A DNA stretch of 64,000 bases from Solirubrobacterales bacterium (lineage in GTDB: Bacteria > Actinomycetota > Thermoleophilia > Solirubrobacterales > JACPNS01): positions 124 through 64,123 of the forward strand of contig JACPNS010000011.1 in the NCBI GenBank assembly GCA_016185345.1. The letters run 5' to 3'. A program made the translations under genes and the position numbers. Of this stretch, positions 1 through 64,000 are shown in pieces (the stretch's first letter is position 1; each line of letters opens with the position of its first letter). The notes beneath the pieces are model-generated. The model did not search any database and had not been told where the DNA came from. It worked only from the letters and a program-made list of their open reading frames with translations.

Positions 1-155
1 CCCGTCAGAGACGAGATCATCTCGGGCGGAAGGTTGTCCACGCAGAAGTAGCCGGCGTCTTCAAAGGTCGCCATAGCTTCGGACTTGCCTGCGCCAGACA
101 TCCCGGTGATGATCACCAGATCGCGAAGGTTGCCGGCGGGCGAGTTCTCACTCAT
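1..155 (-). CDS. rapZ: RapZ/YvcJ-type P-loop nucleotide-binding protein, N-terminal fragment (gene runs off the window start)
   Basis: My minus-strand translation from ATG 155..153 gives [46 protein letters not shown], with Walker A GMSGAGKS. It lies directly downstream of uvrC, the usual uvrC-rapZ order. It is open-ended, so it is absent from the ORF track. Confidence 0.8.
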
Positions 156-179
156 TCAACGGCCACTCTAACGACCGGG

Positions 180-2102
180 TCAGCGCGTCTTGTTGAGCTG
201 ATGGAAGATCTGCCTGCCGACCTTCTGCGGCAGTCCGGGAACGGACTCCAGCTCGTCGCGCGTTGCCGCCACCACGCCGTCCGGCGAACCGAAGTGTTCG
301 AGCAGCAGCTTCTTGCGCGCCGGGCCGATCCCGGCGAGGTCGTCAAAGACCGACGCAGTCATCGCCTTGTCGCGTCGTTCGCGGTGGAAAGTGATCGCAA
401 AGCGGTGGGCCTCGTCGCGGATCCGCTGCATGATCTTGAGGCCGGGGTCGTCCTTGTCAAGGATCACCGGGTGCTTCTTTCCGGGCACGAAGATCTCTTC
501 CTCGCGCTTCGCGAGCGAAACCACCGGCACGCCTTCCTTGCGGAACTCCTCGAGCTCTTTGATCGCGCTCGAGAGCTGGCCCTTGCCGCCGTCGATCACG
601 ATCAGGCCGGGAAGGGACGCGAATGACTCGTCGTAGTCGTCGTCGTGCGGGGATATCTCCCTCTGCTTCAGGTACTGCGCCATGCGGCGGCGAAGGACCT
701 CGCCCATCGAGGCGAAGTCGTCCTGCTTTCCATCGAGCTCCTTGACCTTGAAGCGCCGGTAGTCGGCCTTGTGCGGGTTGCCGTCGCGGAACACGACCAT
801 CGAGGCGACGACGTTGGTCGGGCCGAGGTTCGAGATGTCAAAGCACTCGATGCGGACGGGCGGGATCTCAAGGTCCAGCGCCTGGCGCAGATTCTCGAGC
901 CCCTCGCGGCGCGACCTTCGCGCGCGTTCGGTGCGGCTCCTCTCGCGCTCGAGCGCCAGCTTGGCGTTGCGCTCGGCGAGCTCGTAGAGCTTGCGCTTCT
1001 CTCCGCGCTCGGCGGATCGAAGCTCGACGCTGGAGCCTCGCCTCGACTTGAGCAGGCCCGTGATTGCATCGACGTCCACGCTTGATTCGAATTCGCGCGC
1101 AACGATCACCTGCGGCGGCACGGCACCGCCAGATGTGTAGTACTGCGCGATGAACTCCTCGGTGACCTCGTTGTCACTGACCTCGCCAATGTTGTCGAGG
1201 TGGAAGCTCTTGCGGTCGGCGAGGATCCCGTCGCGGACTTGGAAGACCTGGGCGTTTGCCTCGCTGCCATCTGTCGCGATGGCGACGAGGTCAACCATCC
1301 CTAGTGAGGACGTGTCGAGGCGATTGCGATCGATCGAGTCCTTGACCGCAGCGATGCGGTTCCTGTACACGGCCGCCTCTTCATACTCGCGGCGCTCTGC
1401 CGCGTCCTTCATGCGCTCATCCAGCTCTGCTTGGACCTCGCGGAAGTTGCCGGCGAGAAAGCCTTCGATCCGCCCGATGTTCGCCCGGTAGTCCTCTTTT
1501 GAGATGTAATCGACGCACGGCGCCTGACAGCGCTTGATGAAGTAGTCAAGGCATGGATTGCCCGACTGGCGACCGGGCTGCGGCCCCTCGCATGTGCGGT
1601 ACTGGAAGATCTTGCCGAGCAGTTCGATCAGGTTGCGTGCGCGGCGCGCATCGCTGTAGGGCCCGAAATACTTGCGCCCGTGTTTGTGCTTTTCGCGCGT
1701 GAAGTAGACGCGTGGGTAGTCCTCGTCGAGCGAGATCGCGATGAACGGGTATGTCTTGTCGTCACGCATCAGCACGTTGAAGCGCGGGCGGTACTGGCGG
1801 ATGAACTGCTGCTCGGTGATCAACGCCTCTGAGGGGTCGCGCGTGACGACGCACTCGATCCGCTCTGTCATGGCGATCATCTCAACTGCCTTGCCTTCGG
1901 GCGTAGAGAAGTGCGAGCTGACGCGGCTTTTGATCGAAGTGGCCTTGCCGACGTAGACGACCGTGCCTTCGGCGTCGTGGAAGAGGTAGACGCCGGGCTG
2001 ATCGGGCAACTCGCGGCGCTCGTCGATCAGCTTGCCCCGAAAGGGGTTGTGGCGCTGCGGCTTCTTCTTGGGCTGCTTCTTCTGGCTGGCTGCTTCGGGC
2101 AC
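180..2102 (-). CDS. uvrC: Excinuclease ABC subunit C
   Basis: 640-aa ORF with a GIY-YIG N-terminus (PGVYLFHDAEGTVVYVGKA...), a central UvrC region and a C-terminal helix-hairpin-helix (LAGIGPARKKLLLEHFGS). Confidence 0.95.
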   Translation of the reverse strand: MPEAASQKKQPKKKPQRHNPFRGKLIDERRELPDQPGVYLFHDAEGTVVYVGKATSIKSRVSSHFSTPEGKAVEMIAMTERIECVVTRDPSEALITEQQFIRQYRPRFNVLMRDDKTYPFIAISLDEDYPRVYFTREKHKHGRKYFGPYSDARRARNLIELLGKIFQYRTCEGPQPGRQSGNPCLDYFIKRCQAPCVDYISKEDYRANIGRIEGFLAGNFREVQAELDERMKDAAERREYEEAAVYRNRIAAVKDSIDRNRLDTSSLGMVDLVAIATDGSEANAQVFQVRDGILADRKSFHLDNIGEVSDNEVTEEFIAQYYTSGGAVPPQVIVAREFESSVDVDAITGLLKSRRGSSVELRSAERGEKRKLYELAERNAKLALERERSRTERARRSRREGLENLRQALDLEIPPVRIECFDISNLGPTNVVASMVVFRDGNPHKADYRRFKVKELDGKQDDFASMGEVLRRRMAQYLKQREISPHDDDYDESFASLPGLIVIDGGKGQLSSAIKELEEFRKEGVPVVSLAKREEEIFVPGKKHPVILDKDDPGLKIMQRIRDEAHRFAITFHRERRDKAMTASVFDDLAGIGPARKKLLLEHFGSPDGVVAATRDELESVPGLPQKVGRQIFHQLNKTR

Positions 2103-2139
2103 TCATGGAGATTAAGGCTCAGCCCTCCTGGCGAAGCCG

Positions 2140-3516
2140 TCAGCGGACCAGAGCGACGGTCGCGGTGAATCCCATGCCTGCGAAAGCAGGGTCGTCCAGC
2201 GACGCTCCGGCACCCTTCATCAGGCCAATGATCTTCGCGACGTAGGCCTGAGTTTCTGAGTACGGCGGAATTCCGTCGTATTTCTGAATCGCTTCCGGGC
2301 CAGCGTTGTAGGCGGCCAGCCCCTCTGGAATCGATTCGAACTGCTTGATCAGCTGAGACATCAACTTTGCTTGCGCGAAAATCGATGCACGCGGATCGAA
2401 TGGGTCGGTCAGCCCCATCGAACGAGCGGTGCCCGGCACGAACTGCGCGATGCCTTGGGCGCCCGCAGGCGATACTGAGTTCGCATTGAAATCCGATTCC
2501 GCCTTCAGCTGAGCGGCGAGCAGCACAGGCTGGACATTGAATCGCTGGGCCGCGTCGAGGATCGTCTGGCGATACTGCGAGGGGACCCAACTCGGGAGGC
2601 CGTCCGCGCCCACGTGGCTACCGCCCTTCACCTCACGCGAGCCCGCGCCGTACTGAGCTGGCACGTCGCGCGGGTTGGCTCCGAAGCCAAAATGCCAAGG
2701 CTCCCATGCGTACCTTTTGATGAAGCCAAACCGCCTCGCGTTTGCCGCGAGCCAGCCGTATGCAGCCGGTGGCCCGAGATCGATTTCCGTTCCATACCGG
2801 TGAAGTGAAGTACCTGGCGGCGCGACCCACTTGGGATCTGGACGCGCGGAAAACAACCGCGCCTGCTCAGCATCCGAGCGAAAAGCACTGTTGATTGCCA
2901 GCGAGATGCCCGCGCCGCGAGCGGCCGCCGCAAGGCGGTCGAACGCCATCGCCACGTTGGGACGCAGCGCCTTGCCCTGGCGATATGCGAGCGGACCGCC
3001 GTAGCCGCCGCCGCTGCCATTGGCCGGCATCGCCCCGGGCATCGTCGCAAATGTGAAGCGAAGCTCGGCAGTCGCCTTCGCTCGGATATTCACGCGGCGC
3101 TGCTTTTCTGTGCCGGCAATTGGCACGTCGTGCCGCCGCGAGGTCGAGATCGTCACGGTCGTCGGTGAGAGACCGAGACCGAAGCTGACGCGCTCAACCC
3201 GTCCGATCGCCTCGTTCGCCACGGCGACGCGAACGGCCGCCTCGCGTGCGCGCAGCCGGTACGCCGCCGGAGACAGATAGCGAGGGTTCGGCGTGCCACC
3301 GGGTAAGACCGGTGGTTCCAACGTGCGGGAATAGTCCTTCGCCATTCTTCCCGCCGCCGCCGCCGCGGCGATGTCCGCCGTGCGCTGGTCCTGACCGCGC
3401 GCTGCTAGCGCTCCCCCGTACTGCGCGAACAGCGCCGCTCCGAGCAACGCGAGAATCGAGCCGGCGACCAACGGGATGGTCGCCTGTCCGTGCTGAGAGG
3501 CAACTCGGCGCGTCAC
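2140..3516 (-). CDS. TadG-like N-terminal anchor fused to an M15/VanY-type D,D-carboxypeptidase and an SLT lytic transglycosylase
   Basis: 458 aa. The N-terminus HGQATIPLVAGSILALLGAALF...RTADIAAAAAAG resembles the TadG/TadE-type anchor. The VanY motifs are SAFRSDAEQARLF, PPGTSLHRYGTEIDL and EPWHFGF. The SLT motif is AQLKAESDFNANSVSPAGAQGIAQF. A GTGA start/stop overlap joins it to the upstream ORF at 3513-3516. Confidence 0.75.
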   Translation of the reverse strand: MTRRVASQHGQATIPLVAGSILALLGAALFAQYGGALAARGQDQRTADIAAAAAAGRMAKDYSRTLEPPVLPGGTPNPRYLSPAAYRLRAREAAVRVAVANEAIGRVERVSFGLGLSPTTVTISTSRRHDVPIAGTEKQRRVNIRAKATAELRFTFATMPGAMPANGSGGGYGGPLAYRQGKALRPNVAMAFDRLAAAARGAGISLAINSAFRSDAEQARLFSARPDPKWVAPPGTSLHRYGTEIDLGPPAAYGWLAANARRFGFIKRYAWEPWHFGFGANPRDVPAQYGAGSREVKGGSHVGADGLPSWVPSQYRQTILDAAQRFNVQPVLLAAQLKAESDFNANSVSPAGAQGIAQFVPGTARSMGLTDPFDPRASIFAQAKLMSQLIKQFESIPEGLAAYNAGPEAIQKYDGIPPYSETQAYVAKIIGLMKGAGASLDDPAFAGMGFTATVALVR

Positions 3517-3986
3517 GAAGGCTGTGTGCGCGGGGAGAGGAGTTGATCGATGAGCTGATCGGCTCCTCGAGCGAGCTCACGCCTGCGCCGCCACGACGGC
3601 GCCGCGCCGGCCGCCGAAGCCATCAGCAGGATCGAGCATTTGGACTCGTCCACTTCGCCGACGCCGACGGTTTCTAACCGGGCGCCTTGGAAGCGCTCGC
3701 CGAGTTCCCGTGTGTAGAGGCCGCAGTAATTGAGGTCGCTCTGGTCGTCGACGAACAGCCACACCGACTCAAATTCCGCATCGATCGGAGCCAGACCCAC
3801 CCCGTCGAGCCGCACGTAGGACGCAGTTACCGGCGCCGCTCGCTCTACGAGCGCGGTCAGATCGGCGATCCGGCGTAGACGCCCACAAGCGTCCACCACA
3901 AGCAGCCGACTTGCTTGCGCGAGAACCGGTCGATCCAACGTACGCGGAACCCGCTCGACGAATAGTTCAGCGATGGCCTCGATCAT
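3513..3986 (-). CDS. Hypothetical protein (157 aa) in the tadE-like operon
   Basis: Internal ATG at 3986 of ORF 3513..4250 forms an ATGA overlap with the stop of the upstream gene (3983-3985). I see no transmembrane segment and no recognisable motif. The longer ORF-track version would overlap the upstream gene by about 270 nt. Confidence 0.55.
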   Translation of the reverse strand: MIEAIAELFVERVPRTLDRPVLAQASRLLVVDACGRLRRIADLTALVERAAPVTASYVRLDGVGLAPIDAEFESVWLFVDDQSDLNYCGLYTRELGERFQGARLETVGVGEVDESKCSILLMASAAGAAPSWRRRRELARGADQLIDQLLSPRTQPS

Positions 3987-4309
3987 TCTTTCGTGTACCT
4001 CGCCTCCGAAGTCACGACGAGCAATCCCGAGAGAGCCGGGAAGATCGAACGCGGCTTCAGCCGCACGCGAACGCGTTGCCCGCGAGTCGCGACCTCGATC
4101 CGCGTAGTCGACCAACCTGGCGCCGCTGACCGCGCGGCCTTCATTGGGTCGTTCCCGAGCTGACCGGCCAGCGCTCCGGCGTGCGAGGCATTGCCCGCGG
4201 CCACAAAGTTCGCGCCCGCCACGAGTCCCTGCAGGCCAAGGAGGCAGCAAAGAATCACGATCGGCGTCATCATCACGACTTCGACCTGCGATTGACCGCG
4301 CTGGCTCAT
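3983..4309 (-). CDS. TadE-like pseudopilin
   Basis: 108 aa. The N-terminus MSQRGQSQVEVVMMTPIVILCCLLGL is a short leader, G-Q, an acidic residue and then a hydrophobic helix (TadE/Flp-type class III signal). It has an ATGA overlap with the upstream ORF at 4306-4309. Confidence 0.7.
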   Translation of the reverse strand: MSQRGQSQVEVVMMTPIVILCCLLGLQGLVAGANFVAAGNASHAGALAGQLGNDPMKAARSAAPGWSTTRIEVATRGQRVRVRLKPRSIFPALSGLLVVTSEARYTKE

Positions 4310-4728
4310 GGATCCATCCGAGAGCTCGACGAAATACGCGGCCCGCCCGCCGCGCCGAGTGCGGCCCTGAACGGGGCCACCAACGGCACGCGCGCGCTCA
4401 CGGTCACAACGCCAGCCTTGGAAGCGACAATCCGCCTCGATGCCCTCGGCGAAGTCGCCAACAGCGAATCGGCCAGCTCATGCGCTCTCTTGTCCCCTGG
4501 CCTCGCTTCGCCCCGCTGATCGGCCACAAACCGCTCCCGAGCCGCCAGGCGTGCGACTTCGGCAACCTTCCACCACGTATGCCCAGCAACTACGAGCTGC
4601 CAGCCCGCGAGCATCACCAAGACGACGAGCGGCACCGTAAGCACCAGCTCAACACTGGCCTGCCCACGCGGATTCAGGATGGATCGCCACATGAGGAAGA
4701 TGCTGCCGAGCCGCGAGTAACGGTTCAA
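4306..4728 (-). CDS. TadE-like pseudopilin (start ambiguous: TTG 4728 or ATG 4692)
   Basis: ...MWRSILNPRGQASVELVLTVPLVVLVMLAGWQLV matches the TadE N-terminal pattern. ATG 4692 would give a 9-10 residue leader, as is typical for TadV substrates. Confidence 0.7.
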   Translation of the reverse strand: MNRYSRLGSIFLMWRSILNPRGQASVELVLTVPLVVLVMLAGWQLVVAGHTWWKVAEVARLAARERFVADQRGEARPGDKRAHELADSLLATSPRASRRIVASKAGVVTVSARVPLVAPFRAALGAAGGPRISSSSRMDP

Positions 4729-4732
4729 GACC
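4717..4732 (-). repeat. Copy 1 of the exact 16-nt box (sense GGTCTTGAACCGTTAC; plus strand GTAACGGTTCAAGACC)
   Basis: Identical 16-mers lie at 4717-4732, 31950-31965 and 54217-54232. Segments 4712-4740 and 54212-54240 match at 27 of 29 positions. Confidence 0.9.
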
Positions 4733-4783
4733 GAAACGCGAAGAGTTAAGAAAAAGTCAGTTACAAATCAGGAGCGGCGCAGC

Positions 4784-6247
4784 TTATGAGCGGCGCAGCG
4801 ACCCGAGCATTGGGTTCGCCGACTTGGCGCCGCGACGACGACCACCCTTGGCCGCGTACATCGCAACGTCCGCGCGGTGCACGAGCTCGTCGGGCGTGGC
4901 GTCGCTGTCGAGCTTGGCTGCCGCACCGATCGAGAGCGATACGGACATTCCCGAGGCCTCAACGCGAAGGCGCTGCACGAGGTGCTGAAGACCCTCTTCA
5001 TCTGTATCCGGACACACGACGACAAACTCGTCACCACCGAGGCGCGCGGTGAAGTCCGAACCACGCGCAGTCGCCGTGATCGCGGCCGCGACCTCACGAA
5101 GCAGACGGTCGCCGGCGACATGACCGTGCGTGTCGTTGAAAGATTTGAAGTGGTCGAGGTCCACGAAGACCATTCCCAGCGGCCGGCCGTGGCGCAGAGC
5201 GCGCTGCCACTCGATTGCCATCTGGCGGTCGAAGCCCTCGCGATTGGCCAATCCAGTCAGGTGGTCAAGCTGGGCGACACGAGCGACTGCCGTCGCGCGG
5301 CGGCGCTCGCGGAATGAGACTACGGCGAGGATCGAGGTCGCGAAGATCAAAAGCAGGAGCGCCGCGCGGAAGGCGAGCGGGATGCCGTCGACTGCGCGGG
5401 CGATCGTTGTCTGCTTGCGCGGGTTGTCGGAAGCGCTCTTGTCTTTTGAGCTGTTGGAACTCGAACCACCGCTTGAACCTGAGGACTTCTCGCTTCCGGC
5501 GGTCGCCGCCGCGACTGCCACGCCAACGCCAATGCCAGCTGCTGGCCTTGCGCTCGCCGCGATCGACGCCACGGCAGATCCTGCCGGTGAGCCGCTGTTT
5601 CCGCCAGAGCCGGAGTCCGAATCAGGGCCAACACCCTTCGTACCCGAAGATCCGTCGATCTTGCCGCGCGAACTCTGTTTCTTGCCGTTGTTGCTGGACT
5701 TTTTATCGGTGACCACGCCACCAGAGGGCGCGACTGGCTTGCTCTCTTCGGGAGTGGGCGTGCTGGGGCTCGGTGGCGGTGTGCCGTCAGAGCCAGATGG
5801 TGTTCCAGGGTCTTCGCTGTTTCCGGCGCCGCCGTCAGTGCCGGGATTTGAGGGGCTTCCGTTGCCGCCGCCAGGGCCAGGTTCATTTCCACCGCCCGAT
5901 CCACCCGGAGGCGGAGTCCCGTTGCCCGCATCTGTGCCGGGGCCTGTGCCTGAACCCGTGCCCGAGCCTGTGCCCGAATCTGTACCGGGGCTTGGCGGGG
6001 TCGTTGGCGCACCGCCGCCGTTCCCGCCATCGGAACCGGACCCGCCGCCATGCCCCTTGCTGTGACCGTTGCCGCGACTCTTACTGTGACCGACCCCCTT
6101 GCCGGTACCGCCATAACCGAACGCGTAGGCAGCGATCGCGAGCGGTCCGAGCACGAGCGCTGCACACATAAGCAGCACCGGCAAAAACTGCGAACTGCGG
6201 CGCAGGCTTGATCGTTTCGAGCGGAAGATGTTCCGGTACTCGGACAA
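4784..6247 (-). CDS. Membrane diguanylate cyclase (GGDEF) with a long low-complexity extracytoplasmic region
   Basis: C-terminal GGDEF domain (LTGLANREGFDRQ...VFVDLDHFKSFNDTHGHVAGD...RLGGDEFVVV). Two predicted transmembrane helices (about residues 21-43 and 289-312) flank a Gly/Ser/Pro/Thr/Asp-rich tract. Confidence 0.9.
   Translation of the reverse strand: MSEYRNIFRSKRSSLRRSSQFLPVLLMCAALVLGPLAIAAYAFGYGGTGKGVGHSKSRGNGHSKGHGGGSGSDGGNGGGAPTTPPSPGTDSGTGSGTGSGTGPGTDAGNGTPPPGGSGGGNEPGPGGGNGSPSNPGTDGGAGNSEDPGTPSGSDGTPPPSPSTPTPEESKPVAPSGGVVTDKKSSNNGKKQSSRGKIDGSSGTKGVGPDSDSGSGGNSGSPAGSAVASIAASARPAAGIGVGVAVAAATAGSEKSSGSSGGSSSNSSKDKSASDNPRKQTTIARAVDGIPLAFRAALLLLIFATSILAVVSFRERRRATAVARVAQLDHLTGLANREGFDRQMAIEWQRALRHGRPLGMVFVDLDHFKSFNDTHGHVAGDRLLREVAAAITATARGSDFTARLGGDEFVVVCPDTDEEGLQHLVQRLRVEASGMSVSLSIGAAAKLDSDATPDELVHRADVAMYAAKGGRRRGAKSANPMLGSLRRS
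5931..5990 (-). repeat. Five imperfect 12-nt tandem units inside the GGDEF gene, encoding PGTDSGTGSGTGSGTGPGTD
   Basis: Plus-strand units are tctgtgccgggg / cctgtgcctgaa / cccgtgcccgag / cctgtgcccgaa / tctgtaccgggg. Confidence 0.8.
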
Positions 6248-6348
6248 GGTGACGACAAAGTAACCGTGCCTCCGGTCGGAAACACAAGCAATTCCCCTGC
6301 AAGCGTCAGAAAAACGCAGGGGCGCTTGCAGCTGCGCGATTGAGCCGG

Positions 6349-6768
6349 CTAAACGACCCAGCGGCGCGACTCGCGCCAGACCCAGTAGACAGCGCCGCCG
6401 CAGGCAGCGACGATCAGAATCACAAGGACGATCCCGCCGTTCCAGAGCCCACGGAACCGTTCGATCGCAACGATCGACAGCATGGCCAGCGCAACTGCGC
6501 CGTACACAATCCCTCGGTCGCGCTCAGAAAGTTCTGAGAGCCATTCTGCCTGGGAGCGGTACAGCCGCACAGCGCCGAAGGCGATCAGCGTGAGGAAGAT
6601 CGCGTTGATCGCGTTGTTCACGAGCTCGACGAAGCTTCCGCCGCTGGGAAGCACGGTGATCAGCAACGCGACGAGCGCGATGATGCCGATGCCGATCCAT
6701 GTTCTGCGCGGGTTGTTCACAGTGAGCAGCCTACGCGCAGCGAAGGCGTCAGGCGTCGAACGTTCCAC
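6349..6768 (-). CDS. Small integral membrane protein (about 4 transmembrane helices), unknown function
   Basis: 139 aa with hydrophobic segments (WIGIGIIALVALLITVL, AINAIFLTLIAFGAV, IVYGAVALAMLSIVAI, GIVLVILIVAACGGAVYWVW). It overlaps the end of the DUF47 gene by 20 nt. Confidence 0.6.
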   Translation of the reverse strand: MERSTPDAFAARRLLTVNNPRRTWIGIGIIALVALLITVLPSGGSFVELVNNAINAIFLTLIAFGAVRLYRSQAEWLSELSERDRGIVYGAVALAMLSIVAIERFRGLWNGGIVLVILIVAACGGAVYWVWRESRRWVV

Positions 6769-7363
6769 CCTCGAGCGTGTGCGCGACGTCTTCGCAGGCG
6801 TCGATCGCTTTCTCCATGTGCTCGAAGATGTCCTTCCAACGAATCACGACCATCGGGTCTACGCCGCCCGCAAACAGTGAAGCAATCGCTTCGCGCGAGA
6901 GCCGGTCGCCCTCATTCTCGAGGCGGTGCACCTCGATGATCGCTTCCTTCATCGACCCTCCGGTGCGCAGTGTGCCGACCGCAATCCCCAGCTGGCGCGT
7001 TGAATCGAGCAGCACCTGGGCGAGCGCGACAGAAGGATCCATCGGCGCCTCGATTTTGTACAGTCCGAACGAATCAGCGACTTCCTCGATGTAGTCCACG
7101 ACGTCGTCGATCGCGCCCGCGAGCTTGTGGATCGCGCCACGCGAGAGCGGCGGACGCGAGCCGTCGCCAAGCTGGCGGATCAGCGCCTGGGTGATCCGGT
7201 CGCCCTCTTGTTCGGTCAAGAGAATCTGTCGGATCAGATCTTGCTCGTCAGGGAACTCCTCGAGCATCTGAACCAGTAACCGCGCAGCGCGCTCGGCGTT
7301 GGCAACCGCGGCCTCGAAGAGGTCGTAGAACTCGTCGGCTGGCCGACGTGAGAGTGCGCTCAC
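6749..7363 (-). CDS. DUF47 / PhoU-like phosphate-transport-regulator family protein
   Basis: 204 aa. FYDLFEAAVANAERAARLL...EQEGDRITQALIRQL...VHRLENEGDRLSREAI...KDIFEHMEKAIDACEDVA matches the YkaA/DUF47 helical-repeat pattern. Confidence 0.75.
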   Translation of the reverse strand: MSALSRRPADEFYDLFEAAVANAERAARLLVQMLEEFPDEQDLIRQILLTEQEGDRITQALIRQLGDGSRPPLSRGAIHKLAGAIDDVVDYIEEVADSFGLYKIEAPMDPSVALAQVLLDSTRQLGIAVGTLRTGGSMKEAIIEVHRLENEGDRLSREAIASLFAGGVDPMVVIRWKDIFEHMEKAIDACEDVAHTLEGGTFDA

Positions 7364-8163
7364 TATGCGACCAGCGGGGCGGCGATATCGATCGCCACAT
7401 CGTCAGCCATAACCGGAGCAACCGGTGCCATGGTCGCGCTCGCGTCGTTTGGCTCGGGATCAAAGCGGTAACCGATGCCGAAGTGCGTGTGCACGTAACG
7501 CCAGCCAGGCGACGCCGCTTCAAGCTTGTGGCGGACCTTTCGCACGAACACGTCAACCGAGCGGTCCCCGCGAGCCATTGCGTAGCCCCAGACGCGCTGG
7601 TAGATGTCTTCGCGCGGAAGTACTCGCCCATCGCTGCGCGCCAGAAGCAGCAGAAGTTCGTACTCGCGCTTGGTCAGGTCTACCGTGCGACCAGCTGCGA
7701 GCACTTCGTAGCGGTCGATTCGAAATTCGAGTTCGCCCATCGTGAGCGGGCCGGCGTCGGCGGCGGCGTCGGCTTCAATGCGGCGGTGTCGACGTGTGAC
7801 TGCTTCAACGCGAGCGACGACTTCTTCTGGATGGCAAGGCTTGCCAATCCAGTCGTCTACACCCATGCGCAGGCCACGGACTCGTTGCGCGACCGTGCTC
7901 TGCTCAGAGCAGACCACAAGTCCAACGGAACCGAGCGACTCGCCAAGCGTCTGGAGAATCTCCCAGTAGCCCGCGCCCAGCAGTGAAGGGTTCACCACGA
8001 TCGCGGCCGGGCGCATCGCGGCGAGCTCATCCGCAGGCGGTATTGATCGCAGCACGACATGCCGCCAGTCGGCCTGCTCAAGGCGCTTGCAAAGGACCGT
8101 GACGAAGCCGGAATCGTCGTCGATCACGACGACCTTTCGCGGGGATTTATCCGTTCGGCTCAT
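7363..8163 (-). CDS. OmpR-family winged-helix response regulator with an atypical receiver (Asn at the phospho-acceptor position)
   Basis: ATG 8163 gives MSRTDKSPRKVVVIDDDSGF... The receiver-like domain has AAIVVNPSLLG where the DLxLLDxxLPG motif is expected. The conserved Lys is kept (DDWIGKPC). The C-terminal trans_reg_C motif is LTKREYELLLLLARSDGRVLPREDIYQRVWG...VDVFVRKVRHKLE. Confidence 0.8.
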   Translation of the reverse strand: MSRTDKSPRKVVVIDDDSGFVTVLCKRLEQADWRHVVLRSIPPADELAAMRPAAIVVNPSLLGAGYWEILQTLGESLGSVGLVVCSEQSTVAQRVRGLRMGVDDWIGKPCHPEEVVARVEAVTRRHRRIEADAAADAGPLTMGELEFRIDRYEVLAAGRTVDLTKREYELLLLLARSDGRVLPREDIYQRVWGYAMARGDRSVDVFVRKVRHKLEAASPGWRYVHTHFGIGYRFDPEPNDASATMAPVAPVMADDVAIDIAAPLVA

Positions 8164-8235
8164 CAGTAGGTTGGCGGGCAAGAGATCTGCTCCGCTTTGC
8201 GCATAGTAACGGCGCATTCCGCCGTATTTGCAGCC

Positions 8236-8279
8236 GTTCACAGGTTTTTCACAAACTGGTTACAGATTGGTAACTACTT
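8236..8279 (+). promoter_or_regulatory. PHO-box-like array of four 11-nt direct repeat units
   Basis: The units are GTTCACAGGTT TTTCACAAACT GGTTACAGATT GGTAACTACTT. The array leaves 72 nt on each side within the 188-nt RR/pstS divergent intergenic region (8164-8351). Confidence 0.6.
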
Positions 8280-8351
8280 TGCCTCAAGGGATCTCCATGC
8301 TTGCTGCATACGTCAATCAGACGAAATCCCGAAAGGACCCAAGTACCTGTG

Positions 8352-9323
8352 ATGAAACGATTCAATGCACCGCTGATCGCGCTCACTGTTGTCGCGCTCG
8401 CTCTTTCCATCGTGGCCGTCGGTTGTGGCGGTGGCAACAACAGCGGTTCTACGAACTCTGACCTCTCCGGCACGATCAAGATTGACGGCTCAAGCACCGT
8501 TGCCCCACTGAGCGAAGCCGCTGCAGAGAAGTTCCAGGCCGAGAACGCGGACGTCCGCGTCACGGTCGGTACCTCCGGCACGGGCGGCGGATTCGAGAAG
8601 TTCTGCGCCGGCGAGACTGACCTCTCAGACGCATCGCGTCCGATCAAGGATGAAGAGATCAAGATCTGCGAGAAGAACGGCATCAAGTACGAGGAGCTCC
8701 AGGTCGCAAACGACGGTCTGGCGAACGTCGTCAACGTCCAGAACGACTTCGCCAAGTGCCTGACCACAGACCAGCTGAAGAAGATCTGGGACAAGGGTTC
8801 GAAGGTCGACAACTGGAACCAGGTTGACCCGAGCTTCCCGAATGAGAAGATGGATCTCTACGGCGCAGGGACCGACTCTGGAACCTTCGACTACTTCACC
8901 GAGGCAATCAACGGCGAAGAAGGCCAGAGCCGCACCGACTACAACGCCACCGAGGACGACAACGTCACGGTCCAGGGCGTATCGGGCACCAAGGGTGGCC
9001 TCGGCTACTTCGGCCTCTCCTACGTCTCACAGAACGAGGGCAAGATCAAGGCTCTCGAGATTGACGGCGGAGACGGCTGTGTCGCTCCGAGCACTAAGAC
9101 TGTTCAGGACGGCACGTACAAGCCGCTCTCACGCCCGCTGTTCGTATATGCGAGCGCCAAGGCCCTCCAGCGCCCGGAAGTGGATGCGTTCCTCGAGTAC
9201 TACATCACCAACCAGACCGAGATCGCAGGGCAGGCACTGTTCGTCCCGATGACGGAGGAGCAGGCTGCCGCGAGCAAGGCATCGATTGACAAGCTCGTCA
9301 AAGAAGCAGGCGCAACGTCGTAA
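8352..9323 (+). CDS. pstS: Phosphate ABC transporter substrate-binding lipoprotein
   Basis: [27 protein letters not shown] is a lipobox. [20 protein letters not shown]...[13 protein letters not shown] is the PstS signature. The gene heads pstCAB-phoU. Confidence 0.93.
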
Positions 9324-9356
9324 TCCGTACGACCTCTCATTGACCAGAGACTGAAG

Positions 9357-10304
9357 ATGGAAGCCTCCGAGATGCGCGCGACCGAAGATCTGCAGATCAA
9401 GCAGCTCACGGTCGTGCGCCCTCGGTACGGCGAACTGGTAGTCCAAGGCATTCTCTTTCTCTGCGCCCTCGTCTCGATAATCACCACGGTCGGCATTGTT
9501 GTCGCGCTGATCGAGCCGTCGATCGAGTTCTTCAGTGAAGTCAGCTTCAAGGAGTTCTTCACCGGGACCACCTGGGCTCCGCTGTTCAATCCGCCGAGCT
9601 TCGGCGTGCTCCCGCTGATCACGGGAACCCTCGTCACAACCTTCTGGGCTCTGCTGATCTGCATCCCACTCGGCCTTGGCGCCGCGACATACCTCAGCGA
9701 GTACGCCAGCCCGAAGACGCGCAGCTTCCTCAAGCCTGTACTTGAAGTACTCGCCGGCGTCCCCACCGTCGTATACGGATTCTTCGCACTGACATTTGTC
9801 ACCCCGCTCTTCCAGGACCTCTGGCCTGGCGACGGAGGACCGGGCGTCTTCAACGCACTCTCTGCGGGAATCGTGATGGGCGTGATGATTCTGCCGACCA
9901 TCGCGTCGCTCTCTGAAGACGCAATGTCTGCCGTCCCTGGCGGCCTCCGCGAAGGTGCGCTGGCGCTGGGAAGCAACAAGGCTCAGGTCTCCACGCGCGT
10001 GGTCATCCCCGCGGCGCTCTCCGGAATCGTTGCCGGATTCGTCCTTGGCATCTCGCGTGCGGTTGGCGAGACGATGATCGTTCTTGTCGCCGCGGGTGGC
10101 ACGCCGAACCTCTCGTTCAACCCGTTGGAGGGAATGCAGACGATGACCGCGTTCATCGCCTCTGCCGGCCTGGGTGACCAGGCGACCGGCACTATCGGCT
10201 ACAAGACAATCTTCGCTGTCGGCGCCTCGCTCTTCATCATCACTTTCGTGATGAACATGATCAGCATCCGCCTCGTCCGCAAATACCGAGAGGTCTACGA
10301 GTAA
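9357..10304 (+). CDS. pstC: Phosphate ABC transporter permease PstC
   Basis: 315-aa polytopic membrane protein in the pst operon position, with an EAA-type loop (EDAMSAVPGGLREGALALG). Confidence 0.92.
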   Translation: MEASEMRATEDLQIKQLTVVRPRYGELVVQGILFLCALVSIITTVGIVVALIEPSIEFFSEVSFKEFFTGTTWAPLFNPPSFGVLPLITGTLVTTFWALLICIPLGLGAATYLSEYASPKTRSFLKPVLEVLAGVPTVVYGFFALTFVTPLFQDLWPGDGGPGVFNALSAGIVMGVMILPTIASLSEDAMSAVPGGLREGALALGSNKAQVSTRVVIPAALSGIVAGFVLGISRAVGETMIVLVAAGGTPNLSFNPLEGMQTMTAFIASAGLGDQATGTIGYKTIFAVGASLFIITFVMNMISIRLVRKYREVYE

Positions 10305-11194
10305 TGAAATCGATCGGCGACGCAGCAGCACGCACCGAGCTCGAATCGCGTCATCGCGACCTCTTCGAGCGCGGCTTCAAGTTCGCGCTGGTCTTCAGCC
10401 TCGTGTTCGGTATCGCCGCGCTCATCACACTGGTTGCCCAGGTGCTGATCGAGGGCATGCCGCGACTTAACAGCCAGCTGCTGACGAGCTTTCCCTCAGG
10501 TGTCCCCGAGAACGCTGGCGCGCAGTCTGCGATCTGGGGAACGATCTGGGTAATCGGCGTCACCGCAGCATTCACTATCCCAGTCGGGATCGGTGCGGCC
10601 GTATACCTGGAGGAATACGCAAACAAGGAGCGTCGCTGGAACCGCTTCGTCGAGCTCAACCTGCAGAACCTCGCCGCAGTGCCGGCGATCGTTTACGGAA
10701 TCCTCGGACTCGCCTTCCTCGTCCGCGGCTTCTTCGGCTTTGGCCAAACGGTGCTCGCCGCCGGACTGACGCTCGGCCTACTCGTCCTTCCGATCGTGAT
10801 CATCTCGTCGCGCGAAGCGATCAAGTCCGTGCCGGACACGATCAGGCAGGGCGCCTACGCGCTCGGCGCGACGCGCTGGCAGACAGTTCGACGCCAGGTC
10901 CTCCCCGCCGCCATTCCCGGAATCGCCACCGGCACGATCCTCGCACTTTCCCGCGCGATCGGTGAGGCCGCGCCACTCGTGCTGATCGGTGGACTGACCT
11001 TCATCACGTTCAACCCCGAGGGCTTGGACAGTCAGTTCACGGTGCTCCCGATCCAGATCTTCAACTGGATCTCGCGTCCGCAGGAAGAGTTCAAGATTCT
11101 CGCCGCAGCCGCAATCGTGGTACTGCTCGTGATCCTGCTGGTGATGAACGCCCTTGCAATCTTCCTGCGCAACAAGTACCAGCGCAAGTACTGA
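10304..11194 (+). CDS. pstA: Phosphate ABC transporter permease PstA
   Basis: 296-aa permease ([25 protein letters not shown]). It has a 1-nt overlap with pstC. Confidence 0.92.
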
Positions 11195-11258
11195 TCAAAG
11201 ACACGATCGAGACACCCCAAATGAACACAAACCAAACTATTCACGGCGCCGAGGTGCG

Positions 11259-12140
11259 ATGATGGCACGGAAGGTCGAAGGCACAACGATGACGGAAGAG
11301 AATCAGGCACAAGTGACACCGATGCAGCAGTTCGAACCGCAGCACCAGGCGGAGAAGGCGCCGCGTGAGAGCCTGGTGACGATCGAAGACGTCACCGTCA
11401 AGTATCACGGGTCCACTGCAGTGGAAGGCGTCACCTTTGACATCGCCAGCAAAGAGATCACCGCACTGATCGGCGCCTCCGGCTGCGGAAAGAGCACGCT
11501 CCTGCGCTGCATCAACCGCATGAACGACTTGATCCCCGGCGCAGAAGTGTCCGGCAAGATCGAATTCAAGGGCGTTGACCTCTACGGCGACAACATCGAC
11601 CCGGTGCAGGTGCGCAAGCTCGTCGGCATGGTCTTTCAGAAGCCCAACCCCTTCCCCAAGTCGATCTACGACAACGTCGCCTTTGGCCCCCGCGTGCTCG
11701 GCATGAAGGACAACCTCGACGAGATCGTCGAGACCTCACTGCGCCGCGCTTCCCTCTGGGACGAGGTGAAGAACCGCCTCGACCAGAGCGCACTGGGTAT
11801 GAGCGGTGGCCAACAGCAGCGCCTCTGCATCGCTCGCGCGATTGCCACCTCGCCTGGCGTGATCCTGATGGACGAGCCGTGCTCCGCACTTGACCCGATC
11901 TCAACTGGTCGCATCGAAGACCTGATGGAAGAACTCAAAGAGGACTACACGATCGTGATCGTCACGCACAACATGCAGCAAGCTGCACGCGTGAGCGACA
12001 AGACCGCCTACTTCACCGTCGAGGTCAACGAAGACGACAAGCGCTTCGGTCGCCTGATCGAGTTCGATGACACAGAAAGAATCTTCACCAATCCGAGCGA
12101 TCAGCGCACGGAGGACTACGTCACCGGAAAGGTCGGCTAG
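11259..12140 (+). CDS. pstB: Phosphate ABC transporter ATP-binding protein
   Basis: Walker [10 protein letters not shown], the PstB-typical [14 protein letters not shown], and signature [14 protein letters not shown]. The start is chosen at ATGATG 11259, after a GAGGTG Shine-Dalgarno sequence. The ORF track starts at 11154, inside pstA. Confidence 0.93.
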
Positions 12141-12144
12141 CCGA

Positions 12145-12840
12145 ATGTCAAATGACAAGCCCCGCATGGTCTTCCAGGAGGACCTCGCCGCGATCGAGGA
12201 AATCACGCTCTCGATGTTCGATCTCGCGGCGGAGATGGCCGACCGTGCCGTCGAGGCCGTGCTCAATCAGGACATCGAGCTCGCCCGAATGGTCATCGAC
12301 TCGGATGACAAGATCGACGGTCGCTACCTCGAGGTCAGTCAGAGTCTGCTGAACCTGATCGCCTTGCAGGCACCGGTCGCCAGCGACCTCCGCCTGATCG
12401 CTGCGCTGCTTTCAACCAACACCCACGTCGAGCGAATGGGCGACCTGGCAGTCAACGTTGCCAAGGCCGTCCCGCTTTCCGGCGAAGAGCCCCCGGTCGA
12501 CGCTCAGATCCTCAACATCATCGAGAAGATGGGTCTTCAAGTCCGCAGCCAGATCGAGCAGGCCAAGTCTGCGCTCGCAACCCAGGACGCGAAACTCGCC
12601 GAGAACCTGGTCATCGAAGACGACATCATCGACGCGCTGAACAAAGAGATCTTCCGCCGCGCAATCGAAATCGGCACCGACGAAGACCGCCGCGAGTGGG
12701 CGATTCTGATGGTGCTGATCGGCCGCCACCTCGAGCGCATCGGCGACAACTGCGTGGACATCGGTGAGCAGGTCGCCTTTGTCGTCACCGGTGAGTTCCG
12801 TGAGTTCACCGACGCTTCAGCCGGCGCCAACGCTCACTAG
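12145..12840 (+). CDS. phoU: Phosphate signalling complex protein PhoU
   Basis: MSNDKPRMVFQEDLAAIEE... with two PhoU repeats (VERMGDLAVNVAK / LERIGDNCVDIGE). It follows pstB by 4 nt. Confidence 0.92.
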   Translation: MSNDKPRMVFQEDLAAIEEITLSMFDLAAEMADRAVEAVLNQDIELARMVIDSDDKIDGRYLEVSQSLLNLIALQAPVASDLRLIAALLSTNTHVERMGDLAVNVAKAVPLSGEEPPVDAQILNIIEKMGLQVRSQIEQAKSALATQDAKLAENLVIEDDIIDALNKEIFRRAIEIGTDEDRREWAILMVLIGRHLERIGDNCVDIGEQVAFVVTGEFREFTDASAGANAH

Positions 12841-12846
12841 TTCGTT

Positions 12847-13356
12847 CTATTCGCGATTGACGGCGCGGGCTGCGCGTCGCACCTGGCGCGCCTCGTACCA
12901 GTCCCGTCGAGCGACGTAAACGGTCTTCTCGATCGTGGCGTAGACGCTTCCGTTCGCGTCTTTCAGATCCAGTGAGTGCTTGTAGACGAAGCTGTTGTTT
13001 TCGTCTGCCTGACGCTTTACTTCCGCGGCCACATGCTGCGGGATCCGAAAGCGCGCGAACAGCGTTTCGGTGCCGGGCCGCTTGAAGGCAACACGCGCGT
13101 TCTTGTCCCAGATCACGTACTCCTCGCCGAGCTGGCGCTGGAGCATCCACATCACGTACGGATCGCAGGCCGAGTAGATGCTGCCGCCGAAGGTCGTGCC
13201 CTGCGAGTTGCGTGTGCGGCGGTTCAGCGGGAGCTTCACGTCGAGCTCGGTCCAGTCTTCACTGACGTGAATCACCCTCCCGCCAGTGGCACGCAGGTGC
13301 GGCTGCAGGTTCAGGCAGCGCCAGTAGAGCCAGAAGGGGAGCGCGTCCCCTCGCAT
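12847..13356 (-). CDS. Hot-dog-fold protein, DUF4442/YiiD_C-like (putative thioesterase)
   Basis: Internal ATG 13356 forms a TGATG overlap with the uppP stop. LPFWLYWRCLNLQPHLRATGGRVIHVSEDWTELDVKLPL...FGGSIYSACDPYVMW resembles DUF4442. The family call is from memory only. Confidence 0.5.
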   Translation of the reverse strand: MRGDALPFWLYWRCLNLQPHLRATGGRVIHVSEDWTELDVKLPLNRRTRNSQGTTFGGSIYSACDPYVMWMLQRQLGEEYVIWDKNARVAFKRPGTETLFARFRIPQHVAAEVKRQADENNSFVYKHSLDLKDANGSVYATIEKTVYVARRDWYEARQVRRAARAVNRE

Positions 13357-14195
13357 CAAGCCGGTGGAACGTTGGAGATCAGGCCGCTGGTGGCGAGAAC
13401 CAGCACGAGCGCTCCCAGCGCAAGCCTGTAGAGCACGAAGATCTTCATCGTGTGTTCGCCGAGCCACTTGAGCAGGAAGGCGATCGACCAGTAGCCGACG
13501 ACAAACGCTGCGAGCGTGGCGGCGATCAACGCCGGCGTGCCAACTCCCGTTGATCCACCGACGACGTCGCGCAGCCCGTAGATTCCGCTGAGCACGACCG
13601 CCGGGACCGACAACAGAAACGAGAAGCGTGCGGCGTCGCGACGCGTGAAGCCGCGGAAAAGACCAAATGTGATGGTGGCGCCCGAGCGCGAGACGCCTGG
13701 GATCAACGCCAGAGACTGGGCGAGGCCGATCGCCACAGCATCCGGCACCTTGATCGAATCAAGCCTGCGCGTGTGGGTGGCGAAGATGTCCGCCGCCCCG
13801 AGCACGAGACCGAAGATGATCAGCATCGACCCGACGAGATAGAGATTGCGCGCGCCGCCCTCGATCTGGTCGCTGAAGGCGAGACCAAAGACGATGATCG
13901 GAAGTGTTCCCAGGCCCAGGTACCAGCCCATACGCGCGTTGAGTTCGTCCTCAGGCCCGTCGGTGCGGCCAAGAAGCGATCGCACGAAGGCGCTGGTGAT
14001 CTCCCAGAGGTCCTTGCGGAAGTAGATGACGACGGCAGCCATCGTTCCCAGCTGAATGACGGCGGTGAACGCAGCTCCGGGATCCTCCCATCCCATGATC
14101 GCCGGAACGATCAGCAGGTGGCCGCTGCTGGAGATCGGCAGGAACTCGGTAAGTCCCTGAACGACGCCGAGAATGATCGCTTGAAAGATGCTCAT
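13356..14195 (-). CDS. uppP: Undecaprenyl-diphosphate phosphatase
   Basis: MSIFQAIILGVVQGLTEFLPISSSGHLLI... and PGVSRSGATI are the BacA/UppP signatures. Confidence 0.93.
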   Translation of the reverse strand: MSIFQAIILGVVQGLTEFLPISSSGHLLIVPAIMGWEDPGAAFTAVIQLGTMAAVVIYFRKDLWEITSAFVRSLLGRTDGPEDELNARMGWYLGLGTLPIIVFGLAFSDQIEGGARNLYLVGSMLIIFGLVLGAADIFATHTRRLDSIKVPDAVAIGLAQSLALIPGVSRSGATITFGLFRGFTRRDAARFSFLLSVPAVVLSGIYGLRDVVGGSTGVGTPALIAATLAAFVVGYWSIAFLLKWLGEHTMKIFVLYRLALGALVLVLATSGLISNVPPA

Positions 14196-14263
14196 CAGCG
14201 GCGCACGTTAGTGGACGCAACTGAGAAAATCGAGGCGGTGGGCCCGCTTGTACACTTAGCCCG

Positions 14264-14506
14264 ATGAAGAATGCAGCAAAGACAGCTCTTTTGACCCTCG
14301 CCGTGCTGATGTCGTTGGCCTCCACAGCCTTTGCCGGAGACGCTGGCCAGGGTTGGTACGGCGAAGTCAACGACAAGATCGTCACCTTCTTCGGCCTCGG
14401 CCTCGTGATCCTCTTCCCGCTCGTCGCGGCAATCGGCAGCTTTGTTCAGGGTCGCCTGGAACGCCGCTCCGACGAGCGCAAGAGCGCGATCTTCAAGCAC
14501 AAGTAG
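14264..14506 (+). CDS. Small secreted/membrane protein, unknown function
   Basis: 80 aa with a signal peptide (ALLTLAVLMSLASTAFAG), one transmembrane helix and a basic tail. Confidence 0.45.
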   Translation: MKNAAKTALLTLAVLMSLASTAFAGDAGQGWYGEVNDKIVTFFGLGLVILFPLVAAIGSFVQGRLERRSDERKSAIFKHK

Positions 14507-14513
14507 GCCGGCC

Positions 14514-15404
14514 TTGCAGGCGGCCCGCGGCGTTGTCAATGAACGAGCTGCGTGCATCGACGTTGGCTCGAACACGACTGCGCTCCTGGTTGCTGACCTG
14601 ATCGACGGCGAGATCACGCCCGTCGGCACTCGGCGCGTCTTCACGATGCTTGGCGCATCGACCGGCCCCAAGGGCATCAGCCCCGAGAAGATCGAAGAGA
14701 CGACGACCGCCATCGCCGAGTTGCAGCTCTACGCGAGATCGCTCGACTGCGTGAACGTCGAGCTCGTCGCCACCCATGTGGTGCGCGAGGCGCACAACGG
14801 CCATGAGCTCGAAGCACGCGTGCTCGAATCGACGGGCCTGGTCATGGACGTGATCGACGGCCACCAGGAGGCGCGCTTCTCGTTCATCGGCGCGATCGGT
14901 GGATTGGATCGAGTGCGTGGCTCGACGGTCGTGATCGACGCCGGCGGAGGCTCCACAGAGGTCTCCTTCTGCATGCCCGGCGCAGAGCCCGTGACTGCGA
15001 GCTTCAAGATCGGCTCGGCGACTCTTCAGCAGCAGTTCATTCACTCTGACCCGCCCAGCCCGGCCGAGATCACGAAGGCGCGCGAGTACGCCGACAAGCA
15101 GTTCGATCAACTCGACTTTCCCGCCGACTGCAAGCTGGCGTTGGCTGTCGGCGGCGGCGCAAGCACAGCTCGCCAGTTGACGGGCGGCGTGCTCGACAAA
15201 CCGGGGATCGCCCGCGTGCTGGCACTTACTACGAGCATGTCGTCCAACGACCTCTCCGAGAAGTTCGACCTGGCGCTCAATCGAGCGCGCCTCCTGCCGG
15301 CGGGACTGACGATCCTTCACGCGCTTGTGGATCGGCTTGGGGTCGGCCTCGAGGTCGGGCGCGGCGGTCTGCGCGAAGGCGTGCTGATCGACCGCTACAG
15401 CTAG
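14514..15404 (+). CDS. Ppx/GppA-family exopolyphosphatase/phosphohydrolase (start uncertain; ORF track starts at 14442)
   Basis: AACIDVGSNTTALLVADL...IDAGGGSTEV are the ASKHA/Ppx-GppA phosphate-binding motifs. In-frame TTG 14514 avoids overlap with the preceding small gene. Confidence 0.75.
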   Translation: MQAARGVVNERAACIDVGSNTTALLVADLIDGEITPVGTRRVFTMLGASTGPKGISPEKIEETTTAIAELQLYARSLDCVNVELVATHVVREAHNGHELEARVLESTGLVMDVIDGHQEARFSFIGAIGGLDRVRGSTVVIDAGGGSTEVSFCMPGAEPVTASFKIGSATLQQQFIHSDPPSPAEITKAREYADKQFDQLDFPADCKLALAVGGGASTARQLTGGVLDKPGIARVLALTTSMSSNDLSEKFDLALNRARLLPAGLTILHALVDRLGVGLEVGRGGLREGVLIDRYS

Positions 15405-16174
15405 AGAACGACCTGCGCGAGCATCGCGATCGCAGCAAGCAGCACGATCGCCGCGATCGTTTGTACCAGGGCAACCGTGTTCAGCCGTCCCGTCAGGTGA
15501 GCGCCGATGTATGCCCCGGGGATGGAGCCGGCTGCGCCAATCGCGAAGAGCTGCCAATCAAACCCAGCGCCCCCGGCGGTCAGGTGACCGATCGCCCCGG
15601 CCACGCCAACGACGATTCCGGCAGTGAGGTTGGTGCCGACAAGCCTCTGCGGAGTCTCATCCGTGAATCGCAATAGCGCGGGAAAGCGCAGCGAGCCAAG
15701 GATCAGACCGACGGCGCCGCCGAGCAGACCGACGACGAGCCCGATTGTGACCGTCGCCGCACGGTGGTCCTTCTGCCCGCCAGCGGACGCGTCTGGCTGC
15801 GGGCGCTTGTCGGCCGGCTGCCACTGAGACAGTTCCCAGGCGCCATAGAACAAGACGACCGAGATGAAGATCAGCAGCGCGTCCTCGGGGACTGTCGTGG
15901 CCAGATATCCGCCGACCAGACCTCCAACCAACGACGGCGGCGCGAGCCACCAGAACATCGTCCAGTTGATTCGGCCCTCGCGGACGTGCTTGATCGAGGC
16001 CGTCGCCGCAGCCACAGCGCTGATCGCGACGTTCGCCCCGCCGCCAGCGGCCGCGGTGTCTGCGAACGAGACGGCCGCAGGCAGTCGCATGTTTCCGAGC
16101 ACGAGCCCGGCGACGCCGCCAGCAACGGCGACGACGAAACACAGGACCCCGAAGGCGACGTACTCGATGACCAC
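15401..16174 (-). CDS. TauE/SafE-family anion exporter membrane protein
   Basis: 257-aa glycine-rich polytopic membrane protein with the duplicated 4-TM pattern typical of TauE/SafE. Confidence 0.6.
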   Translation of the reverse strand: MVIEYVAFGVLCFVVAVAGGVAGLVLGNMRLPAAVSFADTAAAGGGANVAISAVAAATASIKHVREGRINWTMFWWLAPPSLVGGLVGGYLATTVPEDALLIFISVVLFYGAWELSQWQPADKRPQPDASAGGQKDHRAATVTIGLVVGLLGGAVGLILGSLRFPALLRFTDETPQRLVGTNLTAGIVVGVAGAIGHLTAGGAGFDWQLFAIGAAGSIPGAYIGAHLTGRLNTVALVQTIAAIVLLAAIAMLAQVVL

Positions 16175-16177
16175 GGG

Positions 16178-17023
16178 CTAGAAAGTCACGTCGGGCAACA
16201 AGCGTGCTTCGTGCTCGCGGTCAACACGTGCCGCGACCTCGACGTAGCGCTCGATCCCAGACCCCTTGAGCTTGTTCCCGAGCAACTCGTCGATCTGGAA
16301 TATTCCGGCGGAGTTGTTCATCGTGATCTCGATTCGCACCGGCTTCACCGCACCGGCCGAGATGCTCACGCCATCGATCGCCGCAGCGCTGAGCGCGTGG
16401 ATGTTTTTCTGTCCTGCCTCGAATGGCACGCGCGAGCGGCCTGCGGCCATGTCGAGCGCATCGGCCACCCGGACCACGCCTGCCTCGATCGTCAACGGAG
16501 TGCCGTTGCGGCGGTGGCCGATGATCGCGTGCTGGATCTCTGCGGCAATCACCGAGCGCTCGGGCTCGTCGTAGATCCCGTCAAGCAAATGGTCGAGTTT
16601 GTCGGCCGCCAGGAAGAGACTGTAGGCCTCGTGGTCGGCGCGGTGGATGCTCATGCCAACGTCGTGAAGCATCGCGCCGGCGACGACGATCACCTCGGCG
16701 TCGCGGCGGTCCATCCCAAAGTCTTTGAAGACCGAGGGCTCGACTCCGCGCTTGGCCAGCAGGCGAAGGATGCGCAGCGCGATGTTGCTGACGACCTGGA
16801 TGTGAACCCAGCCATGGTCGGACATCCCGAGGCGCTTGGTCGCGTTGACGTCGGCGACGACCCACCAGGCCTTCAGCTGCGCGTCGGCGTTGGCGTTCTC
16901 GATCAGCCGATCGAGCTTGCGGTTGCCCCTGGTCGGGACGTGAATGTCGATTTCGGCGATAGCCGTGGAGAGTGAGCGTTCATCGGTCCTGAACGCAGTT
17001 ACTTTTTCTTGTGTCTGTGTCAT
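16178..17023 (-). CDS. HD-domain phosphohydrolase
   Basis: The H...HD pattern is WVHIQVVSNIAL...GAMLHDVGMSIHRADHE. Confidence 0.65.
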   Translation of the reverse strand: MTQTQEKVTAFRTDERSLSTAIAEIDIHVPTRGNRKLDRLIENANADAQLKAWWVVADVNATKRLGMSDHGWVHIQVVSNIALRILRLLAKRGVEPSVFKDFGMDRRDAEVIVVAGAMLHDVGMSIHRADHEAYSLFLAADKLDHLLDGIYDEPERSVIAAEIQHAIIGHRRNGTPLTIEAGVVRVADALDMAAGRSRVPFEAGQKNIHALSAAAIDGVSISAGAVKPVRIEITMNNSAGIFQIDELLGNKLKGSGIERYVEVAARVDREHEARLLPDVTF

Positions 17024-17090
17024 GTACAGACCAAATTAGTGCGCTAATCGCTGCTTCCTTGCAGCATTCACAAGGCTTTCACAAGTACCG

Positions 17091-17738
17091 TCACGGCAGG
17101 AAGGCGGGCGGCACGCTGCCGGTGATCTCGATCTCGTCGGCGCCGATCTCCGAGCGCTCGTAGATCTCGCGAAGCAGGCAGTGGATGTTCACATCCTGCG
17201 CCTCGCCGTGGTGCCAGTGCCATGCGTGGAGAATGCCCTCGGCGACAAAGCCGATGCGCTCGAGCGCGGCCTTTGAGCGACCGTTGCGTACGTGGCTGTA
17301 GGAGCTGATGCGTTCGAGGCCAAGGTGACGAAAGCCGAGGCCCAGGACAAGAGACTTTGATGCGACGTTCACGCCTGTGCCCCAGTGCTTGTGGCCGAGC
17401 CAGGATCCGACGACTGCGCGGCGATCGCGCCCGGAAAACTCAGTGAGGCCCGTCACTCCGACGATCGCATCGGTCTCACGCTCGACGATCACGAACTCCA
17501 GCAGGGAACCGTTGTCGCGCTTGGCCTGAAGGTCCTCGATGTACTTCTGAGGCTGTTCGATCGATGTGTACGGACCCCAGCTGAAAAAGCGCGTCACGGC
17601 CGGGTCCTCGCCGAGCTTGAAGAGCTGCTCGGCGTCGTCCTGGACGGCCAGGCGAAGCATGTAGTTCTCGCCCACGACCTGCAGGTCGATTGGGTGTTCG
17701 CTCGAGATCTCTTGTACGGGTGTGGGATCGGTGGTCAT
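17091..17738 (-). CDS. GNAT-family N-acetyltransferase (RimJ/RimL-like)
   Basis: ATG 17738 gives MTTDPTPVQE... LRLAVQDDAEQLF...WLGHKHWGTGVNVASKSLVLGLGF...ALERIGFVAEGILH is the GNAT acetyl-CoA pocket. The upstream part of the ORF-track version is antisense to the neighbouring gene. Confidence 0.75.
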   Translation of the reverse strand: MTTDPTPVQEISSEHPIDLQVVGENYMLRLAVQDDAEQLFKLGEDPAVTRFFSWGPYTSIEQPQKYIEDLQAKRDNGSLLEFVIVERETDAIVGVTGLTEFSGRDRRAVVGSWLGHKHWGTGVNVASKSLVLGLGFRHLGLERISSYSHVRNGRSKAALERIGFVAEGILHAWHWHHGEAQDVNIHCLLREIYERSEIGADEIEITGSVPPAFLP

Positions 17739-17771
17739 CGGATGCCGAATCCTACCCGTAAGCTGGATTCG

Positions 17772-18374
17772 ATGATTGCCCTCTTGTACGACATCCACGG
17801 GAACGACATCGCGCTTGCCGCGGTGATCGAGGACGCGCAGGCGGCTGGCGCAGACGCGTGGCTGCTCGGCGGTGACTACTGCCTGTTGGGCGCGCAGCCC
17901 GCCGCGGTGCTCGACCGCCTGGAGACGCTTCCGGCAGACACCGTTTGGCTGCGCGGAAACACCGAGCGTTGGATTGCGCACCCAGAGGCGGCCGACATCC
18001 CGATCGATTCGATCCGCGATGCCGCGCTCTTTGTGCAGGGCGCGATCGGACGTGGCTCGGTGCGCGAGCTCGCCGCACTACCCGACACGGTTTCAGATGT
18101 TCCCTTCGACGGCGCCGCGACGACCGTCTTCTGTCACGCCTCTCCAGGCTCCGACATGGCCGGTTTCACCGACCAGTCCGCAGACACTGACGGCGAGCGG
18201 GCAGAAAGCGAGTTCGAGGCGAACACAATCGTCTGCGGCCACACGCATCTCCAGTTTGCGCGCGAAGTTGGCGTGATCGAGGTGGTGAACCCGGGTAGCG
18301 TGGGCATGCCATTCGACGGCGATCGCCGAGCAGCGTATGCGTTGCTTGCGCCGGATGGCTCATTCGATCTGTGA
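17772..18374 (+). CDS. Metallophosphoesterase (YfcE/MJ0936-like)
   Basis: MIALLYDIHGN...LLGGDY...LRGNTE...CGHTH are the canonical calcineurin-like phosphoesterase motifs. Confidence 0.8.
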   Translation: MIALLYDIHGNDIALAAVIEDAQAAGADAWLLGGDYCLLGAQPAAVLDRLETLPADTVWLRGNTERWIAHPEAADIPIDSIRDAALFVQGAIGRGSVRELAALPDTVSDVPFDGAATTVFCHASPGSDMAGFTDQSADTDGERAESEFEANTIVCGHTHLQFAREVGVIEVVNPGSVGMPFDGDRRAAYALLAPDGSFDL

Positions 18375-18472
18375 CGGGTCGACTACGACTTCGATGCCGC
18401 GCTCGACGCCTACGGCGAGCTTGATGGCGACTGGGTCGAGCTGGCCCGGACCAGGCTGCTCGGCGCGCGGTA

Positions 18473-19192
18473 CTAGACGAGTCGCAGCGTGCCGCCGTGG
18501 CGCTTTAGCCACAACCGCGAATCGCGCCAGTCCTCGACCCGCGCGTCCATCAGTGCCCAGAAGTTCTTCGAGTGGTCGCGCACTTCGATGTGCGCGGCCT
18601 CGTGCTCGATCACGTAGTCCATCACCGACTCCGGGGCCAGCAGCAGCCGCCAGTTGAAGCTGATCGTCCCGCTCGATGAAAAGCTCCCCCATCGCGTCTT
18701 CTGGTCGCGAATCGCCACTCGTTCGTATGAAGTTCCGTTGCGTTCCACGACGGCGTCCAGCCGCTCGGTGAAGACTTCCTTGGCCTGGCGTCGGTACCAG
18801 CGTTCGAGCGCCGCAGCGACCGTCTCGCACTTGGTGTCGGGCACGCGGACCCAGAGCTCGGCCGAGGCCGGTTTGAGCGTCACTCGGCCGGATGGGCCGT
18901 CCAGCAATCGCAGCGTCAGGTCCCAGCCGATGAACGGCACCGTCGATCCGTCTGCGAGCGATCTCGAGGCCACGATCTCGTCGGCGGCTTCGATCTTCGC
19001 GAGCGTCTTGGCGATCCAATCGCTGCGCTCGCGAATGAACTCGTGGCCGTGCCGTTCAGCTGTGCGCCCCGGCAGCGTAAGCACGACGCCATCGGTGCCA
19101 ACGGTGATGCGGATGTTCTTGGCGCGGGTGGAGCGCCGAAGCGAGTAGTCGAAACCCTCGCCCGCATAGCTCGCCGGGGCGTCTATTCCCAC
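18473..19192 (-). CDS. YgjP/DUF45-family zinc metallohydrolase (start uncertain)
   Basis: The C-terminal HExxH motif is [22 protein letters not shown] 19192 is chosen because the ORF-track start at 19309 lies deep inside guaA. Confidence 0.65.
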
Positions 19193-20799
19193 TCGATCGT
19201 CGCCGGTGGCTTCGAGGAAATATCCAGCGTCACGCGGTTGACCCCGCGGATCTCGTTGATCAAACGCTTCGAGACAGTTTCGAGCAAGTCGTAAGGCAGT
19301 CGCGCCCAATCAGCAGTCATCGCGTCATCACTGGTGACGGCGCGAATAACGATTGGATACGCGTAAGTGCGCTCGTCGCCCTGGACGCCAACCGACTTCA
19401 CAACCGGCAGCACGCAGAACGACTGCCAGAGCTCGCGATACAGACCAGCCTTGCGGATTTCGTCCTGGAGGATCGCGTCGGCCTCGCGCACAATATCCAG
19501 GCGCTCGCGGTTGACCTCGCCGCCGACAATTCTGATCGCCAGTCCCGGTCCGGGGAACGGTTGACGCCACACGAGATTCTCGGCCATTCCAAGCTCTGCG
19601 CCAACGGCGCGCACCTCGTCCTTGAAGAGCCAGCGCAGCGGCTCGACAAGCTCAAACTCCATATCGTCCGGCAGGCCACCGACGTTGTGGTGCGACTTGA
19701 TCGTCGCCGCGCCGTGGCCCGATCCGCCGCTCTCGATCACGTCGGAATACAGCGTGCCCTGAACCAGAAACTTCGCGTCGAGCGCGCCCGCCTCTGATTC
19801 AAATGTGCGGATGAACTGATCGCCGATGATCTTGCGCTTGGTCTCGGGGTCGGCCTCACCGGCCAGGCGATCGAGGAAGAGATCCTCGGCATCGACGTGG
19901 ATAAGCGGCACATGAAAGTTGTCGCGGAAGACTGCGACGACCTGTTCGGCCTCGTTCTTGCGCATCATCCCGTGGTCCACGAATACGCAAGTCAGCTGGT
20001 CCCCGATCGCCTTGAAGACGAGCAATGCGGCAACGGAGCTGTCCACGCCACCCGAGAGCCCGCAGATGACCTTGCCATCGCCGACCTGTTCGCGGATCTT
20101 TGCGATCTGCTCGTCGATCACCGACGCCGGGCTCCAGAGGCCGTCGGCTTCGCAGACGTCGTAGAGGAAGCGCTTGAGCACGTCAGTGCCGTAAGGCGTG
20201 TGCACAACCTCGGGGTGAAACTGGATTCCGTAGAGCCGACGCCCGGTGTCCTCGAAGGCCGCGACCGGCGATTCGTCTGAAGACGCGAGCGCGGTGAAGC
20301 CCGGAGGCGCCTGGTAGACCGTGTCGCGGTGGCTCATCCAACATTGCTGCTCGTCGGGGAGATCGCGCAGCAGCTGACCGTGCTCGCGCACATGAAGGTT
20401 TGATCGTCCGAATTCGCCGACAGGCGCCTGCTCGACCTTGCCGCCGAGGCTGAGCGCCATCGCCTGCATGCCGTAACAAATTCCGAGCACCGGGATACCG
20501 AGTTCAAGCAGCTCCATCCGCAGCTCGGGCGCGTCGTCGGCGTACACCGAGGCCGGACCGCCAGAGAGGATGACCCCGTCGGGCTGGCGCTCCTTCAGGG
20601 CCTCGATCGAAATGTTTGATGGAAGCAGTTCTGAATACACGCCGCACTCGCGCACGCGACGCGCGATCAGCTGCGAGTATTGGCCGCCAAAATCGAGGAC
20701 CAGAACTTCTTGGACGGTGAGCGCCGAGTCGGCGACCGCGCCACCGGCGACGCCCTGCTCTACAGCGGCATCACCAGCAGTTGCATCGGGCGCGGTCAA
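19183..20799 (-). CDS. guaA: GMP synthase (glutamine-hydrolysing)
   Basis: GATase domain ([18 protein letters not shown]...GICYGMQ), ATP-PPase SGGVDSS, and the C-terminal dimerisation domain ending in IEWE. Confidence 0.95.
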
Positions 20800-20807
20800 C
20801 GAGTGGC

Positions 20808-22007
20808 CTATGACTGGTCGACGCCGACCGCGACAGCCGCTCGCCCGTTGGAACCCATACCGACTGACTGCGCGCGTTGGAGTTGCTTGCCCTCGGTCTG
20901 GAGCGACGGTGCAACCATCACTTCAGCGCGGTGAAATTCAGGAATGTCTGCGTAACCCGTGGTGGCCATCGAAGTACGCAGCCCGCCCATCAGGTTGAAC
21001 GTGCCGTCGTTTTCGTTGGCAGGCCCGAGAAGAATCTCTTCGAGCGAACCGTTCTGCTCGGTGCGCACACGCGCGCCTCGCGGAAGCGACGGGTGGAAGG
21101 TCGCCATGCCCCAGTGGAAGCCGCGGCCCGGTGCTTCGTATGCGCGTGCGAGCGGCGATCCGATCATCACTGCATCGGCGCCGCAGGCGACTGCCTTGGA
21201 GACATCTCCGCCGTTGCGCATGCCGCCGTCGGCGATGACATTGACGTATTCGCCGGTCTCGAGCATGTGCTGGCTGCGCGCGGCCTGAACGTCTGCGATT
21301 GCAGTTGCCTGCGGGACGCCGACGCCGAGGACTCCGCGGGTGGTGCATGCGGCGCCAGGTCCGACGCCGACGAGAACGCCGACGCAACCAGTGCGCATGA
21401 GGTGAAGCGCGGTCGAGTATGAGGCGGTGCCACCCAGGACACACGGCACCGGAACCTCATGGATGAACTCCTTGAGGTTCAACGGCTCCACCGTGGTCGA
21501 GACGTGCTCGGCCGAAATCACTGTGCCCTGGATGACGAGGATGTCGAGGCCAGCTTCGAGCGCGACCTCGTAGTACTCGGTCACCTTCTGCGGCGTCAGC
21601 GATGCAGCGGTGACGACACCCTGCTCCTTGATCTCGCGAATGCGCTGGGCGATCAATTCGGGCTTTACCGGCTCCTGGTAAATCTTCTGCATCTCGGCCG
21701 TGGCGAGCTCTGGCGGCAGGCCGGCGATGATGTCGAGCTTGTCTTCGGCGTCTTCGTAGCGCGTGAAGATGCCTTCCAGGTTGAGCACGCCCAGTCCACC
21801 GAGCTTGCCGATGATTCCAGCGGTTTTGGGTGAGATGACGCCGTCCATCGCCGATCCCAGGAGGGGCAGTTCGAAGCGATACGGACCGAGGGTCCAGGAA
21901 ATGTCCACGTCATCAGGGTCACGCGTCCTGCGCGATGGAACGATGGCGATGTCGTCGAAGCCGTAAGCGCGACGACCTTTCTTTCCGCGGCCGATCTCTA
22001 CTTCCAT
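20808..22007 (-). CDS. IMP dehydrogenase-related protein without a CBS insert (GuaB3-type)
   Basis: 399 aa. [23 protein letters not shown]...GGLGVLN...[11 protein letters not shown] is the IMPDH TIM-barrel pattern. It is adjacent to guaA. Confidence 0.8.
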
Positions 22008-22146
22008 GGGTACCTTCGTCGTAAATGGGGCTTGAGGATGGTGGGGCCCCTACGTTACCAGCGGTCCTGACGGCTCAAATCGGTAGACGGGGAGCGGCTT
22101 TGCGGCTCTACCAAAAGTCGCTGCAAAGTGCGCGAAAAGCGGGTGA

Positions 22147-23100
22147 TCAGGAGACGACGGGGCGCTGAATCGAGTCGATTTCGACGCGATCGACCAGCTG
22201 GTCCACGGCCGTGCGGTCGAGTGTTCCTGCGCCGAAGTGCTGAGTTGACTCCGCGCCGCATGCAACTGCGTAGCGCAGAGCCTCTTCGGGAGCCAGCCCG
22301 ATGTAACGAGCGCTGACCAGGCCGGCAACCAGCGCGTCGCCCGATCCGACCGTCGTGATCGGGTCGAGTTCAGGTGCTCTCACACGCAGCGTCGTCTGCT
22401 GTCTGTCGTCGAGCACTGCCCAGCAACCTCCGCTCGTCGTTACGACGGCGTCTTTGGCGCCCAGCACGCGCAACTCGGCCGGAGCCGAGGCAAGATCTTC
22501 TTCGTCCACAAACTCCCGGCCGACGAGCTCTTCGGCTTCGTTGACGTTCGGCGCGATCATGTCCGGCTCGGACCGCAGCGCGTGGGTCATGATGTCGCCT
22601 TCGGCGTCTACCAGCGTGGTCACTCCAGCCTTGCGCAGGGCAGTGACGAGATCGCCGTAGAAGTCGTAGGGAATCCCCTTCGGGATCGATCCAGCGATCA
22701 CGCAGATGTCGGCGCCGGGCGCCAGGTACATCAGCTTCTCGCGAAAGAGCTCGAGCTCGGCCTCCGAGACGCGAGGTCCGTGCTCGTTGATCTCGGTCTG
22801 CTCTCCGGTCGTCGGGTCGATCAGCACAGTCGAGGTGCGCGACTCCTCGCCAATTCGCACAAAGTCGTTGAGCACAGACTCGGCCGTCAGATACTCGATG
22901 ATCCTCGTTCCGGTCACGCCACCTGCGAACCCCGTCGCGATCACGGGCTGGCCTAGGCACTTCAGCGCGCGGGCAACATTTATGCCCTTGCCGCCTGCAG
23001 CCGCGCGCTTGTCAACGGCGCGATGACGATCACCCAGGCGAAAGTGGGGGACAGAAAGTGTGTTGTCAATCGCTGCGTTGAGCGTGACGGTGATGATCAT
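22147..23100 (-). CDS. PfkB-family sugar kinase (1-phosphofructokinase-like)
   Basis: MIITVTLNAAIDNTLSVP...GGKGINVARAL...VGSGDALVAGL are the PfkB signatures. Confidence 0.8.
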   Translation of the reverse strand: MIITVTLNAAIDNTLSVPHFRLGDRHRAVDKRAAAGGKGINVARALKCLGQPVIATGFAGGVTGTRIIEYLTAESVLNDFVRIGEESRTSTVLIDPTTGEQTEINEHGPRVSEAELELFREKLMYLAPGADICVIAGSIPKGIPYDFYGDLVTALRKAGVTTLVDAEGDIMTHALRSEPDMIAPNVNEAEELVGREFVDEEDLASAPAELRVLGAKDAVVTTSGGCWAVLDDRQQTTLRVRAPELDPITTVGSGDALVAGLVSARYIGLAPEEALRYAVACGAESTQHFGAGTLDRTAVDQLVDRVEIDSIQRPVVS

Positions 23101-23175
23101 CGTCTAACCATTCTCATGCTGAATATGCCGATCGAGGCACCCCCCAATACCCGTCGGCGAAAATTGCGTACGGGA

Positions 23176-24480
23176 TTATCTCACGAAACCCGGTCGGGCT
23201 GTCCGTTCCTTTTTTCGACGCAGTAAGAAGGTCGCGACCATGCTGATTCCAAGCGCCAGAAGCACCCAGGGAAGAATCAGTCCGAGGGCGTGCAACATGA
23301 CTGCGGTGACCGGTGGAGCGGGCACTCCCTCGCCCAGAGAGACCGGCACGCTGGCCACCTGCTTGCCTCCGCGAAGGACGATGGCGTCGCCGACGATCGA
23401 CCCGGCAGGACGCGGCCCCTTGATCTGCCTGGGAGCGATCAGTCGCAGCTCGACCTGCTCGCCGTTGCGCGCCGCGAACGAATAATCGCGGCGTGGATAG
23501 ACCTTGGCTTTGATGTCCTGGAATTCGACCGGGAGCGCGTAGACCGATTGCTTCTTGCGCAGCGGGGCGACCGGCTTGTAGAAGGCGCGCCCATACCGGA
23601 GCAGTGCTGCCGAGTCGCTCTCGCGCGCGGCCTCAGTTCGGTCGCCGGTCACTACGGATATGACCCTGGCGTCGAGCTTTTCCGCCGCGCCCACGAGCAA
23701 ATAGCCGGCGGCAATGGTGTAGCCAGTCTTGACCCCGATCGCCCACGGGTACTTGCCGATCAATGGATTGCGGTTGGAGATTCTGCGAACCGTCGCACCC
23801 GAGCGCAGTGTGAGTCTGGACTTGTCGATGACACTCGAGAGGCGCGGCACGGTCAACGCGTACCGACCAAGCGTTGCGAGGTCGTTGGCAGTTGAGAAGT
23901 TGCCGGAGGCATCGAGCCCGATCGGGTTCGAGAATCGCGTGCGAGTGAGGCCGAGTGACCTCGCGCGACGGTTCATCGCAGCGACGAATGCGGATCTCGA
24001 CGATGCGGTGCCAGCGGCGAGCGTGTCGGCAGCGTCGTTTCCGCTTTCGAGCATCAAGCCCTTGATCAGATCCTGCGCGCTCATGCTTTCGCCGGGCTTG
24101 AGGCCCAGCAGCGATTCGCCCACGCCGGCGCGGTATCTGGTCGCGGTGAGCAGCTCGTTCGGGGTCGTACGTGAGATCGCGACCAGCGCCGTCATGATCT
24201 TGGTCGTGCTGGCGATCAGGCGGCGCTTCTTTGTGTCGCGCCCCCACATGTGCCTGCCGGTCTGGGCATCGAGCACGATCCCCGTCTCGGCGAGGATCCC
24301 GCTCGGTGCGCGCGGCGTGGGCACCTTGACGGTCATCGTGTTGACTGATCGGAGAACGTTCTCGTCGGCGCGCGCAGTTGCCGCAGGCGCGAGAACCAAG
24401 GCGGAGACTGCGAGCACGAGCGCGCGTGCCGAGGGCGCCACGCGCGAAGACGAAGCGAGCCTCGAGGTGCTGCGCCTCAC
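23176..24480 (-). CDS. D-alanyl-D-alanine carboxypeptidase (peptidase S11, PBP5-like)
   Basis: Signal peptide, then SxxK (IASTTKIMTA), SxN (ESGNDAA) and KTG (GVKTGYT), plus a C-terminal transmembrane anchor. Confidence 0.85.
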   Translation of the reverse strand: MRRSTSRLASSSRVAPSARALVLAVSALVLAPAATARADENVLRSVNTMTVKVPTPRAPSGILAETGIVLDAQTGRHMWGRDTKKRRLIASTTKIMTALVAISRTTPNELLTATRYRAGVGESLLGLKPGESMSAQDLIKGLMLESGNDAADTLAAGTASSRSAFVAAMNRRARSLGLTRTRFSNPIGLDASGNFSTANDLATLGRYALTVPRLSSVIDKSRLTLRSGATVRRISNRNPLIGKYPWAIGVKTGYTIAAGYLLVGAAEKLDARVISVVTGDRTEAARESDSAALLRYGRAFYKPVAPLRKKQSVYALPVEFQDIKAKVYPRRDYSFAARNGEQVELRLIAPRQIKGPRPAGSIVGDAIVLRGGKQVASVPVSLGEGVPAPPVTAVMLHALGLILPWVLLALGISMVATFLLRRKKERTARPGFVR

Positions 24481-25082
24481 TACTTAAGTTTCAGCTTCTG
24501 GCCCGGCTGGAGTGCCCGGGGGTCAATGTCGGGATTGAGCTCTTGAAGCGTCTCAACGTCGACTCCCTGTTTCTCGGCGATCGCAGCAAAGCTGTCTCCG
24601 GGCCTGACCCTGTAGGTCGATCGGGTCGGTCCGCTCTTGGCGGCAGCGGTGGTGGCCGCTGGCTTTGTGGCTGCGGCTTCGTTGGAAGTCTTTGCGGCGC
24701 TGCCGCTGTCCTGACTGCTGAGCACCGCGAAGATTGCGATCGCGAAGATCACCAGTGCGATCGGCGCGAGCATACGTGCGCCGTTGCCGGCCTGCACGTC
24801 GCGGGGACGCTGCGGGGCGCGGCTACCGCCGCGAAGCGGGCGGGTGCCCGTCGGCCCTGTGCCCTGATGCGCGTCGCCCGGCGTGCCCGTGCGAGGCGCT
24901 TTGTATCGCTGCTTCCTGGGAGACTCCGAAGGGTTGGACATGGTCGACGCTGACCTACTCGCAGAGCGCTGCCCGCGGACCGGGCGCTTGGAACGCCCAC
25001 CGATGTCGCGTACCGACCGAGCGCGCGCGGTGCGCGGCGCTGAGTCGTCCTGCGTAAGTGATGATTTCAGGGGTTCGGCCAT
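24480..25082 (-). CDS. Membrane-anchored LysM-domain protein
   Basis: Basic N-terminal region, one transmembrane helix (MLAPIALVIFAIAIFAV) and a C-terminal LysM domain (YRVRPGDSFAAIAEKQGVDVETLQELNP). TAGTG overlap with the downstream carboxypeptidase gene. Confidence 0.8.
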   Translation of the reverse strand: MAEPLKSSLTQDDSAPRTARARSVRDIGGRSKRPVRGQRSASRSASTMSNPSESPRKQRYKAPRTGTPGDAHQGTGPTGTRPLRGGSRAPQRPRDVQAGNGARMLAPIALVIFAIAIFAVLSSQDSGSAAKTSNEAAATKPAATTAAAKSGPTRSTYRVRPGDSFAAIAEKQGVDVETLQELNPDIDPRALQPGQKLKLK

Positions 25083-25160
25083 CTTTGGCGATCATAACGG
25101 CGCAAGACGGGTTCGCGCTTAGCTCTGAAATGCGCCGTTCAGCAAACATCCCCTGCAAAT

Positions 25161-25877
25161 TCACGAAAAACGCAAGGCTTCTGCCAGCGACCGTTCGGCC
25201 GCGGCGTGAACTTCTGCAATCCAGCCATTCTCTATCGCCATTCGCTCGAGCCGCTCCCGGAGCGGGATCAGAACCAATGCGTCGAGCGCTGCGTACTTGA
25301 CCTGCGCGCTCGAAAGCACGGGCGCGCTCCAGTCGGAGAGTCGTTCAGCCTTCGATAGCTCGAAATCGAGAAGCTCGTCGCATACGTGGGCAAGGTTGCT
25401 GCCCTGTGGTGCGAAGACGCCCGTCTCACGTGAGCGCTCCCGCACGAAGACCCAGCGAGTGTCAAACATCGGCGTCAGCGTGAACCCACCGTGTCGCGCA
25501 AGCCAGCTCTGCTCGAACTCTGCGTTGTGCGCGATCCAGCTGATGTTCAATCCGGCGATCGTCGCGTGCAGCGATTCCCACGCGTCGAAGGCGAAGCAGT
25601 CGAGCACGACGGCGCGGTCACCTGCGCCCACCTGCGCCAGCCGGATTAGACCTTCGGACGGTGCCAGCGAAGTGGTCTCGATGTCGATTCCAACCGACAG
25701 CGCGTTGCTCATTGGCGATCGCGTTGCGGCTTCGAGCACCCAGCCGAGGGCGTCGGCTGCGGCAATCGGGTCCGTCACGTAGATGTATTCACCGCGGTCC
25801 GCGCCGAACCGTGCAGCGATCGGTTGTTGCTCGATCGCTGGATCGGGTCCTGCGTTGGTGATGATCGCGGGCTGCAT
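25161..25877 (-). CDS. 3'-5' exonuclease (DEDDy, RNase D / Pol A exo-like)
   Basis: The Exo motifs are VGIDIETTSL, WIAHNAEFEQSWL and YAALDALVL. Confidence 0.75.
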   Translation of the reverse strand: MQPAIITNAGPDPAIEQQPIAARFGADRGEYIYVTDPIAAADALGWVLEAATRSPMSNALSVGIDIETTSLAPSEGLIRLAQVGAGDRAVVLDCFAFDAWESLHATIAGLNISWIAHNAEFEQSWLARHGGFTLTPMFDTRWVFVRERSRETGVFAPQGSNLAHVCDELLDFELSKAERLSDWSAPVLSSAQVKYAALDALVLIPLRERLERMAIENGWIAEVHAAAERSLAEALRFS

Positions 25878-25919
25878 TCCGTCCTCTTCGAAGACAGCGT
25901 GACGCGTGCTTCGGTCGGC

Positions 25920-26915
25920 TTAGCCCGACACCTTCCAGATCAATTCACGGAGCTCGGCGGCCGCCGCTTGGGCGCTGGAGATTGGCTCCGAATCGGTCTG
26001 CTCCCACGCGTTCACAAGCGCGCGGGAAACTGTGATCAGCGCCGAAGCGCGACCCGCGGTGAACGCCGCAGCGAGGTCTTCGACCTTTCCGCCTTGAGCG
26101 CCAACCCCAGGAATCAGAAATACCGCGTGCGGCATCGCTGCGCGCAGGCGGGTGATGTGAGCGGGCTCGGTCGCGCCAACAACTGCGCCCAAAGATGAAA
26201 GTCCCGCTTCGCCGACCATCGGCGCGCCGACGCGATCGACAAGCGCGGCCAGGCGGTCACTGACCGTGTCGCCGTCGCCCTGCTCGATCTTCAAGTCTTC
26301 GATGTCTGCGGCGCCGGGATTCGAAGTTCGCACGAGCGCAAACACTCCAGCGCCGTGCTGCCAGGCCGACTGGGCGAGCGGCTCGAGCGAGTCGCCTCCC
26401 ATCAGCGGGTTGACGGTCGCCACATCCGCGCCGAGCCCGGGCACGTCACCCCACGGGGTTGGCGTGCTTCCGAACAGGGACTGTGCGTATGCGGAAGCCG
26501 TCACGGGAACATCCCCGCGTTTGCCATCGGCAATCACGATCAGTCCTGCTTGCTTTGCAGCTTGAACGGTCTCGGCGAGCGCCCGACATCCGGGCGCGCC
26601 GAGCCGTTCGAAGCAAGCCATTTGCAGTTTCACGCCGGCGCACTCTGCGCCGACGGCCGCGATCACCGATCTGCAGTGCTGGGAAACCGCGCCTGCTGCG
26701 ACATCCGCCGGCGACCTGCCGGACGACCCGGAGACTTCCCGGGATTCTGTGGACGTCGCACCGGCGACTGCCTCGGTCGCACCGTCATCGGTCTCGACCT
26801 GAGTCGGCCAAAGTTTGGCCGGGTCCGGATCGAGACCGAGGACGAGTTGACTCTCTCGTTTCTCAACGAGCCCTGCGAGGCGGTCGCCAAAGGGTTGATG
26901 CGAAGCCTCGATCAG
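25920..26915 (-). CDS. pyrF: Orotidine 5'-phosphate decarboxylase, type 2 (5' end set at a non-canonical CTG; see findings)
   Basis: ADGKRGDVPVTASAY, VNPLMGGDS, TSNPGA and IPGVGAQGG are type-2 PyrF motifs. My translation shows that the conserved N-terminal FGDRLAGLVEKRESQLVLGLDPDP is in frame, upstream of the first ATG/GTG/TTG (GTG 26666). Confidence 0.8.
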   Translation of the reverse strand: MIEASHQPFGDRLAGLVEKRESQLVLGLDPDPAKLWPTQVETDDGATEAVAGATSTESREVSGSSGRSPADVAAGAVSQHCRSVIAAVGAECAGVKLQMACFERLGAPGCRALAETVQAAKQAGLIVIADGKRGDVPVTASAYAQSLFGSTPTPWGDVPGLGADVATVNPLMGGDSLEPLAQSAWQHGAGVFALVRTSNPGAADIEDLKIEQGDGDTVSDRLAALVDRVGAPMVGEAGLSSLGAVVGATEPAHITRLRAAMPHAVFLIPGVGAQGGKVEDLAAAFTAGRASALITVSRALVNAWEQTDSEPISSAQAAAAELRELIWKVSG

Positions 26916-27190
26916 CCGCCCTTGACGGTCTGCTTGAGCTTTGCACCGGCCGAGAACTTCGGCACCTTGCTGGCCTTGATCTGGATCGTCTCGCCGGTCT
27001 GCGGGTTGACGCCCTGACGGGCACTGCGGTCAGACACGCTGAACTTGCCGAAGCCGGTGAAGGCAACTTCGCCGCCACGCTTGAGCGTTTCGGAGATCGT
27101 GTCGAGTACTGCGTCAACGGCCTTGGCGGCGTCAGCCGACGTCAGGTCCGTCTTTTCCTTTACCTGGGTGATGAATTCCTGCTTTGTCAC
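26912..27190 (-). CDS. hup: HU-family DNA-binding protein
   Basis: GTG 27190 follows an AGGAGG Shine-Dalgarno sequence. VTKQEFITQVKEKTDLTSADAAKAVDAVLDTISETLKRGGEVAFTGFGKFSVSDRSARQGVNPQTGETIQI is the classic HU sequence. Confidence 0.93.
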   Translation of the reverse strand: MTKQEFITQVKEKTDLTSADAAKAVDAVLDTISETLKRGGEVAFTGFGKFSVSDRSARQGVNPQTGETIQIKASKVPKFSAGAKLKQTVKGG

Positions 27191-27340
27191 AGTTCCTCCT
27201 CGAGAGGGATACGTTTTGATTCGTCGGCCAACGTAACTCGTCCACCGGCGGAACATGCAGGATTCATGCGGGTTTGCGCGGAAATTCGACCGTTTTTCGT
27301 GATATATGGCGCAGGTCGCGCCAAATCTCGCGAGAAACGC

Positions 27341-28696
27341 CTAAGCGATCGACATCTCTGCGACAAGCAGAGGCGGCGTCAGAACTGATCCGCCGAATGG
27401 AATCCAGCGACGCTCGGCGCCTGCTGCCTGGACTCCCAGAAGCATCGTGATCAGGTCGCTGGCGATCGTCGCCTCGCGCACCGGACCGGCGAGCTTGCCG
27501 TCCTTGATCTCGATCCCGCTGGCGCCGACTGAGAACTGACCGGAAACCGGATTCACACCAGAGTGCAGGCCGACGACGTTGGTCACGTACAGACCATCGC
27601 CGGCCTGCTCGAGGAGTTCTTCAAGCGTTGCGCTGCCCTTCCCGACGATGACGTTGCTCGCGCCCGGTCCAGGGCCACCGCGATACGAGCCGCGCCGCGC
27701 GCTGCCCGTGGAAGCCTTGCCGGCCTCGCGCGCAGTGCGCGAGTCGTAGAGGAAATTCTGGATCACGCCACCCTCGATCAACGGAGTCACGCGTCGGGCG
27801 ACCCCTTCGCCGTCAAACGGAGCGCTCGAGGGACCGCCGTCGATCAACCCGTCGTCGGTCAATGTCAGCACTTCGGAGGCGACTGTCTCGCCATCCTTGC
27901 CGACGAGCGGCGAGCGGCCGCGGAGCACCGCTTCGCCCGAGAGCGCGCCGGAGGCTATGCCGACGAAGCTTGCTGCCGTGAACTCGTCAAGCACAACCGG
28001 TGCCTTGCGGGATTCAGTGCGGCCAGCGCCGATCATCACTACTGCGCGCTCAGCGGCCTCGCGGCCGATTGCATCCGCATTGAGCCCGCCCGGGCCGCGC
28101 GCGATGTCCAGGCCAAGGCCGGTCATCAGCGCGTCGCCCTTGCCGGCGAAGGCAGATGAGTAGGCGTAGGCGCCTGTGGACTCATAGGAGTCCGTGAAGC
28201 CGTTGCTGTTGGCGATCGCGACGATCGAGCGTTCGTCGGCGTAGATCGTCTGTTCGACCTGGCTGACGCGCTCGTCAAAGGTGCGGGCTGCGTGATCGAC
28301 AGCAATCGCGAACTCGACCTTGCGCGCGGTGTCCCAGTCCTCGAACTCGGCGGCGATCAGGCTTCCTGCCTCGCCGCGGCCGGTCAGCTCGGGTAGACCT
28401 GCGAACTCATCTGGGTCCGAAACCTGAGCAAGCTCGACTGCGCGCGTGGCGAGCGTCTTCAGGTCGTCTTCCTTGAGTGAAGTGGTGAAGGCGTAACCGC
28501 TACGGCCTTCGGATGCGAACGCACGCACGCCGATGCCGCGACTGCCGGCCTCGGTGAGGCTTTCGACTGCGCGGTCGTAAACGCGAATCTCGACGTCTCG
28601 CTCATCCTGGCCGTAACCCTCGGCCGATGTCGCTCCGGCGTCGAGCGCCAGCTCAACTGCGCGCGCCGCTGCTGCTTGAATATCTGTCGCGCTCAT
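27341..28696 (-). CDS. pmbA: PmbA/TldE-family metalloprotease subunit
   Basis: ATG 28696 forms a TGATG overlap with the tldD stop. It is a TldD/PmbA-family sequence paired with tldD. Confidence 0.85.
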   Translation of the reverse strand: MSATDIQAAAARAVELALDAGATSAEGYGQDERDVEIRVYDRAVESLTEAGSRGIGVRAFASEGRSGYAFTTSLKEDDLKTLATRAVELAQVSDPDEFAGLPELTGRGEAGSLIAAEFEDWDTARKVEFAIAVDHAARTFDERVSQVEQTIYADERSIVAIANSNGFTDSYESTGAYAYSSAFAGKGDALMTGLGLDIARGPGGLNADAIGREAAERAVVMIGAGRTESRKAPVVLDEFTAASFVGIASGALSGEAVLRGRSPLVGKDGETVASEVLTLTDDGLIDGGPSSAPFDGEGVARRVTPLIEGGVIQNFLYDSRTAREAGKASTGSARRGSYRGGPGPGASNVIVGKGSATLEELLEQAGDGLYVTNVVGLHSGVNPVSGQFSVGASGIEIKDGKLAGPVREATIASDLITMLLGVQAAGAERRWIPFGGSVLTPPLLVAEMSIA

Positions 28697-30102
28697 CAGG
28701 CTGTACCTCCAACCGTCAGTTCGCGCAGCAGGACGTGCGGTTGCCCGACGCCGGCCGGGACGCGCTGACCTGCCTTGCCGCAATAGCCCGTGGCGAGCTT
28801 CAGGTCGCCTGCGATCGCTTCGATCTGCCAGAGCGCCGCGAGGCCATTGCCGGTCAGCGTCGCGCCGGTGACTGGCTTGGTCACACGACCTCCTTCGATC
28901 AAATAGCCCTCGGAGACTCCGAACACGAAGTCGCCGGTCGCGGGCTCCACCTGGCCTCCTCCGAACGAAACGGCATAAAGCCCAATACCGGCGGCTTCAA
29001 TCAAATCGGCCACCTGTTCGTCGCCGGGAGCAAAGTAGGTGTTGGTCATGCGCGGGACGGGCAGGTGACGGAAGGATTCGCGCCGGCCGTTACCGGTCGA
29101 GACGACGCCGTCCTTCTGGGCGCTGCGGCGGTCATGCAGGAACGAGCCGAGCACGCCGTCTTCGAGAATCGGGATCTGCTGCGTGGGCATTCCCTCGTCG
29201 TCGATCCCGTCGGTACCCCACTCGCCCGGCTTGCGGCCGTCGTCGTAGGCATTCACAAACTTCGGCGCGAGCTGTTCGCCGATCTTGCCTGCGTAGACGC
29301 TCGCGCCCTTCTGCACGGCGTCAGCTTCGAGGCCGTGGCCCACTGCCTCATGCAGCAGGACGCCGCCAAAGCCATTTCCGACAACGACCGGCATCTTGCC
29401 TGCTGGTGCCGGGACCGCGTCGAGAGCGGTGAGTGCCTTCCGCGCGGCACTGGCCGCGATCTTCGTCGGGTCGTCCGCGATCAGTTCGTAGCCAACGTGG
29501 CCGCCGAGCGTTTCGGTGCCGTTCTCGATCCGGCCGTCACGCGCGGCGATCGCCTGAACGGCAAGGCGCACGCGGATCCGATCGTCGCCGGTTGCGAGTC
29601 CTTCAGAGTTGTAAATCGTGACCGTGCGACGGTTCTCGCCGAAACCGGCAGAAACCTGGGTGATTTCCCCACCGGCGGCGCGAGCAGTCTCATCGCAGGC
29701 GCGCAGCATCTCGATCTTGGCGACAAGCTCGACCTCTTCGGGAGGCAGGGTGACCCGCTGCGGCGCAACGCGTGCGGCGGACACAAGCGTGACCTCCTTG
29801 GAGGCTCCAGACTTCGATGCCTGGGACAGCGACTGGGCCAATTCGATCAGCTCGGGCTCTGCGAGCGAGTCAACGTGTCCGAAGTACGTCGCATCGCCGA
29901 CAACCAGGCGAACACCGACGCCTTCCTCAGCGCCGTCGGACGCGCCTTCGAGGCGCCCGTCATCGAACTGAACGGACAGGCCGTGGCGCCGTTCGGCGTA
30001 GACCTCGGCGAAGTCACCGCCATTCTGCAAAGTCCGCGCGATTACGCGCTCGGCAACGCCCGGATCAAGTAGTGGAGTCTCCTGCGGTAGCGACATCGGC
30101 AC
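28696..30102 (-). CDS. tldD: TldD-family metalloprotease
   Basis: 468 aa. GVLLHEAVGHGLEAD is the HExxxH motif of TldD. Confidence 0.9.
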   Translation of the reverse strand: MPMSLPQETPLLDPGVAERVIARTLQNGGDFAEVYAERRHGLSVQFDDGRLEGASDGAEEGVGVRLVVGDATYFGHVDSLAEPELIELAQSLSQASKSGASKEVTLVSAARVAPQRVTLPPEEVELVAKIEMLRACDETARAAGGEITQVSAGFGENRRTVTIYNSEGLATGDDRIRVRLAVQAIAARDGRIENGTETLGGHVGYELIADDPTKIAASAARKALTALDAVPAPAGKMPVVVGNGFGGVLLHEAVGHGLEADAVQKGASVYAGKIGEQLAPKFVNAYDDGRKPGEWGTDGIDDEGMPTQQIPILEDGVLGSFLHDRRSAQKDGVVSTGNGRRESFRHLPVPRMTNTYFAPGDEQVADLIEAAGIGLYAVSFGGGQVEPATGDFVFGVSEGYLIEGGRVTKPVTGATLTGNGLAALWQIEAIAGDLKLATGYCGKAGQRVPAGVGQPHVLLRELTVGGTA

Positions 30103-30137
30103 ACAGTACGAAAAGTGGCCGACCAGTCGGCCACACT

Positions 30138-30305
30138 ATGTCCATGGTCGCCAACAGGATCGCCTGGTCCGTCACAGCTGCTCTCTTCGTGATCGTCGCG
30201 ATCACGCTCTTCCTGTCGGGCTACAACGGCTACGGCGGCGTGTTCCTCGCCGTCGCTGCAGCAGCGGCCGTGAACCTCATCCCGTTCGGGAACAAAAAGA
30301 GCTAA
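30138..30305 (+). CDS. Possible small two-TM membrane protein (55 aa)
   Basis: MSMVANRIAWSVTAALFVIVAITLFLSGYNGYGGVFLAVAAAAAVNLIPFGNKKS. The upstream part of the ORF-track version is antisense to tldD. Confidence 0.35.
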   Translation: MSMVANRIAWSVTAALFVIVAITLFLSGYNGYGGVFLAVAAAAAVNLIPFGNKKS

Positions 30306-30886
30306 GCGGGCAGCGAGTCGAGCCAGCGCAGCAGAGCTCGCGCTGCACGACCTCGGTGGCTGATCTTGTCCTTCTCTTCCTGCGTCAGCTCGGCCATCGT
30401 TCGGCCGTCGTCGTAATCGTCGGGCACGACCGCCGGGTCGTAGCCAAAGCCGCCCTCGCCGCGCTTCTCGTCGATCAACGTTCCGCCGCAACGGCCTTCG
30501 AAGACCTGTTCACGGCCTCCAGGCTCCACGTATGCGACGGCGCACACGTATTCAACAGTGGCGTCGTCGGTCTTGGCAATCTCCGCCATCAACTTGTCGA
30601 GATTGGCTTCGTCGCCCGCAGCCGCCCCGGCGTAGCGAGCGGAATAGACGCCGGGAGCGCCATCCAGCGCCGGCGCCACGATCCCTGAGTCGTCAGCGAT
30701 AGCCGGCATGCCGGTTGCCTCAGCTGCGGTTCTTGCCTTTGTTAGCGCGTTGGCCGCAAAGGTTTCTCCCGTCTCCGGCGGCAGGACAACTTCATCGGGC
30801 AACGGCACGACATGCCATCCCGGAAGCAGGCCATTGAACTCTCGAACCTTGTGGTCGTTGCGGGTTGAGAGGACGAGCTCAGGCAT
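30302..30886 (-). CDS. rdgB: Non-canonical purine NTP pyrophosphatase (RdgB/HAM1)
   Basis: MPELVLSTRNDHKVREF...ETGETFAANALTKA...GFGYDP...LTQEEKDKISHRGRA. Confidence 0.9.
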   Translation of the reverse strand: MPELVLSTRNDHKVREFNGLLPGWHVVPLPDEVVLPPETGETFAANALTKARTAAEATGMPAIADDSGIVAPALDGAPGVYSARYAGAAAGDEANLDKLMAEIAKTDDATVEYVCAVAYVEPGGREQVFEGRCGGTLIDEKRGEGGFGYDPAVVPDDYDDGRTMAELTQEEKDKISHRGRAARALLRWLDSLPA

Positions 30887-30890
30887 TGGA

Positions 30891-31619
30891 CTATCCGGGC
30901 AGCTCTGCACCAACGGCGGTCGCCTGGGCTACGCGCAGTTCGGCGATTCCCTTGGCCGAGAGTTCCAGCAGCTCGTCGAGCGAAGCCTTGGACAGCGGCG
31001 TGCGCTCGGCAGTTGCCTGCACTTCGACGAGTCCGTCGTCGCCAGTCATCACGACGTTTGCGTCAACGTCGGCCTGCGAGTCCTCGATGTATTCAAGATC
31101 CAGCAGCGCCTCGCCGTCAACGATTCCCGCCGAGATCGCCGCGACCGAGGTGATCAGAGGCATCTCCTCGATGTCGCCGGCCTCGATCAGCTTCTGCAAC
31201 GCAAGGTGAAGGGCGACGTATCCGCCGGTGATCGACGCGCAGCGCGTGCCGCCGTCGGCGGTCAGCACGTCACAGTCAACGTAGACCGAGCGCTCGCCGA
31301 GCAGCTCCATGTCGATCGCACAACGCAGACTGCGTCCGATCAAGCGCTGGATCTCGACCGAGCGACCGTCCTGCTTGCCCTTGTCGCGACGCTTGCGTTC
31401 GCCCGTGGAAGCCGGGAGCATCCCGTATTCGGCAGTGACCCAGCCGCTGCCCTTGCCGGCCATCCACTTGGGGACGTTGGTGTCAACGGACGCGGTGCAG
31501 ATCACGCGCGTCTCGCCGATTGAAATGAGTGCCGAGCCGTCGGCCGTGTTCACGAAGCCGGGCTCGATCGTGATCGAGCGGGCCTCATCGTTTGTTCTTC
31601 CGCTGTGGCGTGTCATCAA
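30891..31619 (-). CDS. rph: Ribonuclease PH
   Basis: RTNDEARSITIEPGFVNTADGSALISIGETRVICTAS...VDCDVLTADGGTR matches the RNase PH signature. Confidence 0.95.
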   Translation of the reverse strand: MMTRHSGRTNDEARSITIEPGFVNTADGSALISIGETRVICTASVDTNVPKWMAGKGSGWVTAEYGMLPASTGERKRRDKGKQDGRSVEIQRLIGRSLRCAIDMELLGERSVYVDCDVLTADGGTRCASITGGYVALHLALQKLIEAGDIEEMPLITSVAAISAGIVDGEALLDLEYIEDSQADVDANVVMTGDDGLVEVQATAERTPLSKASLDELLELSAKGIAELRVAQATAVGAELPG

Positions 31620-31672
31620 CGGAGGATCTTATGAGGATCCCCCGCCGATGCACACCGATGGCAATCGATCAA

Positions 31673-31894
31673 TCAGAGAATCTTGCCGAGCGCTCCCGTG
31701 ATGCCCTGGATCAGCTTGCTGCCGATCTTGGTGGCGAAGCCGAGTCCGTCGAGGCCGGTGAGGATCAACCCGATGCCCGTACCGAGCACGACGGTCAGGC
31801 CGACGTACTCGACTGTGGCCTGGCCACGCTGGTCCTTGGCGGCGTAGTACCGATTAGTGGCCCAGGCGGCCGCGCGTAGTGAAAGCTGCTGCAT
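31673..31894 (-). CDS. Flp/Fap-type prepilin-like protein
   Basis: 73 aa. ...KDQRGQATVEYVGLTVVLGTGIGLILTGL is the G/xxxxEY class III signal motif followed by a hydrophobic helix. An AGGAG Shine-Dalgarno sequence lies upstream of the ATG. Confidence 0.6.
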   Translation of the reverse strand: MQQLSLRAAAWATNRYYAAKDQRGQATVEYVGLTVVLGTGIGLILTGLDGLGFATKIGSKLIQGITGALGKIL

Positions 31895-31949
31895 TTTCTG
31901 TCTCCTAGTTGGAATTCGAGAGGTCGCTTCCGATCATCCAGATCTGCGC

Positions 31950-31965
31950 GTAACGGTTCAAGACC
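31950..31965 (-). repeat. Copy 2 of the exact 16-nt box, 55 nt upstream of the flp-like ATG
   Basis: Plus strand GTAACGGTTCAAGACC. With its flank GCGC, it gives 20 nt identical to copy 3 (31946-31965 vs 54213-54232). Confidence 0.9.
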
Positions 31966-32050
31966 TCTTCTGACCAACTCTGTGACGACTGGGTAAATCT
32001 TCTGCTCACGCAAGTCCGTTGCCGCCCGGCGATAGCGTTCGCGCAAGCAG

Positions 32051-32998
32051 ATGCGCGTCCTGGTCGTCACCAACATGTACCCCACGCGAGAGCGCCCGGA
32101 GTTCGGTGTCTTCGTGCGCGACCAGCTCGAGGCGCTCGGGCGCATCCCGGGGATCGAACCAGAGCTCTACGTATTTGAGGGCGGCGGGATCAAGGCCTAC
32201 CGCAAGGCCGTCAAGCCGCTGAAGAAACACCTCGCCGAACGCCACTACGACGTAGTCCACGCGCACTACGGATTGACGGGCTGGGTCGCGCGCAAGGCGG
32301 GCGCCAAGCCGCTGCTCGTGACGCTCCACGGCACCGACGTCCACGACAAGCGCGCCGGCAAGATCTCGCGCTCGGTCGCCAAGAAGGCCGATCAGGTTGC
32401 AGTCGTCTCCGAGGACCTCGGGCGCGCGCTCGGCAAGCTCAAGACGAAGCGGCCGATCGCCGTTATGCCGACAGGCGTCAGCCTCGAACGCTTCGAAGAG
32501 CGACCGCGCGAAGAGGCACGCCGCGCCCTGGGCATCGACCCCGAGGGCAGCTACATCCTCTTCCCCTTCAACCCCGATCGCCCGGTCAAGCACCACGATC
32601 GAGCAGTCGCTGTTGTCGAGGGCATCGAAGACCTTGAAATCCTCACGCTCGGCAACGTCCCGCCCGATCAGGTCGTCAACTACATGAACGCGGCAGACGC
32701 AACGCTCGTGCCGTCTGAGTACGAGGGCTTCGGCCTCGCCGCGCTCGAGACCCTCGCCTGCAACGTGCCGGTTGTCGCCACGCCGACCGGCATGGCCAAT
32801 GACCTGCTCAAAGACGTCGAAGGCGCCTACTGCATCGAATGGGATGTGGACCGCTGGCGCGCCGCAGTCGAATCGATCCTCGAAGACCCGGACCCGCGCG
32901 TGAACGGCCGCCCGGTCGCAGAGCGCTGGTCCACCGACGCCATGGCCGCGCGCGTCGTCGATCTCTACCAGCGCGTTGCCAGCGGCGACGCGACATGA
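32051..32998 (+). CDS. Glycosyltransferase, GT4 (GT-B fold) family
   Basis: MRVLVVTNMYPTRERPEFGVFVRDQ...VPSEYEGFGLAALETLACNVPVVATPTG is the EX7E region. Confidence 0.8.
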   Translation: MRVLVVTNMYPTRERPEFGVFVRDQLEALGRIPGIEPELYVFEGGGIKAYRKAVKPLKKHLAERHYDVVHAHYGLTGWVARKAGAKPLLVTLHGTDVHDKRAGKISRSVAKKADQVAVVSEDLGRALGKLKTKRPIAVMPTGVSLERFEERPREEARRALGIDPEGSYILFPFNPDRPVKHHDRAVAVVEGIEDLEILTLGNVPPDQVVNYMNAADATLVPSEYEGFGLAALETLACNVPVVATPTGMANDLLKDVEGAYCIEWDVDRWRAAVESILEDPDPRVNGRPVAERWSTDAMAARVVDLYQRVASGDAT

Positions 32999-33008
32999 TC
33001 ACCGCACG

Positions 33009-34487
33009 ATGAAGAGCAGTCCAGAAGTCGCCGTCGTGGGCGCGGGATCGGCCGGCCTTTACGCAGCGCTGACCGCAGCACGAGAGGGCGCGCGAACCGT
33101 GCTCGTCTCACAGGCGGCGCTCGCCACCACGGCCAGTTACTGGGCGCAGGGCGGGATCGCAGCAGCGCTCGGAGAGGACGACTCGATCGAGCTCCACCAG
33201 GCCGACACGCTTGCCGCAGGTCGCAGGCTCGGGCGCGCAAGCGCCGTCCGCGCACTGGTCGAGGGCTCGCCCGCGGCAGTAGAGGACCTGATCACACTCG
33301 GCGTGGACTTTGACCGCGAGAGCGGCCACCTTGCGCTTGGGCTCGAGGGCGGACACAGCCGTCGCCGAGTCGTGCACGCCGGAGGCAGCGCAACCGGCCG
33401 GCGCATCACGCGTCAGCTCTCGGCCAAGGTTGCCGAGCACCCACTGATCGACGTGATCGAACATGCCTCGGCGAGGGCGCTCGTGATATCGGATGGTCGA
33501 TGCGTCGGCGTGCGCGTCGAGGTCAATGGCGAGTCGCGTACGATCGCCGCGCGGGCGATTCTCCTTGCGACTGGTGGCTCGGCAGCGCTTTGGGCGCGAT
33601 CGACCAATCCTCCCGCCGCGGTCGGCAGCGGCCTGCTGATGGCGCACGCGGCTGGAGCTGAACTCGCCGACCTCGAGTTCCTCCAGTTCCATCCCACAGC
33701 GCTGCTCTCGCAGTCGCGCAATCAGGGCTTCCTGATAACCGAGGCAACGCGCGGCGAAGGCGCGACGCTCGTTGACGAGACCGGCGAGCGATTCGTCGAT
33801 GAACTCGCAGCTCGCGACGAGGTCGCCGCCGCAGTCGAGCGCAAGATCGCCGGAGGCGACGGCCCAGCCAGTGCAGTCTTTCTGGACCTGCGACAGATCG
33901 ACCCGGTGCTCTTTCCCAACGTATTCGCGAAGATCGAAGAGGCTGACATCGACCCGCGCAAGGATCTCGTTCCGATCGCCCCAGCCGCGCACTACACGAT
34001 GGGCGGGATCGTCGCAGACATCAACGCGCGTTCGACCGTCCCTGGCCTACTTGCCGTCGGCGAGTGCTCGTGCACCGGCCTGCATGGCGCCAATCGACTG
34101 GCCTCAAATTCACTCGCCGAATGCATGGTCTTCGGGCGCCGCGCCGCGCTCTCGGCACTCGCCGAGGAGTCGCCGCCACGAGAGATTTTGCGTCGCGTGG
34201 ACGCCGGTGAGGTGGTGGCTGCCGAATATCTCCCGGATCCCGATCCCGCGGCCACGCGCGAGCTTCTCTGGAGCAGCGCCGGCATCGAACGCGATGCCGA
34301 TGGCCTGGCCAACCTGGCCTCCAGCGCGAACCCGCTCGTGCGTCTGATCGGGGCAAATTCACTGGCGCGCAAAGAGACTCGCGGCGCACACCACCGGAAA
34401 GACTTCCCCGCGATCGACCCCGCCCTCGACCTTCAGCACTTTGTATTGCGGGGCGACAGCGCACCCGTCGCCCGTCGTTGGGAATAA
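33009..34487 (+). CDS. nadB: L-aspartate oxidase
   Basis: VAVVGAGSAGLYAAL is the FAD dinucleotide fold. HYTMGGI and GLLAVGECSCTGLHGANRLASNSL are the NadB/succinate dehydrogenase flavoprotein motifs. Confidence 0.92.
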   Translation: MKSSPEVAVVGAGSAGLYAALTAAREGARTVLVSQAALATTASYWAQGGIAAALGEDDSIELHQADTLAAGRRLGRASAVRALVEGSPAAVEDLITLGVDFDRESGHLALGLEGGHSRRRVVHAGGSATGRRITRQLSAKVAEHPLIDVIEHASARALVISDGRCVGVRVEVNGESRTIAARAILLATGGSAALWARSTNPPAAVGSGLLMAHAAGAELADLEFLQFHPTALLSQSRNQGFLITEATRGEGATLVDETGERFVDELAARDEVAAAVERKIAGGDGPASAVFLDLRQIDPVLFPNVFAKIEEADIDPRKDLVPIAPAAHYTMGGIVADINARSTVPGLLAVGECSCTGLHGANRLASNSLAECMVFGRRAALSALAEESPPREILRRVDAGEVVAAEYLPDPDPAATRELLWSSAGIERDADGLANLASSANPLVRLIGANSLARKETRGAHHRKDFPAIDPALDLQHFVLRGDSAPVARRWE

Positions 34488-34614
34488 AAAAGAGCGCTCC
34501 GGACAGATCCAGTCGGCCGTTTCGCACGTATATCTCTTGGGTAAACAAACGTTGGTCCGTTTAGCCGCAGAAATATCCCCAACCAAGCAGCGTTTTTGGG
34601 ATGATACGAAGCGG

Positions 34615-34629
34615 TTAAGCAGTGCTTAA
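34615..34629. promoter_or_regulatory. Perfect palindrome TTAAGCA-G-TGCTTAA in a low-GC intergenic region
   Basis: Read directly from the sequence: 7-bp arms with a 1-nt centre. Confidence 0.5.
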
Positions 34630-34692
34630 TGAAGCCGTACCAGGATATTCACGGTTATACGAGATACTTGATCCACGGCTTCTGAAGTACCC

Positions 34693-34715
34693 CAATTGAC
34701 CCCCCCCCTCAATTG
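34693..34715. promoter_or_regulatory. 7-bp inverted repeat flanking a C9 homopolymer (CAATTGA-CCCCCCCCC-TCAATTG)
   Basis: Read directly from the sequence. It ends about 40 nt upstream of ATG 34755. Confidence 0.5.
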
Positions 34716-34754
34716 AGAGCCGCAGCCAGTCCATCCGCACGAAGGGAGCATCAC

Positions 34755-35231
34755 ATGTACGCACTGAGCAGGGCCCTTTATAAGGACGTCTCTCCCTACA
34801 TCACGACCGAGCACGTAAACGGTGTCAACCACGACGTGCGCGGGAACGTATTGGAGGCATGTGAGCAGACGATGGACAGGATCGCCGATGACTGGCGCTA
34901 CTTCCATCACCCTGACCGCTTCCTCTTCGAGCAGGTTCGCGCCTACTTCCCCATCACCGACCAGCTGGTCGTCTACAACTTGATCGCCAAGCACGTAGAC
35001 CGCGCCCTGCAGGTCACCAAGACCTACGCCGCCCGTGGCTACAAGCCCGACGGTTCTCGTCTGCGCTGCCGCGCAACTACCAGGCGCAGCACCCCATGCA
35101 TGCGCAACATCGTGCCGGGCACGGAATACTGCCCGTCGCACCAGCACCTCGCTGAACCCCACTTCATCGAGGACGGCCTCGAGATCCCAGCGCGCATTCA
35201 CGGCGCAGAGACTCACGCCGACGCTGCCTAG
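34755..35231 (+). CDS. Hypothetical protein with a C-terminal Cys3-His motif
   Basis: GAAGGGA Shine-Dalgarno sequence, then ATG 34755 (MYALSRALYKDV...). The C-terminal motif is RCRATTRRSTPCMRNIVPGTEYCPSHQH. Confidence 0.55.
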   Translation: MYALSRALYKDVSPYITTEHVNGVNHDVRGNVLEACEQTMDRIADDWRYFHHPDRFLFEQVRAYFPITDQLVVYNLIAKHVDRALQVTKTYAARGYKPDGSRLRCRATTRRSTPCMRNIVPGTEYCPSHQHLAEPHFIEDGLEIPARIHGAETHADAA

Positions 35232-35284
35232 AGACTCATCCCTTCGATAGCTGGACTGTCACAACGGGAGCCGCAAGGCTCCCG

Positions 35285-37309
35285 TTGACGTTTAAGGTGT
35301 GCGCCGTGGCTGCGCTCACGACACTCGCGGTGGACGTTGGCGGCACCTTCACGGATGCCGTTGTCAATTCTCCGAGCGGGGTGTTCACAGGCAAGACGCC
35401 GACCACCCCGGAGGATCAATCCATCGGGGTGCTGGCAGCAGCGCAAGAGGCGCTCGCTGCGGGCGCCGTTGCCCCGAGCGAAGTCGATGATTTCGTGAAC
35501 GGCATGACGGTCACGACGAACGCGCTGCTCGAGGGGCGCTTTGCCAAGACGGCTTTGCTCACGACCGCAGGCTTCGAGGACATCGATGAGATCGGCAGGC
35601 AGAACCGCGCCGACCTCTACCGGCTCGGCGCTGCGCGACCGGCGCCGATCGTTCCGGCCGAGCTGAGATTCGGTGTGACCGAGCGCTGCGGTCCCGATGG
35701 CGTGGTCACGCCGATCGATCTGCTCACCGTCCGTGAGGCGCTCGATGCGGCGATCGCCGGTGGCGCCGAGTCGATCGCGGTCTGCCTCCTCTTCGCGTTC
35801 CGCTTTCCCGAGCACGAGTCGGCGATCCGCGAGATGGCGCGCGAAGTTGACCCCTCGCTTCACGTGTCCCTTTCGCACGAGGCCGTGGGCACGTTCCGCG
35901 AGTACGAGCGCTGCGCCACAACGATTGCGGATGCCGCGCTGAGCCCGTTGCTCGCGGGATACCTCGGCCGCCTCACCGGGCGGGCGGTTGAAGCTGGCCT
36001 TCCCGCCCCGCAGGTGATGCTGAGCAACGGCGGCACCATGCCGGCCGAAACGGCCGGTCGAAACGCTTCCTGGACGGTTCTTTCCGGACCGGCTGGGGGC
36101 GCAGTCGGCGCCGCTCAAAGCGCCGAGCGCTGCGGCGAGCCGAAGGCATTGGCATTTGACATGGGCGGCACATCAACCGACATCTCGCTCGTGCGGGACG
36201 GCGCCGTTGCGGTGTCGGCCGCGCGTGAGATCGGGGGCCGTCCGATTGCACTTCCGGCCGTTGACGTGTCCACGGTTGGCGCGGGCGGTGGATCGATCGC
36301 GTGGCAGGATGCAGGCGGCGCGCTTCGCGTGGGTCCGCGCTCGGCGGGCGCGCGTCCGGGACCTGCGTGTTACGGCCACGGAGGCGAGGAAGCCACGGTC
36401 ACCGACGCCAACCTGCTGCTCGGCTACCTCTCAGAGAATTCCGCTCTCGCGGGCGGCTTGAGACTCGATCGCGCCGCGGCCGAACGAGCACTGGCCGGTG
36501 TGGGCGAGCCGCTGGGGCTGGACGCTCTCGCAACCGCCGCAGGCGTGATTGAGATTGCCAATCTCGAGATGCTGCGCGCGACCGCCGCCGCAACAGTCGC
36601 CCGTGGGATCGACCCGCGCGACCACGCGCTCGTCGCCTTCGGCGGCGCCGGGCCGATGCACGCAGCGGCAATCGCCGAGGCGCTCGAGATCACCCGCGTG
36701 ATCTGCCCGGCTGCCTGCGGCGTCCTTTCGGCCTGGGGAATCTCGGTCGCTGGGCGCAGGCGCGATCGGTCGCGAAGCATCGTCAAATCGCTTGATCAGC
36801 TGGACAGCGAAGCGCTCATGGATATCGAGAACGAGCTGGCAGAGTCCGCCGCGCTCGAACTGGGAATTGCTGCGGGCGAGTACGAAGTCGAGACTGCGTA
36901 CGAACTGCGCTACTCCGGTCAAGCATTCGAGCTGCCGGTAGTGGCCGAACACGCCGATCTCGGAACGGCCTTCCATGCAGCCCACGAAGAGCGATTCGGA
37001 TTCTCCGAGCCCGAAGCCAGCGTCGAGCTTGTCACCCTGCGCGTCAGCGTCTCAACGCCGCCGGGCCAGGTGCGAACGCCCGGAGCGAGCGCCACGAGCC
37101 CACCCGAATCAGAAACTCGCGCGACATGGTTCGGCGGTGAGGAGTTCTCGGCCGTCGTCGTCGCGGACGCCCCGCCGGCCGGCCGGCAGATCGCCGGGCC
37201 CGCCGTGATCGAGCAGTCACAGACAACGATCGTTGTCCCACCGGGTTGGGTCGCGAGCAGCGCCGGGGCAGACATAGTGCTTGACCGCATGAAAGGAGGC
37301 GCGGGATGA
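35285..37309 (+). CDS. hyuA: Hydantoinase/oxoprolinase A-family protein (HyuA-like)
   Basis: LAVDVGGTFTDAV...FDMGGTSTDISLV...VGAGGGSIA are the ASKHA-type hydantoinase A motifs. The exact start is uncertain. Confidence 0.88.
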   Translation: MTFKVCAVAALTTLAVDVGGTFTDAVVNSPSGVFTGKTPTTPEDQSIGVLAAAQEALAAGAVAPSEVDDFVNGMTVTTNALLEGRFAKTALLTTAGFEDIDEIGRQNRADLYRLGAARPAPIVPAELRFGVTERCGPDGVVTPIDLLTVREALDAAIAGGAESIAVCLLFAFRFPEHESAIREMAREVDPSLHVSLSHEAVGTFREYERCATTIADAALSPLLAGYLGRLTGRAVEAGLPAPQVMLSNGGTMPAETAGRNASWTVLSGPAGGAVGAAQSAERCGEPKALAFDMGGTSTDISLVRDGAVAVSAAREIGGRPIALPAVDVSTVGAGGGSIAWQDAGGALRVGPRSAGARPGPACYGHGGEEATVTDANLLLGYLSENSALAGGLRLDRAAAERALAGVGEPLGLDALATAAGVIEIANLEMLRATAAATVARGIDPRDHALVAFGGAGPMHAAAIAEALEITRVICPAACGVLSAWGISVAGRRRDRSRSIVKSLDQLDSEALMDIENELAESAALELGIAAGEYEVETAYELRYSGQAFELPVVAEHADLGTAFHAAHEERFGFSEPEASVELVTLRVSVSTPPGQVRTPGASATSPPESETRATWFGGEEFSAVVVADAPPAGRQIAGPAVIEQSQTTIVVPPGWVASSAGADIVLDRMKGGAG

Positions 37310-38838
37310 TCGATCCAGTGATGCTCCGAGTCACGGCCGGATCACTGGCCGCGGCCTGCGAGGAAATGGGCGAAGTCCTGATCCGCGCCGCGCACTCGGC
37401 GAACATCAAGGAGCGGCGGGACTGCTCGACCGGAGTGTTCGATGCGATCGGGCAGATGACGATGCAGGCCGAGCACATCCCGGTGCACCTCGGCGCGATG
37501 CCGGCATCCGTCGCGGCCGTCGTGGAGTTCGATCAAGCGCCGGGCGACGCCTGGGTCCTCAACGACCCCTTCAGCGGCGGTACCCACCTGCCCGACATCA
37601 CGATCGTCACTCCGATCTTCTCCGACCGGGGCAGCCACCTTGGCTTTGCCGCCTGCCGCGCCCATCACGCAGACGTCGGCGGTCGCGAACCCGGAAGCAT
37701 GCCCGCCGACAGCCGCACCCTCGAAGAGGAGGGCGTGGTGATCCCTCCGACCCGGCTGGCCGCAGGCGACGAGGTCGATCGCGAGCTACTCGACCGCCTG
37801 ATCAATCAGATGCGCCACCCGCAGCAGCGCGCGGCGGACCTTCGCGCGCAACTCGCAGCATGTCGTCGCGGCGAAGTCCGCGTGCGCGAGTTTGCTGAGC
37901 GGCATGGCGAGGCGAAATACGTCGAAGCCACGAATGCCGTGCTCGACTACGCCGAACGCCTCGCCCGCGACGGCGTCGCCGGCCTCCCTCATGGCGAGCA
38001 CCTGGCCGAGGACGTTCTCGAGGCCGACGCCCACGGCAGCCCCCACGACATCACCCTCAAGCTCGCCGCACGAGTCAACGGCGACGAGGTCGTGCTCGAT
38101 TTCAGCGGCAGCGACCCGCAGCACGAGGGCAATCTCAACTGCCCGCTCGCCGTGACCGAGTCCGCCTGCTTCTTCGCCGTTCGCGCGCTCGTCGCGCCAG
38201 ACGCGCCGGCCTGTGCCGGTGCCTGGCGCCCAGTCACCGTGATCGCGCCATCGGGCTCGATCCTCAACGCCCTCCCCCCTGCTGCCGTCGCCGGCGGAAA
38301 CGTCGAGACCTCGAGCCGAGTCGCCGATCTCGTGATGCGGGCTTTTGGCCGTGCGCAGGGCCAGGGCACGATGAACAACCTCACGCTCGGAAACGACGAC
38401 TTCACGCACTACGAAACCTTCGGCGGGGGACAGGCCGGTCAACCTGACGCGCCGGGACCAAGCGCGGTCCACGTCGCGATGAGCAACACGCTCAACACCC
38501 CGATCGAGGCGCTCGAACTCGAGTTCCCGCTGCGTGTTCACGAATACGCGATTCGCCGGGGCAGCGGCGGCAGCGGTGCCAACAGGGGCGGCGATGGCTT
38601 GGTCCGCGACGTCGAAGCGCTCGCCGACATGCGTTACTCGTTAATCGCCGAGCGCCGGCGTCACCATCCGCACGGCGCCGAGGGTGGCGGTGACGGAATG
38701 CCCGGAGAAGATTCGATCGACGGAGTCCAGATTCCCGGAAAGTCCGTCGGCAAACTGAAGGTCGGCTCACGCCTGCGCATCGAGACTCCAGGCGGAGGCG
38801 GGTTCGGTTCCTCCGGACCCTCACTAAGATCGGCTTGA
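37306..38838 (+). CDS. hyuB: Hydantoinase B/oxoprolinase-family protein (HyuB-like)
   Basis: AHSANIKERRDCSTGVFD...LNDPFSGGTHLPDITIVTP is the hydantoinase B signature. 4-nt overlap with hyuA. Confidence 0.88.
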   Translation: MIDPVMLRVTAGSLAAACEEMGEVLIRAAHSANIKERRDCSTGVFDAIGQMTMQAEHIPVHLGAMPASVAAVVEFDQAPGDAWVLNDPFSGGTHLPDITIVTPIFSDRGSHLGFAACRAHHADVGGREPGSMPADSRTLEEEGVVIPPTRLAAGDEVDRELLDRLINQMRHPQQRAADLRAQLAACRRGEVRVREFAERHGEAKYVEATNAVLDYAERLARDGVAGLPHGEHLAEDVLEADAHGSPHDITLKLAARVNGDEVVLDFSGSDPQHEGNLNCPLAVTESACFFAVRALVAPDAPACAGAWRPVTVIAPSGSILNALPPAAVAGGNVETSSRVADLVMRAFGRAQGQGTMNNLTLGNDDFTHYETFGGGQAGQPDAPGPSAVHVAMSNTLNTPIEALELEFPLRVHEYAIRRGSGGSGANRGGDGLVRDVEALADMRYSLIAERRRHHPHGAEGGGDGMPGEDSIDGVQIPGKSVGKLKVGSRLRIETPGGGGFGSSGPSLRSA

Positions 38839-39464
38839 TGCCGATCGCACTCAAAGAATGGGCCGTGACCGTGAGGGCCCTCGCCGAGGGCGAGCAGTTG
38901 ATCACCCTGCGCAAGGGGGGCATCCGCGAAGAGAACAAGCACTTCGAGATCGCCGGCAAGCAGTTCTTCCTCTACCCCACGTTTGACCACCAGCAGGCTG
39001 GGCTCGTCCGCGAGTCGCACGTACCCGAGCTCAAGCGCGCGCTCGAGGACGGCGTCTGGAATCCGCCCGCGCCGACGGCCCGGCAGATGGAAGCCGGCGT
39101 GCCGGTGGCTCAGCCGGTCAGCGTGCGAGTGCGCGCCTGGGCCGAGGTCGTAGCGAGCTACGAGGTCACCCAGCCCGACATGCTCGAATCGCTGATTCCG
39201 TACCACGTCTGGACCCGTGAATACGCCGCCAAGCGCTTCAACTGGAAGCCCCGCCACCCGCTTCACGTGCTGCTTCTGCGCACGTACCGCATCCCTCGAC
39301 CGGTGACGATCCGCGTCGCCGAGGATTACCTCGGTTGCAAGTCGTGGATCGACGTCGAACGCGAACTTCCCTTTGAGGGAACGGCCGTGGTGTCGGACGC
39401 GGAGTTCGCAGCGATTCAGGCCGATGTCGAGCAACGCCTCGGCGGCGTCGGCACCCCGGCATAG
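38838..39464 (+). CDS. DUF1802-family protein
   Basis: MPIALKEWAVTVRALAEGEQLITLRKGGIREE... is recalled as the DUF1802 N-terminal pattern. TGATG overlap with the hyuB stop. Confidence 0.55.
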   Translation: MPIALKEWAVTVRALAEGEQLITLRKGGIREENKHFEIAGKQFFLYPTFDHQQAGLVRESHVPELKRALEDGVWNPPAPTARQMEAGVPVAQPVSVRVRAWAEVVASYEVTQPDMLESLIPYHVWTREYAAKRFNWKPRHPLHVLLLRTYRIPRPVTIRVAEDYLGCKSWIDVERELPFEGTAVVSDAEFAAIQADVEQRLGGVGTPA

Positions 39465-39493
39465 GTAACCCTTTTTGCGGATACCCTTCGCTC

Positions 39494-41620
39494 GTGCGGA
39501 TGAGAGGCCTAACGGGGATTCTTGCCGCAGCCACTGTGGCTGCGACGATGGCGCTTGGCGCCACGCCGGCCAGCGCCGCCAATACCTGGCTGCCCTGCGT
39601 TGACGCTGAGATCCCCTACGACTGCGCCACCTACTTGATGCCGCTCGATCGCACCGGCGCGATCGCTGGTGCCACGAGTGTTCGTGCCACGCGTTTTTCT
39701 GCCACCGAGGGTCCGCGAATGGGAACGATCTTCGTAATCGCTGGCGGCCCGGGCCAGACCGCTTCGGTGATGCTGGGACTGATGCTCGATTCCTTTTCAG
39801 GAGCGAATCGCTACGACATCATCGCTGTTGACCAGCGCGGCTCCGGATCTTCCGAGCCGCTGAACTGCCCGCGCATCGAGGCCGGCACGTTTGATTGGGA
39901 CCCGGGCGACCCACGCAGCGATGGCCCGTTCACGGATTGCTCGTTATCGCTGGGTCCGCAACGCGCAGCCTTCAACACGGTAGAAGCCGTCGCCGACCTC
40001 GAAACGATCCGCAACGACCTCGGCATCGCGCAGGCGACCTTCTTCGGAGTCTCGTACGGCACGAAGGTCGCCCTGGCCTACGCCCAGGCGCACCCGGCCA
40101 ACACCAAGGCACTTCTGATCGACTCAGTCCTGCCGACCGACATGCCCGCTCAGTTCGACGTCGACTCGATCGCAGCGGCACGCGGCGCACTCCGCCGGAT
40201 CTGCAGCGGCAACCGCTGCCGGGGCATTGGAAATTCGCCCGTATCCAATCTGTCGCGGCTTGCGTCGCGCCTTGAACGCCGCCCGATCCCGACTTTCCTG
40301 ATCTTTCCCGATGGTCGCGTCAGCGAGCAGAAGATCGACGCAGTTGCCTTGAACGAGATCCTCTTTTCGGCCGACGTCAATGCGTTCGTATACAACCAGT
40401 TTCCGGGCATGCTCACCGAAGCACTCGATCGAAACGACGCGCAGCTCCAGAGGTTGTTCGCAATCATCAACGGCGCAGTCGGGTCAAATGACGAGATGGC
40501 CGGGGCAAGGCGACTGGCGGCAAAGCTCCCAAAACCCAGCAAGATCTCGTCGCCGCCCAAGCCCGGCGACCGAGTGGTCGGCCGCGCTGCCGAGGACCTC
40601 GCCGACTTCAGCACGACGATGTTCTTCGCCACAACCTGCGCCGATTTCCAGCCGCCGTGGCCGCGCAGCAGCGATGTGAGCAATCGCCAAGCAGCGATCA
40701 ACGCGGCCGCGAACGCCGTCCCAGATTCTCAGTTCTATCCCTTCTCGCGTGCAACCGCGCGCAACAACTCCACCTCTTCGTACTGCCGCGGCTGGCAGCA
40801 GAGCCCGACGCCGCCCGCAATCGCCCCGGGCCCACTCCCGAACGTCCCCACTCTCGCGCTGAACGGCAGCCTCGACCTGCGCACCCCTACTTCATGGGCT
40901 GAGCGGGCGATCGCCGGCAACCCAAGTGCCCAGCTTGTCGACATTCCGAACACCGGTCACTCGGTCATCGGAACTGACCTCAGCGGGTGCGCCCTGTCGC
41001 TGGCCAAGCGATTCCTCATCTTCGGCGCAACCGACGGCAAATGCCGCGAAACGTCGCCAGCAGTGCCGGTGGCGCCGCGCCCGCCGACAAGCCTGCAGAG
41101 CGTCCGCGCTCCCGCCGGAAACTGCAGCGGATTCCGCGGCAGTGGCTGCGCTCGGGCCAAACAGACCCTCACTGCCGGATACCTCGCGATGCGCGACACG
41201 CTCGACCAGGCGCTGATCGGCGGAATGGACGCCGGCAACGGACTGCTCAGCGGTACCTGGGGCATCGAATACGACCTGGGTGGAGACTTCTCATTGATCC
41301 CGCTAGGCCTGAGCATGGAGGGTGTGAGCAATGTGCCCGGTGTCTACACCTCGGGCAGGCTTGGCCTCGAGAACGCCCCGCGAGTCAGCAACAACCTACG
41401 AATGGGCGGCTGGCGAGTGCGGGTCGCCGGGCAGATCAACTACGACCGCGCGAATGACTCACTCACTTTGACGGCACGTCGTGGTCGCGCCCGCGTCTCC
41501 GTTCGAATCCGCGCGCGCGCAAGCCGCGTCACGACCGGTGCCGTCACTGCGCGTCAATTGAAGCTGCGTCGCAACTACGCGCTGGCGGCGAACCCGCCAG
41601 CAAGTGCGTTCACCCGGTAG
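39494..41620 (+). CDS. Secreted alpha/beta hydrolase (S33 tripeptidyl-aminopeptidase-like) with a long C-terminal extension
   Basis: Signal peptide ending ATPASA. GGPGQ, VDQRGSGSSEPL, nucleophile elbow GVSYGT and NTGHSV near the TAP-like C-terminal domain. About 200 extra residues follow. Confidence 0.75.
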   Translation: MRMRGLTGILAAATVAATMALGATPASAANTWLPCVDAEIPYDCATYLMPLDRTGAIAGATSVRATRFSATEGPRMGTIFVIAGGPGQTASVMLGLMLDSFSGANRYDIIAVDQRGSGSSEPLNCPRIEAGTFDWDPGDPRSDGPFTDCSLSLGPQRAAFNTVEAVADLETIRNDLGIAQATFFGVSYGTKVALAYAQAHPANTKALLIDSVLPTDMPAQFDVDSIAAARGALRRICSGNRCRGIGNSPVSNLSRLASRLERRPIPTFLIFPDGRVSEQKIDAVALNEILFSADVNAFVYNQFPGMLTEALDRNDAQLQRLFAIINGAVGSNDEMAGARRLAAKLPKPSKISSPPKPGDRVVGRAAEDLADFSTTMFFATTCADFQPPWPRSSDVSNRQAAINAAANAVPDSQFYPFSRATARNNSTSSYCRGWQQSPTPPAIAPGPLPNVPTLALNGSLDLRTPTSWAERAIAGNPSAQLVDIPNTGHSVIGTDLSGCALSLAKRFLIFGATDGKCRETSPAVPVAPRPPTSLQSVRAPAGNCSGFRGSGCARAKQTLTAGYLAMRDTLDQALIGGMDAGNGLLSGTWGIEYDLGGDFSLIPLGLSMEGVSNVPGVYTSGRLGLENAPRVSNNLRMGGWRVRVAGQINYDRANDSLTLTARRGRARVSVRIRARASRVTTGAVTARQLKLRRNYALAANPPASAFTR

Positions 41621-41624
41621 TCGG

Positions 41625-42602
41625 CTACCAGAAGAGCGTCGACTCGAGAGAGCCGTCCCCCTCTAGTTCTTCGATCGTCTTCGTATAGACGCCCGAGGAG
41701 AGGTATTTCCAGCCGTCGTCGGCGATCACGAAGACGACGTCGCCCTCATCAAACGCTTCTGCGGCCTTGACGGCGACTGAGCAGATTGCTCCGCTTGATA
41801 CTCCGGCAAAGATGCCCTCTTCTTCGAGCAGCTTCTTCGTCCAGACAACTGCGTCGCGGTTGTTGACGATGATCTTTCGGTCGATCAGGCTGAGGTCGAT
41901 GATCGGCGGGATGAAGCCGTCGGCCAGCGACCGGAGCCCCTGCACGAGCTCGCCCTGGAGCGGCTCGGAGGCGACGATCTGCGTGCCGGTGCCCTGGTCT
42001 TTGAAATACCGGGCGTGGCCCATCAGCGTGCCGCCGGTACCGAGGCCCGCAACGAACGCGGCGATGTTGCCGAGCTCCTCGTGAATCTCGGGTGCGGTGC
42101 CGTTGTAGTGGGCGAGCGGGTTTGCCTCGTTGCCGTACTGGTACGGCATGTAGTAATCCGGGTTTTTCTCGGAAATGTCGAGTGCCATCTCGACGGCACC
42201 GTTCGACCCCTTGGCGCCCTCGCTGTAGATGATCTCGGCGCCGTACATCTTCAGGAGCTGGGTGCGCTCCTCGGTGACATTGTCGGGCATCACGACCTTG
42301 AGCTTGTAGCCCTTGCGACTGGCGATCATCGCCATCGCGATACCGGTGTTGCCGGAGGTCGGCTCAAACAATGTGGCTCCGGGCGCGATCGCGCCCTTGG
42401 CCTCGGCATCCTCGATCAAAGACTTGGCGACGCGGTCCTTGACGGAACCGGTCGGGTTGTGCGACTCGAGCTTTGCCCAGAGGCGCACACCGGGCTTGGG
42501 CGAGAGCCGCTTCAGTTCGACCAGCGGCGTGTGACCGATCGATTCGACGATGTCGGCGTACTTGCCGCCGCCCACACGATTCTTTTCCCCGATGACGTCC
42601 AT
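41625..42602 (-). CDS. cysM: Cysteine synthase (PLP-dependent; CysM-type by context)
   Basis: IGHTPLVEL...NPTGSVKDRVA...TSGNTG. It is clustered with mec, cysO and moeZ. Confidence 0.88.
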   Translation of the reverse strand: MDVIGEKNRVGGGKYADIVESIGHTPLVELKRLSPKPGVRLWAKLESHNPTGSVKDRVAKSLIEDAEAKGAIAPGATLFEPTSGNTGIAMAMIASRKGYKLKVVMPDNVTEERTQLLKMYGAEIIYSEGAKGSNGAVEMALDISEKNPDYYMPYQYGNEANPLAHYNGTAPEIHEELGNIAAFVAGLGTGGTLMGHARYFKDQGTGTQIVASEPLQGELVQGLRSLADGFIPPIIDLSLIDRKIIVNNRDAVVWTKKLLEEEGIFAGVSSGAICSVAVKAAEAFDEGDVVFVIADDGWKYLSSGVYTKTIEELEGDGSLESTLFW

Positions 42603-42655
42603 TACTTCAAAAACTATAGTCTCCGATCTCCTAATCGGTGTTTACAACTTTCATC

Positions 42656-43051
42656 ATGAAATTCACCCAATCCCAGATCGACGAAATGGTCGCCCACGCC
42701 CGCGACGACGTGCCCAATGAGTGCTGCGGCGTGGTCAGCTCCAAAGACGGTGTCGCGGAGCAGGTCCATCGCGCAGTAAACGCAGCTGCCAGCCCGCTGC
42801 GTTACGAAATCGACTCGGCGGACTTCCTGCGCATCTACAACCTGATCGACGACGCGGATCAGGAGGTCGGCGCGATCTACCACTCGCACACCCGCAGCGC
42901 GGCCTATCCGTCACAGACCGACATCAACCTCGCACTCTGGCCCGACGCCCTTTACATCATCGTTTCGCTCGCCGCCGACGAGGCCGATGTGAAGGCCTTC
43001 GCGATTGTCGACCGGAAGGTCGCTGAAGTCACACTCGAAATCACCGCTTAG
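42656..43051 (+). CDS. mec: JAMM/MPN+ metalloprotease (Mec-like)
   Basis: ECCGVV...YHSHTRSAAYPSQTD is the E...HxHx7Sx2D JAMM motif. Start chosen at ATG 42656 (MKFTQSQIDEM). Confidence 0.85.
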   Translation: MKFTQSQIDEMVAHARDDVPNECCGVVSSKDGVAEQVHRAVNAAASPLRYEIDSADFLRIYNLIDDADQEVGAIYHSHTRSAAYPSQTDINLALWPDALYIIVSLAADEADVKAFAIVDRKVAEVTLEITA

Positions 43052-43107
43052 TCACATGGAAGAACCGGGGTGCATCTCTTGCCTCACGGCGGTAGAGTGA
43101 AGCTGCG

Positions 43108-43656
43108 ATGCCGTTTTTCGAGGACAACACGTGTCCCTTCTGCGGCGCGCGCTTCCAACCCGGCGCTTCCGCATGCCCGGCATGCGACTTGCCTTTGCTC
43201 GGGGAAGATGGCTCGCGTCCGCCAGAACGAGAAAGCACGCCCTTTGACGGCGCGTCGCTATTTGACGGCGCCTTTCCCGACGAAGACTTTCTGCCCGAGC
43301 GCAGGTTCGATCCTCCGCTTGCCACCGAGGCGCCAACCCGCGAAGGCGGAGACTCAATGCGCTGCGTCGTCGTTGCGATGAACCGCTCCGAGGCCGACAT
43401 GCTCGAGGACATGCTTCGCGCCGAGGGCGTGCCCTGCATGGTTCGCTCGATCGGCACCGAGATCTACTCGATGACGAAGAATCGCTGCGAAGTGCTCGTT
43501 CCCGAGTACGCACTGCCGACCGCGCGTGAACTGTTGCGCATCAAGACACCTGAACCTCAGGAGCCGGCGACTCCCCCGGTTGCGCTCGCCCTGTTGATCT
43601 TCGCCGGCATCGTCGCGACGATTCTCTCCGTGGCCTTCGCGCTTACTTACCTCTAG
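43108..43656 (+). CDS. Zinc-ribbon protein with a DUF2007-like domain and a C-terminal transmembrane anchor
   Basis: N-terminal CPFCGARFQPGASACPAC, central MRCVVVAMNRSEADMLEDMLRAEGVPCMV, and C-terminal VALALLIFAGIVATILSVAFAL. Its stop overlaps the cysO stop in a CTAG palindrome. Confidence 0.55.
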   Translation: MPFFEDNTCPFCGARFQPGASACPACDLPLLGEDGSRPPERESTPFDGASLFDGAFPDEDFLPERRFDPPLATEAPTREGGDSMRCVVVAMNRSEADMLEDMLRAEGVPCMVRSIGTEIYSMTKNRCEVLVPEYALPTARELLRIKTPEPQEPATPPVALALLIFAGIVATILSVAFALTYL

Positions 43657-43931
43657 AGCGACCCACCAGCCATTGCCGGCAGGATCATCACCGTGTCTGC
43701 GTCCTCTACGGACGTGTCCAGCCCTTCAAGAACGCGAACATCCTCGTTGTTCAGGTAGACGTTGACGTAGCGATTGAGATCCCCATCGGGACCAAAGATC
43801 TGGCCCGAGGTGTCCGGGTAGCTCTCGATCATGCTGCGCAGGACGTCACCGACGTTTCTGCCGGCTGCACTGACTTCTTTTTCGCCGTCGGTCGCTGAGC
43901 GCAGAACGGGCGGAATCTTCACGGTGGCCAT
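43653..43931 (-). CDS. cysO: ThiS/MoaD-family sulfur carrier (CysO-like) ending in GG-SL
   Basis: ATG 43931 gives MATVKIPPVLRSATDGEKEV...DADTVMILPAMAGGSL*. It has a beta-grasp-sized length of 92 aa. Confidence 0.8.
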   Translation of the reverse strand: MATVKIPPVLRSATDGEKEVSAAGRNVGDVLRSMIESYPDTSGQIFGPDGDLNRYVNVYLNNEDVRVLEGLDTSVEDADTVMILPAMAGGSL

Positions 43932-43966
43932 AGAGGCGGGGATGCTACCGAATCGTCCGGTAACAC

Positions 43967-45163
43967 TCAGCCCGTTACTACTCCGCCGCAAAAGGCTTCG
44001 TAGTCGGGGAAGACGCCAAGTTCTTCGTCGCTGATCTCGTCCGGCTCGCGAGAGCAGATCGGGCATTCCGGATCGCGGCGGATCTTGAGGTTGGTGAACT
44101 CCTCCGCGAGTGCGTCGTAGAGCATAAGGCGGCCGACCAGTGGCTCGCCGATTCCGAGGATCAGCTTGAGGACTTCAGTTGCCTGGAGCAGACCCATGGT
44201 GCCCGGAAGGACCCCGAGGACGCCGTTCTCGCCGCAGCTGGGCGCGAGCTCTGCTGGCGGCGGAACCGGGTAGAGGCAGCGGTAGCAAGGGCCCTCGTAG
44301 GGCTTGAACACTGTGAGTTGGCCGTCGAAGGCCAGGATCGAAGCGCTGACGACCGGGATGCGCAGGCGCACAGTGGCGTCATTGAGCAGATACCTGGTCG
44401 GGAAGTTGTCAACGCCGTCGACGATGATGTCGTAGCCCTCGATGATGTCCAGGATGTTGTCGGCGTTGATGCGCGTGTTGTAGGTCACGACGTTCACATC
44501 GGGGTTGAGCTTCTCGATCGTCTTCTTTGCAGATTCGACCTTCGGCTCGCCGATCGTTTCGGTCGAGTGGATGACCTGGCGCTGGAGGTTTGATGCGTCG
44601 ACGACGTCGTCGTCGACAATGCCGAGTTGGCCCACGCCGGCCGCAGCCAGATAGAGCGCGACCGGGGCGCCCAGTCCACCTGCGCCAAGCAGCAGGACCT
44701 TGCTCTGGAGAAGGTTCTGCTGACCCTCGGGGCCGACTTCCGGCAGCAGCATGTGGCGCGAGTAGCGGATGCGCTGCGCATCGGAGTACTGGAAGGGGAT
44801 CTCGATCGGGAAATTGCGCTGTTTCCACAGCGTGATTCCGCCGTTCATCGACTCGACGTTCGTGTAGCCGAGTTCTTCGATCAAAGTCTTCGCAGCGATC
44901 GCGCTGCGGTTGCCGGACTGGCAGTAGAGGATCACTCGCTGGCTGAGATCCGGGGCGGCGCGACCGATGCGCTGCTCGAGGTATCCACGCGGAACGTGCT
45001 TGGCGCCAGCGATGTGGGATTCGTCCCACTCCTGCTGCTCGCGCACGTCTACGACGACGGCCGAAGGCTCGTCGCTCGCAAGGATGTCGTGGACCTCCGT
45101 CGGGTCAACCTCGGGGATCTGTTCCTTGATCTTGCTGAGAAAGTCTTGGTAATTGTTAGCCAT
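43967..45163 (-). CDS. moeZ: Adenylyltransferase/sulfurtransferase (MoeZ/MoeB-ThiF) with an N-terminal rhodanese domain
   Basis: Rhodanese active-site loop ILYCQSGNRS at the N-terminus, then RYSRHMLLPEVG...LLLGAGGLGAPVALYLAAAGVG, the NLQRQ motif, and CYRC...SCGENGVLG zinc/active-site cysteines. Confidence 0.88.
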   Translation of the reverse strand: MANNYQDFLSKIKEQIPEVDPTEVHDILASDEPSAVVVDVREQQEWDESHIAGAKHVPRGYLEQRIGRAAPDLSQRVILYCQSGNRSAIAAKTLIEELGYTNVESMNGGITLWKQRNFPIEIPFQYSDAQRIRYSRHMLLPEVGPEGQQNLLQSKVLLLGAGGLGAPVALYLAAAGVGQLGIVDDDVVDASNLQRQVIHSTETIGEPKVESAKKTIEKLNPDVNVVTYNTRINADNILDIIEGYDIIVDGVDNFPTRYLLNDATVRLRIPVVSASILAFDGQLTVFKPYEGPCYRCLYPVPPPAELAPSCGENGVLGVLPGTMGLLQATEVLKLILGIGEPLVGRLMLYDALAEEFTNLKIRRDPECPICSREPDEISDEELGVFPDYEAFCGGVVTG

Positions 45164-45343
45164 ACTTCAGAAAGTATAGCGACCTTTCTCAGCGCCTCCG
45201 TGCGGCCCAGATCAAAGAAAAAACGCCGACATTTCTGCCGGCGCATTCTCTGACATTGGACAGAGCTCATTGGGGGGGAGTTCTGTGGCGAACGTCTAGA
45301 AGCTTGTGCGGTTCGGCCGAGGCCTTACTGCCATGTCCCCTTC

Positions 45344-46540
45344 GTGTCCACCGGGCGCGATTTGCGAGATGCTCCTCGCGCCTGCAAATTGATTATCGGA
45401 ATCGATTCGAACGGCCGATATAGGGTCCGCACCCCATTTCTGGGGTATGCCGTCCCCGCCCTCTTGACAAGCAGCTCCGTGGAAGCACTCACGAATACCG
45501 AAACAGCCGAAGCCGCGATCCCCGCTACCGAACCCGCTCCGACCGCCGTAGAAGAGCCCAGTGCAAGCGTCGGGAGACGTCGGCCGAACCGCTCGACGCT
45601 GCTCACGCAGGCGATCGCGACGAACGCACTCGCTGTCTTCGGGTTGATCTTTTTCGCCGTGCTCGTCCTGAACGTCAACGCCGGTGGAGGTCAGCGCCGC
45701 ACGGAGTTGATCCTGTTGATGCTCGCAATCGCACTGGTGTTGTCGCTGAACATCGTGATTCTCCGCCGTCAGTTCGCGCCGCTGGAGAAGCTCGTCTCGA
45801 CGATGGAGGAGATCGACCTCAGCCAGCCGGGCTCTCGCGCCGAGATGCCGCGCTCTGCGACCGAGGACATCGCTGAGCTTGTCGACTCCTTCAACGCGAT
45901 GATCGAACGCCTCGAGGATGAGCGCATGGGCAAGGTCCAGGCCACCGTCGAAGCTCAGGAGAGCGAACGTGCGCGCGTCGCCCGAGACCTTCACGACGAG
46001 GCCAACCAGGCGTTGACGGCCGTGATCCTTCGCCTCCAGGCGGCCGAAGATGACGCGCCACCCGAGCTCGCCGAACAGATAAGGGACGCCAAGCAGCTCG
46101 CGAGCCAGGCGATGGAAGAATTGCTCCAGGTCGTCCGCCGCCTTCGCCCGACGACGCTTGACCTTGGACTACGCAACGCCGTCTCTTCGCAGGTCGAGGA
46201 GTTCGGCAACCGCACCGGAATCGAAGCTGAGTTCGCTTTCGACGGCGACCCGCGAAAGCGACTGACCGATGACCGTGAGCTGGCCGTTTATCGGGTTGTG
46301 CAGGAAGCGCTGTCGAATGTCGTCCAACATGCCGATGCAACGCGTGTGGGGGTGGCTCTGACCATCGCCGACACAATCGTCCTCACTGTGCAGGACAATG
46401 GGAAGGGCTTCAACCCCTCTCTACCGACCGGCCGCTTCGGCGTGACGGGAATGCGCGAAAGGGCGATGTTGGTCGACGGACTGCTCGAGATCGAATCGAG
46501 TCCGGGAGCCGGCACCACACTTCGAATGGAGATGCCATGA
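45344..46540 (+). CDS. Sensor histidine kinase (HisKA_3 / NarX-DesK type); start uncertain
   Basis: Two transmembrane segments, a HAMP-like linker, the H-box ERARVARDLHDEANQAL, and an ATPase domain with ...GVTGMRERAMLVDG...SPGAGTTL. Confidence 0.85.
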   Translation: MSTGRDLRDAPRACKLIIGIDSNGRYRVRTPFLGYAVPALLTSSSVEALTNTETAEAAIPATEPAPTAVEEPSASVGRRRPNRSTLLTQAIATNALAVFGLIFFAVLVLNVNAGGGQRRTELILLMLAIALVLSLNIVILRRQFAPLEKLVSTMEEIDLSQPGSRAEMPRSATEDIAELVDSFNAMIERLEDERMGKVQATVEAQESERARVARDLHDEANQALTAVILRLQAAEDDAPPELAEQIRDAKQLASQAMEELLQVVRRLRPTTLDLGLRNAVSSQVEEFGNRTGIEAEFAFDGDPRKRLTDDRELAVYRVVQEALSNVVQHADATRVGVALTIADTIVLTVQDNGKGFNPSLPTGRFGVTGMRERAMLVDGLLEIESSPGAGTTLRMEMP

Positions 46541-47169
46541 AAGTTTTGATCGCCGACGACCACGGAATTGTCCGCTCAGGAATCACGCTTCTGCTTGAAC
46601 GCCAGGCAGACATCGACGTGATCGGCGAGGCCAGCGATGGTCAGGAGGCGCTCAAACTGATCGTCGATCGACGTCCAGACGTGGCGATCCTCGACAACTC
46701 GATGCCGAAGCTGACCGGCCTTCAGGTCTGTCGCGAGGTCAAGCAACAGGCTCCGGAAGTGAATGTCTTGATCCTGTCGATGCACGACGATGAGCGCTAC
46801 CTCTACGAGGCGCTGCGGGTCGGCGCCGGCGGGTATGTCCTGAAGCGCGCCGCCGATCAGGACCTCGTCCGTGCGGTCCGTGCCGTGAACGACGGAGAGC
46901 CCTTTCTGACCGACGACGCCCAGCGCTCGCTGGTCAAGGCCTGGATGGAAAGTGGCGAGGAGCCGCCCCGCGACAAGCTCACCGACCGCGAGTTGGAAGT
47001 CGTGAAGCTGATCGCCGAGGCCCACACGAACAAGCAGATCGCTGGGATCCTGGGACTTTCAGAGAAGACCGTGGAATCACACCGCTCGAACATCTTGAAC
47101 AAGCTGGGCATGAGCGACCGTGTTGAGTTGGTTCGGTATGCCGTTCGTCGTGGGTTGATCGAAGCCTGA
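46537..47169 (+). CDS. NarL/LuxR-family response regulator
   Basis: MKVLIADDHGIVRSG...PDVAILDNSMP (acceptor Asp present) and a C-terminal HTH LTDRELEVVKLIAEAHTNKQIAGILGLSEKTVESHRSNI. 4-nt overlap with the kinase gene. Confidence 0.92.
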   Translation: MKVLIADDHGIVRSGITLLLERQADIDVIGEASDGQEALKLIVDRRPDVAILDNSMPKLTGLQVCREVKQQAPEVNVLILSMHDDERYLYEALRVGAGGYVLKRAADQDLVRAVRAVNDGEPFLTDDAQRSLVKAWMESGEEPPRDKLTDRELEVVKLIAEAHTNKQIAGILGLSEKTVESHRSNILNKLGMSDRVELVRYAVRRGLIEA

Positions 47170-47223
47170 GCTGGTGACTGACGTCTTGGGCTCGTTGCTG
47201 CGGGCTTTTGGCGGTGGAACTGG

Positions 47224-47238
47224 GGCCGCTTCGCGGCC
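47224..47238 (+). terminator. GC hairpin GGCCGC-TTC-GCGGCC downstream of the response regulator (no U-tract)
   Basis: Read from the sequence, about 55 nt after the stop at 47169. The lack of a T-run makes the intrinsic-terminator assignment weak. Confidence 0.3.
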
Positions 47239-47310
47239 GGCATTGAGGAAAAGTGTGCGGCGGCTTGGCGAACTCGTGCGTCCGCATACCCAAGGGGTAG
47301 ATCTTCCAAG

Positions 47311-47331
47311 GTCGATCCCCGCGGGGTCGAC
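47311..47331. promoter_or_regulatory. Near-perfect 21-nt palindrome GTCGA-T-CCCCGCGGGG-TCGAC
   Basis: Read from the sequence, inside the 352-nt intergenic region upstream of the Rrf2/suf genes. Confidence 0.4.
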
Positions 47332-47521
47332 TGTGGATTAATTCCCGGATACCTAAGCCAACAGCCATTTCAGCGTTTGGCCATCCGCCGTCCTTTTCAT
47401 CGCCGCCCGCCGCGAAGCGGCGCCTGTTCCACCAGCATGGGCACCGGACGCCGAGCCCGAGACGCCAGTCAACAGCCTGCCCAGCCGGTAAGTCATACCG
47501 TGGCGCTAGGATTTAGCCACG

Positions 47522-48019
47522 ATGATGTTTTCTACCCGTGCCGAGTACGGCGTCCGCGTAATGGTCACGCTCGCAAATGAACAGGTCAAGGCTGGCGCCC
47601 ACGCCACTCCTTCGTCGCTGGCGCAGATCGCCGACGACAACGGTCTCCCCTTTGCCTACCTCGAGCACCTCGCAGCCCGCCTGAAGAAGGCTGGTCTGGT
47701 CGAGAGTCGTCGCGGACCGCGTGGCGGCTACCTGTTGGCCCAGAATGCAGAAGACATCACGATGGCGCAGATCGTCGAAGCGCTCGAAGGTCAGATCGCA
47801 CCGATTGAGTGCATCAGTCAGGCCGGCGAGGGCGTCTCTTGCTCGCGCGAGGACGAAGTCAACGAGATCTGTCCGACCAAGATTCTTTGGACCCGAGTGC
47901 AGGGCGCAATCGTCCGCTCACTCACAGAAATGACCCTGGCGGACCTCACGGCCGCCAACCTCCGCGCCAACGATCGCCTCACTGAGGCGTTCGGCTCGGA
48001 ACCGGTCGCAGTCGCATAA
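47522..48019 (+). CDS. Rrf2-family transcriptional regulator
   Basis: MFSTRAEYGVRVMVTLA...SLAQIADDNGLPFAYLEHLAARLKKAGLVESRRGPRGGY is the Rrf2 wHTH. Three Cys residues lie in ECISQAGEGVSCSREDEVNEIC. It sits directly upstream of sufC. Confidence 0.88.
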   Translation: MMFSTRAEYGVRVMVTLANEQVKAGAHATPSSLAQIADDNGLPFAYLEHLAARLKKAGLVESRRGPRGGYLLAQNAEDITMAQIVEALEGQIAPIECISQAGEGVSCSREDEVNEICPTKILWTRVQGAIVRSLTEMTLADLTAANLRANDRLTEAFGSEPVAVA

Positions 48020-48080
48020 CGCGACCGGCCCAGTTCTTACTTACCCCCGTCAAAGCAGTAATCCCAGGAGTTTCAAGCAA

Positions 48081-48825
<745 letters not shown>

Positions 48826-48836
<11 letters not shown>

Positions 48837-50115
48837 CACTCTCGAAGCAGATCGCCAAGCTTCACTCCAGGCCTATGAATCGGCCGAGGTGCCCGAGTGG
48901 CGCCGCAGCGGTTTCTGGACCACCAGCCTCAAAGAGCTCGATCTCGATGCGCTTCAGACCCGTCACTACGAGCCTGTTTCGAGCCGCGAACAGCTGCCGC
49001 AGATCGTCCAGGACGTCATCGCCGGCGAGGAATACGCCGGGCTGATCATCCAGCACGGCGCTTCGGTGATCTACTCCGAAGTGGCCGAGGACAACGCCGA
49101 AGGCGTGATCGCTTCCTCGCTTGAGGACGCGTGGGTCGATCACGAGGAGCTCGTGGGCAAGTTCTACGGCACGAAGGTGGGCGACCAGGACGGCAAGTTC
49201 GCCGCTGGCAACGCCGCCCTCTGGTCCGGCGGCGCGTTCTTCTACATCCCGAAGAACACCCAGGTCGACAAGCCCTTCCAGGTCATCAACGTGATCGACG
49301 AGCCCGGCACCGTTCAGTACGGCCGCCTGCTCGCAATCGTTGACGTGAGCGGCAACGCACGCATCCGCGAGTACAACCTCGCCCCCGACTTCGAGGGCCA
49401 GGCGCTCCACGCCGGCGTCTCTGAAGTCTTCGCGCAGGACAACGCCTGGGCCAAGGTCAAGACCTTCCAGGACTGGGGCGCAGGCCACGTCTTCGACGTC
49501 AGCACCAAGCGCGTCAACATCGCCCGCGACGCCCACGCCCGCTGGTTCCCTATCCACCTCGGTGGCCACCTGACCAAGCAGACGCTCGACATCATCACCG
49601 CCGAGCCCGGTTCGGACATGCGCCACAACGGCGTCTACTTCACGCAGGGCGACGAGCACCTCGACCTCTTCACGACCGACCGGCACGAGAGCCGCGACAC
49701 GACCGGTGACACGGTCTGGAAGGGCGCCTCAACGGGCAGCTCACGCGCGAGCTACGAGGGCCTGATCGAGATCATCGAGAAGGCGACCAACAGCCACACC
49801 TACCTGCAGACGCACTCGCTGATGCTGAGCAAGGACGCCAAGGTTGACGCGATCCCATCGCTGATCGTCAAGGTTGACGACGTCTCGGCTTCGCACGGCG
49901 GAACGGTTGGCGAGGTCGATGAGAACCTCGTCTTCTACATGCGCACACGTGGCATTGGCCGCGAGGACGCGATTCGCATCCTTGTCGAGGGCTTCTTCGA
50001 GCCGGTCGTGAACCTCTTCGAGGACGAGCATCTTGAGGCGCTCGTTCGCGAGCGCATCGCCGGCAAGCTCGCCGAAGCGCGCGAAGACATCATCGCCTAC
50101 GCCGCAAGCAAGTAG
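48826..50115 (+). CDS. sufD: Fe-S cluster assembly protein SufD
   Basis: ATG 48826 gives MPTSTLEADRQ... The sequence is SufB/SufD-family beta-helix (...SSRASYEGLIEI...VSASHGGTVGEVDENLVFYMRTRGI). The upstream part of the ORF-track version overlaps sufC. Confidence 0.88.
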
Positions 50116-51354
50116 ATGAGCGCGGTGGCCACGGGCACCGCCGCTCGCACCCGCGAGCAGTTCCCTGTCCTGGCGCAGATGATCGGCGACAAGCCGCTCG
50201 TCTACCTCGACAGCGCCGCGACCGGCCAGAAGCCCCTGCGCGTGATCGAAGCGATCGATCACTACTACCGCGAGGACAACGCCCCAATCCACCGCAGCAC
50301 TTACGCGTTGGCCGAGCGTTCGACCAATGCATTCGAAGGCGCACGCGAACGCGTGGCCGCCTATATGAACGCCACGGTCGAGACGACGATCTTCACGCGA
50401 AACGCAACCGAGGCGATCAATCTCGTCTCAAATGCCTGGGGCCGCAAGAACGTCGGTCCTGGCGACAAGATCCTGCTGACGCTTTTTGAGCACCACAGCA
50501 ACATCGTGCCCTGGCAGATCCTTTGCCAGGAGACCGGCGCAGAGCTCGACTACGTCGAGATCACCGAGGAAGGTCTGCTCGACGAGGCAGACCTCGACGC
50601 AAAGCTCGCCTCCGGCAACGTGAAGCTGCTCGCAGTCGCGCATGTTTCGAACGTGCTTGGAACGATCACCGACCCCGTGATGCTCGCCGAGAAGGCTCAC
50701 GCCGCGGGCGCGAAGCTCTTGATCGACGGCTCGCAGGCAGTGCCGCAGCTGCCGGTTGACTTCGCAGCAACCGGCGCGGACTTCTATGTGTGGACCGGCC
50801 ACAAGGCCTACGGCCCGACGGGCATCGGCGTCCTGCATGGCGACCGCGAGACGCTCGAAGAGATGGGTCCGTGGCTCGGCGGTGGCGACATGATCAAGGT
50901 CGTCAGCTTCGACTCATCGACCTGGAACGACCTGCCCTGGAAGTTCGAGGCCGGCACCAGCGCGATGGCCGAGGCCGTTGGCCTTGGCGCCGCGATCGAC
51001 TTCATCGAGGACATCGGGATCGAGAACATTCGCGCGCATGAGCTGGCGCTCACCGAGTACGCGCTGCCGCGGATCTCCGAGATCCCGGGCATCAAAGTGG
51101 TCGGCCCGCCCGCGGCCAAGCGCGGTGGCGTGATCAGCTTCACGCTCGACGGCATGCACCCGCACGACATCGGCGAGCTGCTCGGTCGCGAGGGCGTTTG
51201 CGTTCGCACTGGCCACCACTGCGCCCAGCCGCTGATGCGCAAGCTTGGCGTTCCGGCAACTGCGCGCGCGTCGTTTGCCTGCTTCAACACCACCGAAGAC
51301 ATCGACGCGCTGGTCGCGGCGCTGGTCAAGGCAAAGGACGTGTTCGGCATATGA
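50116..51354 (+). CDS. sufS: Cysteine desulfurase SufS
   Basis: Class V aminotransferase with TGHKAYGPTGIG (PLP Lys) and RTGHHCAQP (catalytic Cys loop). Confidence 0.93.
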   Translation: MSAVATGTAARTREQFPVLAQMIGDKPLVYLDSAATGQKPLRVIEAIDHYYREDNAPIHRSTYALAERSTNAFEGARERVAAYMNATVETTIFTRNATEAINLVSNAWGRKNVGPGDKILLTLFEHHSNIVPWQILCQETGAELDYVEITEEGLLDEADLDAKLASGNVKLLAVAHVSNVLGTITDPVMLAEKAHAAGAKLLIDGSQAVPQLPVDFAATGADFYVWTGHKAYGPTGIGVLHGDRETLEEMGPWLGGGDMIKVVSFDSSTWNDLPWKFEAGTSAMAEAVGLGAAIDFIEDIGIENIRAHELALTEYALPRISEIPGIKVVGPPAAKRGGVISFTLDGMHPHDIGELLGREGVCVRTGHHCAQPLMRKLGVPATARASFACFNTTEDIDALVAALVKAKDVFGI

Positions 51355-51740
51355 GTGACGAGCTCTACCGCGACTACATCCTCGAGCACTACAAGTCGCC
51401 CCACCACTTCGGCACGCTTGAGAAACACGACCTTCAGGCGCACGACGTCAATCCGCTCTGCGGCGACGAGCTGCAGGTCCAGTTGGCGGTGGACGAGAAC
51501 GGCGTGATCACCGACATCGCATTTGAAGGAACCGGCTGCGCCATCAGCCAGGCGAGCGCTTCGATCGCGTCGGACGAATACATCGGGATGAATGTCAGTG
51601 AGGTCACCAAGCTGAACCACGAGTGGATTCAGGATCTGCTGGGGATTGAGATCTCCCCAACGCGCAAGAAATGCGCGCAGCTGAACCTGAAAGTCATGCG
51701 CGGCGCCGTCACAGGCGACGCAACTTGGCCAGACGAATAG
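51351..51740 (+). CDS. sufU: SufU/IscU-like sulfur-acceptor scaffold
   Basis: ATGA overlap with sufS. MSDELYRDYILEHYKSPHHFG...NPLCGDEL...GTGCAISQASAS. Confidence 0.9.
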   Translation: MSDELYRDYILEHYKSPHHFGTLEKHDLQAHDVNPLCGDELQVQLAVDENGVITDIAFEGTGCAISQASASIASDEYIGMNVSEVTKLNHEWIQDLLGIEISPTRKKCAQLNLKVMRGAVTGDATWPDE

Positions 51741-51810
51741 GTTTATTTCTGGGGCGCGGCCCCTGCAGCAGGTAAGCTGCGACTGGGCCGGTACCAAACG
51801 GTTCCCAAAT

Positions 51811-53520
51811 ATGTCAGCAGCAGAACTGAAATCAGATGTGATCGTCGTCGGGGCGGGTCTTGCGGGACTCACCGCCGCGTGCGAACTCGCCGATGCCGGC
51901 AAGTGCGTGCTGGTCATCGACCAGGAGCCCGAGGCATCACTTGGCGGTCAGGCCTACTGGTCGCTCGGAGGACTGATGTTCGTTGACTCCCCCGAGCAGC
52001 GCCGCGCCCGGGTGAAGGACTCGTTCGACCTTGCCTGGCAGGACTGGATCGGTACCGCCGCCTTCGATCGTCCCGAAGACGAGTGGCCGAAGAAGTGGGC
52101 CGAGGCCTACGTCAACTTTGCCGCCGGGGAGAAGCGTGCATGGCTTTCCGAGATGGGCATGAAGTGGATGCCGAGCCCGGGCTGGCCCGAGCGCGGCGGA
52201 AGCCTCGCCGGCGGTCATGGAAACTCGGTGCCGCGATTCCACATCACCTGGGGCACTGGACCTGGCGTGCTTGAGCCGTTCCTGGAGCGCATCGAAGCTG
52301 CGCGCCTGGCCGGCACCATTGACTTCGCCTTCCGTCACCGGGTTGACGAGTTGGACCTCACCGACGGCGCAGTCACCGGCGTCTCTGGCGCAGTGCTTGA
52401 GCCGAGCTCCGTCGGACGCGGCGAGGACAGCTCGCGCGTAGAGGTCGACACCTTCTCCGCTGAAGCAGAGGCCGTGCTCGTCACCTCGGGTGGCATCGGC
52501 GGCAACTTTGACCTTGTGCGGGAGAACTGGCCAGAGCGCCTGGGACCCGTGCCGGAACACTTGATTCGCGGAGTCCCCGTAAGCACCGACGGCCGCATGC
52601 TTGGCATCTCTGAGCGCGCCGGCGCAAACCTGATCGGCAGCGATCGGATGTGGCACTACACGGAAGGCATCCGCAACTGGTCGCCGATCTGGTCTGACCA
52701 TGCGATTCGCATTCTTCCCGGACCATCACCGCTTTGGTTTGACGCGACAGGCGAGCGCATGCCCCTCCCCTGCCTCCCCGGCTTCGACACGATCGGGACG
52801 ATGACGCAGATTGGGAAGAGCGGATTTGACTACAGCTGGTTCGTCCTGAACGAGCGGATCATCGCGAAGGAGTTTGCTTTGAGCGGCTCCGAGCAGAACC
52901 CCGACGTGACCGGCAAAAACGTCCGGGCCACGATCCACCAGCGCGTGATGCCAAACGTGCCCGACCCAGTGCGCGCCTTCATGGACCACGGCCCAGACTT
53001 CGTAGTGCGGAAGGACCTGCGCTCGCTGGTTGAAGGAATGAACGCGATCGGCCATGGCGGAGCAGAGATTGACTTCTCGCGACTCGAACAACAGATCATC
53101 GAAAGAGATCGTGAAGTTTCGAACCCGTTCAGCAAAGACATGCAGGTCATGGCGATCAACGGCGCGCGCAAGTACTTTGCCGACCGCGTCACGCGCGTGG
53201 CGAAGCCGCACGAGATTCTCGATTCCAAGGCCGGCCCGCTGATCGCCGTGAAGCTCAACCTCCTGACCCGCAAGACGCTCGGCGGAATCCAGACCGACCT
53301 AGAAGGTCGCGCGCTGCGCGCCGACGGCACACCGCTGCCGGGTCTTTACGCCGCTGGCGAGGTCTCGGGCTTCGGTGGCGGCGGAATGCACGGGTACCGC
53401 GCGCTCGAGGGCACGTTCCTTGGCGGGTGCCTGTTCAGTGGTCGTACTGCTGGTCGCGCCGCAGCTGCAGCGCTGGGTACGCGCTCGGCCGCTCCACCGG
53501 CAGCAGCGGTCAGCCCCTAG
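51811..53520 (+). CDS. FAD-binding dehydrogenase (fumarate reductase/KsdD-like flavoprotein family)
   Basis: DVIVVGAGLAGLTAACELADAG is the dinucleotide fold. LYAAGEVSGFGGGGMHGYRALEG is the C-terminal FAD motif. Confidence 0.8.
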   Translation: MSAAELKSDVIVVGAGLAGLTAACELADAGKCVLVIDQEPEASLGGQAYWSLGGLMFVDSPEQRRARVKDSFDLAWQDWIGTAAFDRPEDEWPKKWAEAYVNFAAGEKRAWLSEMGMKWMPSPGWPERGGSLAGGHGNSVPRFHITWGTGPGVLEPFLERIEAARLAGTIDFAFRHRVDELDLTDGAVTGVSGAVLEPSSVGRGEDSSRVEVDTFSAEAEAVLVTSGGIGGNFDLVRENWPERLGPVPEHLIRGVPVSTDGRMLGISERAGANLIGSDRMWHYTEGIRNWSPIWSDHAIRILPGPSPLWFDATGERMPLPCLPGFDTIGTMTQIGKSGFDYSWFVLNERIIAKEFALSGSEQNPDVTGKNVRATIHQRVMPNVPDPVRAFMDHGPDFVVRKDLRSLVEGMNAIGHGGAEIDFSRLEQQIIERDREVSNPFSKDMQVMAINGARKYFADRVTRVAKPHEILDSKAGPLIAVKLNLLTRKTLGGIQTDLEGRALRADGTPLPGLYAAGEVSGFGGGGMHGYRALEGTFLGGCLFSGRTAGRAAAAALGTRSAAPPAAAVSP

Positions 53521-53554
53521 CCCCGTCTGGAGCGGGATCTCTTCCCTAGCGGAT

Positions 53555-53565
53555 CGAGTGTGGAA
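53555..53565 (+). repeat. Left copy of the 11-nt direct repeat CGAGTGTGGAA flanking the transposase-like gene
   Basis: The identical 11-mer recurs at 54315-54325. The neighbouring GCGG(A/G)(T/A)C is also similar. Confidence 0.7.
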
Positions 53566-53568
53566 GGT

Positions 53569-54255
53569 TTAGCCCCAGTTCATCGGATCGTCTAGTCGGA
53601 GGGTTGCGTCGAGGCGGCGGCGTTCCAGGAGCTTGGCCATGTAGCGCTGGTAGGCGTCGAGGCCACCGAAGACTTCCAGGGTCTTGGCTGCCTCCAGCCA
53701 ACTCGGCGGATCCTCATCGGCGATGAAGAGTCGATGCGTCGAGAACTTCCAATCCAGCCCGGCCCCCTTGTGGTTGTCATGCACGTATGCGACGCACCAC
53801 ATGAATGACTTGCGTCCTTCGATTCGGCGCGAGCGAAAGCGCCCCTCGAAGAGTGGGCCACTTGTCCCGTACCTGCGGTGGTAATAGAGCGTGTAGGCCC
53901 CCAGCACCCGGCGCATCAGACTGTCGATTCCGCCAGCAACTTTCTGCCACAGGACCAGGTGAAAATGATTCGAGAGCACGACCCGAGCGCACAATCTGAC
54001 TTCATTGCGCAGGCAGCGATAGGGACGACCTCGCTGATCAAAGTGCGGGACCGCAGAGAGATGGCGGTTCATCATCTGCTCAAAGACCCTGCGATCTTCG
54101 TCGTCGCGGAACAGCCAGATCCGGTCTCGGGAGTGACTCCAAACGTGATATCCGCCCGGCTCGCGCCGGTCCTGACTGAAGAGATACGGCATGCCCTCCA
54201 TCGAACCGATGCGCGCGTAACGGTTCAAGACCCAAACGCGCCGAGGACTCACCAA
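53569..54255 (-). CDS. IS200/Y1-type (REP-associated tyrosine transposase-like) protein; likely start ATG 54192 or 54201
   Basis: MPYLFSQDRREPGGYHVWSHSRDRIWLFRDDEDRRVFEQMM...LSNHFHLVLW...YHRRYGTSGPLFEGRFRSRRI...VAYVHDNH matches the Y1_Tnp (HuH ... Y) pattern. Confidence 0.75.
   Translation of the reverse strand: MVSPRRVWVLNRYARIGSMEGMPYLFSQDRREPGGYHVWSHSRDRIWLFRDDEDRRVFEQMMNRHLSAVPHFDQRGRPYRCLRNEVRLCARVVLSNHFHLVLWQKVAGGIDSLMRRVLGAYTLYYHRRYGTSGPLFEGRFRSRRIEGRKSFMWCVAYVHDNHKGAGLDWKFSTHRLFIADEDPPSWLEAAKTLEVFGGLDAYQRYMAKLLERRRLDATLRLDDPMNWG
54217..54232 (-). repeat. Copy 3 of the exact 16-nt box, 24 nt upstream of ATG 54192
   Basis: Plus strand GTAACGGTTCAAGACC. A second shared 10-mer, ACCAACTCTG, lies at 54251-54260 and at 31973-31982. 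Confidence 0.9.
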
Positions 54256-54314
54256 CTCTGCACCAATTCTCCGAAATCAAGCCGAAATCACTCCGCGCTC
54301 GATCCTCGCGGGAC

Positions 54315-54325
54315 CGAGTGTGGAA
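54315..54325 (+). repeat. Right copy of the 11-nt direct repeat CGAGTGTGGAA
   Basis: See 53555-53565. The two copies bracket 749 nt that contain only the transposase-like gene and its 5' region. Confidence 0.7.
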
Positions 54326-54366
54326 CTCCGAGCCCCTCGGGGGGCGGTTCGCCTAGCCTCCACTCC

Positions 54367-54780
54367 ATGGCTGAAGAAGAGTTCACCCACGAACTGCGCG
54401 TGCGCTACTCCGAGTGCGACGCCCAGGGCATCGTCTTCAACGCGCGCTGGTTCGAGTACTTCGACGTTGCGATGACCGAGTTCTGGCGCGAAGTGATCGG
54501 CGGCTACTCGCACCTTCCCGATTCACTTGGGGTCGAGACCGTGGTTGCGGAAACGGGCGCCAGGTTCCGCGGAGCGGGTCGTTTTGACGACCTCCTGAGC
54601 TTCTCGATTCACGTCCGGCGGATCGGCACCACGTCGATGCGGATCGAAATCGACTGTCATCGCGAAGAGGCGCTGCTCTGCGAAGGCTTCATCGAATACG
54701 TATTCGTGGACCCGCGTGAACTGATCCCGGTTGAGATCCCGCAGCGGCTGCTTGCGCTGCTTCCGGAAGTCAGCCAATAA
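54367..54780 (+). CDS. Acyl-CoA thioesterase (4HBT/YbgC-like hot-dog fold)
   Basis: MAEEEFTHELRVRYSECDAQGIVFNARWFEYFDVAMTEFWR... Only the last 137 aa of ORF 53878..54780 are credible, because the rest is antisense to the transposase-like gene. Confidence 0.8.
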   Translation: MAEEEFTHELRVRYSECDAQGIVFNARWFEYFDVAMTEFWREVIGGYSHLPDSLGVETVVAETGARFRGAGRFDDLLSFSIHVRRIGTTSMRIEIDCHREEALLCEGFIEYVFVDPRELIPVEIPQRLLALLPEVSQ

Positions 54781-55807
54781 CGCTGGCGATAGAGCCAGGT
54801 GCCGGCGCCACTTTGACGCGGTCGCCGACCTCGCAGAGTTCGACCGACGGTCGCTGAGCCACCAGCGTTCCGCCGTCTGCGGCTCGCACGCGATACATGA
54901 TGTCGTGGCCGTAGAACTCGCGCTCGACGACTTCGTACCCGCCCGCCGAATCGGCCGTCACTTCAAGCTGCTCGGGTCGGATCGCGATCGTGTGCTCTCC
55001 GTCGTCGACCTTGTGCGCCAACGCGATCAGGCCAAGCTCAGTGTGGACGCTGTCGGATTCGACATGGCCGTTCAACACGTTGACGTCGCCGACAAACTCG
55101 GCGACCCAGCGCTCGACCGGTCGCCAGTAGATCTCCTGCGGCCCACCGGTCTGCACGATCTTGCCGTCGCGCATCACTGCCACGCGATCCGCCATCGAAA
55201 GCGCTTCTTCCTGATCGTGGGTCACGAGGATCGCGGTTGCGCCGACTTCTCGCAGAATCGCATGAACGTCGCGACGCAGTCCTGCCCTCAGTGACGCGTC
55301 AAGGCTCGAGAAGGGCTCGTCAAGGAGGACCACGTCTGGCTCTGGTGCCAGCGCGCGAGCGAGCGCAACGCGCTGCCGCTCACCGCCGGAGAGTTCATGC
55401 GCGTAGGCGTCTTCGCGGTGGGAAAGTCCGACAAGTTCGAGCGCTCGTCGCGCGACGGCTTTGCGCTCGGCGCGTGCCGACCCATGAAGACCGAACTCGA
55501 CGTTCCTCAAAACAGACAGATGCGGGAACAATGCGTAGTCCTGAACGACCATCCCGATCTGACGCTTCTCCGGCGGCACTGGCGAACGGTTAGCACCGCT
55601 CAGTACGCGACCGCCGACAGAGACCTCGCCCGAGTCGGGAAGTTCGAAGCCCATCAGCAGTCGCAACAGAGTCGATTTGCCGCAGCCGGATGGCCCCAGC
55701 ACCGCGAACAGCTCGCCGCGCTGAACAGAAATCGAGGCGCCATCGAGCGCGACGATCTCGCCGAAGCGCTTGGTGACGGAGTTGATTTCTATGGCGAATT
55801 CCAACAT
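54770..55807 (-). CDS. ABC transporter ATP-binding protein (Fe3+/spermidine FbpC/PotA type)
   Basis: ATG 55807 gives MLEFAIEINSVTKRFG... with [27 protein letters not shown] and a TOBE-like C-terminus. Upstream of 55807 the ORF-track version is not ABC-like. Confidence 0.88.
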   Translation of the reverse strand: MLEFAIEINSVTKRFGEIVALDGASISVQRGELFAVLGPSGCGKSTLLRLLMGFELPDSGEVSVGGRVLSGANRSPVPPEKRQIGMVVQDYALFPHLSVLRNVEFGLHGSARAERKAVARRALELVGLSHREDAYAHELSGGERQRVALARALAPEPDVVLLDEPFSSLDASLRAGLRRDVHAILREVGATAILVTHDQEEALSMADRVAVMRDGKIVQTGGPQEIYWRPVERWVAEFVGDVNVLNGHVESDSVHTELGLIALAHKVDDGEHTIAIRPEQLEVTADSAGGYEVVEREFYGHDIMYRVRAADGGTLVAQRPSVELCEVGDRVKVAPAPGSIASVIG

Positions 55808-55823
55808 TGCAGGTAAGACTTTA

Positions 55824-55837
55824 TTAGGCTTGCCTAA
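55824..55837. promoter_or_regulatory. Perfect palindrome TTAGGC-TT-GCCTAA (DtxR/IdeR iron-box-like) in a divergent promoter
   Basis: Read from the sequence. By hand alignment, the 19-mer 55819-55837 (CTTTATTAGGCTTGCCTAA) matches TTAGGTTAGGCTAACCTAA at 13 of 19 positions. Confidence 0.5.
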
Positions 55838-55885
55838 ATGAGTTGGCAAATACTTGGTATTCACCTGCCCCACGAAAGGCCGATC

Positions 55886-56938
55886 TTGAAACACCTCCAC
55901 CCAGCACGAACGGTGCTCGCACTTCTGACCCTGGCGCTCGCGCTCGCAGCCACAGGCTGCGGTGACAAGTCGACCGCAAACAATGCCGAAGCGACAGACT
56001 CGCTCGTCATCTACTCCGGCCGCGAGGCCGAACTCGTGAAAGACGTCTACGCAAAGTTCGAAAAGCAATCCGGCGTCAAACTCGAAATCCGCTACGCCCA
56101 GACCCCCGAGCTCGCCGCGACCTTGATCGAAGAGGGCAAGAACACACGCGCCGACGTCTTCTACGCGCAAGATGCCAGCGCAGTCGGTTCGGTGGCCAAG
56201 AAGGGACTGCTCGCGCCGATCACCGCCAAGTCGTTCGCTGATGTCCCGGAACGATTCCGCAATGCGGACGGGGTGTGGACCGGCATCACCGGCCGCGTCC
56301 GTACCCAGATCTACAACACGGACAAACTAAAGGCCGACGAACTGCCCGCGTCCGTGCTTGAGCTGACCAAGCCCACGTGGAAGGGGCGCGTCGCGATCGC
56401 CCCGGGCAATTCGTCGTTTCAGGGTTTCGTCACGGCGATGCGCGAAACGATCGGAGACGACAAGACCAAAGCGTGGCTTGAAGGCATGAAGGCCAACGAC
56501 GTCAAGACCTACGAGACCAACGGCGACATTGCCGCGGCGGTCGCAGACGGCGAGGTCGACTCTGGCCTCGTGAACCACTATTACCTCTACGAGCTGCTCG
56601 CCGAAAACCCGGACGCGCCCGCGGCCAACCACTTCTTCAAGAAGGGCGACCCCGGCACTTTCGTGAACGCCTCGGCCGCCGGAGTACTCAAGGCTGGCAA
56701 GAACCAGGCAAACGCGCAGAAGTTCATCGAGTTCATGCTCAGCGAGGGCCAGACCTACTTCGCAACCGAAGCTGCCGAGAAGGAGTACCCGGTCGTCGCC
56801 AGCTACCGGGCCAAGCTCCCCAAGTCGCTGCCGTCGCTCGATGAGGTCAAAGGTCCTGACGTCTCACTCGACACGCTCGGCGACGGATTGCCGAGTACGG
56901 TTCGGATGATTGAGTCCATCGGCTTCCCAGGAACCTGA
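55886..56938 (+). CDS. Fe(III) ABC transporter substrate-binding lipoprotein (start TTG 55886 or ATG 55838)
   Basis: Lipobox LALAATGCG. LVIYSGREAELVKDVYAKFEKQSGVKLEIRY...ADVFYAQDA is the FbpA/AfuA-like family 1 SBP pattern. GAAAGG lies 7 nt before the TTG. Confidence 0.85.
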   Translation: MKHLHPARTVLALLTLALALAATGCGDKSTANNAEATDSLVIYSGREAELVKDVYAKFEKQSGVKLEIRYAQTPELAATLIEEGKNTRADVFYAQDASAVGSVAKKGLLAPITAKSFADVPERFRNADGVWTGITGRVRTQIYNTDKLKADELPASVLELTKPTWKGRVAIAPGNSSFQGFVTAMRETIGDDKTKAWLEGMKANDVKTYETNGDIAAAVADGEVDSGLVNHYYLYELLAENPDAPAANHFFKKGDPGTFVNASAAGVLKAGKNQANAQKFIEFMLSEGQTYFATEAAEKEYPVVASYRAKLPKSLPSLDEVKGPDVSLDTLGDGLPSTVRMIESIGFPGT

Positions 56939-58547
56939 TCCGCGCCTGACCAGTTCAGCGCGGCAGCCCCGCCGGAATCTCATATTCATTCCGGCGGGGT
57001 TCGCGGCGCTGCTGACGCTCATCCCGATCCTCTATGTGGTGGTCCGGTCGATTGATGCTGACCATTACGCATGGGAACGACTTTTCTCCGATCGCACGCT
57101 TGAGCTGCTCGTCAACAGCCTGGGCCTGGCCGGCGCCGTTGCGATCGCGGCGATTGCGATCTCGTTGCCATACGCATGGCTCGTCACCTCGACCAACATG
57201 CCGGGGCGGCGGTTCTTTGAGATAACTGGTCCGCTTCCGCTGGTGGTGCCGAGCTATGTCGGCGCAGCGATCATGCTCGATGCATTCGGACCGCGCGGGT
57301 TGCTGCAGCAGCTCCTCGAATCGCCACTCGGCGTCGAGCGCGTGCCATCGATCTACGGCTTCTTCGGGGCATTCGTGACGCTGACGCTTTTCACCTATCC
57401 CTACGTCCTGCTGCTCGCCGTCGCGGCGTTCAAGCGTGTGGACCCGGCGATGGAGGAAACGGCTCGTGGCCTCGGCCTGAGCCCCGTGCGTGCGTTCGTG
57501 CGCGCGACTCTTCCCCAGCTCAGGCCTGCCCTGGTTGCGGGCGGACTGCTCTGCGCCTTGTATGCGATCTCAGACTTCGGAGTTGTCTCACTGATGCGCT
57601 TTGACACCTTCACTCGGGCGATCTACAACCTCTACCGTTCGTTCTACGATCCGGGCGGAGCAGCACTTCTTGCGTCCCTGGTGATTGTTCTGACCGGCAC
57701 GATTCTGGCCTTCGAATACCGCCTGCGCCTCGACCCACAAAAGTTGGCCGTCCGTTCGGCTCGCTCCGCAGAGCGCACGCTGGCAACGATCGGACGCTGG
57801 CGATATGCAGGCCTCGCCTTCTGCCTGACCGTCTTCCTGCTCTCGATCGCGATGCCGCTGTTCGTGCTCGGTTACTGGATCGCGACCGGTCCTCAGGCTC
57901 AGTGGTTCGACGCCGAAACCCTCAATGCGATCACGGGCTCGGTCAGTGCGTCAGGCTGGGCCGCCTTCGCCGCCACCGCGCTTGCGATACCCGTAGCGAT
58001 CGTGTCGCTCAAGCATCCGGGCCGCGCTGCCCGGGCGATCGAGATCATCACCACCTCGGGCTTTGCGCTGCCGGGCGTTGTTGTCGCCCTCGGCCTCGTG
58101 TTCTTCGCAACGCGTTTTGCGGGAGTGCTCTACCAGTCGCTGGCGCTGCTGGTGATCGCCTACGTGATCCGCTTCATCCCCCAGGCGATCGAGGGCGCGC
58201 GGGCTGGGCTCGAGCGCGCCGATCCGGGCCTCGACGAAGCAGCGCGCGGACTTGGTGCAAATCGAATGCGCGTCTTTCGGACGATCACCCTGCCGCTCGC
58301 AGCCCCCGGTGTGGCCGCAGGAGCGATGCTCGTCTTCCTGACCGCGATGAAGGAGCTCCCCGCGACGCTGATCCTGAAACCGACTGGCTTCGAGACACTC
58401 GCGACGCGAATATGGGAGGCGGCGAGCACGGCTTCCTACTCCCAAGCGGCGGTGCCAGCGCTGATCCTGATCGCAATTTCAGCTGTGGCGTTGGCCGCCG
58501 GCTCCTCGAAGCGCGTTGACTCCGGGCGACCCCGTCCGCGCGACTGA
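56910..58547 (+). CDS. Iron ABC transporter permease (fused two-domain FbpB type)
   Basis: 545 aa, with two EAA-loop modules (MEETARGLGLSPVRAF and LDEAARGLGANRMRVF). Confidence 0.88.
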   Translation: MSPSASQEPDPRLTSSARQPRRNLIFIPAGFAALLTLIPILYVVVRSIDADHYAWERLFSDRTLELLVNSLGLAGAVAIAAIAISLPYAWLVTSTNMPGRRFFEITGPLPLVVPSYVGAAIMLDAFGPRGLLQQLLESPLGVERVPSIYGFFGAFVTLTLFTYPYVLLLAVAAFKRVDPAMEETARGLGLSPVRAFVRATLPQLRPALVAGGLLCALYAISDFGVVSLMRFDTFTRAIYNLYRSFYDPGGAALLASLVIVLTGTILAFEYRLRLDPQKLAVRSARSAERTLATIGRWRYAGLAFCLTVFLLSIAMPLFVLGYWIATGPQAQWFDAETLNAITGSVSASGWAAFAATALAIPVAIVSLKHPGRAARAIEIITTSGFALPGVVVALGLVFFATRFAGVLYQSLALLVIAYVIRFIPQAIEGARAGLERADPGLDEAARGLGANRMRVFRTITLPLAAPGVAAGAMLVFLTAMKELPATLILKPTGFETLATRIWEAASTASYSQAAVPALILIAISAVALAAGSSKRVDSGRPRPRD

Positions 58548-58654
58548 ACTACTAGTTCCGAAGACTCAACTACAATTCCTACCACCGAGGACGGGTATAG
58601 ACCGTCCCGGGCTCGATCCCCGTCGAAAACACTTACTTACCGAGGACCCCGCTT

Positions 58655-60052
58655 ATGGCGACCATCGACAAGACCCGCATCCCGAACAACCCGATCAAAG
58701 AAAAGTCGGACGGCTCACTTGTGGCCAAGAACGGGATCTCCCGCGAGGTCGTCGTCGAGATGTCGAAGATCAAGAACGAGCCGCAGTTCATGTTGGACAT
58801 GCGCTTGAAGAGCCTTGACATCTTCCACCGCAAGCCCGTCCCAACCTGGGGAGTCGACCTCTCTGGCCTCGACCTTGACGAGCTCGTCCTTTACAGCCCG
58901 CCCGGCACAGGCAAGTTCGACAGCTGGGACGACGTCCCCGACGAGCAGAAGGACACCTTCGAGAAGCTCGGCATCCCGCAGGCAGAGCGTGAATACCTCG
59001 CCGGCGTAGTCGGAGTATGGGACAACAACACCTTTTACGAGGGACTGAAAGAGCAGTACTCAGACCTCGGAATCATCTTCACCTCGATGGACACCGCAGT
59101 CCAGGAGTACCCGGAGCTCGTCGAGCAGTACTTCATGAAGCGCTGCGTCCCGCCGCAGGACAACAAGTACAGCGCGCTGCACGGCGCAATCTGGTCCGGC
59201 GGATCCTTCGCATACATCCCGAAGGGCGTGAAGGTCGACCTTCCGCTGCAGGCCTACTTCCGCATGGAAGGTTCGGCCGAAGGCACCTTCGAGCATACGC
59301 TGATCATCGCCGAAGAAGGCTCAGAGATCAACTACATCGAGGGCTGCACCGCGCAGAGCTACAGCCTCAACTCGATGCACAGCGCAGTCGTTGAGATCTT
59401 CGTCAAGGAAGGCGCCAAGGCGCGTTACACGACCGTTCAGAACTGGTCCAAGGACGTCTACAACCTCAACACCAAGCGCGCAATCGTCGAGGCCGAAGGC
59501 ACCGTCGAATGGGTCGGCGGCTCGATGGGCGCCAAGTACGTGATGCTCTACCCAGGTAGCTACCTGGTCGGCGAGCACGCCCGCGCGGACCACCTGAACG
59601 TCGGCGTCGCCGGCAAGGGAGTCTGGAAGGACACCGGCGCCAAGGTCGTGCACAACGCCCCGAACACCACTTCAAACATCCTCGCCAAGTCGATCTCCAA
59701 GGATGGCGGAATCATGGGTTACCGCGGTCTGGTGCGAATGGGCAAGAACTCACAGGGCAGCAAGTCGCGTGTCCAGTGCGACGGCTTGATGATGGATGAC
59801 CTCTCGCGCTCAGACACCTGGCCCGACATCCAGATCCAGAACCCTTACGTCACGGTTGCCCACGAGGCAGTCGTCGGCAAGATCTCTGACGAGCAGCTCT
59901 TTTACCTGCGTTCACGCGGGCTCACAGAGGACGAGGCCGCCGGAATGATCGTCAACGGCTTCATCGAGCCGGTCACGAAGGAGCTCCCGATGGAATACGC
60001 GGTCGAGCTCAACCGACTGATCCAGCTCGAGATGGAAGGCTCAGTCGGTTAG
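58655..60052 (+). CDS. sufB: Fe-S cluster assembly scaffold SufB
   Basis: 465 aa. ...MRLKSLDIFHRKPVPTWG...TAQSYSLNSMHSAVVEIFV...VGKISDEQLFYLRSRGLTEDEA matches the canonical SufB sequence. Confidence 0.95.
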   Translation: MATIDKTRIPNNPIKEKSDGSLVAKNGISREVVVEMSKIKNEPQFMLDMRLKSLDIFHRKPVPTWGVDLSGLDLDELVLYSPPGTGKFDSWDDVPDEQKDTFEKLGIPQAEREYLAGVVGVWDNNTFYEGLKEQYSDLGIIFTSMDTAVQEYPELVEQYFMKRCVPPQDNKYSALHGAIWSGGSFAYIPKGVKVDLPLQAYFRMEGSAEGTFEHTLIIAEEGSEINYIEGCTAQSYSLNSMHSAVVEIFVKEGAKARYTTVQNWSKDVYNLNTKRAIVEAEGTVEWVGGSMGAKYVMLYPGSYLVGEHARADHLNVGVAGKGVWKDTGAKVVHNAPNTTSNILAKSISKDGGIMGYRGLVRMGKNSQGSKSRVQCDGLMMDDLSRSDTWPDIQIQNPYVTVAHEAVVGKISDEQLFYLRSRGLTEDEAAGMIVNGFIEPVTKELPMEYAVELNRLIQLEMEGSVG

Positions 60053-60086
60053 TTCCGGCTGAGCGCGCCACTGACGGCGCCCAAGC

Positions 60087-60806
60087 ATGGCCACCACTCC
60101 CAGCCAGGCAAACCTCGACAAGAACGAGATCTTCGCCGCGACCATGCGCGAAACGCGCGAGACCCTCGACCGCTGGGGCGAGGAGAAGACAAAGGTCCTC
60201 GGCGGCTGGATGATCAAATCGCTTTGCATCGCTCTGACGATGTTGCTTGCGGTGTACATCGTCTCCCTGCTCGTCGGCGGCGCCGACACGTACGCGCTCC
60301 CAAACATCCTCGGCAAACCGCACATGTCAGATGTGGTGGTCGTCTTCTTCCGCAACATGCTCGTCCTCGCGCTCCATGGCTTCGTCTGCCTGGCGGGCTT
60401 CATGGCAATGCGCGCTCTGCCTGAGCAGTCCAAGTACAAGAGCGGGCTGAACCGCTGGGTGCACGAGCACGCGGGTCCGGCCGCGATGATCTTCGTATCC
60501 GCGGCGACGATCTTCTCGATGACGACACAGACCTGGATCCTCGGTAACCAGGTTGCAGATCTTTCCTTCAGCCTCGGCGTGTCGCAGGCCACGTTGATGC
60601 TCACCGTCCTCCCTCACGCGGTCCTGGAGTTGACGGCAGTCTTCCTGCCGCTCGCCGCGTTTCTCACGGCAAGCCGCGCGCACGAGTGGGATCAGCTTCT
60701 GGCGGCCACGATCGTCACGGTTTCGGTGGCGATCCCGATGGTCATCATCGCCGCGCTCCTGGAGGCGTATCTCTGGCCGACCACGCTCCAGTCCGTGATC
60801 TTTTAA
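60087..60806 (+). CDS. Polytopic membrane protein (SpoIIM/DUF95-like, tentative)
   Basis: 239 aa with about 6 transmembrane helices. FFRNMLVLALHGFVCLAG and LPHAVLELTAVFLPLAAF resemble the DUF95 pattern. The family call is from memory only. Confidence 0.45.
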   Translation: MATTPSQANLDKNEIFAATMRETRETLDRWGEEKTKVLGGWMIKSLCIALTMLLAVYIVSLLVGGADTYALPNILGKPHMSDVVVVFFRNMLVLALHGFVCLAGFMAMRALPEQSKYKSGLNRWVHEHAGPAAMIFVSAATIFSMTTQTWILGNQVADLSFSLGVSQATLMLTVLPHAVLELTAVFLPLAAFLTASRAHEWDQLLAATIVTVSVAIPMVIIAALLEAYLWPTTLQSVIF

Positions 60807-60817
60807 CCTCTCTCGCC

Positions 60818-61627
60818 GTGCGCGTCACAGATCGGGAAATCATCGTTCCGGACCTGCCGGAAAACGTCACCTGGGTCAACTTCGAACCAGAGTCGATCGA
60901 CGACCTCCTGCGCGTTGGTCCGGTGCTGATCGAGTTCTGGGACTTCGCGCGGATCAACTCGCTGCGCACGCTGCCGTACATGGAGGAGTGGACCAGGCGC
61001 TACGCCTCATCTGGCGCAACCGTGCTTGGCGTTCATTCGTCGGGCTTCTCGTTCGCAAAGGACGAGACAGTGGTCCGCGATGCGATCAAGCGCCTCGGCG
61101 TGCAGCACCCTGTGATCCTCGACCCCGAGTTCCAGCTCTGGCAAGCATTCGAGAACCGCGGCTGGCCCGCGCGCTACCTGTTCGGGCGCCACGGAATGCT
61201 CAAGTACTTCCACTACGGCGAGGGTGACTACGACGAGGCCGAGCTGACGCTCCAGGAAGTGCTGCGCGAACTTGACCCGGAGATCGAGCTTGAGCCGATC
61301 ATGGATCCCCTGCGACCCGAAGACGCCCCCGGCGTTGAGCTGCACCCTCAGACGGCTGACCTGCAACTCCCCGACGGCGCCGACCGCCTGAAGGTGAAGG
61401 GCACCTGGGGAAGCGCCGAGGACTACATCCAGTCCGAGAAGGCCGGCAACAAGGTGAGTGTGAAGTGCGATGCCGGCTCGGCGTGGGCAGTTCTTTCAGG
61501 CGAGGGCGTTGAGTACCCCGGTCTGCACGAAGTGCCGATCGAAGACGGCCGTGCCTCGGTCGAAGCAGCTGGACCGGGCCTGCGCGTCCACGGCTTTCAG
61601 TTCACGCCGAAGCCGCCGATCGCGTAA
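60818..61627 (+). CDS. DipZ-C-terminal-like thioredoxin-fold protein lacking the CxxC motif
   Basis: GTG 60818. PVLIEFWDFARINSLRTLPY occupies the place of the ...FW..xCxxC... redox motif. ...GVHSSGFSFAKDE...WPARYLF...FHYGEGDY. The upstream part of the ORF-track version overlaps the preceding gene. Confidence 0.6.
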   Translation: MRVTDREIIVPDLPENVTWVNFEPESIDDLLRVGPVLIEFWDFARINSLRTLPYMEEWTRRYASSGATVLGVHSSGFSFAKDETVVRDAIKRLGVQHPVILDPEFQLWQAFENRGWPARYLFGRHGMLKYFHYGEGDYDEAELTLQEVLRELDPEIELEPIMDPLRPEDAPGVELHPQTADLQLPDGADRLKVKGTWGSAEDYIQSEKAGNKVSVKCDAGSAWAVLSGEGVEYPGLHEVPIEDGRASVEAAGPGLRVHGFQFTPKPPIA

Positions 61628-61970
61628 ACAGCGCGATCCGCGCGGCCACCTCGTCGCGCACCGCATCCGAGGCGCGCGCAATTGGCGACACAAGGCGCTC
61701 TTGGCTGACCGCGCGAATTTGGTATGGCTCGACGTAGCCGACGCGAACCCCGTTGCCAGCTCCGCCCTCGGAACTGCGCGGCAGTTCGATACGCACCGCG
61801 GCGTCACGCGGCGTGGTTGTGATCGGGCAGACGATCGCCAACTTTGCAGGCGCTTGGTTGATCTGATCGACGGAAACAACCAGGACCGGACGCGTTTTCG
61901 CCTGCTCGGAACCGATCACCGGATCCAGCCGTGCCCACCACACCTCGCCCTGCACCGCATGGCGAGCCAC
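61602..61970 (-). CDS. mazF: MazF/PemK-family type II toxin (mRNA interferase)
   Basis: GEVWWARLDPVIGSEQAKTRPVLVVS...AIVCPITTT is the PemK signature. Confidence 0.85.
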   Translation of the reverse strand: MARHAVQGEVWWARLDPVIGSEQAKTRPVLVVSVDQINQAPAKLAIVCPITTTPRDAAVRIELPRSSEGGAGNGVRVGYVEPYQIRAVSQERLVSPIARASDAVRDEVAARIALFTRSAASA

Positions 61971-61978
61971 TTCCGGCG

Positions 61979-62233
61979 CTACCAGTCCGAGAAGTCGTCG
62001 TTGGGATTCAAGCCGTCGGCTGCAACCGCATCGAGCGCCTGCGTGTCAGCGGCGATCTCGTCCGCGTCTACGGAGAGCGAAGTCGCGAGCGCAGCGAGCA
62101 AACTCGCCTCACGCGCCTCGGAAACCAGCTGATCGAGCGTGTCGATCGACGTAGAACCCGTCGATGCGGCAAGCTCTTTCAGTGCATCACGAGTCTCGGC
62201 GCGAGCGCGAATCATCACTGTGTGACTGTGCAT
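61979..62233 (-). CDS. Cognate antitoxin (small acidic-tailed DNA-binding protein)
   Basis: 84 aa, located 8 nt upstream of mazF. It has an N-terminal basic/strand-helix region and an acidic C-terminus (NPNDDFSDW). Confidence 0.65.
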   Translation of the reverse strand: MHSHTVMIRARAETRDALKELAASTGSTSIDTLDQLVSEAREASLLAALATSLSVDADEIAADTQALDAVAADGLNPNDDFSDW

Positions 62234-62282
62234 ACCGCTCAGTATACCCAGAACGTATACAGATTACGTATACAACCGAAGC

Positions 62283-63254
62283 TCAGCTGGCAACCGGCAG
62301 AGCGCCGGTGTCAAGTGCGACGCGGATCTCTTTGGGGAGCATGAAGCGCATGTTCTCCTGGATCACTTCAAGCTCGGAGACGTCGGTCGTGCCGCGATCG
62401 CGGAAGACCTGCACGAGGTTCTGAACGAGCTCGTCCGGCGCACTGGCCCCCGAGGTGATCCCGACGATCGGCTTGCCTTCAAGCCATTCGTCCTGGACCT
62501 CTGAGGCGTTGTCGATCAAGTAGGCATCTGTGCCGAGGTCGCGCGTCACATCTACGAGGCGGTTTGAGTTCGAGGAGTTCTTCGAGCCAATCACGAGCAC
62601 CACGTCGCACTCGGCGGCGAGCTCCTTGACCGATGCCTGGCGGTTGGTGGTCGCGTAACAAATGTCGTCAGTGCGCGGACCGACGATTGCCGGGAACTTC
62701 TCTTTGAGCGCGACGATGATCTCGCGGGTTTCGTCAACTGAAAGCGTGGTCTGCGAGATGAACGCGAGCTTCTCGGGATCGTCGACCTCGAGCGTGGCGA
62801 CGTCGTCGATCGTCTCGACGAGGATCATCGCGTCAGGGGCCTCGCCCATCGTGCCTTCAACCTCTTCGTGGCCCTCGTGGCCGATCAGGATGATCTGGTA
62901 TCCGTCGGCAGCGAATTTCTTGGCCTCTACGTGCACCTTCGTGACGAGCGGGCATGTGGCGTCAATCGTCTTCAGCCTGCGGTCCGCAGCTGCTGCGTGC
63001 ACGGCGGGCGACACTCCGTGGGCGCTGAAAACAACGGTCTCCCCCTCGGGCACCTCTGCGGCGCTGTCAACGAAGATCGCACCACGCGCCTTCAGGGTCT
63101 CGACAACGTGCTTGTTGTGCACGATCTCTTTGCGCACGTACACCGGCGGCCCAAACACATCGAGCGCGTGCTCGACGGATTCGACAGCACGGTCGACGCC
63201 GGCGCAGTAGCCGCGCGGCGATGCAAGCAGGACCTTTTCCGGGACTGGCGTCAC
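62283..63254 (-). CDS. ispH: 4-hydroxy-3-methylbut-2-enyl diphosphate reductase
   Basis: [16 protein letters not shown]...[11 protein letters not shown]...ICYATTNRQ carries the three Fe-S Cys ligands of IspH/LytB. Confidence 0.95.
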
Positions 63255-63469
63255 GTGTTTGATTGTACGTGGATGAGCAGTTGTGATGACCGAACACCTA
63301 CGTGTGTGAGTTGGCTCACCGTGTTTGCTCCAAAAGTCCGTAGAATTCCCTCGTGAACTCCTTGCGCGTTGCGCGCGGAGCTTTGGAGATGGCCATTACC
63401 TCGACGTCGTACTCCGTCGGGGCCGTCTTTTCAACCGCTGTATTACTGCAAGATTTGAAGGGGGTCAGA

Positions 63470-64000
63470 TGAGTCAGCGAGAGCTATCCCGCCTCAGTGC
63501 GACCGACGCCTCGTTCCTGGTGCAGGAACGTCAGGGTTCGCACATGCACATCGGCGGCCTGATGATTTTCGAGGGGCCGATGCCGGACATCGACATCCTA
63601 AAGGCGCACATCCGTTCTCGACTGCACCTCGTCCCGCGTTACCGCCAGCGCCTCGCCTGGGCGCCGCTCGAAGCTGGCCGGCCCTTCTGGACAGATGACC
63701 CGGAGTTCAATCTTTCGTACCACGTGCGCGACGCCGCGCTACCTGCACCCGGCAACGACGAGCAGCTCGAGCTGATGTGCGCCCGCATCTTCAGCCAGCG
63801 CCTCGACCGGCAGAAGCCGCTCTGGGAGATGTGGCTGATCGACGGCCTCGCCGGCGGTCGCTTCGGCATGATCTTGAAGACGCACCACGCCGTCATCGAT
63901 GGCATCGCTGGCGTGGATGTAGGAACGGTGCTTCTCGGCCTTGAGCCGACCACCGACATCGACGAGCCGCGGCCCTGGCGCCCGGGTCCGTTCCCGACCG
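63470..64000 (+). CDS. Wax ester synthase/diacylglycerol acyltransferase (WS/DGAT), N-terminal part; runs off the window end
   Basis: My translation from ATG 63470 gives MSQRELSRLSATDASFLVQERQGSHMHIGGLMIFEG...LWEMWLIDGLAGGRFGMILKTHHAVIDGIAG, which contains the HHxxxDG active site. It is open-ended, so it is absent from the ORF track. Confidence 0.85.

Follow-up and report, generated by a model that had tools for sequence, protein, structure and literature searches.

A Thermoleophilia operon of predicted Tad-type minor pilins, one of them fused to two peptidoglycan hydrolase domains

Results

Organization of the locus

The genome of a soil actinobacterium of the class Thermoleophilia carries a conserved operon of four genes (ORF1 to ORF4; Table 1), located on the minus strand between positions 4692/4728 and 2140 of the 64 kb stretch of DNA that was analyzed (the window). 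Consecutive genes are chained by 4-nt overlaps of stop and start codons, namely ATGA at 4309-4306 (ORF1/ORF2), ATGA at 3986-3983 (ORF2/ORF3) and GTGA at 3516-3513 (ORF3/ORF4), and these overlapping codons suggest that the four genes are co-transcribed. The reading frames and overlaps listed in the original prediction are all present, as is each peptide string that it had cited from the translations. The codon-position GC is gene-like (GC3 0.74-0.77), the setting is one of housekeeping genes (uvrC, rapZ and gap-pgk-tpi) with an ordinary, native base composition, and the gene neighborhood of the operon shows no phage context.

Table 1. Features of the operon and of other genes in the window considered here
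Feature	Position	Strand	Remarks
ORF1	4306..4692	-	predicted TadE-type minor prepilin 1, 128 aa
ORF2	3983..4309	-	predicted TadE/TadF-type minor prepilin 2, 108 aa
ORF3	3513..3986	-	cytoplasmic protein, 157 aa, no TM segment
ORF4	2140..3516	-	predicted TadG-like modular pilin with two peptidoglycan hydrolase domains, 458 aa
ORF4 residues 1-165	3022..3516	-	pilin-like module: fold prediction, conserved GQA, Pfam 'Tad' in relatives
ORF4 residues about 165-283	2668..3024	-	VanY/LdcB-type LAS zinc peptidase, MEROPS M15B-like (Pfam VanY)
ORF4 residues about 312-436	2209..2583	-	family-1 (SLT/GH23) lytic transglycosylase (Pfam SLT, Foldseek)
ORF4 residues 450-456	2149..2169	-	C-terminal beta-strand V-x-L-V-R/E (predicted, pLDDT about 94)
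GGDEF diguanylate cyclase	4784..6247	-	Pfam GGDEF 135 bits; long Gly/Ser/Pro-rich region
Small polytopic membrane protein	6349..6768	-	123-139 aa; in most relatives next to the TadE genes on their upstream side
Candidate Flp-type major prepilin	31673..31894	-	73 aa; 49-aa mature part after G/QATVEY

Two TadE-type prepilins

ORF1 and ORF2 are predicted TadE/TadF-like prepilins. The longest reading frame of ORF1 runs from a TTG at 4728 (140 aa), but the start is most likely the ATG at 4692, which gives a 10-residue leader, because homologues start likewise: they keep the G/QxxVE motif and a Met 9-10 residues ahead of its Gly. The leader of ORF1 (MWRSILNPRG) is followed by Q-A-S-V-E and a hydrophobic helix, and that of ORF2 (MSQRG) by Q-S-Q-V-E and a hydrophobic helix. 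In profile searches ORF1 scores 30.1 bits against Pfam TadE, above the gathering score of 22.9, whereas ORF2 of this genome, at 13.4 bits, stays under it; four of ten ORF2 orthologues match the profile, one of them above the gathering score. Over its full length ORF2 also aligns with 97 of the 101 positions of the NCBIfam model TadE_Rv3655c (E 6.4e-5, 23 bits, cut-off 40).

The Gly(-1)/Glu(+5) motif is important when prepilins are cleaved and assembled into filaments, but not for a protein that is simply anchored in the membrane. Most of 57-59 genomes keep it in both TadE paralogues, and this also holds when homologues are recovered through their C-terminal parts alone: HMMs of those parts detect the ORF1 family in 57 of 81 loci (Glu at +5 in 41 or more of 54) and the ORF2 family in 59 of 81 (Glu at +5 in 51 or more of 56). 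The TadE-type N-termini first recognized from the sequence in both proteins are thus borne out by profiles and by a motif kept across about 55 species. Both genes are intact, with motifs and lengths conserved over dozens of species, and ORF1 is left uncalled in NCBI's annotation of this contig.

A pilin-like module at the N-terminus of ORF4

ORF4 is predicted to be a TadG-like modular pilin with a class-III-type signal, an alpha-1 helix and a small beta-sheet. Its leader (MTRRVASQHG) is followed by Q-A-T-I-P, so that the Glu at +5 is absent, and G10, Q11 and A12 are each at least 90% conserved in an alignment of 71 sequences. AlphaFold2 models the module, with pLDDT mostly 80-98, as a helix of about 54 residues (13-66, alpha-1), a second helix (83-100) and a three-stranded sheet (107-112, 120-132, 139-156). 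The resemblance to TadG that had been noted here is sub-threshold in this protein, in which residues 10-56 score 16 bits against Pfam 'Tad' (PF13400, gathering score 22.3), but it gains from the predicted pilin-like fold and from the relatives, 8 of 10 of which match that profile, 4 of them above the gathering score.

Mycobacterial Rv3654c and Rv3655c are short proteins without enzyme domains, encoded directly downstream of tadZ-tadA-tadB-tadC-flp. They come from the same phylum, and their families (TIGR03816 and NF041390) are the best NCBIfam matches of the ORF4 N-terminus (E 8e-4) and of ORF2, respectively, both under the curated cut-offs. An exhaustive search with the ORF4 N-terminal module returned only 250 representatives, among which none carried any cargo other than the two hydrolases; apparent variants with other cargo were rejected as frameshift artefacts.

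Two peptidoglycan hydrolase domains

The VanY and SLT modules that had been read from motifs in ORF4 both exceed their Pfam cut-offs (VanY, residues 183-278, 58 bits; SLT, residues 319-415, 69.6 bits), and their catalytic residues are invariant in the 71 relatives; the two domains are strongly supported and look catalytically intact. In the peptidase, which matches the PDB sequences of VanY (5HNM), LdcB (4MPH, 4OX3) and VanXY (4MUR), the invariant residues are R213, H239, D246, E272 and H275, and the AlphaFold2 model is of low to moderate confidence (pLDDT 42-77). The SLT domain is modeled with pLDDT above 90; its best Foldseek matches are Slt70, MltF, MltD, MltC and MltE (lowest E 3e-6), and its invariant positions are E340-S341, G352-Q358, N404-G406 and Y425, with at least 90% conservation at A402 and Y403. 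The C-terminal strand has two positions, V454 and L456, with 90% conservation or more in the 71 sequences; L456 is invariant only in a 12-sequence alignment.

ORF4 is 100% identical to an NCBI protein from a metagenome-assembled genome named 'transglycosylase SLT domain-containing protein'. Its enzyme parts match lytic tail proteins, lytic tail fibre proteins and a tape-measure protein in PHROG (E 1e-28 to 8e-13), where ORF1-ORF3 have no match. With plasmid-borne SLT-domain proteins the SLT domain shares 40-48% identity; the nearest of these are annotated as SLT-domain, DD-metalloendopeptidase-family or NlpC/P60 and may be machine-associated, VirB1-like hydrolases; no plasmid record covering at least 80% of ORF4 was found.

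ORF3 and the distribution of the cluster

As originally described, ORF3 has no transmembrane segment or known motif, and searches of Pfam, NCBIfam and PHROG gave no match. The structure prediction that had been proposed for it yields a three-layer alpha/beta, flavodoxin/receiver-like fold (AlphaFold2, pLDDT 84.6), for which Foldseek finds generic PDB matches alone (best E 3e-3, TM 0.4-0.5). Just 29 homologues, at 49-100% identity, occur among 5.8 billion proteins, and the ORF3 slot in remoter genomes is occupied by unrelated-looking proteins of 200-260 aa; the gene is fast-evolving.

The search for the same fusion elsewhere, suggested at the outset, shows that it recurs, with 245 species hits, thousands of homologues and a class-wide architecture; the ORF4 fusion is fixed and apparently confined to Thermoleophilia. 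The gene order is conserved in part: in 48 of 70 related genomes the ORF4 homologue has both TadE genes directly upstream (within 3 kb), but the occupant of the ORF3 slot varies, and 16 of the 70 keep ORF4 with no TadE genes within 10 kb upstream; the linkage is broken in a subclade. The fusion is widely auto-annotated, and beyond auto-annotation we found no characterization of a VanY and SLT pilin fusion in the literature.

Machinery genes and neighbors

Pfam annotation of the window, covering about 1-13.5 kb and 14-64 kb, detected none of the families T2SSE, T2SSF, Peptidase_A24 and CpaE/TadZ among the predicted genes, in agreement with the reported absence of tadA, tadB, tadC, tadZ and a prepilin peptidase from the 64 kb. 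In 80 related genomes, the 10 kb around the ORF4 homologue likewise hold no TadA-type (secretion-ATPase) Walker A motif.

A strongly conserved candidate Flp-type prepilin, overlooked in the first reading, sits 27 kb from the operon and is possibly the filament subunit of its system. It has no match to Pfam Flp; among its 78 homologues one bears the JGI name 'Flp pilus assembly pilin Flp', and in 18 aligned homologues GQATVEYVGL is invariant and the leader variable. At homologous loci the gene is always found between a GT4 glycosyltransferase and rph.

The GGDEF cyclase (461 aa in the NCBI annotation) is indeed immediately upstream of the operon on the same strand, as had been noted, but this arrangement is not conserved beyond the closest clade, being found solely in the closest relatives (loci L004-L016). 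It is a possible regulator of the operon and is not a conserved member of the cluster. The small membrane protein encoded farther upstream, whose membership of the cluster is uncertain, has no match in Pfam or PHROG, and it is not recognizable as a prepilin peptidase, since on reading the sequences show neither a conserved Asp pair nor a GxGD motif.

Discussion

We hypothesize, at about even odds, that the products of the operon form a 'tip' set of Tad-type (type IVc) minor pilins whose TadG-like subunit bears a peptidoglycan-cutting head. A TadV-type prepilin peptidase encoded elsewhere would cut ORF1, ORF2, ORF4 and the Flp-like pilin after the conserved Gly, and the alpha-1 helices of the three pilin-like proteins of the operon would bundle together as a priming complex; a TadABC machine, also encoded elsewhere, would extend this complex with Flp subunits. 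Because the priming complex would be pushed outward first, the ORF4 enzymes would stand at the leading end, where they could locally cut glycan strands and peptide stems and so open a path through the producer's own thick wall, that of a Gram-positive-type lineage, or through a neighbor's. ORF3 might be an accessory factor, serving, for example, as a chaperone or as a connector to the platform. In favor of this reading we counted the gene overlaps, the TadE identity and Gly(-1)/Glu(+5) motif, the predicted pilin-like fold and the enzymes of ORF4, the linkage in 48 of 70 genomes, the Flp candidate and the published precedents for tip complexes, for modular pilins and for a hydrolase that aids pilus extrusion, all taken up below. 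Counted against it were the lack of machine genes in the 64 kb and of a Walker A motif within 10 kb in the 80 relatives, the sub-threshold scores of ORF2 and the ORF4 N-terminus, the Flp candidate's want of a Flp profile match, the 16 of 70 genomes without TadE genes within 10 kb upstream of ORF4, the low confidence of the VanY part of the model, and the housekeeping setting and class-wide occurrence, which also fit core wall maintenance.

TadE/F/G-like proteins form tip complexes whose genes are clustered separately from those of the machine, and the backbone is a TadG-like subunit with a C-terminal variable domain (PMC12075869). The operon resembles TadE/TadF/TadG and KilL/KilM/KilN of Myxococcus xanthus (Herrou et al. 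2025, PMC12075869) in having two small TadE-type prepilins with a G/xxxxE motif and one large TadG-like protein composed of a hydrophobic N-terminal helix, a beta domain and a C-terminal add-on module, and in that such genes may cluster away from those of the machine. The operon differs in several respects: its add-on consists of two peptidoglycan hydrolases, whereas that paper describes none for TadG or KilN (its main text uses the words 'peptidoglycan' and 'hydrolase' 0 times), a cytoplasmic protein is encoded between the pilin genes, no tad/kil machine genes are seen in the 64 kb window or within 10 kb in the 80 relatives, and no secretin is expected because the host is a Gram-positive-type actinobacterium.

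In its enzymes ORF4 resembles the VirB1-like hydrolases of Gram-positive conjugation, such as TraG of pIP501 (SLT and CHAP), PrgK of pCF10 (LytM, muramidase and CHAP) and Orf14 of Tn916 (PMC12857230), which likewise join an N-terminal membrane anchor to a glycan-strand cutter and a peptide cutter and which, as proposed for ORF4, serve the passage of an envelope-spanning machine through a thick wall. The anchor of ORF4, however, is a pilin-like module with a class-III signal rather than a plain transmembrane segment, its peptidase is of the LAS/VanY type rather than CHAP, LytM or NlpC/P60, and its gene is chromosomal and core rather than on a mobile element. Modular type IV pilins, of which Streptococcus sanguinis PilB (vWA) and PilC (lectin) are examples, are widespread, and the 264 architectures surveyed include the peptidase modules S74 and M26 (Raynaud et al. 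2021, PMC8179133); the signature of that survey, IPR012902, covers type IVa/T2SS and not Tad-type pilins, and neither its main text nor the searched supplements contain a peptidoglycan-hydrolase architecture. Local wall opening for a trans-envelope filament, the purpose proposed here for ORF4, is also that of LytF, which promotes competence pilus extrusion in the monoderm S. sanguinis (PMC13192262), and of specialized lytic transglycosylases of the FlgJ, VirB1, EtgA and BfpH type (Koraimann 2003, as cited in PMC12307814), but those are separate soluble or secreted proteins, whereas in ORF4 the enzymes belong to a pilin-like subunit. Lysins carried on phage virions, such as lytic tail proteins and tape-measure proteins that have transglycosylase or peptidase motifs, similarly place wall cutters at the leading end of a filament, with the difference that phages penetrate from outside in and the operon would do so from inside out.

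A possible but less probable explanation is that ORF4 is a membrane-anchored housekeeping hydrolase serving growth, septum splitting or turnover independently of any pilus, with the pilin-like N-terminus as no more than an anchor and docking scaffold, ORF1 and ORF2 as membrane partners or regulators forming at most a pseudopilus-like stub, and no Flp filament. The fixed, class-wide architecture, the native core-genome site beside uvrC, rapZ and gap-pgk-tpi, the finding of a Tad machine near ORF4 in none of 80 genomes, the ORF4 homologues without adjacent TadE genes and the invariable cargo of the N-terminal module all fit such a role. Conservation of Gly(-1)/Glu(+5) in both TadE paralogues and of G-Q-A in ORF4 is nevertheless hard to square with a plain anchor; the same motif recurs in the co-conserved Flp-type candidate, and the nearest plasmid-borne SLT relatives, if VirB1-like, would belong to machines.

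It is rather unlikely that the same pilin complex, on a Tad filament, turns its enzymes on the walls of other cells instead of the producer's own, in contact-dependent killing, predation, fratricide or the release and capture of DNA. The Kil/Tad pili of Myxococcus use TadEFG-like tip complexes from separate tip clusters for contact killing (PMC12075869), some bacteria reportedly take up DNA by Tad pili, and the enzyme domains resemble those of phage lysins; yet there is one invariant cargo, at a mean column identity of 65% in the 71-sequence alignment, and no sign of the diversification that antagonistic effectors should show. There is no evident immunity-like gene, ORF3 as a cytoplasmic protein would be in the wrong place for shielding the wall, and the gene context is one of housekeeping. 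Least probable by our estimate is a decayed leftover of an ancestral tad locus in which ORF4 survives as a free-standing hydrolase that ORF1-3 no longer work with, as the local absence of machine genes, the fast evolution and replacement of ORF3, the linkage lost in one subclade and the omission of ORF1 by the annotation pipeline might suggest, since ORF1 and ORF2 are intact with motifs and lengths conserved in dozens of species, the translationally coupled overlaps are kept and the codon-position GC is that of genes.

According to a 2025 paper (PMC12307814), there is no report of a peptidoglycan hydrolase or a lytic transglycosylase associated with Tad pili. A wall-breaching role for ORF4 at the tip of such a filament, as we infer, would make it possibly the first wall-breaching component linked to a Tad pilus.

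Results

A chained operon among housekeeping genes

The locus encodes four chained minus-strand genes (ORF1 to ORF4; table), the last of which specifies a pilin-like protein whose extracytoplasmic part, as read from sequence and structural model, joins a cutter of glycan strands to a cutter of stem peptides. The ORF listing of the window contains all four, running from 4728 to 2140 as the original prediction had it, and the three 4-nt overlaps between successive genes are borne out in the sequence; to judge from these overlaps, the operon is translationally coupled. The extent of ORF1 required revision: homologues place its start most likely at ATG 4692, with a 10-residue leader, instead of TTG 4728. 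ORF1 is uncalled in the NCBI annotation of the matching contig JAKFXA010000006.1, where a gap is left, despite passing the Pfam TadE cut-off. The same contig (344 kb, from the Solirubrobacterales MAG GCA_021731605.1) encodes a protein that is identical to ORF4 and annotated as a 'transglycosylase SLT domain-containing protein'. The source genome is a MAG of an uncultured organism.

Coordinates of the operon, of other features of the window and of features in related loci (L numbers) that carry ORF4 homologues
Feature	Location	Strand	Remarks
Spacer, ORF4 stop to uvrC start	2103-2139	minus	no terminator-like site
ORF4	2140-3516	minus	458 aa
Overlap ORF3/ORF4	3516-3513	minus	GTGA
ORF3	3513-3986	minus	
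Overlap ORF2/ORF3	3986-3983	minus	ATGA
ORF2	3983-4309	minus	
Overlap ORF1/ORF2	4309-4306	minus	ATGA
ORF1	4306-4692	minus	
GGDEF protein gene	4784-6247	minus	
Small polytopic membrane protein gene	6349-6768	minus	123-139 aa, no family match
S11 D-alanyl-D-alanine carboxypeptidase gene	23176-24480	minus	
Flp candidate	31673-31894	minus	73 aa
Cysteine synthase (PALP), JAB/MPN and ThiF-rhodanese (MoeZ-like) genes	41625-45163		
MazF/PemK-type toxin gene	61602-62233	minus	122 aa, after an 84-aa ORF
Uncalled ORF1 counterpart	L001 8733-9208		
ORF3-position proteins	L020 9258-9986; L056 9067-9846; L083 9198-9896		
LysM protein gene	L085 17999-18577		

Going downstream from ORF4, the next genes of its strand are uvrC (after 37 nt), rapZ, one for a glycosyltransferase and gap-pgk-tpi; given this arrangement, the pilin operon may share a transcript with uvrC-rapZ. 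A scan of 1900-6500 returned no promoter-like sites, and terminator-like sites did not exceed those of shuffled controls. Upstream are a GGDEF gene (135 bits; directly adjacent, in agreement with the original prediction), a gene for a small membrane protein, a PhoU-like gene, a response regulator and pst phosphate transporter genes. The GGDEF protein has a low-complexity stretch of about 250 residues, rich in Gly, Ser, Pro and Thr, between an N-terminal hydrophobic segment and a second membrane segment; its relatives have similar, highly variable repeats, such as the GSGSGS runs in locus L012. In most related genomes it is the small membrane protein that is encoded immediately upstream of the TadE genes, the GGDEF gene intervening next to the operon only in the closest clade. 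This small protein was rejected as a short TadV-type peptidase, having no Pfam match and no conserved Asp pair.

The operon has the same GC content (0.63-0.66) as the rest of the window, and a Pfam scan of concatenated ORF translations found ordinary housekeeping genes in the remaining 50 kb: guaA, an IMPDH-like gene, pfkB, an S11 carboxypeptidase, tldD/pmbA, rdgB, rph, nadB, hydantoinases, cysteine synthase with a JAB protein, moeZ, suf genes, ispH and a MazF pair. The S11 enzyme, which has a C-terminal membrane segment, is wall-active and unrelated in sequence to ORF4, and in relatives its gene adjoins that of a LysM protein. The grouped cysteine synthase, JAB/MPN and MoeZ-like genes resemble the actinobacterial CysO/Mec/CysM sulfur-carrier pathway of cysteine synthesis, and the 84-aa ORF preceding the MazF/PemK-type gene probably encodes its antitoxin.

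Two TadE-type prepilins and a pilin-like module

The operon encodes two TadE-type prepilins. Of the TadE-type N-termini ascribed to both, profile searches upheld that of ORF1 (Pfam PF07811 TadE, 30.1 bits against a cut-off of 22.9), while ORF2 fell below the same cut-off at 13.4 bits. One of ten ORF2 orthologues exceeds it (24.8 bits) and three others score 15-22 bits; ORF2 also matches NCBIfam TadE_Rv3655c over nearly its full length (E 6e-5, below that model's cut-off). Both proteins have a hydrophobic helix and a prepilin-peptidase motif, PRG/QASVE in ORF1 and QRG/QSQVE in ORF2 (the slash separating positions -1 and +1). Paralogues in the related loci are too divergent for tblastn with ORF1 and ORF2; homologues were recovered by a motif scan and by HMMs of the C-terminal parts alone, the HMM set being independent of the motif. 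Together these place ORF1-type proteins in 57 of 81 loci and ORF2-type proteins in 59 of the 81. Among the homologues recovered independently of the motif, at least 41 of 54 of the ORF1 type and at least 51 of 56 of the ORF2 type have both the Gly (-1) and the Glu (+5).

As to the TadG-like start attributed to ORF4, residues 10-56 match Pfam PF13400 ('Tad') at 16 bits, under the cut-off of 22.3; a match to the NCBIfam Rv3654c-family TadE-like model (E 8e-4) is likewise below cut-off. PF13400 hits are precomputed for many ORF4 relatives at 55-64% identity, and when relatives of residues 1-165 were sampled, 8 of 10 matched 'Tad', 4 of 10 above cut-off. In an alignment of 71 ORF4 family members, G10-Q11-A12 is at least 90% conserved and Glu never occurs at +5; Glu5 is likewise absent from GspK and other tip-most minor pilins. 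The AlphaFold2 model of ORF4 (pLDDT 81 overall) has, all at high confidence, a helix at 13-66, a second helix at 83-100 and a three-stranded sheet at 107-156, and two further domains follow this pilin-like helix and sheet. The model agrees with the helix, sheet and C-terminal module described for TadG/KilN minor pilins (PMC12075869).

Searched exhaustively with HMMER, residues 1-165 matched just 250 cluster representatives among 1.84 billion. Apparent cases of other cargo on this module (Tad-only, Tad+VanY, Tad+SLT) were rejected as frameshifted Arg/Pro-rich mistranslations; since the variants without one or both enzyme domains are of this kind, the three-part architecture of ORF4 is fixed. 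The ORF4 relatives P0250, P0360, P0288, P0279, P0352 and P0262 in the databases run into Arg/Pro-rich nonsense part-way, as frameshifted gene calls in error-prone assemblies, and so imitate variants of the domain architecture.

Two wall-cutting domains

Both hydrolase domains predicted for ORF4 exceed their Pfam cut-offs and, as judged from alignment, have intact catalytic residues. The VanY module (PF02557, 58 bits, residues 183-278) aligns with VanY (5HNM), LdcB (4MPH, 4OX3) and VanXY (4MUR), SLHRYGTEID of ORF4 being aligned to SEHQLGLAVD of 5HNM. It follows the zinc-ligand pattern (His-x6-Asp, a second His, a catalytic Glu in ExxH, a substrate Arg), and the LAS-peptidase residues R213, H239, D246, E272 and H275 are invariant in the 71 sequences. 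By these features it belongs with the VanY/LdcB-type LAS zinc peptidases (MEROPS M15B), and may act as a D,D-carboxypeptidase, an L,D-carboxypeptidase or an endopeptidase. The model is of moderate confidence in this region, with pLDDT below 50 around residues 272-297.

The SLT module (PF01464, 69.6 bits, residues 319-415) is modelled confidently. Among PDB entries, Foldseek ranks Slt70, MltF, MltD, MltC and MltE as best matches to ORF4 (E 3e-6 and weaker, probability 1.00); E340-S341, G352-Q358 (GAQGIAQ), N404-G406 and Y425 are invariant in the 71 sequences, and A402 and Y403, within the AYNAG motif, show conservation of at least 90%. The C-terminal enzyme is accordingly predicted to be a family-1 lytic transglycosylase (GH23) of goose-lysozyme-like fold that keeps the catalytic Glu-Ser and the motifs G-x-x-Q and A-Y-N-x-G. 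The last strand of the protein, 450-456, is both confident in the model and conserved.

The closest plasmid relatives of the SLT domain are annotated as SLT-domain, DD-metalloendopeptidase-family or NlpC/P60 proteins, and we infer that they are machine-associated hydrolases of the Gram-positive conjugation kind; lytic tail and tape-measure families of phages (PHROG) also match the enzyme parts. A phage or plasmid origin was rejected: ORF1 to ORF3 have no PHROG match, the three-part fusion occurs on no plasmid, the base composition is native and the context is housekeeping.

Conservation of the cluster and the fast-evolving ORF3

The domain fusion, sought in other genomes, returned thousands of protein matches, the best 120 of which (55-100% identity, nearly full length, VanY+SLT) come from Solirubrobacterales/Thermoleophilaceae. 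With one genome scanned per species, ORF4 relatives turned up in 245 species; the best 80 of these are all Thermoleophilia except one bin labelled Chloroflexia. Two closed chromosomes, OY970353.1 and OY970298.1, also encode ORF4 homologues. Linkage was counted in the 70 loci whose upstream sequence extends over at least 3 kb: both TadE paralogues lie no more than 3 kb upstream of the ORF4 homologue in 48, and 3-10 kb off, after insertions, in 6; no TadE paralogue lies within 10 kb in the other 16, most of them Thermoleophilaceae. The set is conserved class-wide.

As originally predicted, ORF3 has no recognizable motif, Pfam and NCBIfam profile searches giving no match. Its 29 homologues share 49-100% identity, and it evolves much faster than ORF4 (48-61% versus 82-84% identity in the same genomes). 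The predicted structure (pLDDT 84.6) is a three-layer alpha/beta fold with generic PDB matches (receiver domains, flavodoxins, B12-binding and SIS domains; E about 3e-3, TM 0.4-0.5), and ORF3 remains a cytoplasmic, presumably accessory protein. A TadZ/CpaE (ParA/MinD-like) identity was rejected, given the lack of profile matches and a fold that is only generically flavodoxin/receiver-like.

Farther out among the Thermoleophilia, the position of ORF3 is taken by proteins of 200-260 aa (in L020, L056 and L083, among others), which have in common only an N-terminal 'W/L-x-V-E-P' motif (also 'WLVEP'). One group, of 230-260 aa, has a P-loop-like 'VVAVxGLxxxCGATTVAR' stretch without the lysine. These longer proteins have no Pfam match and no sequence match in the PDB; hhalign gave a probability of 0.2% against E. 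coli MinD (with an approximate MinD query sequence) and nothing significant against the ORF3 family. They could be degenerate ParA/TadZ-like proteins.

A candidate Flp prepilin and the search for a Tad machine

The original prediction overlooked a 73-aa ORF (table) that reads DQRG/QATVEYVGLTVVLGTGIG around the motif and has a 49-residue mature part. Of its 78 homologues, one bears the JGI name Flp; its exact sequence is absent among the proteins that the database search returned, the best match being 99%. Across 18 aligned sequences the leader is variable and GQATVEYVGL is invariant, as is most of the mature part, which is the pattern expected of a Flp-type prepilin. The ORF always lies between a GT4 glycosyltransferase gene and rph, a context found in five more contigs. 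A search against Pfam (Flp_Fap, PF04964) gave no match at E up to 10, so the ORF remains a candidate only; one homologue weakly matches DUF4244 (E 0.07). The G/QA motif common to this candidate, ORF1, ORF2 and ORF4 suggests that a single peptidase serves all four.

Machine genes are indeed missing from the 64 kb, as had been claimed: T2SSE, T2SSF, A24 peptidase and CpaE families are all absent, and no tadA, tadB, tadC or TadV accompanies the TadE-type genes in the window. No Walker A of a TadA-type secretion ATPase occurs within 10 kb of the ORF4 homologue in 80 related genomes, a scan of the window and 83 loci yielding ABC ATPases only. Thermoleophilia genera, sought in the supplements of two published surveys, gave no match.

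Discussion

Single-membrane bacteria have a thick peptidoglycan, and how type IV filaments cross it is an open question. We tentatively hypothesize, as a possibility short of a probable one, that ORF4 sits as a subunit at the tip of a Flp filament and forms a 'self-drilling' head, whose lytic transglycosylase and stem-peptide peptidase take the fibre through the thick wall as it grows. ORF1, ORF2 and ORF4 would be cleaved and then form the priming or tip complex of the filament; a machine encoded elsewhere in the genome would assemble it; and the ORF4 enzymes, carried at the leading end, would open the wall there. The head might in addition serve as a contact weapon or in the release of DNA.

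The components are of kinds already known: minor pilins of the TadE/F/G type, modular pilins, and wall hydrolases that accompany a machine. Tip complexes like TadEFG, whose C-terminal heads vary, have their genes away from those of the machine (PMC12075869), modular pilins occur widely (PMC8179133), extrusion of the competence pilus of a monoderm is promoted by a hydrolase (PMC13192262), and Gram-positive conjugation systems have membrane-anchored hydrolases that unite glycan and peptide cutters (PMC12857230); these precedents support each step of the proposed mechanism. We found no description in the literature of a pilin module combined with a dual wall hydrolase, and according to a 2025 structural paper neither a peptidoglycan hydrolase nor a lytic transglycosylase is on record for Tad pili (PMC12307814).

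The main rival is a housekeeping hydrolase complex that works independently of any pilus, which would fit the core-genome context, the class-wide fixity of the architecture, the lack of a Tad machine nearby and the 16 genomes with unlinked genes; it is disfavoured by the conserved cleavage/assembly motif and by the co-conserved Flp candidate. An offensive or DNA-uptake role is less likely, as is a relic scenario.

If the link to a pilus is real, it would be surprising and useful to specialists on type IV filaments. A pilin-like dual wall-cutter with two TadE-type partners, present across a deep-branching actinobacterial class, offers a concrete answer to the passage of the wall, namely that the enzyme rides on the priming complex, and it widens the recent idea of exchangeable heads on TadG-type subunits from adhesion and killing to enzymology. 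The recombinant enzyme part of ORF4 may serve as a bifunctional muralytic reagent. If the tip-subunit hypothesis is true, ORF4 would be without precedent both as a peptidoglycan-lytic component of a Tad system and as a type IV filament subunit that is a wall-degrading enzyme in its own right, conserved throughout the class Thermoleophilia.

Follow-up and report, generated by a model that had tools for sequence, protein, structure and literature searches.

A conserved 16-nt box upstream of pilin, recombination and RayT-like genes is probably a clade-specific promoter element in uncultured Thermoleophilia

RESULTS

Genes and box copies in the window

Three exact copies of a 16-nt box (GGTCTTGAACCGTTAC in gene sense) were found on the minus strand of the 64-kb stretch of DNA analysed here (the window), at positions 4717–4732, 31950–31965 and 54217–54232, as reported in the initial annotation. 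All three are intergenic and face the gene downstream, in agreement with the common orientation given there, and no further match was present in the window when up to three mismatches were allowed. The argument that the three copies are not a chance event holds, as the mean number of matches in 100 dinucleotide shuffles was 0.18 and none of the shuffles included three or more. The extended similarities were likewise reproduced, with copies 1 and 3 matching at 27 of 29 positions (4712–4740 and 54212–54240) and copies 2 and 3 identical over 20 nt (31946–31965 and 54213–54232). A window-wide repeat search returned the 34-nt promoter region as the top direct-repeat family of the window.

The genes following the box had been described as tadE-like, flp-like and RayT-like, and these identities were borne out by a Pfam TadE match, an Flp motif and a RayT fold, respectively. 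Copy 1 precedes the gene for a 128-aa TadE-like minor pilin (4306–4692, minus strand; Pfam TadE, E = 4.8e-7), nearly all homologues of which are 123–133 aa long and share the same start. The rest of the operon (2140–4309, minus strand), assigned by Pfam and NCBIfam matches, consists of a second TadE-like gene (3983–4309), an ORF of 157 aa (3513–3986) and a gene for a VanY+SLT peptidoglycan hydrolase with a prepilin-like N-terminus (2140–3516). The genes of the operon overlap, and the same four-gene order, followed by uvrC, was found in L164–L166. The NCBI gene model for tadE begins at a TTG inside the box, and comparison corrects this start codon.

Copy 2 lies in the promoter of a gene for a 73-aa flp-like prepilin (31673–31894, minus strand), for which no Pfam or NCBIfam match was obtained. 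Its G/QATVEY processing motif is present in homologues, with GQATVEY(V/L)G invariant in five representative ones, and agrees with the Flp G/XXXXEY site (PMC4322843). In a terminator scan, the gene strand had no terminator after flp or in the stretch that separates uvrC from the tadE operon.

Copy 3 lies in the promoter of a gene encoding a 207-aa RayT-like HUH/Y1 protein, Y1-A (53569–54192, minus strand; AlphaFold2 pLDDT 92). The Y1-A sequence falls below the Pfam (Y1_Tnp) and NCBIfam thresholds, an exact-protein look-up returned no record, and no meaningful match was obtained when a profile of the family was compared with PDB sequences. Fold comparison (Foldseek) alone worked, and the best PDB match was 4er8, a REP-associated tyrosine transposase (E = 3.6e-6), followed by about 28 IS200-family TnpA chains, including those of IS608, ISDra2 and IS200. 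The conserved HFH (H76-F77-H78), YVHxNH and Y136 constitute the HUH motif and the Tyr of the Y1 fold. Y1-A is single-copy and syntenic, and is probably a domesticated protein. An IS200/IS605 insertion sequence was considered and rejected, as the gene is single-copy, has the same neighbours (thioesterase, FAD oxidoreductase and suf) in the window and in L162, and has only 51 homologues, all in one lineage.

Occurrence in related genomes

Thermoleophilia are known mostly from metagenome-assembled genomes, and all of the organisms concerned here are uncultured and represented by such genomes. Conservation of the box in related genomes, a check proposed in the initial annotation, was found: 14 assemblies of uncultured Thermoleophilia together contain at least 21 distinct sites with the same architecture. 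The 21 sites precede seven gene families only, namely the tadE-like operon, the flp-like pilin, comM-dprA, yraN, recA and two RayT-like HUH families; the comM-dprA and yraN sites are represented by one locus each (L026) and recA by four. Gene identities were assigned by family search (TadE, VanY/SLT, ComM/YifB, DprA, YraN, RecA and CinA). No comM, dprA or yraN was found in the window.

As 11 of the 21 sites were recovered by an exact match to the 16-mer, the apparent conservation of the full box is inflated. Nine sites found independently of the 16-mer retain 11–15 of its 16 bases, with positions 1–7 and 16 invariant, and among the 10 sites whose discovery did not depend on an exact 16-mer match, GAAC is lost in 4. 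GGTCTTG is invariant across sites at which the flanking DNA is about 45–60% identical, and it is conserved in the variant boxes GGTCTTGTAGTGCAAC and GGTCTTGATCCACAAC, where AAC is not. At recA and yraN the 3′ half of the box departs from the 16-mer, even in a genome with a canonical tadE box (L167 versus L032), so a complete 16-mer cannot be a strict requirement. Among tadE orthologues, identity is 0.94 in the box compared with 0.54 upstream and 0.61 in the spacer, and the promoters of five orthologues encoding proteins that are 54–70% identical carry a box with 0–1 mismatch. Promoters orthologous to that of copy 3 retain 16 of 16 (L023), 15 of 16 (L162), 14 of 16 (L161) and 11 of 16 (L159) bases. 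L162 and L165 have a C10T variant of the box in common, at two promoters, which would point to co-evolution with the factor if both come from a single genome.

Two further motifs were found upstream of the box. The shared 10-mer ACCAACTCTG noted earlier is present upstream of copy 2 (31973–31982) and of copy 3 (54251–54260, minus strand), where it reads CAGAGTTGGT in gene sense, and a related (A/G)TTGGT is found at variable distance upstream of the box in Y1-A orthologues and at comM of L026. The motif GTAACTGACTTTTTC (4750–4764, minus strand) lies 17 nt 5′ of copy 1 and recurs in tadE and Y1-B promoters as GTA[AG]CTGA[CT]T[TC]TT, 17 nt upstream of the box (6 nt in L090). It is reminiscent of an UP element or of a second binding site.

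A sequence-only promoter model of 68 positions scored real sites at 27–59 bits (46.7 bits for the copy 2 promoter), compared with 15–22 bits for chance 16-mer matches in other phyla among the matches listed, and it recovered the known sites and nothing else in 318 kb of Thermoleophilia DNA rich in housekeeping genes. A scan of a genome collection (596 Gb) with the bare 16-mer, in which about 277 chance matches were expected, found at least 120, and 113 of the 120 matches listed were chance matches in unrelated phyla. A metagenome scan with GGTCTTGAACCGTTACNSG gave 21 matches, one of them real (recA, L155), and the 17 single 16-mer matches on viral contigs were attributed to chance because all have unrelated flanks. 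The box was not found at recA of Conexibacter woesei, nor in contig L169, and the motif is therefore limited to one clade.

Promoter architecture and transcript starts

Comparison of the sites gave the order T-rich tract, box (GGTCTTGAACCGTTAC), 11 nt, weak hexamer, 6–7 nt and start codon (ATG or GTG). A −35-like TTGAAC is embedded in the box, 17 nt from the hexamer, which is mostly nnnGAT. The spacing of this hexamer pair falls within the 16–18 nt of sigma-70-type promoters, with 17 nt at all canonical sites, and TTG is present in 21 of 21 sites. At copy 1, TTGAAC (4723–4728) is the −35-like hexamer of the tadE-operon promoter and the −10-like hexamer CAGCAT (4700–4705, minus strand) lies 11 nt past the box, 17 nt past TTGAAC and 7 nt before the ATG; a hexamer with the terminal AT conserved is found at the same offset in related sites. 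At copy 3, the hexamer TTCGAT (54200–54205, minus strand) is 7 nt before the ATG at 54190–54192, and either TTCGAT or TTGGAT is kept in all five Y1-A orthologues.

The 24-nt gap previously recorded from the box to the ATG, at 4692 for copy 1 and 54192 for copy 3, was confirmed, as was the 55 nt between copy 2 and the flp ATG at 31894. In the tadE-like gene, the ATG at 4690–4692 would be the transcription start of a leaderless mRNA, and there is no space for a Shine-Dalgarno sequence. In the flp-like gene, the hexamer GATGAT (31933–31938, minus strand) has the same spacing from the box as at other sites, and the transcript is predicted to start near 31925 with a 31-nt leader that includes AGGAG at 31902–31906.

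The initial annotation had read TTGAAC, a 17-nt spacer, a hexamer and about 7 nt as a promoter giving leaderless mRNAs, and the recurrence of this spacing at 19 of the 21 related sites supports that reading. At these 19 sites the start codon is 6–8 nt past the −10 hexamer with no Shine-Dalgarno sequence; its distance from the box is 24 nt in 11 cases, 23 nt in seven and 26 nt in one. Conserved N-termini of the proteins and family-model coverage point to these same start codons. With the start codon only 6–7 nt past the hexamer, most transcripts would therefore be leaderless. The two exceptions, flp in the window and recA of L171, both have a leader with a Shine-Dalgarno sequence.

When the 21 hexamers were compared with TAnnnT, T6 was present in all, A5 in 18, A2 in about half and T1 in under half, and GAT was found in 13. 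None of the three loci was recognised as a promoter in a strict sigma-70 consensus scan, as the hexamers are too weak for the scan rule. Fourteen other ORFs in the window (long, with high third-codon-position GC) have TAnnnT 6–8 nt before the start and no −35, which is the usual actinobacterial leaderless signature, whereas the box promoters combine a weak hexamer with a strong upstream box. Given the weak −10, the box promoters would thus depend on the box.

The recA loci

A separate canonical LexA box (CGAAC-N4-GTTCG) was found about 60–95 nt upstream of the box at recA loci; L155, L167, L168 and L171 all have this arrangement. The box itself was rejected as a LexA/Cheo operator, as it contains GAAC-C-GTTA with the wrong spacing, and no Cheo box adjoins any box site, the one exception being the separate distal one at recA. 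The recA gene is adjoined by cinA, and recA start codons are annotated inconsistently.

DISCUSSION

Sequence comparison makes it probable that a clade of uncultured Thermoleophilia uses a regulon-specific promoter whose upstream element, at about −40 to −25, is the 16-mer, and that this clade-specific promoter serves DNA-uptake and recombination ("competence-like") genes and is read by a dedicated factor. A competence regulon was looked for as pilus genes together with dprA, comM and recA, and the box precedes flp, the tadE operon, comM-dprA and recA. Because the promoter precedes pilus, RecA, DprA/ComM and transposase-like genes, these may form a hitherto undescribed set that is co-regulated for DNA uptake and recombination, the shared promoter pointing to co-regulation of the genes that carry it. 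The earlier proposal of one regulator for two pilin loci is too narrow, as the box is also found at comM-dprA, yraN, recA and two RayT-like families.

RNA polymerase would start at, or 1–2 nt from, the start codon of these genes, producing leaderless mRNAs, and a dedicated trans-acting factor would read the box and switch the gene set on jointly. A Tad-pilus DNA-uptake machine would then be co-expressed with proteins that protect and recombine incoming single-stranded DNA. Such a competence-like regulon may be stress- or damage-responsive; recA, yraN and comM would equally suit a DNA-damage regulon, and the functional label is uncertain. A more extended proposal, which we regard as tentative, is that this is the first recognisable competence regulon in Thermoleophilia, with a box-specific RNA polymerase adaptor or sigma factor at −40 to −25, and that it has recruited two domesticated RayT-like HUH nuclease families and YraN for the processing of incoming DNA.

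The favoured reader is a partner of the housekeeping sigma factor, be it a class-II activator or a 'sigma adaptor' in the manner of PafBC and the SARPs, because TTG of a normal −35 is invariant and additional bases on either side are fixed too. The likelihood of an alternative sigma factor is almost as high. ECF sigma promoters have 'AAC' in the −35 and, 16–18 nt away, a short −10 with 'GAT' or 'CGT', for example those of SigD (Corynebacterium/Mycobacterium) and SigL, and the canonical box likewise includes TGAACC and most hexamers end in GAT. However, AAC is lost in variant boxes, and the spacing differs from the published ECF consensus. Conservation of 16 bases also goes beyond what sigma domain 4 usually recognises.

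Alternatively, the box, lying over the −35 region where repressors often act, could be the operator of a repressor acting on an otherwise constitutive housekeeping promoter, the genes being turned on when the repressor is lost. The position of such an operator relative to the −10 would be fixed because it contains the −35 hexamer, TTGAAC with its 17-nt spacer could serve as a housekeeping −35, and the gene set includes recA, which is a classic repressed gene. This explanation is unlikely, as the box is asymmetric and found in a single orientation whereas most repressor operators are palindromic and position-tolerant, the sampled recA loci keep the LexA box as a separate element upstream of the box promoter, and the −10 hexamers are weaker than those of the genome's ordinary promoters, which argues for activation. 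The same −10 weakness could be offset in a strong housekeeping promoter by a near-consensus −35 and its flanks, the similarity between sites then arising by convergence with no dedicated factor involved. TTGAAC has five of the six bases of TTGACA, the TTG found at every one of the 21 sites and the optimal 17-nt spacer would be expected of such a promoter, and the upstream T-rich tract is similar to an UP element. However, GGTC upstream and G..AC downstream are conserved as strongly as the hexamer, and the motif is confined to seven functionally linked gene families and is not at highly expressed housekeeping genes (the dnaK operon, clpB, gap-pgk-tpi, guaAB, suf and pst) in about 340 kb of related DNA, making an ordinary promoter improbable.

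The initial annotation offered a footprint of the transposase-like element as another possibility. The box would then be REP-like or a transposon end, and the HUH protein would bind it or have spread it. The box is indeed present at the 5′ ends of two RayT-like gene families, and RayT proteins have been described as acting on repeated extragenic sequences beside their genes (4er8; PMC5581495). A test for a REP/REPIN-RAYT arrangement found no conserved hairpin, one box per gene that is always on the 5′ side with no inverted pair, and no abundant repeat family in the window. RNA folds of the three copies (z = −0.2, −0.6 and −2.8) had no common structure. As the RayT-like genes are also single-copy and syntenic across genera, and the box keeps a constant distance to the start codon in orthologous, non-transposase promoters (tadE, comM, yraN and recA) of different genera, the footprint is not supported and we consider it very improbable. 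That fixed distance would suit a translational operator, and an RNA-level element in a 5′ UTR (a riboswitch, small-RNA target or translational operator) transcribed from further upstream was also considered. This is the least probable of the explanations, as the −10-like hexamer stays at a constant offset even at flp and L171 recA, where the start codon is distant, conservation is asymmetric and without covarying pairs, no shared or significant secondary structure was found, and no Rfam family reached threshold (0 matches in the window with Rfam 15 at gathering score). A tRNA scan of the window also found none.

A DNA-uptake-sequence reading of the box was rejected because the copies are few and in promoters only. 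The sigma-54 −24/−12 elements, FliA/WhiG promoters, the BldD box and the GlnR and PhoP direct repeats were compared by eye and rejected, as was the HspR HAIR element (CTTGAGT-N7-ACTCAAG), to the left half only of which the box is similar.

The closest parallel to the preferred reading, a dedicated factor acting at a regulon-specific promoter, is provided by the PafBC 'RecA-NDp' promoters of mycobacteria, also in the actinobacterial phylum (PMC8635444). In both systems a regulon is defined by an asymmetric element that includes a conserved GTC triplet and precedes a −10 hexamer at constant spacing, and recA has such a promoter besides a separate LexA-controlled one. The PafBC reader works with RNA polymerase and not as a classical distal activator, and the same would apply to the reader of the box. 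The box is not the PafBC motif, as that motif (tGTCgg-N10-tAnnnT, at −23 to −28, the −26 element) has no −35 and a canonical −10 (PMC8635444), whereas GGTCTTGAACCGTTAC has a different sequence with a −35-like TTGAAC, is at about −40 to −25, and is 11 nt from a weak, non-canonical hexamer. The gene sets differ as well, with pilins and DprA/ComM following the box and a broad repair set under PafBC. The box promoters would be the second actinobacterial case, after PafBC, of a strong −10/−35 pair being replaced by a non-canonical element whose upstream position is fixed.

Competence promoter boxes include the ComX/sigma-X cin-box of streptococci, the ComK box of Bacillus and the CRP-S/Sxy sites of Haemophilus and Vibrio. 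As in those systems, one short motif here joins the genes of a type IV-filament uptake pilus with dprA, comM and recA, but the box has no sequence similarity to the cin-box, ComK or CRP-S motifs. The set described here also differs in its Tad/Flp-type pilus, in transcripts that would be mostly leaderless and in the addition of RayT-like HUH genes and yraN, and competence in these uncultured organisms is a prediction. In Micrococcus luteus, Tad pili with an Flp pilin and TadE/F-like minor pilins, processed at G/XXXXEY and G/XXXXE[FS] sites, are needed for transformation, and as of 2015 no actinobacterial competence regulator was known (PMC4322843). That work was genetic and without a promoter motif (PMC4322843), whereas the present analysis provides a promoter motif from sequence comparison. 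The pilin genes of the window are scattered, in contrast to tad clusters.

The motif linking Tad pilins with DprA, ComM and RecA provides a sequence handle for listing the regulon in genomes of the clade, and it may help to find the regulator, by DNA pull-down or phylogenetic co-occurrence, and to tell which of the uncultured lineages are able to take up DNA. The single-copy RayT-like HUH proteins and YraN become candidate DNA-uptake/recombination proteins, a role that would give a testable function to two families currently without one. We know of no description of RAYT co-regulation with pilus and recombination genes. RAYTs (4er8; PMC5581495) share with the copy 3 protein the fold, the HUH and Tyr motifs, the single copy and vertical inheritance, and Y1-A differs from them in having no flanking REP/REPIN repeats.

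Layout of the box in the window

Exact copies of the 16-mer GTAACGGTTCAAGACC (plus strand; GGTCTTGAACCGTTAC in the sense of the downstream gene) were located at positions 4717–4732, 31950–31965 and 54217–54232 by a match search of the whole window, and no further copy was found there at up to three mismatches. Shuffled sequence gave a mean of 0.18 matches and never reached three. The sequence relationships described in the initial annotation were reconfirmed: copies 1 and 3 agree at 27 of 29 positions, copies 2 and 3 have 20 identical nt in common, and two copies share a second 10-mer. So were the distances from the box, which are 24 nt for the ATGs at 4692 and 54192 and 55 nt for the ATG of flp. 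When repeats were sought across the window without bias, the box region came out as the top direct-repeat family, which spans the box and a hexamer 11 nt beyond it.

Each copy lies between genes and is aimed at a minus-strand gene, with the layout box, 11 nt, hexamer, 7 nt in gene sense. The hexamers are CAGCAT, GATGAT and TTCGAT at copies 1, 2 and 3, respectively, and 17 nt separate them from the TTGAAC within the box. At copies 1 and 3 the ATG directly follows the 7 nt; copy 2 has a leader of 31 nt there, in which AGGAG sits 7 nt ahead of the ATG.

Genes downstream of the box

The minus-strand genes after copy 1 encode a 128-aa TadE-like protein, a second TadE-like ORF, a 157-aa ORF and a cell-wall hydrolase with VanY and SLT domains. 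At 4693–4728, the NCBI annotation gives the tadE-like gene (P0234) as 140 aa, with its start at a TTG inside the box; the ATG of the 128-aa form is the start kept in nearly all homologues. The hydrolase (2140–3516, minus strand), a fusion of VanY (D-Ala-D-Ala carboxypeptidase) and SLT (lytic transglycosylase) kept in the related tadE loci L164–L166, has a prepilin-like start HG/QATIPLV and an N-terminus weakly matching the Rv3654c TadE-like family. This prepilin-like segment suggests a pilin-anchored hydrolase. The next gene upstream of the tadE promoter encodes a GGDEF diguanylate cyclase (4784–6247, minus strand) whose N-terminal region is long, of low complexity and rich in Gly, Ser and Pro. 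Most orthologous loci, L164 and L166 among them, have this gene in the corresponding place, with an SNase-like nuclease gene separating it from the promoter in L164.

The 73-aa minus-strand ORF after copy 2 carries the invariant G/QATVEY Flp processing motif (as defined in PMC4322843). The 207-aa protein encoded on the minus strand after copy 3 had no significant Pfam match and was identified from its predicted structure (pLDDT 92), which best matched 4er8, a REP-associated tyrosine transposase (RayT), followed by the IS608, ISDra2 and IS200 transposases; the HUH and Tyr motifs are retained.

Box sites in related genomes

The exact 16-mer was sought in a 596-Gb genome collection, where ~277 chance matches were expected and at least 120 were found. 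Among the 120 matches listed, 113 were single matches in unrelated phyla, and the other seven were in Thermoleophilia MAGs with the whole promoter architecture. These comprise two tadE promoter orthologues (L032 and L094), an orthologue of the window RayT-like gene (L023), three sites upstream of a second, paralogous RayT-like family, Y1-B (L051, L106 and L090), and one upstream of comM (YifB family) followed by dprA (L026). A variant box, GGTCTTGAAACGCAAC, is on the other strand of L026, 86 nt away and 23 nt before the yraN ATG, so that back-to-back box promoters (2271–2286, minus strand; 2372–2387, plus strand) face yraN one way and comM-dprA the other. The usual actinobacterial gene order is yraN-comM-dprA, and yraN is inverted relative to it in this MAG. 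A metagenome scan gave one real match (L155), 23 nt before the in-frame ATG of recA and just after cinA.

Protein-guided retrieval yielded nine sites independent of an exact 16-mer match. Boxes precede RayT-like genes in L162 (GGTCTTGAATCGTTAC, 23 nt to the start codon), L161 (GGTCTTGATCGGTTAC, 23 nt) and L159 (GGTCTTGTAGTGCAAC, 24 nt, to a second ATG), tadE in L164 (GGTCTTGAACCGTTGC, 24 nt), L165 (GGTCTTGAATCGTTAC, 26 nt) and L166 (GGTCTTGAACCGTCAC, 24 nt), and recA in L167 (GGTCTTGAAACGTCAC, 23 nt; from the same assembly as L032), L168 (GGTCTTGATCCACAAC, 23 nt) and L171 (GGTCTTGTTTTGTAAC, where the hexamer keeps the usual offset and is followed by a leader containing a Shine-Dalgarno sequence). 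No box was present at recA of Conexibacter woesei or of contig L169. Annotated recA starts are inconsistent among related MAGs (362–389 aa). The variant shared by the RayT-like promoter of L162 (8032–8047) and the tadE promoter of L165 (9959–9974), from sister ENA assemblies, may reflect within-genome co-variation with a putative factor. In the more distant lineages L159 and L161, the RayT-like gene directly follows a dnaK-grpE-dnaJ-hspR-clpB heat-shock cluster at a distance of ~130–300 nt, unlike the thioesterase/suf context in the window. The window source is an NCBI MAG labelled Solirubrobacterales bacterium, and every box-bearing sequence is from an uncultured organism.

Conservation and specificity

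Over 21 distinct sites, the box is 24 nt from the start codon at 11, 23 nt at seven and 26 nt at one; two are leadered. Between tadE orthologues (proteins 54–70% identical), identity reaches 94% in the box, against 54% in the 25 nt upstream and 61% in the spacer. Nine sites scored free of ascertainment bias keep 11–15 of the 16 box bases, with positions 1–7 (GGTCTTG) and 16 unchanged. A promoter model built from the sequences of 17 sites, and from nothing else, recovered every known site at 30–59 bits, with L171 at 27 bits, and found no further site in 318 kb of Thermoleophilia DNA and the window; chance 16-mer matches scored just 15–22 bits.

A T-rich tract lies 5' of the box. The tadE and Y1-B promoters also carry the motif GTA[AG]CTGA[CT]T[TC]TT, placed 17 nt ahead of the box except in one case, where the distance is 6 nt. 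The flp, RayT-like and comM promoters (window 31973–31982 and 54251–54260; L023, L159, L162 and L026) have another upstream motif, (C)AGAGTTGGT or (A/G)TTGGT, 6–21 nt ahead of the box; at flp and comM it produces a GGTC...GGTC repeat of 10-nt period.

Reading of the box

The standard actinobacterial leaderless signature is a TAnnnT that ends 6–8 nt ahead of the start codon, in the absence of a recognisable −35. At least 14 other long, high-GC3 ORFs of the window have TAnnnT ending 6–8 nt before an ATG or GTG and no recognisable −35, for example those at 2102(−), 25082(−), 30096(−), 42602(−), 45163(−), 54367(+) and 63254(−), so that leaderless promoters of the ordinary kind are common in this genome. 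Among them are those of lytB, of the thioesterase gene divergent from copy 3 and of uvrC, for which co-transcription with the tadE operon is then not required. Box promoters show the reverse pattern, a poor hexamer and a rigidly conserved upstream region, which is the signature of promoters depending on more than the basal machinery.

Beyond the observed architecture, conservation, specificity and gene identities, it is likely that the box is a promoter element specific to one regulon and recognised by a dedicated factor. Its fixed orientation and distance argue for a reader that belongs to the initiation complex, whether activator, adaptor or sigma factor, and not one bound to a freely placed operator. 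A repressor operator overlapping a constitutive −35 is a less likely but appreciable alternative, and a plain strong promoter is improbable. The box as a footprint of RayT, whose gene follows copy 3, is very unlikely, as there is no REP-like repeat family in the window, and an RNA element is the least credible reading, as the three copies share no RNA structure and match no Rfam family.

For the regulon-specific element, transcription would start at or beside the start codon, and the weak −10 would make the promoters dependent on the box, with the putative factor reading GGTCTTGA and GTTAC. Sigma domain 4 recognises fewer than 16 bases. A factor acting with the housekeeping sigma is slightly preferred over an alternative sigma, because the TTG and the 17-nt spacing are invariant and the 16 conserved bases exceed what that domain reads.

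The box gene set and recA

The box precedes genes for the major pilin, minor pilins with the cell-wall hydrolase, comM-dprA, yraN, recA (beside cinA) and two HUH nuclease-like families. A pilus together with DprA, ComM and RecA is a hallmark of natural-competence regulons in other phyla. The box genes would be expressed together, with a predicted role in DNA uptake and recombination. Transformation of Micrococcus luteus is mediated by Tad pili, and at the time of the 2015 study a competence regulator had yet to be described for any actinobacterium (PMC4322843).

The recA loci retain a LexA box (CGAAC-N4-GTTCG) beyond the box promoter, ~60–95 nt further upstream than the box. The canonical LexA/Cheo box, followed by a conserved tattttccgtcc, is upstream of recA at L155 351–364, L167 9832–9845, L168 9852–9865 and L169 9791–9804. 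This sets the box regulon apart from the SOS system and gives recA two differently controlled promoters, a layout reminiscent of mycobacterial recA, where the second promoter depends on PafBC (PMC8635444). The PafBC motif, tGTCgg-N10-tAnnnT, sits at −26 and lacks a −35 (PMC8635444). It differs in sequence, position and partner elements, and membership of that promoter class was rejected on these grounds; the working principle may be similar. DNA damage may be the trigger for the gene set, but the gene immediately after the tadE operon, uvrC, lacks the box and is preceded by an ordinary promoter of its own.

Elsewhere in the window, an 84-nt inverted repeat (47170–47253 and 47393–47476) with arms 74% complementary is flanked by a gene for a GerE-type response regulator and by an Rrf2 gene. 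In its arms are two small ORFs that converge and resemble each other at the N-terminus (MTDVLGSLLRAFGGGTGAASR and MTYRLGRLLTGVSGSASGAHAGGTGAASR).
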